40,338 nucleotides of DNA from Promethearchaeia archaeon (GCA_029856445.1 JAHQWY010000001.1:1-40338), one strand, 5' to 3'. Counted from the stretch's first letter, positions 1 through 40,338 are shown. Numbers and translations: made by a program. Notes: generated by a model not told the origin, from the sequence alone.

Positions 1-1277
1 AACCACTTGTAACATCGGAAATTAATACATTGGATGGTCATGATGTAATCACTGAAACTAGAAAAATTCCCATCTTTATTGAAGGTGAAATCGAGCAAAT
101 TCTTACTATAATCAGAGATATTACAGAAAGAAAGGAAATGGAAAACCAATTGAAGGAGTCAGAAGAAAAGTATCGAAACATGGTTAGTAACTTGGATGCA
201 GGATTTTATAAGGGTGAATACAAAGGTAAGTTACTAATGCATAATCAAGCATTTAATAGAATTTTAGGATTTAAGCCTTATGAAAGTATTTTGGGTGCGA
301 ACTCGTCTGAATTTTTTACGAATGAAGAAATTCAAAAGCAATATTATAAAGAATTAGATAAGAAAGGTTTTGTTAGGAATTTTATTATACAAGTTACTAA
401 AATGGATGGAGCAGAAGGAATTTTAAATGTAAATGCTCATTTAATATACAATTCTGATGGTGAACCCTCCGAAATTGAGGGTACCTTTACAGATATTACT
501 GAGAAATTCAAATTAGAGCAAGAACTAATGGAATCTGAAAAGAAATTACGAGAGCAAAATATTGAACTTATGAAATTGGATCAAATAAAAAATGACTTTA
601 TAACTATGGCAGCTCATGAATTAAAGACGCCCTTAATCTCCATTTCAGGTTACACTGATTACATACTTATGAAGCATAGAAGTAGTTTAACACCTGAAAT
701 TACAGAAGATTTAATAACTGTTCAGAGAAATGTCAAAAGACTCGAAGTATTAATGGATCAACTTTTAGAAGTCATGAAAATTGATGAAGATCGATTAAAT
801 CTTCAAATAGAACGAGTGAATGTTACTACGATAATAAATGACTGTCTTGATGAATTAAGTTATCTAATTAATGAAAAAAATCTTGAAATAATATTAAATG
901 TTAATCACGAAATAATATTATCTGTAGATACAGCACGTATTTTTACTGTTTTTACTAATTTAGTCTCAAATGCTATAAAATTTACACCAGAATATGGTTG
1001 GATTGAAATATCCGCGAAAAAAAAGAATAAAGGATATATTTTTAAAGTGAGGGATAATGGAATTGGACTTAATAAAGAAGAATTAGGAAGACTATTTAAA
1101 AAATTCGAAAGAATTAAACAACCAGTTTCTAATGAACATATCGCTATCAAGGATAGTGGTACAGGATTAGGGCTTTACATCACCAAAGGAATTATTAATG
1201 AGCACGGTGGTGAGATCTACGCTGATTCAAAAGGACCTAATAAAGGAACAACCTTCACATTTACCCTACCATTTTAA
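1..1277 (+). CDS. PAS-domain sensor histidine kinase (5' end truncated by window edge)
   Basis: The frame is open from base 3 to the TTG at 30 with no upstream stop, so the gene continues off-window. It has PAS-like segments and a coiled linker (EQELMESEKKLREQNIELMKLDQIKNDF). Kinase motifs present: H-box AAHELKTPL, N-box NLVSNAIKFT, G1 DNGIGL, G2 GTGLGLYI. Confidence 0.85.
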   Translation, partial: PLVTSEINTLDGHDVITETRKIPIFIEGEIEQILTIIRDITERKEMENQLKESEEKYRNMVSNLDAGFYKGEYKGKLLMHNQAFNRILGFKPYESILGANSSEFFTNEEIQKQYYKELDKKGFVRNFIIQVTKMDGAEGILNVNAHLIYNSDGEPSEIEGTFTDITEKFKLEQELMESEKKLREQNIELMKLDQIKNDFITMAAHELKTPLISISGYTDYILMKHRSSLTPEITEDLITVQRNVKRLEVLMDQLLEVMKIDEDRLNLQIERVNVTTIINDCLDELSYLINEKNLEIILNVNHEIILSVDTARIFTVFTNLVSNAIKFTPEYGWIEISAKKKNKGYIFKVRDNGIGLNKEELGRLFKKFERIKQPVSNEHIAIKDSGTGLGLYITKGIINEHGGEIYADSKGPNKGTTFTFTLPF

Positions 1278-1422
1278 ATGGGTAGATTAAAACTTGTAAC
1301 GATTCAAATAGTAAATCTGTATTTTTCTTTTAATAAGAACTAGTAATTTATATATCTGTTATGATATATTATTCGATGTTAGAAAATTTACTTAATAATT
1401 GTTGTAGAAATTAATAATCAGC

Positions 1423-3570
1423 ATGGCAACTATAATAGTAGCTGAAAAAAATAAAGCAGCAGAAGCCATTGCAAAAGCTTTAGGCTCAGTTAAAACAATA
1501 AAAAAATCAAAAATCCTAAATATATACATAATTCCATCAAAAGATATATATGTAATTCCATTACGCGGTCATCTACTCGAACATAAAAACACCGCGGCTT
1601 ATAAAAGTTGGACTAATACAAATTCTAGAGAGATTATCACCAATCCTAAAGCAATTAAAAAATTTCCGAAAAAAAATAGCAGTTCATATATTAAGGTTTT
1701 AAAAGAATATTCGAAGCTTTCAAATCATTGTATTATCGGAACTGATGCTGATATTGAGGGATGCAATATTGGACTTATTGATGCACTTCCCTTCATAAAG
1801 GAAGCAAACCCAAATATACGGATTTCACAATTATGGCTTAGTTCATTACAAAAAAATGAAATCATTAGTAAATTTAATAATCTCATTAGCCCAAAGTATA
1901 GTTGGGGTGAATCAGGAGAGGCAAGATCCCTTATTGATGCATTCATAGGTTTTTCTGCTACTAGAGAAGTTACTAATACGCTCCGTCCCTTATTAAATAA
2001 ATTTAGAGTTCCGTTTACTTCAATTGGAAGGGTCCAAACCAGTCTTCTTTATCTGATATATTTAAGAGATCAGGATATAACAAATTTTATACCAGAGCCT
2101 TATTTCTTAATTGATGCAGTATTATTTCATGGAGAAGGGACTTTTCAAGCCCATCATATATTAAATCCCTTTGAAAAAACTCAAGAAGTTAAAGCTCAAC
2201 AAATTTACCAAAAAATTAAGGGTGAAAAAGTTGCTAAAATAATCGATTGCCCTCAAAAATTAAAAGAGAGAGCACCCCCATCTCCACTAAACACTTCAAA
2301 AGCTTTAATCCTTTTAACTAGAAATCTACGAATTTCTGCTAGTGTAGCACTAAATACTATGAATGCCTTATATTTAAATAAATTAATCTCTTACCCAAGA
2401 ACAGATAGCGATATATATAAACCAGACTTTAACCATATTGATATTTTAAACCACTTCTCAACACATTCTCAATTAGGATCATACACTCTTAATCTACTAA
2501 AAGCAAATAGAATAATACCAACAAAAGGAAAAAAGGATGCAGGGGATCATCCTCCTATTACACCCCTCGAAAGCCTAGAAATAAACGATTCGAGATTAGA
2601 AAATGATTTACAGAAGAAAGTCTATAATATACTTGCGCGTTATTATCTCGCGTTGTTTGGAGAAAAAGCAGTAGAATCATTACAAACTTTAAATCTTTTG
2701 ATTAAAGATGAACAATTTAAAGCCCAACGCGTTTCATTAATTACTGAAGGATTTCTTGAGATTGTTCCTTTTCTTAAACCCAAATATGAAGAAGAAATCC
2801 AAATTTCTGGTAATGAGGTTCCTATAAAAGAAATTCTATTGAGAAAGAAAGAAACTAAACCACCTCCAAAGTATTCAGATGCATCCTTGCTCAAATTAAT
2901 GGAAAAGAATAATTTGGGCACAAAATCAACACGACCTATTATTATTAAAATTTTACAAACTCGTAAATTGATAGAAAGAACAAAACTACAATATTCAATA
3001 ACAGAATTGGGCAAATTCCTTATTGAAAATTTGATGAAAATATGGTTATCTTTTTTAGAACCAAATTTTACAAAAAAAGTTGAAAAAAAACTTGAAGAAA
3101 TTAAAGAAAGTAGAAGGAAAATGGATGATGTTGTAAACGAAGTAAGAGTAGAATTTTTAAAGCTATTTGATAAGTTTTTAGCTAATAAAAATGAATTAAT
3201 CTCTAAAGCTACTGGTTTTAAAATGAATTATACTATACCAATCACTTCCGCTAATTGTCCGTTCTGTAATAAAAGTCCCATGAAATTTATTAATCTCAAA
3301 AATAAAAAATTTTTAGTCTGCGCAGATGAAACTTGTAAGAGTTATTTGTCACTACCTAAGAATGGAAGGATAAAATTATTGGAATCAACTTGTTCCATTT
3401 GCAACTTCAATATTTTTAACATATCTCTTATAAAGAATAAAAAGTCATATAACTACTATATGTGTCCCAAATGCTGGAATGAAGGATTTAAGGAAAATCA
3501 AGGAAAAGGATTTTGTTCTAACTGCCAAGATTTCAAAATTGTTAGAGGGAAATGTGTAAAAAAAGAATAA
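1423..3570 (+). CDS. topA: DNA topoisomerase, type IA (archaeal Topo I/III-like) with C-terminal zinc ribbons
   Basis: 715 aa. N-terminal TOPRIM (IIVAEKNKAAEAIAKAL, acidic cluster GTDADIEGCNIG) and active-site Tyr motif LISYPRTDS. C-terminal Cys4-type ribbons: CPFC...CADETC, CSIC...CPKC, CSNC...C. Confidence 0.9.
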   Translation: MATIIVAEKNKAAEAIAKALGSVKTIKKSKILNIYIIPSKDIYVIPLRGHLLEHKNTAAYKSWTNTNSREIITNPKAIKKFPKKNSSSYIKVLKEYSKLSNHCIIGTDADIEGCNIGLIDALPFIKEANPNIRISQLWLSSLQKNEIISKFNNLISPKYSWGESGEARSLIDAFIGFSATREVTNTLRPLLNKFRVPFTSIGRVQTSLLYLIYLRDQDITNFIPEPYFLIDAVLFHGEGTFQAHHILNPFEKTQEVKAQQIYQKIKGEKVAKIIDCPQKLKERAPPSPLNTSKALILLTRNLRISASVALNTMNALYLNKLISYPRTDSDIYKPDFNHIDILNHFSTHSQLGSYTLNLLKANRIIPTKGKKDAGDHPPITPLESLEINDSRLENDLQKKVYNILARYYLALFGEKAVESLQTLNLLIKDEQFKAQRVSLITEGFLEIVPFLKPKYEEEIQISGNEVPIKEILLRKKETKPPPKYSDASLLKLMEKNNLGTKSTRPIIIKILQTRKLIERTKLQYSITELGKFLIENLMKIWLSFLEPNFTKKVEKKLEEIKESRRKMDDVVNEVRVEFLKLFDKFLANKNELISKATGFKMNYTIPITSANCPFCNKSPMKFINLKNKKFLVCADETCKSYLSLPKNGRIKLLESTCSICNFNIFNISLIKNKKSYNYYMCPKCWNEGFKENQGKGFCSNCQDFKIVRGKCVKKE

Positions 3571-3610
3571 AGTTGACTAATTTTCTAATCATATAACATT
3601 TTAACTCTAG

Positions 3611-3949
3611 TTAAAAGAATCTCTTTGCATCAAAACGATAAGCAGCTCTAGTTAAACCTACATAATTATCAGAAATTTTGTAGTAAAGCTTAGTATTTAC
3701 TACTTTCTTTTCTAAATAATTATTTTTAATCATATGATTCAATGAATTTATCATAGTCCCTAAAGTAACCGAACCAATATATCCATGCTGTTTCTTTGTA
3801 ATTCTTATTAATTCAAGTTCAGAATGCCAATGACCGTCTAATAAAGCCATAAGAATTTCATTTTTTATAGGGGTTTTAATATCCTTGATTTTATTAAACA
3901 AAACGGAATAACCAGGTTTGTAGAAATTGTCGTGTTTAAACTCTTCCAT
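3611..3949 (-). CDS. small winged-helix (wHTH) DNA-binding protein, putative transcription regulator
   Basis: 112 aa. Helix-turn-helix plus wing pattern: NEILMALLDGHWHSELELIRITK...GTMINSLNHMIKNNYLEKK...KLYYKISD. Lies 111 nt downstream of the actin gene on the same strand. Family not identified. Confidence 0.45.
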   Translation of the reverse strand: MEEFKHDNFYKPGYSVLFNKIKDIKTPIKNEILMALLDGHWHSELELIRITKKQHGYIGSVTLGTMINSLNHMIKNNYLEKKVVNTKLYYKISDNYVGLTRAAYRFDAKRFF

Positions 3950-4060
3950 CTTTTAAAGAACCTTTAAAGGAGAAAATTTGTATTATGAATAAATATTGAG
4001 CAAAATTATATATTTAAATGTAATATCACTGTAATATCCAATTAGAAGAGAAACTAAAAA

Positions 4061-5182
4061 TTACAACAAATTAGGGGGAATTCCTTCTTTAAAATATTTT
4101 GCTCTCGTTACCCAGTTATCTGAAAATTCTGGTATTAATGCGAGTATAGAACCCCCAACCCATACAGAAAAGGTTCTTTCTCTCGGTGCAATGATTCTTA
4201 CTACCTGATTTTTCTTTTTCCTTCTGGCTAATTCGAGTTCCAGCTCTTGGTACATTCGCGATTTCAAATTTGGGAACATCGAAGAACCTCCTGATAAAAA
4301 AATATTATTCAAGAGCTCTGGACGGATATCTAAATCACATTGTTCTATTACATCCATAACTGCTACTGGTAATGAATCTTCTTCTAATTCAGAGGAAGGA
4401 TTAAATAATAACTCAGGTACTAAAAATCTTTCATTTTGTAAAGAAATTGTAGAGCCGTCTGGCAAGGAATATTCTTTATTATATTGTTCACTTCTTTTTA
4501 AATCTTCTTTATAATCTAATGAAACAAAGCAAGCTTTTTCTTTTAATACTCTAACCAATTCTCTTCGAATTGAGGTATCAACAGACCAACCAATAGATTC
4601 TAATATTTGTTCCATATAATGAGTTAAGGTTCGACCTCCAATATCTAGGATTCTTACCGCATGTTCCAATTTATATCCTTCATAGATGGGAACAATTCTA
4701 GTATTACTGTCACCAATTTCGAGAATTAATCCTGTTTGAAATCCTCCTGAATATAAGGTTAGCATAGAATCCAATACAGGATAGAATGCCATGCATCGAT
4801 ATTTTTCTAAAAAGAGCTCAAAAATTTTTTCCAAATCTTTGTATGGAAACAGTGGATGAACTGCGAATAATACGTTAACTAGAGTAGGATCAACTCTTAA
4901 ATTGTAAAAGATATAATCTACGATGTTTTCAAAATGTTTCCAATCAGTAATAATCCCTTTTTCAATAGGGTAATAAATCTTATATAACCCTATTGACTGG
5001 ATCTCATCCCCTACATAAAGTTCATCTTCTCGCATATTTGGAGGAGCATAATCTATACTTACACTTTGATATTTTGGTTTCCCCACCATTGTTAAAAACA
5101 CTTGGTTTGGAGAATCCTCCCCAGCAAATCCTATTTTGGTTGAAAACTGACCTATATCCATTACGACAGTAAGATTTCCCAT
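4061..5182 (-). CDS. actin-family protein (eukaryote-like, Asgard-type divergent actin/ARP paralog)
   Basis: 373 aa, collinear with eukaryotic actin over its full length. Examples (this ORF vs actin): KIGFAGEDSPNQVF vs KAGFAGDDAPRAVF; YPIEKGIITDW vs YPIEHGIVTNW; IVPIYEGY identical; LSGGSSMFPN vs LSGGTTMYPG; FSVWVGGSILA vs YSVWIGGSILA. Confidence 0.9.
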   Translation of the reverse strand: MGNLTVVMDIGQFSTKIGFAGEDSPNQVFLTMVGKPKYQSVSIDYAPPNMREDELYVGDEIQSIGLYKIYYPIEKGIITDWKHFENIVDYIFYNLRVDPTLVNVLFAVHPLFPYKDLEKIFELFLEKYRCMAFYPVLDSMLTLYSGGFQTGLILEIGDSNTRIVPIYEGYKLEHAVRILDIGGRTLTHYMEQILESIGWSVDTSIRRELVRVLKEKACFVSLDYKEDLKRSEQYNKEYSLPDGSTISLQNERFLVPELLFNPSSELEEDSLPVAVMDVIEQCDLDIRPELLNNIFLSGGSSMFPNLKSRMYQELELELARRKKKNQVVRIIAPRERTFSVWVGGSILALIPEFSDNWVTRAKYFKEGIPPNLL

Positions 5183-5682
5183 TCTTCGTTATGCAAATAT
5201 CTTTTCTACTTTTTAATTTCTAATACTTACACAATAATATTATATTATAATTCTAAATATCTTAATTAATATTACACTAACATAACTTTCTATAATTAAA
5301 TAATTTTAAAAGATAATCTTAATCTCCTCAAAAAACTTAAACAACATATAAAAAATTAAAAAGACGAGTCTTAATCAATGAGTTATTATTTGTGAGATTC
5401 TTTTTCCATCTTCTTCTTATGGTGAATATTGTATATAGGAAACGTAGAATCTGCGATATTCATTGTGCCTAAAACCCGAAATTATGAAGATGAGTGAACC
5501 AAAAATGTCATTAGAAAAATAATACCGAATTTTTTAAGGTTTTTCAATTGATCACGCAATATTTTAATCTCAGGATTGTATTATTCCCATAAAATAATGT
5601 AGAAAAAGTACCTAATGAGTATTCTTTTTAATATATTTTTTTCTGCCAGCTTTATGAATTGGCTGCTCTCCACAGCCAAAAT

Positions 5683-6399
5683 TCACTCCCCTCGCATAAT
5701 CTTTTTCAACCTGTTTAACTCATCAAGCATCTCATCCCGAAGCGAACTCAAACCACCACCGGCTTGAGGTGCTGCCACTGGAGCTCCTGGTGGTTTAGGT
5801 GGTGCACCTCCAGATGGTGCTCCAGGTGTTGATGGTCTTTTTGCGAAGGCAGGAGCAGAAGGCGGTCCACTAGGAGCTTTTGGTGGTCCACCCCCACTAG
5901 GTGGAGCTGCAGGTGGCGTGCCTCCCGCAGGCGGTAATTTTGGTGCTGGTGGCAAATTAGGTCTTTTAGGCGGTCCACCTCCAGAAGCTGGTGCTTTAGG
6001 TGGCCCTGATGGGGGAGCACTAGGAGGTCCAGAAGGTGGTGCTTTTGGTGGTCCTCCACTAGGTGGCGCAGGTGGTGCAGGCGCCGCGGACATAGGTGGA
6101 GCTGCAGGAGTTGCTGCTGTGGGGGCTCCACCACCTCCACTCAATAAAGAGTATAAGGTACTGGCTGCTGCCGTTTTTGCTTCACCAGTTGATGTTTGTA
6201 TAATCTTTTTCGAGGAAGTACTTATTGTTTGAACTTCTTCAACAGAGACTTCTTTTAAATCCTTCTGAGCTTTAGCTAAAGATTTAATAAAATCATTAAT
6301 ACCTTTAACGGTCTCTTCGAGATCATCAGCTAAAGAAGTTAATCCTTTTTTCATAAAATTTATAACGCGTTCGATTTTTTTTTGCTCTTTTGAAACCAC
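5683..6399 (-). CDS. proline/glycine/alanine-rich protein with helical N-terminus and C-terminal amphipathic LKKI helix (function unknown)
   Basis: 238-aa ORF. Residues 1 to ~88 are charged and helical. Residues ~89-216 are low complexity with repeated GGPPKAP / PPSGPP units. The last 22 aa are LSSLRDEMLDELNRLKKIMRGE. The two other long ORFs over the same GC-rich DNA are frame shadows. Confidence 0.7.
   Translation of the reverse strand: MVSKEQKKIERVINFMKKGLTSLADDLEETVKGINDFIKSLAKAQKDLKEVSVEEVQTISTSSKKIIQTSTGEAKTAAASTLYSLLSGGGGAPTAATPAAPPMSAAPAPPAPPSGGPPKAPPSGPPSAPPSGPPKAPASGGGPPKRPNLPPAPKLPPAGGTPPAAPPSGGGPPKAPSGPPSAPAFAKRPSTPGAPSGGAPPKPPGAPVAAPQAGGGLSSLRDEMLDELNRLKKIMRGE
5752..6135 (-). repeat. 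GC-rich low-complexity coding repeat (imperfect GGTGGTCCACC / CCTCC-type units encoding PP/GGPPKAP)
   Basis: Hand count of 37/60 G+C at 5761-5820, against AT-rich flanks. Recurring ggtggtcc(a/t)cc and gg(t/a)gg(t/a)gc units. Open in three frames, as expected for a compositionally biased repeat. Confidence 0.7.
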
Positions 6400-6881
6400 G
6401 TCTACTCAATTCCTCTGTTATTATTGTGAATTTGATTAATTTTTTTATTACTAGTAATAACTTTTATACTTAAATTATATTAATATGTATATATAATTTT
6501 ATTCTAAAATCTAATCTAAAATCCATAACATTCAAAAATTCTAAAAAAACGTTAATTATTGAAAAAAACTAATAATATTATTTTATCATAAAAATTATTA
6601 AAAATTCAATCCTCTAGAAAATTATTCTGAACCTCTTCGCTTTTCTTTCCAAAGATAGGAACTAAAATCTTATAGCCTTTTGATCCCTTAAGGGGATGAT
6701 AAAGCAAGTTAAATATAAAAAGAACTTGAGAGATTATAAAATTTTAGACAAACTAATTTACATATTCTTTTCATGTTAATTAAGATATCCATCTAACTAC
6801 TAAACTTCTCATAAAACTTTTTTTATTTGAAAAATTAAAAGAAAATTAATCAAGTAAATAGAAAAATAGCTTAAATTTTGG

Positions 6882-7724
6882 TTGTGTGGGAAAATTTCTG
6901 AAAAATACGCAATAATAACAAATAACCTTACTAAAAATTTCGGAAAAGTTGTTGCTGTTAAAAATTTAAACTTAAAAATCCCTTATAGCTTGACCTTTGG
7001 ATTACTTGGCCCCAATGGAGCTGGAAAGACTACAACGGTAAGAATGCTAAATTCAATTATTTCACCAACATCAGGTACAGCTAAAGTTGTCGGTTATGAT
7101 ATCATTTCTCAAAGTCAACAAGTTAAAATTAATTCTGGTTTCCTTCCTGAATCACCAGGCTTATATCAAAAATTAACGGCAAAAGAATTTTTGGAATTTG
7201 TAGGGGAGCTGTACTATTTACCAAAAGAGATTATTTCTACTCGTATAGAAGAATTAATTATTCTCTTTGATTTGGAAGGACGTGAGAATGATCTTTTAGA
7301 AGAATATAGTAGAGGAATGAAACAAAAAGTATGTTTGTGTGCAGCCTTAATTCAAGATCCGAAAATAATTTTTTTAGATGAACCAACTTCAAATCTAGAT
7401 CCTGCAGCTTCAAGAATGGTTAAAGATCTCATATCTGATCTTAGTAAAAAAGCAGAAAAAACTATTTTTATATGTACTCATCTTCTTGATGCAGCAGAGG
7501 AATTATGTGATTTAATAGGAATAATTGATAACGGAGTAATAAAAGCAGAGGGGAGCCCAAAAGAAATAATTGAATCAACTCATACAAAAGATCTTGAGGA
7601 GGCATATCTTAAAATAATGGGTGCTACTCGTATTGAAGACTTATTAGCTTGGAGGGAAGAGACTCCAAAAAATATTAAAAAATATAAGAAAACGGAAAAA
7701 AAGAAAAAAAGAAGAGAAAAATAA
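6882..7724 (+). CDS. ABC transporter ATP-binding protein (ABC-2/CcmA-like) with Lys-rich C-terminal tail
   Basis: Walker A GPNGAGKTT, signature-like YSRGMKQKV, Walker B IIFLDEPTSNLD, H-loop CTHLL. Apparent TTG start. Tail is KNIKKYKKTEKKKKRREK. Confidence 0.9.
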   Translation: MCGKISEKYAIITNNLTKNFGKVVAVKNLNLKIPYSLTFGLLGPNGAGKTTTVRMLNSIISPTSGTAKVVGYDIISQSQQVKINSGFLPESPGLYQKLTAKEFLEFVGELYYLPKEIISTRIEELIILFDLEGRENDLLEEYSRGMKQKVCLCAALIQDPKIIFLDEPTSNLDPAASRMVKDLISDLSKKAEKTIFICTHLLDAAEELCDLIGIIDNGVIKAEGSPKEIIESTHTKDLEEAYLKIMGATRIEDLLAWREETPKNIKKYKKTEKKKKRREK

Positions 7725-7757
7725 AAAAAAATATAGGCATCTTAGAACGATTTTTTA

Positions 7758-7979
7758 TTACACATCATTTCCAAATTGAGGAATATTTTTCAATTGTTCT
7801 GATTTAAATATAGGTCCATCTTTACAGACAGATATGTCATTACTCTCTCCAATGCAGCAGGAACCACATAATCTAACACCACAATTCATTTTTCTTGAAT
7901 CTTCAGTACATCCTTTTAATTCATAAACAGAAATCTTTTTATCTAAAATAATTATTTGTTTATCTACCATATCATCCAT
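7758..7979 (-). CDS. small stand-alone Cys-rich protein resembling the C-terminal 2Fe-2S domain of PyrK-type electron-transfer subunits
   Basis: 73 aa. MNCGVRLCGSCC...VCKDGPIF matches the PyrK-type pattern M-x-C-G-x-G-x-C-x-x-C ... C-x-D-G-P-V-F. No FAD/NAD-binding domain is encoded upstream. Confidence 0.5.
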   Translation of the reverse strand: MDDMVDKQIIILDKKISVYELKGCTEDSRKMNCGVRLCGSCCIGESNDISVCKDGPIFKSEQLKNIPQFGNDV

Positions 7980-8087
7980 TAAAAAAATATAAAATAGATA
8001 AACACTAAAAATAATATATAATTATAATTTTTATTAGTGTAATTAGTAATTCACCTTTAAAAGTGTTTGACATGATAGAAAAATATA

Positions 8088-8117
8088 AGGAGGTGATGAT
8101 TCACGCCTAAGCGTGAA
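8088..8117 (+). promoter_or_regulatory. strong Shine-Dalgarno-like element AAGGAGGTGAT followed by a 7-bp hairpin that contains the GTG start of the next ORF
   Basis: AAGGAGGTGAT lies at 8088-8098. The inverted repeat TTCACGC (8100-8106) / GCGTGAA (8111-8117) has a CTAA loop. The GTG start at 8113-8115 sits in the 3' arm. Confidence 0.3.
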
Positions 8118-8370
8118 TTGTTTCATTAAACGGGTATATGAGATTGTTAACGAACTCAAAATTCCTTTAATTGATGAAAGAGTGTATGATAAAGTCAGTT
8201 TCAGTAATAGTGCAGCTATTGCTTCAGTAAAGTTTAAGTTCGAGGAAGATGAATCTGTAATTCGAGGTTTTCTCGGCCTTGCTGAATATTTTCATACAGT
8301 TGTAATAAAACGTAATGACGAGTTCTTTATTCCCCATGCTAGTATTCTATTTCGTTTGCTCAGTGCCTAA
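8113..8370 (+). CDS. hypothetical small protein
   Basis: 85-aa ORF with only a GTG start available and no internal Met, preceded by a strong SD-like motif. No recognisable motifs. Confidence 0.35.
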   Translation: MNCFIKRVYEIVNELKIPLIDERVYDKVSFSNSAAIASVKFKFEEDESVIRGFLGLAEYFHTVVIKRNDEFFIPHASILFRLLSA

Positions 8371-8402
8371 AATATTATTTTTTTTTTACTTTTCTTTTCA
8401 TA

Positions 8403-9131
8403 TCAAACCAATGAGTCTTCTATTACTGTTTCAGTAATATAGAATTTTGAATTGTTAATTATTTCGAGTACTTCTGATTCAGGTACGTCATACCAATTTT
8501 TATATGCATCAGCAACAGCAAACCATAATACATCTCTGACATTTGGGCAAAATATATCGTTAACTTCAGTTTTAATATTATTAACAGTTCTTAATGGCGC
8601 TGTGGGAATTGCTATGTAAATTTTTTCCGGATTATACTTCTTAATCATGTTAATAGCAGCCAACATAGTAAAACCTGAAGCTAATCCATCATCAAGGATA
8701 AAAATATGTCTTCTTTGAATATGATGAGTATAAAATTTCTCTAAGACAAATTCCTTATTATAAAATTTTAATCTCTCTCTAATTTCTGTTTTTGTTAATT
8801 CTATTGAATTATTTACAGCTTTTTCTGATAAATTCAAACGGGATAACAGTTTTTCATTAATTAGAATTGTTCCATCCGTCGTTACAGAACCAAAACCAGC
8901 TTCTGTATTATTGGGTATTTTTATTTTTCGAACAATCAATATATCATAATTCAAATTATTTTGAGAGCAAAAACCTTCTGTAACTGGAACACCACCATTT
9001 GGAATCGCGAAACAAAAGCAATTACCTTTATTTTCATTAATAAAGTCATATAAACGCTTATTCTCATTTTTGATAAACTCGAATAATAAAATCCCTGCTT
9101 CAATACGAGATTTATATCTCACAAATTTCAT
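8403..9131 (-). CDS. putative phosphoribosyltransferase (type I PRTase fold)
   Basis: 242 aa. PRPP-binding loop with hydrophobic run then acidic pair then small residues: HIFILDDGLASGFTM. Confidence 0.8.
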   Translation of the reverse strand: MKFVRYKSRIEAGILLFEFIKNENKRLYDFINENKGNCFCFAIPNGGVPVTEGFCSQNNLNYDILIVRKIKIPNNTEAGFGSVTTDGTILINEKLLSRLNLSEKAVNNSIELTKTEIRERLKFYNKEFVLEKFYTHHIQRRHIFILDDGLASGFTMLAAINMIKKYNPEKIYIAIPTAPLRTVNNIKTEVNDIFCPNVRDVLWFAVADAYKNWYDVPESEVLEIINNSKFYITETVIEDSLV

Positions 9132-9309
9132 TATTATTTATAAATATCAAAAGAAATTATATAAAAATTATAGTATTATAATATTATTCACAAAATTGAT
9201 TTCTTAACTCGAATTATTGTTATTAAAGTAACTTTAAATATTTGGTTTATACTAATAATTATAATACTTCTATTTTTTTAGAAAATCCAAAACTAAAATT
9301 GATTGAATT

Positions 9310-10995
9310 ATGAGAAAAAACAAAAATATAGCTATTGTCTTATTAGCTATCCTATTTTTACTCCCTTTTGGAAACGATGCAAATGCTCAAGTTTCGGATT
9401 ATGTCGGTGTAGAACAAGGAGATCAATATACATGGAATGTTGAGGTTGAATTTGAATTTGTTGAAGATCTTATAGAAAATGTTAGAGATGTGATCGTTGA
9501 TCTACAAACAAACATTGATTTAGGTGGATTGGAATCATTAACAGTTGCGGAAATATTTGAAGAAATAGCTCATACATATCTTTCAAATGCACTTCCTGTT
9601 GGATGGGAGGGTTATAACCTATCAACTTTAATTCCAATAGTAATCGAGGACTATATTGGGAGGTTTAATTCGACTATTCTTTCAGGAATGATCCCTTCAA
9701 ATTGGCAGGTTTTAAACTTTTCAGACTTCTATGAACTAGTATTTGATGGCCTTAGCAGTGGATTACCTCCTAGTTGGGAAACTAATCCCCTTCCAGAATT
9801 ATTCGAGATGCTTATTAATGAGCTTAACTCTACAATTTTCTACGGATTAATCCCTACTGGATGGGAGGAACTGACTCTTGAAGAACTTTTAGAAAACTTA
9901 TTAGGAGTGTATGCACCTGGTATCTGGGAAAGTATTCTATTTCAAATGATATTAGATAATTTTATGCTTATAGGTTTAACACCCGAGATGGTAGATTACA
10001 TATCGACTAATACACTTAGTGACTTACTTAATGAATTGGTAGCAAGTTTTCCACCTGAAATAACAATTCTAAATGCTACAGAATTATTTGATATGATATT
10101 TTTCGGACTCAACCAATCTATGCCTGGTGGAATGGAATCTGAAAGCATGTCAGCAGTTATAGACTTTTTAAACTTAGCGATTAATTCCACATTACCTCTT
10201 GGATATGATAGTCTTAGTGTGGCTGAATTACTCCAATTTGCCATTAACGAGCTTGTGAATATGACAATACCGCTGGAATTTCATGGTAAAACAATCCAGG
10301 AAATAGTTGATATGTATTTAACCGAAGCATTATACACATTTGATACTCAAATCATGCCATTATGGGATGAGTTTTACATGGATATGGAAGGATTAGATCT
10401 ATTGAGTTATGAAGTAGGTTTAAGAGCAGTCATAGATCATGTAGGATCTGAGATCCAACCATATACAGGCGGTCCAATGGGCGTACCTATTGATATGGAA
10501 CTTCTATATTCCTTAGACTTTGAAAATTGGATAGATATATCGGAGTTGATATCTCCGGGATATAGTCTTTCCCCATTTACGCCATTGAAGCTCTTTTCAC
10601 TTATAGGGTTTAATTTTGATGTTGATCCACTTATTATGGATCCAAGTTCGTATTCAGATCCTCAAATAGCTTTAATAGATCAATTTGTACTCTCTGGTCC
10701 TTTTATCATAGCAAATAATTATGATTGGGAAACCATTGAAACTGAAATAACAATTGCAACTACAGGGAATCCTGATAGTATTGAAATATCATTAGCGTGG
10801 AATGTTAATGGAGTTTTACAGAAAGTATATATAAAAGCAGATGGCGATATAGCGGCTATTATTACTTTAAGTGGAGAGGCTGGTGTCTCTGAAATAGTTC
10901 CCGGATATGGGATACCAATTATTGTAGGATTTACAGGTTTAACAATTATAGCAATAATACTCTATGGGAAAAGGAAAAATAGAATTACAAAATAA
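9310..10995 (+). CDS. secreted/surface repeat protein with N-terminal signal peptide and C-terminal PGY-TM-basic anchor
   Basis: Signal-like N-terminus MRKNKNIAIVLLAILFLLPFGNDANA. Recurring ~30-40 aa units of the form (L/I)P.GWE..(L)(S/T)..EL. Many N-x-S/T sequons. C-terminus is VPGYGIPIIVGFTGLTIIAIILYGKRKNRITK. Confidence 0.75.
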   Translation: MRKNKNIAIVLLAILFLLPFGNDANAQVSDYVGVEQGDQYTWNVEVEFEFVEDLIENVRDVIVDLQTNIDLGGLESLTVAEIFEEIAHTYLSNALPVGWEGYNLSTLIPIVIEDYIGRFNSTILSGMIPSNWQVLNFSDFYELVFDGLSSGLPPSWETNPLPELFEMLINELNSTIFYGLIPTGWEELTLEELLENLLGVYAPGIWESILFQMILDNFMLIGLTPEMVDYISTNTLSDLLNELVASFPPEITILNATELFDMIFFGLNQSMPGGMESESMSAVIDFLNLAINSTLPLGYDSLSVAELLQFAINELVNMTIPLEFHGKTIQEIVDMYLTEALYTFDTQIMPLWDEFYMDMEGLDLLSYEVGLRAVIDHVGSEIQPYTGGPMGVPIDMELLYSLDFENWIDISELISPGYSLSPFTPLKLFSLIGFNFDVDPLIMDPSSYSDPQIALIDQFVLSGPFIIANNYDWETIETEITIATTGNPDSIEISLAWNVNGVLQKVYIKADGDIAAIITLSGEAGVSEIVPGYGIPIIVGFTGLTIIAIILYGKRKNRITK

Positions 10996-11075
10996 TCTTT
11001 TTTTTTTTTATTTTTATTTCTATTAGATTAGTGAGTATTCAAAGATTTAAATTACATTAATTCTTTAGTTAGATT

Positions 11076-11333
11076 ATGGAAGTAGAATTAGCTGTTTTGT
11101 TTATATTCTTCATTATACTTATTCTTTGGGAAATCAAGGCTGATTTTGTTTTAATAATATTTGGATTTGCAGCCTATTTATTTCTTATATTTTATATAGG
11201 TTCATCTGATCCCATTGGAAATATTGTATCAATAGTAGATTTTCTTATTTTTAATCCTTTAGGACTTCTATTTTTGATAATTCCATCAGGAATATTTTGT
11301 GTGTTTAAATATTTCAAAAAAAACAAAACTTAA
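11076..11333 (+). CDS. small hydrophobic membrane protein (about 3 TM segments)
   Basis: 85 aa, almost entirely hydrophobic with a basic C-terminus KKNKT. No family recognised. Confidence 0.4.
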   Translation: MEVELAVLFIFFIILILWEIKADFVLIIFGFAAYLFLIFYIGSSDPIGNIVSIVDFLIFNPLGLLFLIIPSGIFCVFKYFKKNKT

Positions 11334-11374
11334 GAAGGTAAACACTCCTCTTTATTTATCTAATTACCTTATAC

Positions 11375-13006
11375 TCATTCAATTTTTTGTATCTTACTTA
11401 AACCCATCAGGAATATCAATAATGAAGATCCCAGTGTCAAGGCTAAATTAATTAAAAGAATATATAATAAACCCAGAGAATTATTTAAATTATTCGATGC
11501 AAAAGGAACAAGCATAAATAGTGCAATTATAAATGAAACTATTTGTAAGCAGATAATGAAATAACTGATTAAATAGCCATGTTTACCCTTTTCTTCGAAT
11601 AATGGATAAAAACACTGAATTCCAATTGCTTGTACCTGAACTGCCATGCAATATAACATCAATGTAATAAAAAAGATCAATAAGAGGGTGAAATCTAATT
11701 GAAAAATTAATGTGAAGGAGAACGAAAGAATTATATCTAAAATCAATACTATGTAAAAAATTTCCAATACATAAGAATATACAAGCGCTTTTAATCCTCT
11801 TGGGGTACTTTTATATTGAAATACTAATTGTTTGGAATCAATAAAAATATGTAACCCCATTAATACACCAAATAATATGCCTCCAACCCATGATACAATA
11901 ATAACTATTAGGAGTTTAAAGTTTAGGATATCAAAGTGCGATAAAGTTGGATCTTCAAACGAAAATCTTATTATTATACCAATTACTAAAATTAAAGCCC
12001 CGATATAAATAATTTTAAATAAATTTTCCTTTTTCCTTAAAAATTGTTTAAATTGGGTTATTATTAACCCTTTCCAGTTCTGAGGAGTTATTTTCCAAAT
12101 AATTTTGTAAAATCTTCCTTCCTCTATACTAACAAAATTTTCATTTTCAGAATTTCTTTCTAGAGAATAAAAGTGATCAGCATTTTTATATGAAATAAAA
12201 AGGAGTAAAGAAGGGATAATAGTGCCTAACGAAAAATTCTCGATAACAAATACATAATCAGGCAAAGAATTAAAGAGATTTAATGATGGATCAATAGCGA
12301 ACAAAATCATATTTGAATACCAAAAAGAAGGGTAAAAAATTAACCAGATTTTATATGCTGGATTAGATAAGATAATCTCAAAAAAGAAACGCAATATGTA
12401 AAACATCGCAACAACTATAATTGATAATAAAAGTAAGAACGATTTGCCTAGATCTTTTGCTATTTTACTTTTAGTCATTTTATGTTCAAACAAATTCGCA
12501 ATAATAGTTCCAATTAAGAAACTTAAAGTCAGTAGTAGAAATAAGCTTGAATAGATCGCAATATACTGGAAAATATTTAATGTCCTTATTTGATTCAATA
12601 AACTGATGATAATTGGACCCATTCCTAAAATTATTAAAAAATAAAAAATTAACTTGCCCACAAATTCACCAAGAAAAATATCTCCGGGTTTAATAGGGGA
12701 TGCTAGTAATATCTCATTATGTCCAATTTCTGCCTTTCTATATAGGTTATAAAGTGGATATATCAAGATGATTAAAAAAAATGATGTTAAAAAATATTCT
12801 ATAAATTTAGCAGAATAGGAAACGAATTCACTTGGTATTCCCTGAGCAACATTAGACATTATAATATCAAATAAATTAGGACCTAAGTAAAACCCCCAAT
12901 ATATAAAAATCGCATATATTATTAGTAAAAATAATTTTCGATTCTTTCTATATCGATAGGTCTTAAGACGAATTTCATGTTTTATGATTATTTTCCAAAG
13001 GCTCAT
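11375..13006 (-). CDS. polytopic integral membrane protein (possible ABC-2-type permease-like), function unknown
   Basis: 543 aa with about 12 hydrophobic segments. Lies 45 nt downstream of the metallophosphoesterase gene on the same strand. Confidence 0.65.
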   Translation of the reverse strand: MSLWKIIIKHEIRLKTYRYRKNRKLFLLIIYAIFIYWGFYLGPNLFDIIMSNVAQGIPSEFVSYSAKFIEYFLTSFFLIILIYPLYNLYRKAEIGHNEILLASPIKPGDIFLGEFVGKLIFYFLIILGMGPIIISLLNQIRTLNIFQYIAIYSSLFLLLTLSFLIGTIIANLFEHKMTKSKIAKDLGKSFLLLLSIIVVAMFYILRFFFEIILSNPAYKIWLIFYPSFWYSNMILFAIDPSLNLFNSLPDYVFVIENFSLGTIIPSLLLFISYKNADHFYSLERNSENENFVSIEEGRFYKIIWKITPQNWKGLIITQFKQFLRKKENLFKIIYIGALILVIGIIIRFSFEDPTLSHFDILNFKLLIVIIVSWVGGILFGVLMGLHIFIDSKQLVFQYKSTPRGLKALVYSYVLEIFYIVLILDIILSFSFTLIFQLDFTLLLIFFITLMLYCMAVQVQAIGIQCFYPLFEEKGKHGYLISYFIICLQIVSFIIALFMLVPFASNNLNNSLGLLYILLINLALTLGSSLLIFLMGLSKIQKIE

Positions 13007-13051
13007 TTATCGTATCTTTTTAGTTGTCTAATTAAAATTTTCAATACTTTT

Positions 13052-14422
13052 CTAAGCTGAATCTGAAAGTCTTTTTTTCATTTTCTTAAACTTGTCAATA
13101 TGAATTCGTGAATAATTTAAAATTATTATAGATATGGATATCAAAGCAATAATTATAAAAATAAATATTATAGAAAATTCAAATGCGTCATCGTTTAATG
13201 AATTAAAAATTATTTCTTTTATTACCTCTCCCGATCCTCCTTCAACTTTAACTTGTAATTTAAATTTTCCGTTAAAGTGAGAAACTAAATCCCCCTCCCA
13301 TAATGGTTCATTTGGGTCTACTTTTATTAAAGGTTTCCAATTTGTAATTTGGTTTTCTTTTTCAATACTATAAAAAGACCATTTAACTGAACTTATTCCG
13401 TGGGGATCCCAAGCTAGGACTCGAATCTTATCTACTTTTTGATTGAAATCATCTGGGGGATAGGTTATAATTCCTTGAGGCCATCTTCCTACACATTCTA
13501 TTGATGTTGATAGCCTATTATTATCCAATGCAATTATCCTATATGTCCCACCCATTTGGTCAAAATTGGTTGTTGTAATAGTTAAGAGCTCATTTAAATA
13601 TCGAAAAGAATTTTCGTGAACATGACCTGAGAGATAAAATGGAACGTTATATTCTTCATTTAATTCATTAAAATCTTTTCCACTACTACTTTTCTCTGAT
13701 TTTATTTCATAAAAAAGAGGGTAGCTTGGAGGATGGTGTCCAAATACAAAAATTTTATCAAAATCTTTAAATCTTTTGAGTTCATTTTCATACCAATCTA
13801 ATTCCGATGAGCTTAAAAATCCTTGATACGCATACTCAAAGAAATCATATGACTTTTTGGCTGTATTAAGCCCAATAAAAGCATAATTACCGAAAGTGAA
13901 AGATTTATTAAAAGAATATTGAGTTGTATTAAAAGAACAACCCATCATAGAATAATTAAGAAAAAATGTTGAATTTGCGTCTCTTATGGCATCGTGGTTT
14001 CCAATAACATCCATATAAATTGAAGAATTCATATTAGTATCATATAATGCTTTTCTATATCGTTCCCATTCTGTTTTATCTTGTCCTATAAAAAAATTAG
14101 CATCTACTATATCACCGGTATGGTAAATAAAAACAGGTTTAATTTCTTTATAAGTTTCATTCAAAAAAGCATAAAACTCAGCAATATTACCATCATTATA
14201 CCATAGATATTGAGTATCAGAAATATGAATAAACCAGAATAATTTATAGTCGTGAAAAGATATAAAACCATTATTACATAATGTATATTGAATATTTTCT
14301 ACTTCACTCTTTTGTTCTGATTGTAAGTGATTTTCATGGGAATTGAAAAATAGAGAATAATTATGTATATTAAAAACGAGTGCTAAAAGGAGAATCAAAA
14401 AAAATAATTTTTTATTACTCAT
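13052..14422 (-). CDS. membrane-anchored calcineurin-like metallophosphoesterase
   Basis: Metallophosphoesterase motifs in order: HISDTQ, TGDIVD, GNHD, GHHP, SGHVHEN. N-terminal signal/anchor and C-terminal TM (IIFIFIIIALISISIIIL) followed by a basic tail. Confidence 0.85.
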   Translation of the reverse strand: MSNKKLFFLILLLALVFNIHNYSLFFNSHENHLQSEQKSEVENIQYTLCNNGFISFHDYKLFWFIHISDTQYLWYNDGNIAEFYAFLNETYKEIKPVFIYHTGDIVDANFFIGQDKTEWERYRKALYDTNMNSSIYMDVIGNHDAIRDANSTFFLNYSMMGCSFNTTQYSFNKSFTFGNYAFIGLNTAKKSYDFFEYAYQGFLSSSELDWYENELKRFKDFDKIFVFGHHPPSYPLFYEIKSEKSSSGKDFNELNEEYNVPFYLSGHVHENSFRYLNELLTITTTNFDQMGGTYRIIALDNNRLSTSIECVGRWPQGIITYPPDDFNQKVDKIRVLAWDPHGISSVKWSFYSIEKENQITNWKPLIKVDPNEPLWEGDLVSHFNGKFKLQVKVEGGSGEVIKEIIFNSLNDDAFEFSIIFIFIIIALISISIIILNYSRIHIDKFKKMKKRLSDSA

Positions 14423-14868
14423 AATTCTAAGTATTTGAGAATTAATTATAGGAATGGTCGAAATTTAACTTCAATTATATTTAATGAACCATAAGATTAA
14501 AAAAATACTGTAGAATTTCAATTAGTCTTTTTGTTCTAAAAATATTTAAAAAACAATTTTTTCAAATAAAAAATGTTTTATTCATATTGTAGATTAGATA
14601 TTTCTAAAGGATTTTTAATATTATACTCAATATCATTCTGATAAGCTTAAAAAATAAGGTAAACAATAATTTACTCCGTGTAAAGTTATTTAATTAATAT
14701 GTACTTAATAATTTATCAAACGGATCTAGGCACAACTAATGTTTAAATAAAATAGGAAATTAAAATAAAATAATAATAAGCTTTTAATTAAAGAAAATCT
14801 TAGGTTTATAAAGAAGATATGGCTGTAAATCAAATTTCTCTAACAAAAGATTCTGATGAGGATGACAT

Positions 14869-15423
14869 ATGGAGACCCAAGATACAAAAGGCAAAATTGT
14901 TAAGGAAACCTTCCCATCAGAAACAATATCTATTATCGGAGATATCCTAGCCGGCATTATTCTTTCTCTTTTGATTCTGCCATTTGAAAGTTTTCTTGCT
15001 TTAATATTAATGATTCCTGCTCTCCTATCGTTAAGAGGGAACTTAAGTGGTCCTTTTATAGCAAGAACTTCTCGTGATTTAATTATTGGAAATTTTTCCA
15101 AAAGATCATGGATTGAAAATGTATTTGCAACATTTGTTTTAGCAATTATTACAGCAATCTTCATTGGTATATTTTCAATTATATTGAATTTATTAATATT
15201 TAATTTAGAAATCCTCCCTACTGTTCATTTTTTATCAATACCTACAATAACGATAATATTAACTCTTTCTATTTCAATTCCTTGTTCAACAGGATTGAAC
15301 TATATTGCCTTCAAAAGAGGACTCAACCCAAATAACGTTGTGAATCCTATTATGACTGCTGTTGATGATTTTTTCACAGTATTTTGTTTCTTTTTGACAT
15401 TAATAATGTTGGGGGTGCCATGA
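14869..15423 (+). CDS. MgtE/SLC41-type divalent-cation transporter membrane domain protein (half 1)
   Basis: 184 aa, with 4-5 TM segments. Has LRGNLSGPFIARTSRDL and the MgtE-type motif NPNNVVNPIMTAVDD (D/N-P-x-N-x3-P-x2-T-x2-D). Confidence 0.75.
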   Translation: METQDTKGKIVKETFPSETISIIGDILAGIILSLLILPFESFLALILMIPALLSLRGNLSGPFIARTSRDLIIGNFSKRSWIENVFATFVLAIITAIFIGIFSIILNLLIFNLEILPTVHFLSIPTITIILTLSISIPCSTGLNYIAFKRGLNPNNVVNPIMTAVDDFFTVFCFFLTLIMLGVP

Positions 15424-15974
15424 TGAAATATTTTATAAAGATTTTCAAAGAATCTATAATAGTTGTCATTTTGTCCTCAATATTTGGTTTAATCTCAGGT
15501 ACACTACTGTCATCAAACGAAAAGATACTCTATACAATTCCTATAATACTTTTAATCTTACCGGCGTTAAACTCTTTAATTGGGGATATTTCAACAGTGC
15601 TGGTATCAAGATTAACTACTCATCTTTATATTGGTACTATATTACCTAAAATCGAGAAATCTAAAAGAATGAAGGAAGATTTATATGGTCTGCTTATAAC
15701 TCTATTGTTAAGCTTATGTTTTCTATTTTTATTAGGATTTTCTATTGGAGTTATATCAAGAGTAAAAATAGTATATCCATTAATAATAATTTTGATTATA
15801 ACTGCCACAGTTTTAATCATATTTTTTATGATGTTTTTTATGCTATTTTTAGGTGCAATATTCTTATTTAAACGTGGTTTGGACCCAAATAATTTTCTTA
15901 TACCTTTTGTTACGTCGCTAGCAGATTTTCTAACTCCTTTATTCATTATTTTATTTATAATAATATTTATATAA
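15420..15974 (+). CDS. MgtE/SLC41-type divalent-cation transporter membrane domain protein (half 2)
   Basis: Motif DPNNFLIPFVTSLADF. I prefer the start at ATG 15420, which overlaps the upstream TGA stop as ATGA (15420-15423), suggesting translational coupling. The track ORF opens at 15384. Confidence 0.75.
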   Translation: MMKYFIKIFKESIIVVILSSIFGLISGTLLSSNEKILYTIPIILLILPALNSLIGDISTVLVSRLTTHLYIGTILPKIEKSKRMKEDLYGLLITLLLSLCFLFLLGFSIGVISRVKIVYPLIIILIITATVLIIFFMMFFMLFLGAIFLFKRGLDPNNFLIPFVTSLADFLTPLFIILFIIIFI

Positions 15975-16011
15975 AATCAAGTTTATATGAAAAATGAGTG
16001 AGTAAAACAAA

Positions 16012-17259
16012 ATGCCCAAAAGGAGTAAAAAGTTTAAATATAAGCCACTTTCTCTAAAAGATATAATTAGGGAAATGAAACAGAACATAGATTTAATGAT
16101 TGATTTGGCTTATAGTGCTATAAAATTTGGGAGTAAAGAATTAGCTGATGAAGCCTATAAAATGGAACAAAGAATTCACGAACTCACTTTTTTATTGAAT
16201 TTTCAAATAATTCAAGCACATCCAGGAGGCTTAAATGAAGCTAAAACATTAGAACCAATTGTAGTAATGGGTTATTCAATTGATAAAATCTCTGATGCAT
16301 TATGTGATATTGCTAGAACTGTGTATATCAATAGTGATATATCGTATTTCGTACAATTATTTAGTGATATTAGTTTTGTCCCTGAACCTATCGTAAAAAT
16401 TAGGGTAAATAAAGATTGTAGTTTTATAGGGCAAATAAGAAAGGAAGTACACTTCAGATCTAAATATGGTGTTGATTTAATCGCAATCCGGAGAAGAAAT
16501 AAATGGCTTTTCGAAAAAAATGAAAAATTGGCAAGAAATGACATATTACTTGTAAAAGGTGAAATTCAGCCAATTATTGATTTGAAAGCATTATGCAAAG
16601 ATCCTGAACCATTCTCATTTGATATTGGTTACAAGGATGATCAATTGTTAATTGATTTAGAAAATCCCGTTATTTGCGAAAAAATTGAGAAACTCCAAAG
16701 AAATTATGTTTTAATAACAGATGTTTCAGAAACTATGATTGAACTAGCTTTAGCAGCTTTATTTTTTAAGAATGAAGAACTAGCAGAAGATATTTTAGAA
16801 ATGGAAGAGCTAATGGATGGTTTAAATTTAGCTTTTGAAAAAGATCTTCTTGATCTAGCTCAATTGGTAGAAACACCAAGAGATCTAACAGGTATTATGC
16901 GAATTATTTTTTCTTGTGAGTTAATTGCTGATTCGGCAACACACATCGCAGAAAATATAATAAAAGGTTTTGAGCCACATAATATATTACAACAAGCTAT
17001 TCGTGAAACGTCTGAAATCGTTGTAAGAGAAACTCTCTCTGAAGACTCATATTTTAAAGAAAAAACGTATAATGAATTACAAGACAGACGTTATAAGCGT
17101 GGGTTCCATATTATAGCTTTAAAGAGAGAAGATAAATGGATTTATCGATTTAGACCTGATTTTATTTTCGAAGAGGGAGATTTAATTATTGGTTTAGGAC
17201 CTAAAGAAACAGTTATGGAATGGCGTACATGTGTTAATCCTGAAAAATATAAAGAATAA
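16012..17259 (+). CDS. regulatory protein with two PhoU-like and two TrkA-C (RCK_C) domains
   Basis: 415 aa with alternating PhoU-like helical segments (DLAYSAIKFGSKELADEAYKMEQRIHEL; ELALAALFFKNEELAEDILEMEELMD) and TrkA-C-like beta segments (VDLIAIRRRNKWLF...NDILLVKGE; FHIIALKREDKWIY...GDLIIGLGP). This type is commonly adjacent to archaeal MgtE-like permeases. Confidence 0.75.
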   Translation: MPKRSKKFKYKPLSLKDIIREMKQNIDLMIDLAYSAIKFGSKELADEAYKMEQRIHELTFLLNFQIIQAHPGGLNEAKTLEPIVVMGYSIDKISDALCDIARTVYINSDISYFVQLFSDISFVPEPIVKIRVNKDCSFIGQIRKEVHFRSKYGVDLIAIRRRNKWLFEKNEKLARNDILLVKGEIQPIIDLKALCKDPEPFSFDIGYKDDQLLIDLENPVICEKIEKLQRNYVLITDVSETMIELALAALFFKNEELAEDILEMEELMDGLNLAFEKDLLDLAQLVETPRDLTGIMRIIFSCELIADSATHIAENIIKGFEPHNILQQAIRETSEIVVRETLSEDSYFKEKTYNELQDRRYKRGFHIIALKREDKWIYRFRPDFIFEEGDLIIGLGPKETVMEWRTCVNPEKYKE

Positions 17260-17277
17260 ATCGATTAGGTAAGAAAA

Positions 17278-17865
17278 ATGAAAGAAGATAATATTCAAGA
17301 AAGATTTAATGATACTATGCTTGAAATTGCCAATCAAGTGAAAAAGAACGTGAAAATCAGTAATTTTAATGATATCTATTCTACAATTGATTTAATTTTA
17401 AATACACATGGTAACAATGACAAAGTCTTTATTTATGGTGCAGGACGTTCTGGATTTATTGGAAGGTGCTTTGCTCAAAGGCTAATGCATTTAGGAATTA
17501 GTTCTTGTTTCATTTCAGATGCAACAACATACCGATATGAGAAAACAGATCTATTAATACTAATCAGTGGTAGTGGGGAAACAACCTCAACCGTGGCAAT
17601 AGCACAAAAAGCAAAACAGATTGGAGGAAAATTAATATTACTAACTAATAATCCGAAAAGCACGATTGGGCAAATCTCTGACTATATAATTAATATTAAA
17701 GGTAAAAGTAAGGATGTAGCTCTTTCCCACGAGACATTCGCACCATACACAAGTTTGTTTGATATTTCAACTTTAGCTGTCCTTGATTCAGTGGGGGGCA
17801 TATTAATGAATAAATTGGGTGTGACAGAATCTGACATCAATAAGAGACATGCTTCAATAGAATAA
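17278..17865 (+). CDS. SIS-domain sugar-phosphate isomerase, 6-phospho-3-hexuloisomerase-like
   Basis: 195 aa with SIS motifs GAGRSGFIGRCFAQRLMHLG and LLILISGSGETTST. Size and layout fit PHI, but substrate is not proven. Confidence 0.65.
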   Translation: MKEDNIQERFNDTMLEIANQVKKNVKISNFNDIYSTIDLILNTHGNNDKVFIYGAGRSGFIGRCFAQRLMHLGISSCFISDATTYRYEKTDLLILISGSGETTSTVAIAQKAKQIGGKLILLTNNPKSTIGQISDYIINIKGKSKDVALSHETFAPYTSLFDISTLAVLDSVGGILMNKLGVTESDINKRHASIE

Positions 17866-17883
17866 ATTCAAAGAAATTAATTA

Positions 17884-18288
17884 GTGAAAGGAATGAATGA
17901 ATTTATCGAAGTAAAATTTATTTCTCCAAGAAAAGGTAAAGGTATTGTCGCCTTAAATGAAATTAAAAAGGGGACTATAATCGATGTTGCACATGTAATA
18001 CCGATACCAAATGACGATTATGAAAAAATCAGTAAAACGATTCTGTATAATTATTGTTATATTTGGGAAGATCCAAAACATAAACCAGAATACAAGAATG
18101 CTATATCCTTAAGCATTAGTCAATTTATAAATCATTCTTATACTCCAAATGTTAGATATATATATGATTACAATAATAATTGTATTGAGTTTAAAACTAT
18201 ACGTGATATTTCCAAAGGGGAAGAAATTACGGTAAATTACAATGGATTAGTTAATGATAAAAGCCCTGTCTGGTTTGATATAGAGTAA
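17884..18288 (+). CDS. minimal SET-domain protein (putative protein lysine methyltransferase), paralog 1
   Basis: SET motifs NHSYTPNV and GEEITVNYN, in ~131 aa. The track start is GTG 17884. ATG at 17893 (MNEFIEV) aligns with the paralog's start and is probably the real one. Confidence 0.8.
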   Translation: MKGMNEFIEVKFISPRKGKGIVALNEIKKGTIIDVAHVIPIPNDDYEKISKTILYNYCYIWEDPKHKPEYKNAISLSISQFINHSYTPNVRYIYDYNNNCIEFKTIRDISKGEEITVNYNGLVNDKSPVWFDIE

Positions 18289-18370
18289 TCATAGCTGATC
18301 ATACTAACGAAGAAAGAGTTCAACTAATGATTTATATATTCAATAGTATAATCATTTATTAAATATTAAT

Positions 18371-18778
18371 GTGAATTCCATGAATAAACTATTAGAAATA
18401 AGATTTATCTCAAAACAAAAAGGAAAAGGAGTATTTGCTAAAGACAATATACCAAAAGGAGAAATTATTGATGTTGCTCACATAATCCTTATTTCTAATA
18501 ATGATTGGAATTTGATTGAAAATACAGTTTTATCTAATTACTCTTTTGAATGGGATGATCCAAAATGCATTGGAGAATTTGATTCAGCAATCTCTTTAAG
18601 CGTTAGCCAGTTTATAAATCATTCATATGAACCAAATGTCAAATATATCTATGATTATAAAAACAAATGCATTAAATACATCACTCTTCGAAATATATCA
18701 AGGGGAGAGGAAATTACTGTAAATTATAATGGAGAACCCCTTAATCAGGAACCTGTATGGTTTGAAGTAGAAAAGTAA
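18371..18778 (+). CDS. minimal SET-domain protein (putative protein lysine methyltransferase), paralog 2
   Basis: SET motifs NHSYEPNV and GEEITVNYN. The track start is GTG 18371, with a likely ATG at 18380 (MNKLLEI). A gapless hand alignment to paralog 1 gives 77 of 131 identical positions. Confidence 0.8.
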   Translation: MNSMNKLLEIRFISKQKGKGVFAKDNIPKGEIIDVAHIILISNNDWNLIENTVLSNYSFEWDDPKCIGEFDSAISLSVSQFINHSYEPNVKYIYDYKNKCIKYITLRNISRGEEITVNYNGEPLNQEPVWFEVEK

Positions 18779-18779
18779 T

Positions 18780-19649
18780 TTATTTTGTTCTTAGTGATTT
18801 CAAAGTTTTTATATTCATAATATCATCTTTCATATCTTTTCCTTTTGGGGTTTCCAATATTCCGGGGATATCTTTAAATCTTTGATCATTAATGAAAAAT
18901 TCAAATGCCTCTTTCCCTATTCTTCCTTGACCGATATGTGTATGTCTGTCAACTCTTGAACCACATTCTTTATCAGTATCGTTTAAATGGAAAGCATAAA
19001 GATATGCTAAACCAATTGTATCATCAAATTCATCCCACATTTTATTATATTTTGATTTAGTTGTAAAGTCATATCCCGCTGCGAATGAGTGGGCTGTATC
19101 AAAACATACTCCAATTCTATTTTTGTTTTTTATTGTGTCAATAATAGTTTTAAAATGATGAAATTTATTTCCTAATCCTTTTCCCTGCCCTGCCGTTGTT
19201 TCAAGTAATATAATAACTTTTGAATCCTTTGTTGCATCTATCAATTTATTTAATTGAACAGCAATTTCATTTAAAGCCTCATTTTTACTTATCTCTTTTT
19301 TATCACTAACTGGGATAACCCCAGGGTGCATATTTTCATATTCTATACCCAATTGATCTACTTTTATCAGTTCATCATACATCGCATTATATGATTTTTC
19401 TAATATCTCTTTATCAATACTAGCAAGATTTATTAAATAGCTATTATGGGATATTACTGGCCAAATTTCATCCTTTAACTCATTCTTTTTTTTATGAAAG
19501 TCTTCAATTTCTTCTTGTTTTAAAGGTCCAGAGGACCAACCTCGTACATTTCGAACGAACACTTGAATAGATTCGCATCCCAGTTCTAGTCCCCTCTCAA
19601 AAGCCTTGAATTTTCCTCCAGAAACACTCATGTGAGCTCCAATTCTCAT
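18780..19649 (-). CDS. nfo: deoxyribonuclease IV / AP endonuclease family 2 (endonuclease IV)
   Basis: 289 aa. N-terminus MRIGAHMS, TIM-barrel Xyl-isomerase-like layout, metal ligand contexts HPG, LETTAGQG, CFDTAHSFAAGYD, FHLND...DRHTHIGQG. Confidence 0.9.
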   Translation of the reverse strand: MRIGAHMSVSGGKFKAFERGLELGCESIQVFVRNVRGWSSGPLKQEEIEDFHKKKNELKDEIWPVISHNSYLINLASIDKEILEKSYNAMYDELIKVDQLGIEYENMHPGVIPVSDKKEISKNEALNEIAVQLNKLIDATKDSKVIILLETTAGQGKGLGNKFHHFKTIIDTIKNKNRIGVCFDTAHSFAAGYDFTTKSKYNKMWDEFDDTIGLAYLYAFHLNDTDKECGSRVDRHTHIGQGRIGKEAFEFFINDQRFKDIPGILETPKGKDMKDDIMNIKTLKSLRTK

Positions 19650-19697
19650 TTTGTCCTCACTCTCAAGATTAATATTAAAAATTTTAAGATTTTTTTT

Positions 19698-21419
19698 TCA
19701 TCTCACTTTAAGCTTATTCCAAAACTGATTTAATTGTTCTTTTGTAAATGTGAACTTCAATCCAGTAGGTTCAGAGGACTCGATTCTGAAAAATTTCGGT
19801 AAATCATTTTCATTTTGTAGAATCCCTGCTTTACTATTAAATTCTAACTCAACTTTTATAATTCTCTGTCCAATTTTAATTAATTCTTCTCTCGTTAATT
19901 TTAAATCATACATTGCATTTATGGAATCTTTTACAATTTCCATATTTTCATAACTCGGGCCTATGAAATAACAACACCCCATTGAATCTAAAATTGCAGT
20001 ATATATTTGTAATTCATAGGATAAATCTAGTTTTCCTTTATTTTCAGTGAGTTCTCCATAATCTTTCCTTTGACTAGCAACTCTTCCTGCAATCGCCGCA
20101 CCAGAAGTATGATCCGCCCCCATAGGTGTTGTAGCGTATGTTACTCCCATCGCTTTAAATACTCTTGGATCATAACCAGAAATGCCTTGACCTTTCACAT
20201 GAGGAATTCTATTAAAACCTATTTCCCTCCCAAGGTGACAAACACCATTCCCAAATTGTTTACCGACATCCGATCCTTTCTTTATTTCTTCTAAAATTTC
20301 AAATACTTTCTGAGTATCACCCCATTGAATTTTGCCGGCTTCCATAGCAACACCCATAGTAACTCCAAATTCAATAGTATCGATCCCACCGTCGTCACAT
20401 AAATGATCTATTTTCGCTATATCATCAAGATTATGAATACATAAATTAGATCCATTTGCAAAGATAGTTTCATACTCAAGACTAGAGGTAACATGGTTTC
20501 CGTTCTCATCAAGAAATATATTTGAACATTTTATCACGCATGTAGGACTACATGGAACACGTTTCCTTCCATTTCTAGCAGTAACTAGCTCATGAAGTCT
20601 CTCTCCTGAGATATCAGTGGCGTTATCATATGAACCCATTCGAAAATTTTTAGTTGGCAATCCACCATAAGCACTCATTGCTCTAACCATATTGGGAGTA
20701 CCGTAAATTGAAAAGTTTTTCTTAGATTCAGCAAGATCTTTAGCAAAAGGTTTTGAGACTTCTCTAAGCTTCTTCAAATTAGCAATTTGAACCTTAGAAC
20801 TTTTCAAAGGAACAATAATAATTGCTTTGATTCTTTTAGAGCCCATAACGGCACCTAATCCCCCTCGAGCAGCATGACGGCTTGGATAACCTTCTATATC
20901 GTTTGTAGCAACACTTGCTGCTTTCATTAAATGCTCTCCAGCAGGACCAATTGAATAGATTCCAATTTTCTCACCATATTTTTTGTATAAATCATTATGA
21001 AGCTTATAATTCCCATATCCCTCATAATTATTAGCACATTCAAATTTAATACCATCGTTGTCAATGATTATAAATTTTAACGCCCCTGATTTCCCATCCA
21101 AAACTAACGCTCTTATCCCATAAGATGCTAACATTATAGAAGGGCGACCACCTACATTTGCCTCTTTTATCCCATTTGTTAATGGACTTTTTCCCCCAAC
21201 TGAAGTACGTCCGGAACAAGGAAAGGGGCTTCCTGTAAGCAAGCCTGTAGCAAGGATAAGTTTGTTTTCCTCACCTAAAGGATCACATAATGGTGGCACT
21301 TCATCATGAATGATATGAGAACTTAATCCTCGTCCTCCTAATAAGAAATATTTTGATTCTTCTACAAGATCTTCATATCTTAATTCTTCAGTACCAACAT
21401 TAATTCTGATGATTTTCAT
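19698..21419 (-). CDS. aor: aldehyde:ferredoxin oxidoreductase family (tungstopterin) enzyme
   Basis: 573 aa. AFOR N-terminal domain (MKIIRINVGTEE...LLGGRGLSS), Cys cluster region RVPCSPTCVIKCSN, C-terminal AFOR domain (GADHTSG). Confidence 0.9.
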   Translation of the reverse strand: MKIIRINVGTEELRYEDLVEESKYFLLGGRGLSSHIIHDEVPPLCDPLGEENKLILATGLLTGSPFPCSGRTSVGGKSPLTNGIKEANVGGRPSIMLASYGIRALVLDGKSGALKFIIIDNDGIKFECANNYEGYGNYKLHNDLYKKYGEKIGIYSIGPAGEHLMKAASVATNDIEGYPSRHAARGGLGAVMGSKRIKAIIIVPLKSSKVQIANLKKLREVSKPFAKDLAESKKNFSIYGTPNMVRAMSAYGGLPTKNFRMGSYDNATDISGERLHELVTARNGRKRVPCSPTCVIKCSNIFLDENGNHVTSSLEYETIFANGSNLCIHNLDDIAKIDHLCDDGGIDTIEFGVTMGVAMEAGKIQWGDTQKVFEILEEIKKGSDVGKQFGNGVCHLGREIGFNRIPHVKGQGISGYDPRVFKAMGVTYATTPMGADHTSGAAIAGRVASQRKDYGELTENKGKLDLSYELQIYTAILDSMGCCYFIGPSYENMEIVKDSINAMYDLKLTREELIKIGQRIIKVELEFNSKAGILQNENDLPKFFRIESSEPTGLKFTFTKEQLNQFWNKLKVR

Positions 21420-21725
21420 TATAAAACAATAATAATTGAAATTATATTATTATTACTTAGTATCATACATAAGACCTTAACAAGTTAAACGTTTTGATCT
21501 TTTTTTTGTATTTTATTGAAAAATAATGAACTAATCCCTTCTCATTTATTTAACTTAAAAAAAAAAAATTCAGATATTTTTCAAATTTTGAGACATAGAT
21601 TTAAATATACAACTAGATGTATGAATATTACATCAGTTTATTATCACATTGTCTTATCACCGTTGTGATATGGATTTTTTTGAACTTGTCATATTCCTTT
21701 TTAATTTAATAATTTGTGAGAAAAT

Positions 21726-22652
21726 ATGAATGAGCAATACCGTAATCGTTATATTAATGATAAGATTGATGAGAACATTTCACAACAATCTTATTGTTGC
21801 GATAATCCATTTGTGGAGTCAAGAGACGGTAATAAGGTGTGTTTAAATTGTGGATTAATTTTTGAAAGAACATTTGTAGGAAATGAGAGACGGGCATATA
21901 CAGTAGAAGAAATACAGAGCCGTCGCAGGACAGAACCGCGCTGGAGAGATTTCGGACCACGAACAATGTTGCCCAATACGAAGACAGATAGTAAAGGAAA
22001 GAGTATTGGTGCAAAAGAACAAGCTCTTTTTTCTCGTCTTTCAAAAATTCAAAATTCTTTAATTTCGAGTATTGAGAGGAACTTTTGGGAAGCTAAACCA
22101 AAACTTAAAATGCTTACATCTAAACTCAATATTCCCGAATATATTGCAGATACAGCTTGGAAAGTATATAGTATTGTCGCAAAGAAAAAATTAACTATGG
22201 GACGGTCGATTAATGGATTTATTTCAGGATCTTTATATGCTGCGATTCGTGTTCATGACTTTCCTCGCTTATTAGATGAAGTATGTGAAGCATCCTTAAC
22301 ACCAAGAAGAACAGTTCATAGGAGTCTTGCAATGATAATTAGAGAGGTTTTACCTGAATTAAATTTAAGATACCAGCCTATAACTGCTGAATCATTAGTA
22401 TTTCGTTTTGGAAATGAATTAGACCTACCAATTCAAATTCAAAAAAATGCAATTAATATGTTACGAGATGCTTCGAAGAATGGATTAAAAAGAACAGGAA
22501 AAGATCCAAAGGGTTTAGCTGCTGCATGTATCTATATTGCAGCAAAAAATGGGTCTATTAGAAAAACACAATCAAAAGTGGCGGATATAGCAAAAATTAC
22601 GGAAGTAACGCTGCGAAGTCGTGCTAAACAGATAAAAAGTAAGCTTACATAA
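21726..22652 (+). CDS. tfb: transcription initiation factor TFB (TFIIB homolog)
   Basis: 308 aa. N-terminal ribbon CC-x13-CLNCGLIFE, B-reader/linker (ERRAYTVEEIQSRRRTEP), two cyclin-fold repeats (GRSINGFISGSLYAAIRVHDFPRLLDEV; GKDPKGLAAACIYIAAKNGSIRKTQSKVADIAKITEVTLRSR). Confidence 0.9.
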   Translation: MNEQYRNRYINDKIDENISQQSYCCDNPFVESRDGNKVCLNCGLIFERTFVGNERRAYTVEEIQSRRRTEPRWRDFGPRTMLPNTKTDSKGKSIGAKEQALFSRLSKIQNSLISSIERNFWEAKPKLKMLTSKLNIPEYIADTAWKVYSIVAKKKLTMGRSINGFISGSLYAAIRVHDFPRLLDEVCEASLTPRRTVHRSLAMIIREVLPELNLRYQPITAESLVFRFGNELDLPIQIQKNAINMLRDASKNGLKRTGKDPKGLAAACIYIAAKNGSIRKTQSKVADIAKITEVTLRSRAKQIKSKLT

Positions 22653-22711
22653 AGATTTTCACAATTTTGGTTAAATTAATTTAACTTTTATATATTTTTT
22701 ATCTCTTTTTA

Positions 22712-23284
22712 TTATTTTGTATCTTCTGGTCGATCTACTAGTAACGTCCATTTAATACCCAAAGCAGTAGTTATTAATCCAGAAATCATAAAAAAAAATG
22801 TAACAGAGATGAAATATAACCACATTATCGCTGGTAAAATTGGGGTAATATTAAAATCATATAATGCCGATTGGAATGCTACCTTTCCATGAAGTGTTGA
22901 AATTTTAATTTTTCCCAGTAGCACTATGTAATTCATTTTAACAAAAGCTCCGAGTACTATAATCATTCCAATAACAACCATAAGTTTAGCTAATAATTTA
23001 TCTTCAATTTTTTCACTTTTCGAAGTTCTAAGGATAAAAAAACCAAATATTAAAAAGCAAATCATAGAACCAACTGTAAATAACCATAATATTGTTCCTG
23101 TTAAAGAAATATAATCAGATCCATAAATAAAATCTAAAAGGAGAACTGGATCAGTCTCTATATCATTAAATTCTGTAAAATTAAACAAGATAAAAAATTC
23201 AATCTCAAAGAAAGAAAGAATCATAAAGATGTAACCTATAATTGCTAGAAATTTAGCAACTTTCTTATGTTCCATGTTTTCCAT
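22712..23284 (-). CDS. integral membrane protein, function unknown
   Basis: 190 aa with about 5 hydrophobic segments. No motif recognised. Confidence 0.55.
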   Translation of the reverse strand: MENMEHKKVAKFLAIIGYIFMILSFFEIEFFILFNFTEFNDIETDPVLLLDFIYGSDYISLTGTILWLFTVGSMICFLIFGFFILRTSKSEKIEDKLLAKLMVVIGMIIVLGAFVKMNYIVLLGKIKISTLHGKVAFQSALYDFNITPILPAIMWLYFISVTFFFMISGLITTALGIKWTLLVDRPEDTK

Positions 23285-23456
23285 TGCCCCTTTAATTAAA
23301 ATTGTAAGAAAATTTTTTATGCAATTATATTTTTACTTATTATTGTTTTTGAAATTTATAAAAATTATTAATATTATTGTTTTAAATAAAATTTAGTTTT
23401 ATTACAAATAAGAAACAAAAATTGATTTTTTTTTAAGGAGTAATAAAGATATAGAA

Positions 23457-24398
23457 ATGGATACCTTAGAGTGTCAGCATAAAAATGTGAAACGAGAGGG
23501 GGGAGAATTAATATGCCAAGATTGTGGTCTAATCTTAGAAGAAAAATTAGCTTCTGAAGATATTCAAACCTACGGGGAATTTTATTCAGATTCTCAAAGA
23601 GATTATGAAAGGCGTATCCGTCTCAGCGACTCAAAAGCTTTGCAAGATCCAGTAATTCGTGAAAAGTATGAACGAATTAAAACACTTGAAAAGTGGTTTC
23701 GCGACTATGAATCTGATTTTACCGAACAAAAGAAAACCATTGAATTAATAAAAAGCCATGGTATCGGGCTAAATATCGATAATGTAAAATACCGAGAGAT
23801 TAAAGAACGGTATCTACGTTATAATAAATATCATAGACATAATTACCAAAATATGGTTATAATATTTCTGGCTATTATTTGGTTGGAAATAAAGGATACC
23901 ACTAATATACGTATTGAAGAATTTATTAGAGTTTCCAAGGAGTTAGGCCATAAGATAAATAAAAAGATGTTAGCGAATGCAATGTTAAAAGTAAAAAGAA
24001 CTGAGAAAATGTTAAAAGATAAGAAAGATGCCTCTTCATTGGAAAAAGAGATTAAAAACAAGATAAAAATTGTATTTCAAAAAGATTTGAATAGCATTTC
24101 ATATAAAGAAGTACAAGATTTTTTTTCAAATAAATCTCAATTTGAGAAGACTAAAATTAATATGCAGTTGCTAGTAGATAAGATCCTCAACATAATCCCC
24201 TATGAACAAATCCAAAACCTAAATTATAAAGCTTTTACAGCGGGTTTAATTTATTATATAGGACAAACCTTGACTAATAGGAAGATTTTTACACAGAGTA
24301 TAATTGAAAAACATAGTAAATTCTCAAGTACTACTATTAGAAAGAGATATCACCTGCTAAAAGAAATCTTAGGAGCACCTCAAGAGTTAGAGCTCTAA
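23457..24398 (+). CDS. highly divergent TFIIB/TFB-like protein
   Basis: N-terminal ribbon C6-x-H8-x11-C20-x2-C23 (ECQHKNVKREGGELICQDCGLILEE). Two degenerate cyclin-like repeats: NMVIIFLAIIWLEIKDTTNIRIEEFIRVSKELGHKINKKML and YKAFTAGLIYYIGQTLTNRKIFTQSIIEKHSKFSSTTIRKRYHLLKEIL. Confidence 0.55.
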   Translation: MDTLECQHKNVKREGGELICQDCGLILEEKLASEDIQTYGEFYSDSQRDYERRIRLSDSKALQDPVIREKYERIKTLEKWFRDYESDFTEQKKTIELIKSHGIGLNIDNVKYREIKERYLRYNKYHRHNYQNMVIIFLAIIWLEIKDTTNIRIEEFIRVSKELGHKINKKMLANAMLKVKRTEKMLKDKKDASSLEKEIKNKIKIVFQKDLNSISYKEVQDFFSNKSQFEKTKINMQLLVDKILNIIPYEQIQNLNYKAFTAGLIYYIGQTLTNRKIFTQSIIEKHSKFSSTTIRKRYHLLKEILGAPQELEL

Positions 24399-24507
24399 TA
24401 CTATACCCTTATCTGACTTCTTTTAAGGAATAGGAAATAATTAAAAACTTTAGAACCTATGATATTTATTATTTAACAATTTTTCCTAAAATAGATTTAT
24501 TATAAAT

Positions 24508-27375
24508 ATGTCAATAGCAAAAAAATCTAACGAACCTTATTACTCTCAATCGCTTGATGAGTTACTAGAACTTTTCCAAACAGATCCTGATAATGGTATA
24601 AGTTCCTCGGATTTAGAGCGCAGATATATAAATTCAGGATATAATGAATTACCAAAAATTAAAAAATCGATTTGGAAAATATACTTTGCACCAATATTTA
24701 ATTTTCTAATAATTATTCTTCTTATTACTGGGATATCCGTTGCTATTCTGGGTTCTCCTGGTGAAACAGTCATTACTTTCACAGTTGTGGTGATAAATTC
24801 TGCTACTGTCATTATTCAGCAATACAGAGCCCAAAAAGCACTGGAATCTCTAAAACAAATATCTGCTTTGAAAGCTACGGTTCTGAGAGATAAAGAACAA
24901 TTTGAGATACCCAATAGAGAATTAGTACCTGGAGACATTATATTACTAGAACAAGGAGATAAAATCCCTGCAGATGGGAGAATTATAAATCAAATTAATT
25001 TAAGGGTAGATGAAGCACCACTCACTGGTGAAAGTGAACCTGCAGAAAAAAACAACAAAATTATAGAAAAAAATGATGTACCCATTCAAAAACAGTCCAA
25101 TATGATATTTATGGGAACTTATATATATACAGGCAGAGCAAAAGCATTAATAACCGATACTGGTGTGAACACAGAGATAGGTAAAATATCTACAACTCTA
25201 AATGAAATGGGGAGTATTGAAGATATCCCCTTGACAGGTAAATTGAATAGATTAGGTTATATTTTAGGAATAATAGTAATCATCAATCTATACATACTAA
25301 TCTTCTATAAATTAGTAGTTTTAGCGTACGAAGAGAATTTAATTAGATCTGAAATAAGTAGTGCTCTAGTAAGTTCCATTTTACGAGCCACAAATGTACT
25401 TCCAATAAATTTACCACTCCTAACAACTTTAGTTTTAATCACTGGAGTATTAAATATGGCTCAAAGTGGAGTAATAATTAAAAACTTATCTGCAATTGAA
25501 TCTCTTGGTCGAGTATCTGTAATTTGTTCAGATAAAACCGGAACAATAACTAGAAATGAAATGGCAGTAGAAAGATTCTGGATTAATGAAAAAGAATATG
25601 AGGTCACTGGTTCTGGTTATGACGCTGAAGGAGAAATATTATTAAATGGCACATCCTCTAATTTAAAAGACAATTTAACATTTCAAAAGTTCATAAACTC
25701 AATGGTCTTAAATAATAATGCTCAATTGATTTTTGAAGATGTCAAAGTGAGAGTAGGTGGTAAAAAAGAGATGGCAGTAAGACGGGAATTAGGTTCACCT
25801 ACTGAAGCTGCATTATTAGTATTATCTGAAAAAGCAGGCTATATCCCATATGATGTACGAAGACTATATACATTAGTGAGTGAATTTTCCTTTAGTTCGG
25901 AACTAAAACTGATGAGTTCAATCTATTTATTAAACGGTGATAAGAAACAATTCTTAATATTTTCTAAGGGAGCTCCTGAGAAGATTATTAATATATCTTC
26001 TCAAATAGAAATAGATGGAATTAATAAAGAATTGACTGATGATATTAAGCAAAACATATTAGAAAAAGTAGAACATCAAGCAAGAGAAGGATATAGAGTT
26101 TTAGCAATCGCAAATAAAGCAATAGCTAACGCTGATAATTCCAAAAGGGAAGAAATCGAATATAATTTAACCTTTTTAGGATTTGTTTCAATTATGGATC
26201 CTCCTCGCATTGGTGTTAAAAAATCAATAGAGGAATGTCAATCAGGTAATATTAAAGTCATTATGATAACTGGTGATCATCCTGCCACTGCAAAAACTAT
26301 TGCAACTCAAATGCAAATTTATAAGGAAGGAGATATTTTAGCAGAGGGGAAACAAATAAAAGATCTTAGTGAAGATGATTTTGAAAAGGTATCTGTGTTT
26401 GCCAGAGTAGAGCCTTCTGATAAGGAAATTATTGTAAAAAATTACCAAAAAAAGAATCATGTTGTTGCTATGACCGGAGATGGAATAAATGATTCTCTTG
26501 CCTTGAAATTAGCAAATGCAGGTATTGCTATGGGAATAACTGGAACAGATGTAGCTAAGGAAACTGCGGATATGGTTATCTCAGATGATAATTTTTCTTC
26601 AATTGAAAAAGGAGTTCGAATAGGGCGTGGTCTATTTTCGAAGATAAGAACTATAATCTACTTTTTTATTTGTTTGAACATAATGGAAGCAATTATCTTT
26701 TTTACCTATGAATTTATACCTACATTTGATCTTTTCAGTTCAGAATGGCAACATATATATATTTTTGGTATTGTGCACTCATTTCCTTCCTTAGCGCTGG
26801 TTATTGATACGCATCCTAAGGATATTATGCAAGAATCACCTAGAGATGAAGAGCAAATATTAAATAAAAATATGTGGATAATGTTATTAATTCAAGTTTT
26901 TCTTATGGGTATAGGGTTAGTTTTAGCTTTGCAATTCACATTATGGGAGATAATCCCTCTGAATGAATGGAATCTGAACCCACAAATAAGTTATGTTGAT
27001 CCTCTTGCATCTCAATCCGAATTAGTAGCTCAGAAGGCAAGAACAATGTTCATTACAACAATATATATTGTTGAAACTAATTTTATATGGACTTTTAGAA
27101 GACCAAATAAATCGCTTTATAGAAGTATAAAAGAAGAATTATCAGTTTCTTTATTGGTTATTTGCCTATTTACATTAACATTACATTTGCTCTTTATTTG
27201 CTTTTCATATTCAGTTAATTATTACATAAATGATGTTTCTGGGTTTAACTTTCAATTAAATTTTATGTTTCTTAGTGGAACAGATTGGTTGATTTGTATA
27301 TTACTGGCATTACCTGGTATCTTTGGAATTGAAATTTATAAAAATATAGCAAGGAAAAAGAAAGTGTTTTTTTAG
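24508..27375 (+). CDS. P-type cation-transporting ATPase (P2/P3-like architecture, atypical ion site), paralog A
   Basis: 955 aa. Cation_ATPase_N-like start, TGES (LTGESEP), phosphorylation site CSDKTGTIT (DKTGT at 25531-25545), MITGDHPATA, MTGDGINDSLALK. M4 motif is PINLP (25402-25416) instead of PEGLP. Confidence 0.9.
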   Translation: MSIAKKSNEPYYSQSLDELLELFQTDPDNGISSSDLERRYINSGYNELPKIKKSIWKIYFAPIFNFLIIILLITGISVAILGSPGETVITFTVVVINSATVIIQQYRAQKALESLKQISALKATVLRDKEQFEIPNRELVPGDIILLEQGDKIPADGRIINQINLRVDEAPLTGESEPAEKNNKIIEKNDVPIQKQSNMIFMGTYIYTGRAKALITDTGVNTEIGKISTTLNEMGSIEDIPLTGKLNRLGYILGIIVIINLYILIFYKLVVLAYEENLIRSEISSALVSSILRATNVLPINLPLLTTLVLITGVLNMAQSGVIIKNLSAIESLGRVSVICSDKTGTITRNEMAVERFWINEKEYEVTGSGYDAEGEILLNGTSSNLKDNLTFQKFINSMVLNNNAQLIFEDVKVRVGGKKEMAVRRELGSPTEAALLVLSEKAGYIPYDVRRLYTLVSEFSFSSELKLMSSIYLLNGDKKQFLIFSKGAPEKIINISSQIEIDGINKELTDDIKQNILEKVEHQAREGYRVLAIANKAIANADNSKREEIEYNLTFLGFVSIMDPPRIGVKKSIEECQSGNIKVIMITGDHPATAKTIATQMQIYKEGDILAEGKQIKDLSEDDFEKVSVFARVEPSDKEIIVKNYQKKNHVVAMTGDGINDSLALKLANAGIAMGITGTDVAKETADMVISDDNFSSIEKGVRIGRGLFSKIRTIIYFFICLNIMEAIIFFTYEFIPTFDLFSSEWQHIYIFGIVHSFPSLALVIDTHPKDIMQESPRDEEQILNKNMWIMLLIQVFLMGIGLVLALQFTLWEIIPLNEWNLNPQISYVDPLASQSELVAQKARTMFITTIYIVETNFIWTFRRPNKSLYRSIKEELSVSLLVICLFTLTLHLLFICFSYSVNYYINDVSGFNFQLNFMFLSGTDWLICILLALPGIFGIEIYKNIARKKKVFF

Positions 27376-27598
27376 TAATATTGACAATTAGCTTAGGAAA
27401 ACAAATGTTATAATTTCATTCTATGTACAAATGATGCTGTATGTAAGTTAACCGCAAATGAACTAAGACAAAATTGGGGCTAAATTCTTATTTTTCAAAA
27501 AAAAGTAATATTAAAAGGCATGATTATTATACGTTATTTATTATATTGAATAGAATTTTGATTCTCTAAATTACAATACTAAAATTGGTCGAACCGAT

Positions 27599-30481
27599 AT
27601 GGAACCTACAAAAGTAAACTATTATAATCTTGAATTAGAGCAAATTTATACTAAACTTCAAACTGATCCTCAGAAAGGATTAACTCAAAAGGAAGCTGCG
27701 AAAAGATTGCTTGAGCTTGGACCAAATGAGATACCAAAAGTCTCTAGAGGGCTTATTAAAATTTATCTGGCACCGCTATTTAATTGGTTGATAGTAATTT
27801 ATTTGTTTGGTGCTCTAGTCCTATTTATCGTATCTTTTTTCGGAGGGGAGGGGAGTATATTATTTATCGGTTTAACTTTAGGGATTGTATTTTTGAATTG
27901 TTTGGTTGCTGTTATTCAACAATACAGAGCAACTAAAAAACTTAAAGCTTTACGCGAACTTACGGCACCCACTTCCACTATTATTAGAGATGGTCAAAAG
28001 ATGGATGTGCCCACAAAAGAAATTGTTATAGGGGATTTGTTAGCAGTAGAACAAGGAGATAAGGTTCCTGCTGATGCAAGAATAATTCAATCTTTTAACC
28101 TTGTAGTTAATGAAGCTTCTTTGACAGGAGAATCAGAACCTGTAAGAAAAACTGAATTGGGAAAGGCATTAGATAGAGATGATATCTCTATTGGTGAACG
28201 CAAAAACATGGTTTTTTACGGGACTTATATTGCCACGGGCACGGGAAAATCTATTGTGGTAAAAACAGGAGGAGAAACTGAAATAGGAAAGATTTCTCAC
28301 GGTTTAGAGGAAGCTGGAACCAGTGAAATCCCAATTCGTCAGAAAATGAATCATTTTGGAAAATGGTTGGGATTAATCGTTTTTATATTTTGGTTTATTA
28401 CATTAATGATAATATGGATTGCAAGTGGATTTAAGAGACTCGAGGTTGTCAAAAGTTTGAATTCGGCACTTGATCTTCTTCCTATAAACTTACCATTGCT
28501 CGTTACTATCGTTTTAATAACTGGTGTTCTTGCTATGGCTCGCCATGGTGTAATTATACGAAATCTTGCTTCAGTTGATAGTTTAGGACGTGTTAGTGTT
28601 GTTTGTTCTGATAAAACAGGAACTCTTACAAAAAATCAGATGTCTGTTCAGCATGTTTGGACAAACGGGTCTATATTTAGAGTCACAGGTAGTGGGTATA
28701 CTCCTGAAGGAGATATTGTATTAATGGATGATCCTAAGAATCATATTTATGTTAAACATATCGATGAATATCCTTATCTTAAATTATTATTAACCTCAGG
28801 TTTTCTAAATAACAATTCTGCTTTAGTAAAAAATGAAATTGAGATATCTGGGAAAACTCTCTATAATTGGGAGGTAATTGGTTCTCCTACGGAAGGTGCA
28901 TTAATGGTGTTATTTCAAAAAGGGATGGGTGATTATCTTCTTGATGAATTTGAACTTATAACGGAATATCCTTTTGATTCTTCGGTAAAGAGAATGTCAA
29001 AACTCTATAAGAGAGATCGTGTATATATTACTTTCACAAAGGGAGCGAGTGAAGTATTATTGCCTTTATGTAATAAAATAATATACCAGGATAAAGAAAT
29101 AGAGTTTAATTATGAAATTCAAAATAAAGTAATGGAAATTGTAAATCTATATGCAAATCAAGGTTATAGAATATTAAGTCTATGTTATAAAGAAATGGAT
29201 GAGATTCCCCCTGAAGGTGAAGATGGTAGAAAAATTAGTGAATCAGATTTAATTTTTATTGGATTTGTTACAATTTTAGATCCTCCCAGAGAGGGTGTAA
29301 AAGAATCTGTGGAACAATGCCATGAAGCAGGAGTAGACGTTATAATGATTACTGGTGACTCACCAACTACAGCTAGAGCGATAGCCTCACAAATATCAAT
29401 TATTACTAAAGAGAGTGACACTGTAAAAGAAGGAAAAGAAGTTAAAAATATTGATTCATATGAAGATTTTTCTAAAATAAAGGTATTTGCACGTGTTTCA
29501 CCAGAACATAAAGAAGATATAGTGGAAAAATATCAAGAACAGAAAAAAGTCGTTGCCATGACTGGTGATGGAGTAAATGATGCTTTAGCTTTAAATATGG
29601 CAGATGCAGGTGTGGCAATGGGAATCACAGGAACCGATGTTGCTAAAGAGGCTTCAGATATGGTAATCTCAGATGATTCATTTAATTCCATAGTCACTGG
29701 TATTTATTATGGGAGAGGTATATTTGCTAGAATTCGTGTGGTAGTATTCTTTTACATTTGTATTAACATTTTTGAAGGTATTATCCAATTTATTTTAGCA
29801 ATTATCTTAGATTTACCGTATTTTTTAGATGAAGAGTTTTATTATCAATGGATATTCCTCTCACTTACTTTGCATACGTTTCCAGGATTGATCCTTACAT
29901 TTGATTCAACATCTAAAGATGTAATGAAAGAAAAACCAAAAGATTCAGAAGAGATACTATCGAAAAATACTATTATCCTTTTATTCATTTTTGGAATTTT
30001 ATTAGCTATTAGCATGATTGTGGTTTATTCAATTACTATTAGTGAATTATATCCAACACCAAATATTTTAGACTTTGGTGACCTTAACAAGGGTTATCTC
30101 TATACATATGAAACCGCCGATATATCTACTGGAGTTACACTAGTAGAAGCAAAAACTTTGACAATGCTTATGGTTACGTTATTTTTCTGTGAATCATTTT
30201 TAGTATTTCAAATCAGACGACCAAATAAGTCATTAATAAGAAGTATAAAAGAAGACAGTAATAAATTCATGTATTTATTAATAGGATTATTATTCTTTGT
30301 CCTCCTGGCATTGATGTACATTCCTGGCGTTCAAGTAGCACTTGCAGATGGTGGAGTTAATTTTATGTTCATGTATTTAACTGGACTAGATTGGTTAGTA
30401 TGCTTTTTGATTGCATTAATTTGTATCGTATCATTTGAGATTGTAAAATATGTAGCTCGTAGCTATGGTATAATTTTTTAA
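27599..30481 (+). CDS. P-type cation-transporting ATPase (P2/P3-like architecture, atypical ion site), paralog B
   Basis: 960 aa. LTGESEP, CSDKTGTLT, MITGDSPTTA, MTGDGVNDALALN. M4 motif is PINLP at 28481-28495. Collinear with paralog A throughout. Confidence 0.9.
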   Translation: MEPTKVNYYNLELEQIYTKLQTDPQKGLTQKEAAKRLLELGPNEIPKVSRGLIKIYLAPLFNWLIVIYLFGALVLFIVSFFGGEGSILFIGLTLGIVFLNCLVAVIQQYRATKKLKALRELTAPTSTIIRDGQKMDVPTKEIVIGDLLAVEQGDKVPADARIIQSFNLVVNEASLTGESEPVRKTELGKALDRDDISIGERKNMVFYGTYIATGTGKSIVVKTGGETEIGKISHGLEEAGTSEIPIRQKMNHFGKWLGLIVFIFWFITLMIIWIASGFKRLEVVKSLNSALDLLPINLPLLVTIVLITGVLAMARHGVIIRNLASVDSLGRVSVVCSDKTGTLTKNQMSVQHVWTNGSIFRVTGSGYTPEGDIVLMDDPKNHIYVKHIDEYPYLKLLLTSGFLNNNSALVKNEIEISGKTLYNWEVIGSPTEGALMVLFQKGMGDYLLDEFELITEYPFDSSVKRMSKLYKRDRVYITFTKGASEVLLPLCNKIIYQDKEIEFNYEIQNKVMEIVNLYANQGYRILSLCYKEMDEIPPEGEDGRKISESDLIFIGFVTILDPPREGVKESVEQCHEAGVDVIMITGDSPTTARAIASQISIITKESDTVKEGKEVKNIDSYEDFSKIKVFARVSPEHKEDIVEKYQEQKKVVAMTGDGVNDALALNMADAGVAMGITGTDVAKEASDMVISDDSFNSIVTGIYYGRGIFARIRVVVFFYICINIFEGIIQFILAIILDLPYFLDEEFYYQWIFLSLTLHTFPGLILTFDSTSKDVMKEKPKDSEEILSKNTIILLFIFGILLAISMIVVYSITISELYPTPNILDFGDLNKGYLYTYETADISTGVTLVEAKTLTMLMVTLFFCESFLVFQIRRPNKSLIRSIKEDSNKFMYLLIGLLFFVLLALMYIPGVQVALADGGVNFMFMYLTGLDWLVCFLIALICIVSFEIVKYVARSYGIIF

Positions 30482-30562
30482 TAAACTCATTTTTATTTTT
30501 TTACTTCTTAATTTTGCATAGATTTAAATATTTTTTTATAAGAAAACAGATTTTCATCGCTT

Positions 30563-31102
30563 ATGTTAAAAGGAGAAAGAGTAATTCTTAGTCCTGTTAA
30601 AAGGGAATATATTGATTCTTATCTCAAGTGGTTAAATGATCCAGAAATCACACAGTTTTTATCTATGTTTCTTCCACTTACCCGTATGATGGAAGAAGAT
30701 TGGATCGAAAACCTAAAGAATCGAGATGATACTATTGCTTTTGCTATTCTTATCTTTGATGAAAAAAATGTAGAAAAGCTTATTGGAAATTGTGGACTGC
30801 ATGCTATTGATTGGAAAAATCGCGTAAGCGAAATAGGAATCATGATAGGCGAAAAAGAATACCAGAGTAAAGGATATGGAACTGAAGCAATGGAGGTTTT
30901 GTTAGATTATGGATTCAAAACATTAAATCTGAACCGAATTCAATTGCGTGTTTATGAATTTAACAATAGAGCCATTAATTCTTATAAGAAAATAGGATTT
31001 ATTGAAGAGGGTAGAATGAGGAAAGCAGTATTCATTAATGGAAAATATCATGATATCATTATTATGAGTATTTTACAGAAAGAATGGTTGGGTAACAAAT
31101 AG
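30563..31102 (+). CDS. GNAT-family N-acetyltransferase (RimJ/RimL-like)
   Basis: 179 aa. Typical RimJ/L-like N-terminus (LKGERVILSPV...D...YLKWLNDPE) and acetyl-CoA motif region (QSKGYGTEAMEVLLDYGF, NxRAINSYKKIGF). Confidence 0.85.
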   Translation: MLKGERVILSPVKREYIDSYLKWLNDPEITQFLSMFLPLTRMMEEDWIENLKNRDDTIAFAILIFDEKNVEKLIGNCGLHAIDWKNRVSEIGIMIGEKEYQSKGYGTEAMEVLLDYGFKTLNLNRIQLRVYEFNNRAINSYKKIGFIEEGRMRKAVFINGKYHDIIIMSILQKEWLGNK

Positions 31103-31186
31103 GAAAGAAAAAGAAATAACAAAATAAAACTTAAATTTCACTCTAGCTACTTTAGATTATCTTAAATTAAATAAAATAGGACTATA

Positions 31187-32299
31187 ATGATGACTGATAT
31201 TAAATTTGGAACTAATCTGTATTATTCTCAATCTTGGGATCTTCTTAAGAAGAAGGTTATAACAGCTAACCAAGAAAATTGGGACTCTATTTGGCTTCCA
31301 GATCACCTAAGTGGTATCACCGGAGGTGCTATAGATGATTTTTTTTGTTTATGGCCGGTGTTTGGTGCATTTTCTGAATTGGCGAAGGGAAAGACATTAG
31401 GATCAGCAGTAACAGATCCTTACAGATTGCATCCTGCATCTTTAGCTCAAATGGCAACAACACTCAACCACATGACAGAGGGAAACTTTATACTTGGGAT
31501 GGGTGCTGGTGAAGGGATGAATTTAAAGGCATATAATATACATTATGACCATGCGGTCACTAAAATGAGTGAATCTATAAAAATAATGAAAGAATTTTGG
31601 GAAAAAGGAAAAGATGTTACTTTTAATGGAGAATATTTCCAAACTAAGAATGCAGTTATGCTTCCTCAACCAGTAAGTAAAATTCCTGTGTGGATCGCTG
31701 GAAATGGACCTAAAACTCTGAAGCTTACAGCAGAATTGGCTGATGGTTGGATGCCTTTAGGTGCCTTTCCTGAATTATATAAGGAAAACAGAAATACCAT
31801 TCTTGAAATTATGAAAAAAGAAGGAAGAAATCCAAATGATTTTACTTTTGGTTATTTTACCCGAATTTTTATAAATGATGACGAAGAAAAGTTGAACTCT
31901 TTTTATAGGGGCATGAAGTCCGGATTAAGTATGCAACCAAGAACTCTGAAAAGACTAGGATTCTGGAAAGATGAATATGAACAGATATTTTATGAAGCAA
32001 CTGGCTTTAATAGTGAAGAAATGAGTATACTGGTATATGATAGGGAGGATGTTGCTAAGTTTGATTATAGAAAATTAGCACCATTAGCAGAAGATATTCC
32101 TGATAAATTAATTAAAGAAAGTGGTATGATTGGCACTAAAGAAGATGTAATTCAAAAGATACAAAGGTTTGTAGATGCTGGTGCTGAGCATTTTATCTTA
32201 GAATTACAACATGGAGTATCAAAAAGACACGCCCCTTTTAGCTATTTTGATGTAACTAAAATTATTAGTGAAGAGATCATCCCCATATTTAAGGATTAA
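31187..32299 (+). CDS. luciferase-like monooxygenase (LLM) class, probably F420-dependent oxidoreductase
   Basis: 370 aa. LLM pattern FGT...WLPDHL, HPASLAQMATTLNHMTEGNFILGMGAGE, PVWIAGNGPKTLKLTAELADGW. Cofactor and substrate are inferred only. Confidence 0.75.
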   Translation: MMTDIKFGTNLYYSQSWDLLKKKVITANQENWDSIWLPDHLSGITGGAIDDFFCLWPVFGAFSELAKGKTLGSAVTDPYRLHPASLAQMATTLNHMTEGNFILGMGAGEGMNLKAYNIHYDHAVTKMSESIKIMKEFWEKGKDVTFNGEYFQTKNAVMLPQPVSKIPVWIAGNGPKTLKLTAELADGWMPLGAFPELYKENRNTILEIMKKEGRNPNDFTFGYFTRIFINDDEEKLNSFYRGMKSGLSMQPRTLKRLGFWKDEYEQIFYEATGFNSEEMSILVYDREDVAKFDYRKLAPLAEDIPDKLIKESGMIGTKEDVIQKIQRFVDAGAEHFILELQHGVSKRHAPFSYFDVTKIISEEIIPIFKD

Positions 32300-32359
32300 T
32301 TTTCTTTATTTTTTATTTATTCTTAATGATTCTTAAGAGCAAGTTTAAATTCCACAGCT

Positions 32360-33424
32360 TTAATTCTCTAATTCTTCAAAATAGGGTATTATATTATCAC
32401 GAAATATCTCGTAAACTTTATTTGGATCAGGACCTCTATTCATCATACTTATATGGGTTATCCCAGCTTCTTTATATTTTTCTATACTTGCAATTACATC
32501 CTCAGTCGTACCGAGACAATTAAAATCTTGGAGTATTGTTTCAGGTAATCGATTAATATGTCTGAAAACATCCAATGCATTATTACTACCCAAACCAAAA
32601 TCATGGACACTAATATTTTCAGGTAAATCTAAACCAGGATATGCCTCATTAGTAATCCAAGAATTTAGTAAATATGAAGACTTAAAGAATTCACATCTTT
32701 TTTCAGCATTTTCAGGATTGGCATCATCTATAGCTACAAAACAATCATATACATAATCAATATCATCAGGATCTCGACCTGCGATTTTTGCTGCATTCTT
32801 CACTTCTTTAATATTCTTTTTGATAACCCATGGTGGTTGATATAACGGGTACCATCCATCTCCAAGTTCTCCTGTTATTTGACGGGTTTTTGGCCCATTA
32901 GCTGCGATATAAATCGGTGGACTCTCCTGTATAGGGTTGATCGCGATGAATGCATTTTTTATTTTTCCCCAGAAATCACTTTTATGATTGACATTTTTCT
33001 CAGTCCAAAATTTTCTCAATAAAATAATATATTCTCTCAATTTTGAAACAGATCTCCTTCGACTTAACCCATACATATCAATATTCATTGCTTCACCTGC
33101 ACCTAATCCTATCATAGCCCTTCCATTAGAGATTTGATCCAACGTAGCTACCTTATGTGCCATTAATGCAGGATGAAAACGATGGCAATCAGAGACTCCA
33201 GTACATAATTGTACTTTTTTCGTTATCATTGCTAGAGCTGTTAAATAACAATAAGCATCATAGCAAGTTCCTGTTCCTTTTTGTGGTGACATTGTAGTAT
33301 GGTCTGCATAAAAAATTCCAAAAAAACCAGATTCCTCAGCCTTTTTAACGCCCTCATACATATATTCTAAACGAGGGGTAGGTACAGGGATATGAAAACT
33401 AAATCTCATAATAAATATATTCAT
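32360..33424 (-). CDS. luciferase-like monooxygenase (LLM) class, probably F420-dependent oxidoreductase
   Basis: 354 aa. HPALMAHKVATLDQISNGRAMIGLGAGE and PIYIAANGPKTRQITGELGDGW. The likely true start is the second Met (MRFSFHIP, ATG at 33409). Confidence 0.75.
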   Translation of the reverse strand: MNIFIMRFSFHIPVPTPRLEYMYEGVKKAEESGFFGIFYADHTTMSPQKGTGTCYDAYCYLTALAMITKKVQLCTGVSDCHRFHPALMAHKVATLDQISNGRAMIGLGAGEAMNIDMYGLSRRRSVSKLREYIILLRKFWTEKNVNHKSDFWGKIKNAFIAINPIQESPPIYIAANGPKTRQITGELGDGWYPLYQPPWVIKKNIKEVKNAAKIAGRDPDDIDYVYDCFVAIDDANPENAEKRCEFFKSSYLLNSWITNEAYPGLDLPENISVHDFGLGSNNALDVFRHINRLPETILQDFNCLGTTEDVIASIEKYKEAGITHISMMNRGPDPNKVYEIFRDNIIPYFEELEN

Positions 33425-33518
33425 TAAATTTCTTTATTAATCTTCATAACAAATTAATTTTTAAGATATTTATCATTCACTTCTTATAGAAAAAATTCAA
33501 ATTATTAGGTGTAAATAT

Positions 33519-34853
33519 ATGAGTAAATCAAAAGTTTCTATTGTAAAATACGAAAAACCTCTTGAATCAGTGAGAAAATTAATTGAATCCATAAACTTGT
33601 TTGATGAGATCCCCAAGGATGCAAAGGTATTTATTAAACCTAACATCGTATATTGGAATCGCTTTACAAATTTTCCAAAATGGGGTGTTATTACTTCTTC
33701 TCGCGTAATTGAAGATGTGGTTGTATTACTTAAGGAACATGGAATTGATGATATTTCTATAGGTGAAGGAATAGTAACCGGCGATGTAAAAGATACAGAA
33801 ACTGCAGCAGATGCATTTGAAAAATTAGGGTATAATGTTCTTAAAGAAAAATATGGTGTGAACCCAATCAATACTTTTCAACGTCCATTTGAAAAGGTAG
33901 ATTTAGGAACTGGATTTACGACTAAATTCAGCTCGGATGCCTTAGCCGCGGATGTTGTTATCGATATTCCGGTGCTTAAAACGCATAGCCAGGCAGTTGT
34001 TACTTTAGGATTTAAGAACTTGAAGGGTTTAATTAGCCAACCTTCTCGTAAAAAATTTCATAGTGCTGATCCTGAAAAAGACTTACATTACAATGTTGCA
34101 CAACTTCCAAATAAACTTAAAAAAGTAATAACCATTTTAGATGGAATTTATACTCTTGAACGAGGTCCAGCAATTGATGGAAAAGCTCATAGAACAAATA
34201 TTTTGGTAGCCTCTGCAGATATACTATCAGCAGATATGGTAGGTTCTAAATTGTTGGGTATAGAACCCACTGATGTTCCTCATTTAGTGGTAGCTGCAAA
34301 AGCCAGGAAGAGACCGATGGATTTATCGGATGTTGAAATTGTAGGAGAAAAAATAGAGGATCTAGCAACTCATCATGAATGGGATTTTATCTATAATGAA
34401 GAAGGAGATCTACCACTCCCATTACTTAGGATTGGAGTAAAAGGGCTGAAATATCGAAAATATGACAGCAGTCTGTGCACATATTGTTCAGGAATTAATG
34501 GAATGTTATTACTAATCATTAAAAATGCATGGCAGTCAAGGAAAGGAAAGCCATTTGATAATGTTGAATTTTTAAATGGCAAACTTCAGGAGCCAACGCC
34601 AGGAATGAATAAAACTATTCTTATTGGTCAATGTCAGTGTAATAAAAACAAAGATCATCCAGATATCAAAGAAATGATTCCAATTAAAGGCTGTCCTCCC
34701 TCAATGGAAGACGTGAGACATGCATTCAGTCAAATTGGAATTGAACTCCCTGGTGGGATGTTAGACAACACAAATAGATCTGGAGCAGGATACTTAATGG
34801 CAAAATATAAGGGAAGACCTGAATTTGAAGAGTCTTTTTTTCAAATCGCATAA
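33519..34853 (+). CDS. DUF362-family protein with conserved C-terminal Cys motif
   Basis: 444 aa. DUF362-like landmarks KVFIKPNIV, VLKTHSQAVVTLGFKNLKG, LDGIYTLERGP. Cys residues C320, C323, C372 and C392 (CTYC...GQC...GCP) are shared with the paralog at 38323-40338. Confidence 0.7.
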   Translation: MSKSKVSIVKYEKPLESVRKLIESINLFDEIPKDAKVFIKPNIVYWNRFTNFPKWGVITSSRVIEDVVVLLKEHGIDDISIGEGIVTGDVKDTETAADAFEKLGYNVLKEKYGVNPINTFQRPFEKVDLGTGFTTKFSSDALAADVVIDIPVLKTHSQAVVTLGFKNLKGLISQPSRKKFHSADPEKDLHYNVAQLPNKLKKVITILDGIYTLERGPAIDGKAHRTNILVASADILSADMVGSKLLGIEPTDVPHLVVAAKARKRPMDLSDVEIVGEKIEDLATHHEWDFIYNEEGDLPLPLLRIGVKGLKYRKYDSSLCTYCSGINGMLLLIIKNAWQSRKGKPFDNVEFLNGKLQEPTPGMNKTILIGQCQCNKNKDHPDIKEMIPIKGCPPSMEDVRHAFSQIGIELPGGMLDNTNRSGAGYLMAKYKGRPEFEESFFQIA

Positions 34854-34910
34854 AATTTATTTTTTGAATTTATTTTTCATTCCTTTCTCTATTACAAAAC
34901 ATAAATTAAA

Positions 34911-34918
34911 TTTATATA
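34911..34918 (+). promoter_or_regulatory. candidate archaeal TATA box (TTTATATA) for the acyl-CoA synthetase gene
   Basis: TTTATATA at 34911-34918 would place the transcription start near 34940. The first ATG after that is 34975, which supports the shorter gene model. This is weak evidence in such an AT-rich genome. Confidence 0.25.
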
Positions 34919-34974
34919 CAAGAATGGGTTATTTTCAAATTATAAATCTTTTTAACGATCCAAGAGTGAAAATT

Positions 34975-36681
34975 ATGAAAGATTATTCAGATTGGAAAAT
35001 TACTTTAGATTTCGAAAATGAATCACCATATGTAAACCCTAATAGGCCATGGTTGAAATTTCGAGAGCCTGATGTCCCAAAATCAATAAAATTTGACCCG
35101 ATTCCAATCCATGAGTTTATTAAATGGATTGCAAGACAATATCCAAATAACGTATGCGTATATCACAAACCAACTGAGAAAAAATACACATATCGTGAAT
35201 TGATTTATTATTCTGATAAAGTAGGAAATGCGTTATCAAAATTAGGGATTAAGAAAGGAGATTCCGTTGCCATTATGTCAGAAAATTGTGCTGAATTTAT
35301 ATTTTGTTGTGTAGGGATTATGGAAACAGGCGCCATAGTTATCCCTGTAAACCCATTGCTAAAGGAATCAGATGTTACTCATATAATTCGAGATGCTGGT
35401 AATGTGAAAGCATTTTTTGTCCATAAAAATAACTTTAGAACAGTAAAAAGGGTTCGAAAGCAAGTTGATTTTGAAAATTTGATTCTAATAGGTACAGAAG
35501 AAGAGAAACCAGATACTGTTACTTTCAGTGATTTAATAGCTGATGTGGGTCCAAATCCTCCCGATGTAGATATAGATCCTGTAAATGATATTGTTGCATT
35601 AATGTATACAGGAGGTACTACGGGTCTGCCAAAAGGTGTAATTTGGACACATGATGGGCTACTTCATAGCTGTATAAACTTGGGTTATTCATCAGGTGAT
35701 ACCTATGAAGAAAACGTTGGAATCAGCGCTAATTTATCTATTTTACCATTATGTCATGCTATGGGGTTCGGTATATTGATAATTGCGCTATATCTTGCTG
35801 CCATGCTAGTTATGTTCCCTTTTAATCCTTCTGAAGTACTAAAGGCAATCGAATTTTATCAAATAAAATTATTTGTAGGGGTTCCAGTAATGTATCAAAT
35901 GCTAATCAATTCTCCTGAATTTACAGAAACAGATTTCTCTAATCTTGAATCAGCAGGATCTGGTTCAGCAGCACTGGCACCCGAATTCAACAAAAAGTGG
36001 GAAGAGGTTATTGGTTTTAAAGTAGGTCAAGGTTATGGTCTGACAGAATCTTCCGCATTCGCAACTTCTGCTGCAGCCTGGATGCCAGAAATTAAACCTG
36101 ATAGCATAGGTGTACCTAATATTGAAACAGATGTAATTATAGTAAATCCTGACACTTTGGAAGAGCTCAAACCAGGAGAAATAGGAGAACTCCTAGTAAA
36201 AGGGCCTCAAGTAATGAAAGGATATTGGAAAAATCCGGAAGCTACCAAAAAAGACATTGTAAATGGATGGTTAAGAACTGGCGATCTAGCCCGAATGGAT
36301 GAGGATGGGTATTTATACATCGAAGGTCGTACCAAAGATATGGTTAAATATAAGGGTTATAAAGTAATGGCTCGAGAAGTAGAAGAAAAACTCGTTGAAC
36401 ACCCAGCAATTGTGGAAGCAGGAGTTATTGGTGTTCCTGATCCAAATATAGGTGAAACTATAAAAGCCTATGTGGTAATAGAGCCAGAATATAAAGATAA
36501 AATTACTGAACGCGAAATTATAGATTGGTCAAAAGAAAGATTAGCAGGATATAAATATCCCCGTCAAGTTGAGTTTATAAATATATTACCTCGAACTGCT
36601 GTTGGCAAAATTTTTAGAAGAAAACTAAGAGAAAAAGCAATGGAAGATCAAGAAAAAGAAGAATCATTAACTCCTTTATAA
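34975..36681 (+). CDS. AMP-dependent acyl-CoA synthetase/ligase (long/medium-chain fatty-acid-CoA ligase-like)
   Basis: AMP-binding motif MYTGGTTGLPKGV, then GYGLTE, then TGDLARMDEDGYLYIEGRTKD and PRTAVGKIFRRKL. The track ORF opens at 34825, but that extension overlaps the previous gene and is hydrophobic junk, so I prefer ATG 34975 (MKDYSDW). Confidence 0.9.
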   Translation: MKDYSDWKITLDFENESPYVNPNRPWLKFREPDVPKSIKFDPIPIHEFIKWIARQYPNNVCVYHKPTEKKYTYRELIYYSDKVGNALSKLGIKKGDSVAIMSENCAEFIFCCVGIMETGAIVIPVNPLLKESDVTHIIRDAGNVKAFFVHKNNFRTVKRVRKQVDFENLILIGTEEEKPDTVTFSDLIADVGPNPPDVDIDPVNDIVALMYTGGTTGLPKGVIWTHDGLLHSCINLGYSSGDTYEENVGISANLSILPLCHAMGFGILIIALYLAAMLVMFPFNPSEVLKAIEFYQIKLFVGVPVMYQMLINSPEFTETDFSNLESAGSGSAALAPEFNKKWEEVIGFKVGQGYGLTESSAFATSAAAWMPEIKPDSIGVPNIETDVIIVNPDTLEELKPGEIGELLVKGPQVMKGYWKNPEATKKDIVNGWLRTGDLARMDEDGYLYIEGRTKDMVKYKGYKVMAREVEEKLVEHPAIVEAGVIGVPDPNIGETIKAYVVIEPEYKDKITEREIIDWSKERLAGYKYPRQVEFINILPRTAVGKIFRRKLREKAMEDQEKEESLTPL

Positions 36682-36733
36682 CTCTTAATAAAAAATATTA
36701 AAAAATCTATATTTTTCTTTTTAATTATTTATT

Positions 36734-37618
36734 CTATAAATCCTTTAACATAGCTTTAATCTTATTATAATCATTCCAAATTCCATCAAATCGAGTTTTC
36801 ATACCAGTCTCCCACGCAGGTCCAGCTTCTGTAAAAATATAAAATATTCCCTTCTTGATTGCCTCAAAGACAATGTCACCTGACTGATCAGGGTCAGTGC
36901 CTGCTTCCCATATTTTTGGAGCAGCTCTTACTACTTGTTCAAGTTCAGGATGATTTTTTATTATTCTATCAAAGGGTGGTATATAATCTGTGCCACAAAA
37001 TTCTGCTGGACGATTCCGTTCGCTACTTGTAATTCTGGTGTTTACAACACCGGGACAAAGCACAGAAATACCGATTTTTATCCCCATTTGCATAAAACTC
37101 GCTCTTAAACTTTCTGAAAGAGACACTACTCCTTGTTTAGTAATACCATAGATTCCATTAGCAAAATCTCCAGACATTATTCCTGCCATGGAGGAGGTAT
37201 TAACAATATAACATTCATTATCTTGCTGAAGCATTATTGGAATAAAAGTTCGAATCCCATGAATTACACCCCATAAATTTACTCCTATAACCCATTCCCA
37301 ATCAGATAAAACACCCTCCCAAAGAAATCCTGGAGATGCAACCCCAGCATTATTACATAATAAATGGACTTCTCCAAATTTATCAATTGTCTTTTGGGCT
37401 AACTTCTTAATATCTTCTAGTTTTGAAACATCAACTACCACAGATATTACATCTGTTCCTGATGACTTTAATTCTTCTTCAGCTTGATTTAAAGCATCTT
37501 TTTCAATATCAGCTATTACTAATCTCATATCTTCTTTTGCAGCTCTCCTGGCTATTCCGAGACCGATTCCGCTTGCCGCGCCAGTTATAACTGCCACTTT
37601 ATCTTTAAACTCTTTCAT
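36734..37618 (-). CDS. short-chain dehydrogenase/reductase (SDR) family oxidoreductase
   Basis: 294 aa. Cofactor motif TGAASGIGLG, then NNAG, then catalytic S...YGITK (YxxxK). Confidence 0.9.
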   Translation of the reverse strand: MKEFKDKVAVITGAASGIGLGIARRAAKEDMRLVIADIEKDALNQAEEELKSSGTDVISVVVDVSKLEDIKKLAQKTIDKFGEVHLLCNNAGVASPGFLWEGVLSDWEWVIGVNLWGVIHGIRTFIPIMLQQDNECYIVNTSSMAGIMSGDFANGIYGITKQGVVSLSESLRASFMQMGIKIGISVLCPGVVNTRITSSERNRPAEFCGTDYIPPFDRIIKNHPELEQVVRAAPKIWEAGTDPDQSGDIVFEAIKKGIFYIFTEAGPAWETGMKTRFDGIWNDYNKIKAMLKDL

Positions 37619-37670
37619 TTCATTTCTTCCTTATTTTTTAATTAGTTGTTATTTATAAAATTTAAAATTA

Positions 37671-38306
37671 TTAATATAATTTCTCTGCCATTACAAATAA
37701 GTGATAATTTTCTCCCCATTTGGGCGATTCTTGGACCAATTTTGACCATATGATCTTAAATCCAACCTCTTGAATAATTTTTTGACTAGTTTCTTGGTCG
37801 AAACCACTCCAAAACATTTTTGCTCTGGTTCCAAAAAAATCTCCATTATAAGATTCAGGATCATCTTTTGTACCAAAAGCACAGAGCACAACGCCATTAA
37901 TTTTTAACATCCGATGAAAATTTCTTAGTACTTCCTGATGTTCCTCTCTTGGTATATGAATTATAGAATAATAAGCCAGTATTCCATCAAAATATTCATC
38001 TGGGAAATTAATTTTTGTCATATCCTGACATATAAATTTAGCTTTGGGAGCATTTTGTTTAGCTAACTCAATTTGCTTTTCTGAGATATCCACACCAATT
38101 ACTTCGAAATTCTCGCTTAAAATGTGAGAGTATGCGCCGTTTCCGCAACCAGCATCTAATATTCGACCCTTTGGAGGGATGCGAGAAGAAAATTCTGATA
38201 AAAGTTTTAATTGTTCCTCTTCTTCTTTTCTATCTATACCAACGATTTTATTCAATATCTCGGCAGTTTCATTATATCCTTTTCTAACTATTTCCTTTTT
38301 TTCCAT
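37671..38306 (-). CDS. class I SAM-dependent methyltransferase
   Basis: 211 aa. Motif I ILDAGCGNGAYS, post-I acidic residue VIGVDIS, motif II/III context FDGILAYYSIIH. Confidence 0.85.
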   Translation of the reverse strand: MEKKEIVRKGYNETAEILNKIVGIDRKEEEEQLKLLSEFSSRIPPKGRILDAGCGNGAYSHILSENFEVIGVDISEKQIELAKQNAPKAKFICQDMTKINFPDEYFDGILAYYSIIHIPREEHQEVLRNFHRMLKINGVVLCAFGTKDDPESYNGDFFGTRAKMFWSGFDQETSQKIIQEVGFKIIWSKLVQESPKWGENYHLFVMAEKLY

Positions 38307-38322
38307 ATGATGATGACTTCTT

Positions 38323-40338
38323 TTAGTTAGTCTTAAAGTATTGAATTGGTTGATAAATTGTCATGTTAATATTTTTATATGAATTGGAGTCACAAATTTC
38401 GGCTAACCATGAATATTCTGAATCAGGTTGTAAGGGTCTCCAACGAGTATTTATTAAAGTTGAGCTTTTATTCAAACCATAAGAAGGTATTAAAATCGAA
38501 GTTTGGAAAATATTGTCAAAATGAGTTAAATCATGGAAATCTATGAAATCAGTTCTTCCTTTGGAGATGTAAGGTACATAATAGGCGTCTACTCCTCCTA
38601 ACTTCTTAAGAGTTGTCCATTTTATATTAACATAAATACGTGGATCTCCCTGAAGTTTAGGTTTTTCCTCAGAAGAAAAGGTTATATTGTTTTTAACTTT
38701 TAAATAACTCTTTAAAAGAGTGTTATTAGTCTTAAGAATACGGGATAGAGACCGTGATTCACCATTCCAATAATCGACTGTAATTTTATATTCACCTTCA
38801 TCTAAAAATCCGTTTCTATCAACTGCTCGATAGTAGACCATTTGACGATTATAATTATCAACAATATATCCATTACGGTTTTTATCTGAATATGGCTGAT
38901 TTTTAAACTGAAATTCATACTCTTTTGGACCCTCCACAGTTATCTTACTGATGGCATTTGTGTTTTTTTCTCCAACCAAACCAAAAAACTTAACATCAAA
39001 TTTAGCTTGTTTTTCTGGTATCTCTTTTTCAAGATAGAATTGACTAACTCCAATTTCATCAATAGTTGGGACTGTTTCATCAATAATTTCATCATTAAAA
39101 TGTGACATCTGAAATTCATTAAAGCGATGTTTATATGGTAAACCAAAAAAACGTGGTATGTTATCAAGATTTGGAAAAAAATCTGGATGTAGATTAACTC
39201 CCGCTTGGTGGAAAGCTTTTGCAATATTCTCTGCTTTTACAGGACAACCCTTTATCGGGATCATTTCATTAATATCTGGATTATTCATATGTTTATTAAC
39301 CATACATTGACCGAGTAGTATAGTTTTCTTCTTTCCCGGTGTTGGATTCATTCTTTTTCCCATAATTACCTCAACGTCATCCCAGGGGTCTCCTTCTGAA
39401 CTATTCCAAGCATAGGTGATAGCAATAGGTAGCAAACCTGTAAGTATAGAACAATAAGTGCATGTAGTATTATCATATTGGCGATAAGATAATCCTTTAA
39501 CACCTTGTTTAGAAAGTGCGATTGGAAGAGTATGATCATCAGTATATGGGAATTGATATCTATGAGGATCACGTACACTCTCAATTGTTTTTCCAACAAC
39601 CTCAATATCTGAAAGATCTATAGGACGATTATTTTCTTGAGCATAATAGGATAAATATGACACATTAGAAGGATCATATCCTAATACCATAGCACCAACT
39701 TTGTCAGCGGAAAACATATCAGAAGAAGATATTAAAATATTACTTCTTCTCATGTTGCCATCATATCCTGGACCTAGTTCATTTGTATAGATCCCATCAA
39801 TGATCGAGATGATAGGAGGCAATTTCTTCGGTAAGTGATATAGATAAAAATCTAGATCATTTTCAGCATCTGGAGTATGACATTTCTTCCGTGAAGGGAT
39901 ATCAATTAAACCCTTTAAATTCTTTAAACTTAAACTAACCTTTGCTTGGCTGTGAGTTTTAAGAACTGCAACAGAAACGATTAGATCACTATTTAAAGCG
40001 TCACAATTAAAATTCAAATCAATATCGTCTCCTAAATCTAATTTTTTAAATGGCCTTTCTAAAACATTAACTAGATTTATCCCATATTTTTTTTTGAATC
40101 TATTATATCCTAAAGTTTCAAAAGCGTGTTGTGTTGTTTTAAAATCCTTTGGGTGCATCGTTACAGTGCCTTCCCCGATTGTTATGTCCTTAATACCCCG
40201 CTCTTTAAGTAAAATTATTGTATCTTCCATTATTCGTGAAGTGGTTACAACTCCATAGGGAGGATAGTCCGGAATAGGAGACCAAAATACAATGTTAGGT
40301 TTTAAGAAGATTTTTTCATCTCCTTTAAGATTATCAAA
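38323..40338 (-). CDS. DUF362-family protein with ~255-aa uncharacterised C-terminal extension (5' end truncated by window edge)
   Basis: The reverse-strand frame stays open from 40230 to the window end. It reads FDNLKGDEKIFLKPNIVFWSPIPDYPPYGVVTTSRIMED, aligning with residues ~28-65 of the paralog at 33519. Shares VLKTHSQAKVSLSLKNLKG, IDGIYTNELGP and CTYC...GQC...GCP. Residues ~381-635 of the track protein (38326-39090) have no counterpart in the paralog. Confidence 0.75.
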   Translation of the reverse strand, partial: FDNLKGDEKIFLKPNIVFWSPIPDYPPYGVVTTSRIMEDTIILLKERGIKDITIGEGTVTMHPKDFKTTQHAFETLGYNRFKKKYGINLVNVLERPFKKLDLGDDIDLNFNCDALNSDLIVSVAVLKTHSQAKVSLSLKNLKGLIDIPSRKKCHTPDAENDLDFYLYHLPKKLPPIISIIDGIYTNELGPGYDGNMRRSNILISSSDMFSADKVGAMVLGYDPSNVSYLSYYAQENNRPIDLSDIEVVGKTIESVRDPHRYQFPYTDDHTLPIALSKQGVKGLSYRQYDNTTCTYCSILTGLLPIAITYAWNSSEGDPWDDVEVIMGKRMNPTPGKKKTILLGQCMVNKHMNNPDINEMIPIKGCPVKAENIAKAFHQAGVNLHPDFFPNLDNIPRFFGLPYKHRFNEFQMSHFNDEIIDETVPTIDEIGVSQFYLEKEIPEKQAKFDVKFFGLVGEKNTNAISKITVEGPKEYEFQFKNQPYSDKNRNGYIVDNYNRQMVYYRAVDRNGFLDEGEYKITVDYWNGESRSLSRILKTNNTLLKSYLKVKNNITFSSEEKPKLQGDPRIYVNIKWTTLKKLGGVDAYYVPYISKGRTDFIDFHDLTHFDNIFQTSILIPSYGLNKSSTLINTRWRPLQPDSEYSWLAEICDSNSYKNINMTIYQPIQYFKTN

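What the first reader, a model, noticed from the sequence alone, without database searches (positions are those of the whole stretch)
4061..6399. Poly-proline protein with a WH2-like C-terminal LKKI helix encoded just upstream of an actin-family gene
Seen in sequence: the 238-aa product of 5683-6399 (minus strand) has three parts. The first is a charged helical N-terminus of ~88 aa. The second is a ~130-aa tract dominated by PP-containing units (GGPPKAPPSGPPSAPPSGPPKAPASGGGPPKRPNLPPAPKLPPAGGTPPAAPPSGGGPPKAPSGPPSAP...). The third is a terminal 22 aa, LSSLRDEMLDELNRLKKIMRGE (5686-5751), an amphipathic helix with L/M/L/L spacing followed by LKKI. The gene is co-directional with, and 500 nt upstream of, the actin-family gene at 4061-5182.

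Established knowledge: in eukaryotes a poly-Pro tract (profilin/EVH1/SH3 docking) combined with a WH2 motif (short amphipathic helix followed by LKKV/T, binding the actin barbed-end cleft) is the core of WASP/WAVE, WIP/verprolin and Ena/VASP-type actin assembly factors. Asgard archaea are known to encode actins, profilins and gelsolin-like regulators.

Inference: this may be an archaeal poly-Pro + WH2-like actin-binding or assembly factor genetically linked to its actin.

Caveats: the helix-to-LKK spacing is about 3 residues shorter than in canonical WH2. Low-complexity proteins arise easily. Adjacency may be coincidental.
Basis: partly seen in the sequence, partly recalled or inferred. Interest (0 to 1): 0.8.

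Follow-up and report, generated by a model that had tools for sequence, protein, structure and literature searches.

The report
Conserved Asgard proline-rich protein, portable helix
This gene encodes a real, strongly conserved but undescribed Asgard-archaeal scaffold protein whose invariant end helix is reused in other proteins and often lies beside a divergent actin gene. That makes it a candidate new actin regulator, but it is not a recognisable WH2 domain and actin binding is unproven.

Summary
Window 5683-6399 (-) encodes a 238-aa protein with an N-terminal helix, a PP-rich disordered tract and a C-terminal helix ending in LKKI. It lies 500 nt upstream of an actin-family gene.

It is not a chance low-complexity ORF:
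- More than 230 homologue clusters exist, and 113 GTDB species genomes carry the family.
- In 73 distinct gene sequences, 21 of 24 residues scored across the C-terminal motif are invariant while synonymous codons are scrambled.
- An internal PPAPKLPP motif is equally fixed.

The helix is a portable module. It also occurs in tandem on Zn-ribbon plus longin-fold proteins, after a Ras-like domain, and on membrane-anchored Thorarchaeota proteins.

The gene order poly-Pro, (PIG-L), actin paralogue holds in 77 of 80 GTDB loci and in a more distant subfamily. It is absent in three other subfamilies.

WH2 membership is not supported. Pfam, PDB-profile and home-made WH2 profiles all fail. Proline runs are only two residues long, too short for classical profilin ligands. 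The neighbouring actin is ARP-like, with changed catalytic residues.

My best reading (about 0.35) is a disordered adaptor whose helix docks on an actin-family protein in the manner of arcadin-2 or WH2. A non-actin partner is about equally likely.

The parts
5683..6399 (-). Gene for the 238-aa proline-rich protein (GTG start, TGA stop at 5683-5685)
   Evidence: More than 233 homologue clusters of 210-247 aa. The N-terminus MVSKEQKK is conserved.
6247..6390 (-). Residues 4-51: long amphipathic N-terminal helix with a 3-4 hydrophobic spacing and an invariant KKGL (residues 17-20)
   Evidence: AlphaFold2 pLDDT 84-95 by 10-residue block. 86% mean pairwise identity over the first 50 aa in 73 sequences. 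Invariant columns.
6142..6183 (-). Residues 73-86: short hydrophobic helix AKTAAASTL(F/Y)SLLSG (motif AAxxLxxLLxG)
   Evidence: Conserved in the core family and in distant subfamilies. Weak helix in the model, pLDDT about 55.
5752..6135 (-). Residues 89-216: disordered PP-dipeptide-rich spacer (37% Pro; GPPKAP/GPPSAP units), variable in length and sequence
   Evidence: Linker length is 108-140 aa across the family. The longest Pro run is 2.
5929..5958 (-). Residues 148-157: invariant linear motif NLPPAPKLPP
   Evidence: PPAPKLPP is identical in 70 of 73 sequences, with 4-5 codons per Pro/Ala/Leu site and 2 at Lys. It is LPPPPKLPP in distant subfamilies.
5833..5847 (-). Residues 185-189: conserved linear motif FAKRP
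   Evidence: K187 and R188 are invariant; F185 and A186 are at least 90% conserved. The equivalent in distant subfamilies is SF(A/V/M)K(R/G).
5686..5760 (-). Residues 214-238: invariant C-terminal module GGGLSSLRDEMLDELNRLKKIMRGE (helix 217-235, contains LKKI)
   Evidence: Across residues 214-237, 21 of 24 positions are invariant in 73 distinct DNA versions with scrambled synonymous codons. pLDDT about 92. The same motif occurs in other architectures.
5655..5685 (-). Hairpin overlapping the stop codon (-13.5 kcal/mol), followed by T-rich sequence; a possible transcript end
   Evidence: The function is inferred, not shown.
5183..5682 (-). 500-nt AT-rich spacer between the two genes. No PIG-L remnant; room for a separate promoter for the actin gene.
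   Evidence: In other genomes this gap ranges from 123 to 4933 nt and usually holds a PIG-L gene.
4061..5182 (-). ARP-like actin paralogue (373 aa), the conserved downstream neighbour
   Evidence: Pfam Actin 306 bits. About 41% identity to rabbit actin. Q137D, H161R and D154E are invariant in 56 orthologues. The D-loop is 5 aa longer. The barbed-end cleft and acidic patch are largely kept.
3611..3949 (-). Conserved 112-aa neighbour downstream of the actin gene. No family match; winged-helix-like by eye only.
   Evidence: Present after the actin gene in almost all core-clade loci. No Pfam hit even at E<=10. Absent from the distant syntenic subfamily.
1423..3570 (+). Type IA topoisomerase on the opposite strand. 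It marks the collinear block of the core clade.
   Evidence: It is not conserved next to the cluster in the distant subfamily.

Best explanation
SHOWN. The gene encodes a member of a large, undescribed Asgard (Loki-, Hel- and Thor-type) family of mostly disordered adaptor proteins. Each member has the following parts:
- a long amphipathic N-terminal helix;
- a short hydrophobic helix (AAxxLxxLLxG);
- a PP-rich flexible spacer of about 110-140 residues that carries two fixed linear motifs, LPP(A/P)PKLPP and FAKRP;
- a terminal 20-25-residue helix (LRDEMLxELxRLKxIMRG) that is under extreme protein-level constraint.
This terminal helix is a portable module. The same peptide is found in tandem on Zn-ribbon plus longin-fold proteins, after a Ras-like domain, and on membrane-anchored proteins.

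INFERRED. The helix is a docking peptide for a very conserved external partner. The most likely partner is an actin-family protein, either Lokiactin or the neighbouring ARP-like paralogue. The helix would be gripped in the groove between subdomains 1 and 3, as with arcadin-2 on crenactin and WH2 on actin. The spacer and its Pro motifs would tether that actin to whatever the N-terminal helices bind (self, membrane or another protein). This would give a sequestering or delivery factor.

It works like a WH2 or arcadin-2 peptide, but it is not a detectable member of the WH2 family.
For: - Family size and conservation.
- Codon-level purifying selection on the helix and on PPAPKLPP.
- Portability. 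The motif occurs three times on Zn-ribbon plus longin-fold proteins. It follows a Ras-like domain in P0153. It sits on membrane-anchored Thorarchaeota proteins and on further architectures in metagenomes.
- The N-terminal parts diverge strongly or are replaced while the helix stays the same, so the partner is external.
- In the tandem protein the motif helices are low-confidence (pLDDT 53-61), giving no sign that they pack onto their own domain.
- Gene-order link to an actin paralogue: 77 of 80 GTDB loci and 39 of 42 core metagenome loci. All 4 loci of a subfamily at only about 45% (poly-Pro) and 62% (actin) identity keep it too, although the p112 and topoisomerase neighbours are not kept there.
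- The paralogue keeps cleft residues Y143, G146, G168, Y169, I345 and L346. It also keeps the acidic patch D24(E), D25, E167 and E334.
- Precedent: the arcadin-2 C-terminal helix binds the crenactin groove and is encoded beside crenactin (PMC5173319).
- L-K-K-I is invariant by direct reading.
- Only profilins and gelsolins are known Asgard actin regulators, so there is room for more (10.1101/2025.11.30.690169; PMC12050087).
Against: - No direct evidence of actin binding. Complex prediction was not possible.
- No WH2 signal: Pfam, PDB profile search, home-made WH2 HMM at 1.0 bit with 255 of 2000 shuffles scoring as high.
- LKKI is modelled inside a continuous helix rather than as an extended segment.
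- All faces of the helix are invariant, which is atypical for WH2 domains. This rests on my own knowledge of WH2 variability.
- A PIG-L gene separates the two genes in 49 of 77 loci.
- Subfamilies b, c and e, the relatives P0129, P0135 and P0172, and the Thorarchaeota family have no actin gene nearby.
- The motif's other hosts are longin and GTPase-type proteins, which point equally to trafficking machinery.
- Loki profilins reportedly do not bind poly-Pro (PMC8410842).
Confidence: 0.35

Rival explanations
1. The terminal helix is a docking peptide for a conserved non-actin hub. One candidate is the MIT domain of Vps4, with the helix acting as a MIM1-like leucine helix. Another is a component of the Asgard small-GTPase, longin or coat machinery. 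On this view the actin neighbourhood is historical rather than functional.
For: - The hydrophobic spacing M-x3-L-x2-L-K matches the MIM1 pattern L-x3-L-x2-L-(K/R) by direct reading.
- A home-made MIM1 HMM scores slightly better than the WH2 HMM: 4.0 bits, with 83 of 2000 shuffles as high.
- The motif sits on longin-fold and Ras-like proteins.
- Arf/Ras-like genes lie next to family members in L003, L004 and L092.
- Several subfamilies have no actin linkage.
Against: - The MIM1 score is not significant, and the Arg at consensus position 7 is Glu here (direct reading).
- No MIM1 peptide chain was found by the motif profile in PDB.
- No ESCRT or MIT gene appears in any inspected neighbourhood.
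- The only recurrent functional neighbour in two separate clades is the actin paralogue, together with PIG-L.
Confidence: 0.33
2. The helix is a self-association element. It would form a short coiled coil or bundle with the N-terminal helix of the same or another chain, or with other copies of itself. That would make the protein an oligomeric or auto-inhibited scaffold, and there would be no separate partner for the helix.
For: - Both the N-terminal helix and the C-terminal helix have heptad-like hydrophobic seams (direct reading).
- Both receive unusually high pLDDT (84-95 by block and about 92) in the monomer model.
- Three copies per chain in the tandem proteins could form a three-helix bundle.
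Against: - The helix is retained almost unchanged when the N-terminal part diverges to 31% mean identity or is replaced by unrelated domains.
- In the tandem protein the three motif helices are low-confidence (pLDDT 53-61) with overall pTM 0.37, so no bundle is indicated.
- Invariance of the polar positions is unusual for a simple coiled coil. This is an inference.
Confidence: 0.12
3. The protein is a true homologue or equivalent of WASP, WIP or VASP-type factors. It would have a canonical WH2 domain that binds G-actin and a poly-proline tract that recruits profilin-actin.
For: - Invariant LKKI preceded by an amphipathic helix.
- A Pro-rich tract lies next to it.
- The fixed LPPAPKLPP resembles the VASP peptide PPPAPPLP used in profilin assays (PMC8410842).
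- Tandem copies with Pro-rich linkers recall Spire and Cobl. This comparison rests on my own knowledge.
Against: - All WH2 profile tests fail.
- The Pro runs are only 2 residues long.
- There is no EVH1, WH1 or CA region, and no tryptophan.
- LKKI is predicted to be helical.
Confidence: 0.06
4. The ORF is a chance product of low-complexity GC-rich sequence and has no specific function.
For: - The tract is compositionally extreme.
- It spawns spurious overlapping ORFs.
- It contains a weak 24-nt repeat.
Against: - Hundreds of full-length homologues have conserved ends and internal motifs.
- Synonymous-site turnover occurs with invariant amino acids.
Confidence: 0.01

Closest known systems
Arcadin-2 of Pyrobaculum (crenactin regulator; PDB 5LY3; PMC5173319)
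   Same: Archaeal protein encoded beside an actin homologue. Its short C-terminal helix is the functional element and binds the hydrophobic groove of the actin. Like arcadin-2, it has no detectable sequence similarity to eukaryotic actin binders.
   Different: No sequence relationship was tested or is known. Arcadin-2 binding relies on a tryptophan, and this protein has none. Arcadin-2 has no PP-rich spacer and is not known as a portable or tandem motif. Actin binding is unproven here.
WH2 domain (Pfam PF02205; WASP, WIP, thymosin-beta4, Spire, Cobl)
   Same: Short amphipathic helix plus an L-K-K-(I/V/T) tetrad. It is placed next to Pro-rich sequence. It occurs singly at a C-terminus or in tandem arrays with short linkers.
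   Different: Not recognised by any WH2 profile. The helix-to-LKK spacing is off by 1-3 residues, depending on register. There is no conserved Gly in the linker. LKKI is predicted to be helical. The motif is invariant on all faces, whereas WH2 domains are loosely conserved.
WH2-like LKKT-type motifs in Asgard gelsolin linkers (LVDV, LKDV, LRRV, LKHV; PMC9433394; 10.1101/2025.11.30.690169)
   Same: These are the only actin-contacting LKKT-like elements so far described in Asgard archaea. They show that such contacts predate eukaryotes.
   Different: They are four-residue elements inside gelsolin-domain proteins. This protein has no gelsolin domain, and its motif is a 20-25-residue helix.
MIM1 (MIT-interacting motif 1) of ESCRT-III Vps2/24/46-class subunits
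   Same: C-terminal leucine-spaced helix ending in a basic residue, often preceded by a flexible or Pro-rich linker. The hydrophobic spacing matches.
   Different: There is no ESCRT-III core. The consensus Arg is Glu here. The profile score is not significant. No ESCRT genes are nearby.
Ena/VASP, WASP and WIP-type actin assembly factors
   Same: Overall logic: an oligomerising or targeting end, a Pro-rich flexible region and a short actin-monomer-binding peptide.
   Different: No EVH1 or WH1 domain, no CA region, no runs of 5 or more prolines and no detectable homology. Loki profilins are reported not to bind poly-Pro.

Membership tests
WH2 domain (PF02205) | Recognised by the family profile | tested here: not met
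   Pfam scan of the whole protein gave nothing at E<=0.01, and scans of the 39-aa and 25-aa C-terminal peptides gave nothing at E<=10. The motif profile A3 against all PDB chains at E<=10 gave no WH2 chain.
WH2 domain (PF02205) | L-(K/R)-(K/R)-(V/T/I) tetrad after an amphipathic helix | tested here: met
   L231-K-K-I234 is invariant in 73 sequences, preceded by L217, L220, M224, L225 and L228.
WH2 domain (PF02205) | Canonical spacing (LLxxIxxGxxLKKV) with a non-helical linker and an extended LKKT segment | tested here: not met
   The spacing differs by 1-3 residues depending on register, and there is no linker Gly (direct reading). AlphaFold2 models one continuous helix from 217 to 235 through LKKI. 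The free-state prediction is only indicative.
WH2 domain (PF02205) | [quoted passage not shown] | not testable with these tools
No multimer prediction was available.
WASP/WIP/VASP-type assembly factor | Profilin-binding poly-proline runs (5 or more consecutive Pro) | tested here: not met
   The longest Pro run is 2 in the window protein and in 64 of 73 family members, with a maximum of 5 in one. Loki profilins are reported not to bind VASP poly-Pro (PMC8410842).
WASP/WIP/VASP-type assembly factor | Accessory domains (EVH1/WH1, GBD, central and acidic region with Trp, tetramerisation coiled coil) | tested here: not met
   No Pfam family was found for the protein. There is no Trp in the sequence. 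Foldseek against PDB gave 0 hits.
MIM1 (ESCRT-III C-terminal MIT-interacting motif) | Consensus (D/E)xxLxxRLxxL(K/R) at the end of an ESCRT-III subunit | tested here: inconclusive
   The hydrophobic spacing and final Lys fit, but Arg7 is Glu and position 1 is Arg (direct reading). A memory-typed MIM1 HMM scored 4.0 bits, with 83 of 2000 shuffles as high. No MIM1 chain was hit in PDB. There is no Snf7 core.
Arcadin-2-like actin regulator | Encoded in a conserved cluster with an archaeal actin gene | tested here: met
   77 of 80 GTDB loci, 39 of 42 core metagenome loci and 4 of 4 loci of a distant subfamily meet this, usually with PIG-L in between. It is not met in subfamilies b, c and e or in the Thorarchaeota family.
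Arcadin-2-like actin regulator | C-terminal helix alone binds the actin hydrophobic groove and depolymerises or sequesters | not testable with these tools
   This needs complex prediction or biochemistry. The precedent is described in PMC5173319.
Actin family (for the neighbour 4061-5182) | Actin fold profile and nucleotide-binding residues | tested here: met
   Pfam Actin scored 306 bits over residues 5-367. D11, K18, G156, D157, G301 and G302 are kept, while Q137D, H161R and D154E are fixed changes. This is ARP-like rather than Lokiactin.

The most novel reading that the evidence does not exclude
The LRDEMLxELxRLKxIMRG helix is an archaeal, WH2-analogous actin-monomer-binding module that evolved before eukaryotes. 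It would be used singly on membrane-proximal PP-rich scaffolds (this family and the membrane-anchored Thorarchaeota family). It would be used in tandem on longin and Ras-like GTPase proteins. That would give Asgard archaea a GTPase-coupled actin nucleation, delivery or sequestration system beyond profilin and gelsolin.
Probability: 0.2. Interest if true: 0.92.

Novelty: new variant of a known kind. Interest (0 to 1): 0.66.

Why it matters
Profilins and gelsolins are the only experimentally supported actin regulators in Asgard archaea. How Lokiactin assembly is started, localised or coupled to membranes and GTPases is an open question for the origin of the eukaryotic cytoskeleton.

This family gives a concrete, cheap test object. 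It offers a 25-residue invariant peptide, plus a fixed LPPAPKLPP motif, that can be synthesised and tested against Lokiactin, the ARP-like paralogue, profilin, Vps4-MIT and small GTPases.

Even if actin is not the partner, the work defines a new portable interaction motif. It is shared by disordered scaffolds, longin-fold proteins and a Ras-like protein in Loki-, Hel- and Thor-type archaea. Linear-motif wiring of this kind is usually regarded as a eukaryotic hallmark.

Tried and rejected
Groove docking is therefore untested.
- Pfam on the whole protein and on N- and C-terminal pieces up to E=10: only sub-threshold coiled-coil-type noise for the N-terminus and nothing for the C-terminus.
- PDB sequence searches with the peptide and with a 24-instance motif profile: only chance ELxRLK matches, for example to C-type lectin necks and M proteins.
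- Foldseek of the full-length model against PDB: 0 hits.
The doubled-motif profile returned only mis-called fragments of the same family, plus Helarchaeota members.
- Lokiactin co-IP table of L. ossiferum: it uses private locus tags that I could not map to this family.
- Viral contig scan for the motif: 0 hits.
- Rfam scan of the window: 0 hits.
- Neighbourhoods of the tandem-motif proteins and of subfamilies b and c: no cytoskeletal or ESCRT genes.
- Intramolecular docking of the motif on the longin domain of P0162: not indicated.
- I rejected the idea that the synteny is only genome collinearity. The distant subfamily d keeps poly-Pro, PIG-L and actin but not the p112 and topoisomerase neighbours.
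Full report
**Observation**

The co-directional ORF 4061-5182 (-) is an actin-family protein: Pfam Actin scores 306 bits over residues 5-367, and eukaryotic actins in PDB score about 300 bits. The gap between the two genes is exactly 500 nt.

The Pro-rich part forms a 54-61% GC island in DNA of about 28% GC. That island explains two spurious overlapping ORFs. It contains only a weak 24-nt repeat.

A hairpin overlaps the stop codon, and the spacer is AT-rich. In this genome the two genes therefore probably have separate transcripts. This is an inference.

**A real, large family**

A protein search returned 233 or more clusters of 210-247 aa. All are annotated as hypothetical, none has a Pfam domain, and they come from Promethearchaeota and Lokiarchaeota MAGs. 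A scan of GTDB species genomes found 113 with a relative.

An alignment of 32 members (A1) shows:
- a highly conserved first 88 residues;
- a variable PP-rich middle;
- an invariant NLPPAPKLPP;
- a conserved FAKRP;
- an invariant GGGLSSLRDEMLDELNRLKKIMRGE.

In 73 distinct gene sequences, 21 of 24 motif positions never change. At the same time the Leu and Arg positions use 4-6 different codons, and PPAPKLPP behaves the same way. This is strong purifying selection on the protein. It is not recent common descent or a DNA-level signal.

**Anatomy**

AlphaFold2 run with A1 gives the following picture:
- a helix at 4-51 (pLDDT 84-95 by 10-residue block);
- a weak helix at 73-86;
- disorder from 87 to 216;
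- a helix at 217-235 (pLDDT about 92).

Foldseek of this model against PDB finds nothing. The tract is 37% Pro, but the longest Pro run is 2 in this protein and in 64 of 73 members. The spacer length varies from 108 to 140 residues. It is therefore a PP-dipeptide spacer carrying fixed linear motifs, not classical poly-proline.

**The terminal helix is a portable module**

An exhaustive HMMER search with A1 found distant full-length relatives with the same plan: N-helix, AAxxLxxLLxG, PP-rich spacer with LPPPPKLPP, and LR(D/N)EMLxELxRLKxIM.

It also found unrelated architectures that carry the same helix:
- P0158, P0162 and P0164 have three copies, followed by a CPxCG...CCxC Zn-ribbon and a C-terminal domain.
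- P0153 has a Ras-like domain followed by two copies.
- P0159 has three copies and nothing else.
- P0123 is a fusion of a transmembrane segment, the family protein and a TIR domain.

A second profile search found a family of roughly 300-330 aa, one member of which is annotated Thorarchaeota. Its members have a transmembrane segment, a helical region and GGPPS repeats, and end in the same helix.

AlphaFold2 of P0162 followed by Foldseek shows that its C-terminal domain has a longin/roadblock fold. The hits include zeta-COP, AP sigma subunits, the VAMP7 longin domain, MglB and Roadblock. The three motif helices are low-confidence (pLDDT 53-61), giving no sign that they pack onto that domain.

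A degenerate DNA scan of metagenomes returned 120 loci before reaching its limit. About 85 were core family. The rest were at least six further subfamilies plus Zn-ribbon-only and membrane-anchored hosts.

A loose regex for the motif matched only once per locus across all loci held at that point, so the pattern is specific.

The helix stays the same while the N-terminal part diverges to 31% mean identity or is swapped for something else. Its partner is therefore most likely an external and very conserved protein. This is an inference.

**Synteny**

In six individually inspected contigs the order is poly-Pro gene, sometimes PIG-L, actin paralogue, a protein of 112-122 aa, then a topoisomerase on the other strand.

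- Of 80 GTDB species loci, 77 have the actin paralogue downstream on the same strand at 71-94% identity. Two of the exceptions end within about 450 nt of the gene.
- The gap is 123-4933 nt with a median of 922 nt. In 49 of 77 loci a PIG-L deacetylase gene lies in between, so direct adjacency as in this window is the minority state.
- In the independent metagenome sample, 39 of 42 core loci with at least 2.5 kb of downstream sequence have the paralogue.
- A distant subfamily (d) has poly-Pro identity of 43-46% and actin identity of 59-62%. It keeps the order poly-Pro, PIG-L, actin in all four loci, with short gaps of about 175 nt and about 66 nt. It lacks the 112-aa and topoisomerase neighbours. 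The trio is therefore a conserved cluster and not merely collinearity.

Against this:
- Subfamilies b, c and e show no actin paralogue downstream (0 of 9 loci with enough sequence).
- The relatives P0129, P0135 and P0172, and the Thorarchaeota protein, have no actin gene within 2-10 kb.
- Their neighbours are transporters, Moa genes and PhoU-like genes.

**The neighbouring actin**

Across 56 orthologues:
- Nucleotide-binding residues are kept.
- Q137 is Asp, H161 is Arg and D154 is Glu in every sequence.
- The D-loop is five residues longer.
- The hydrophobic plug is not kept.
- The barbed-end cleft is largely retained: Y143, G146, G168, Y169, I345 and L346.
- The acidic patch is largely retained: D24(E), D25, E167 and E334.

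This matches the 'ARP-like' homologues that accompany Lokiactin in Lokiarchaeum ossiferum, which are expressed at a lower level than Lokiactin (PMC9834061).

**Is it a WH2 domain?**

By direct reading there is an amphipathic helix and an invariant LKKI. One register aligns SLRDEMLDELNRLKKI with ALLDQIREGAQLKKV using a single one-residue indel.

Every profile test fails, however:
- Pfam finds no WH2 match even at E<=10 on the isolated peptide.
- A 24-instance motif profile against all PDB chains finds only chance ELxRLK matches. To my knowledge PDB holds many WH2-actin and MIT-MIM1 complexes.
A MIM1 HMM gives 4.0 bits, with 83 of 2000 shuffles as good.

LKKI is also modelled as helical. I therefore do not file it as a WH2 domain. 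The claim that it may work like one is lowered but not removed.

**Poly-Pro and profilin**

The tract lacks long Pro runs. [quoted passage not shown] The single fixed LPP(A/P)PKLPP resembles the VASP PPPAPPLP peptide and class II PxxPxK ligands. It is the better candidate for a proline-recognition partner. This is an inference.

**What is known**

- WH2-like LKKT elements in Asgard archaea have been described only inside gelsolin linkers (PMC9433394; 10.1101/2025.11.30.690169).
- Reviews and recent work list profilins and gelsolins as the Asgard actin regulators (PMC12050087; 10.1101/2025.11.30.690169).
- I found no paper in the held library that describes this family.
- The closest mechanistic precedent in archaea is arcadin-2. 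Its C-terminal helix binds the crenactin groove, and its gene lies beside crenactin (PMC5173319).
- An Arf GTPase co-purifies with Lokiactin in L. ossiferum. That is compatible with a link between GTPases and actin, but it proves nothing here.

**Verdict**

The gene encodes a member of a new, strongly constrained family of Asgard adaptor proteins with a portable terminal helix and a conserved, though not universal, gene-cluster link to an ARP-like actin.

Binding to an actin-family groove is the single most likely mechanism (about 0.35). A non-actin hub is nearly as likely (about 0.33), self-association is possible (about 0.12), and the literal WH2-plus-profilin reading is unlikely (about 0.06).

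Noticed in passing
window 4061-5182 (-): In the actin paralogue the catalytic residues Q137, H161 and D154 are replaced by D, R and E in all 56 orthologues. Its D-loop is 5 residues longer and it has no canonical hydrophobic plug. This suggests an ARP-like protein with altered ATP hydrolysis or polymerisation.
   Followed up: partly
L002 8834-9580; 49 of 77 GTDB loci; L103, L132, L161, L194: A PIG-L family deacetylase gene usually sits between the poly-Pro gene and the actin paralogue, only about 37-67 nt upstream of the actin gene. The ancestral cluster appears to be poly-Pro, PIG-L, ARP. The window has lost PIG-L.
   Followed up: partly
P0158, P0162, P0164 (L087 554-1654; L094 10001-11092; L112, L137, L162): These proteins carry three copies of the same helix motif, then a CPxCG...CCxC Zn-ribbon and a longin/roadblock-fold domain. 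P0153 carries two copies after a Ras-like domain. L148 holds a short version with one copy plus the Zn-ribbon.
   Followed up: partly
P0192-P0205 (L093 10001-10954); L160 4325-5083: Membrane-anchored proteins (one annotated Thorarchaeota) consist of a transmembrane segment, a helical region, GGPPS repeats or a short Pro-rich stretch, and the same terminal helix. No actin gene lies within 10 kb.
   Followed up: partly
window 3611-3949 (-): A conserved 112-aa protein lies directly downstream of the actin paralogue in almost all core-clade genomes. It has no family match. The sequence looks like a winged helix by eye.
   Followed up: no
L003 5381-5908; L004 1-516; L092 9243-9782: Arf/Ras/Roc-type small GTPase genes lie just upstream of some family members. 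An Arf GTPase is reported to co-immunoprecipitate with Lokiactin (10.1101/2025.11.30.690169).
   Followed up: no
window 17884-18288 and 18371-18778 (+): Two tandem SET-domain (lysine methyltransferase-like) genes of about 135 aa each.
   Followed up: no
window 24508-27375 and 27599-30481 (+): Two tandem P-type cation-transport ATPase genes of 955 and 960 aa.
   Followed up: no
window 14869-17259 (+): A pair of split MgtE-domain genes is followed by a PhoU/TrkA-C protein. The same trio lies near the family gene in L001.
   Followed up: no
window 21726-22652 and 23457-24398 (+): A TFIIB gene, plus a second protein that matches only the TFIIB zinc ribbon, below the Pfam cut-off.
   Followed up: no
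window 5748-6140 (-) and 5918-6232 (+): Spurious ORFs of 130 and 104 aa are created by the GC-rich Pro/Gly/Ala-coding island. Public gene calls also contain many short fragments of this family (P0206-P0223).
   Followed up: yes
P0123 (549 aa): A fusion of an N-terminal transmembrane segment, a full family member and a C-terminal TIR domain. Here the helix motif is internal, so it does not need a free C-terminus.
   Followed up: no
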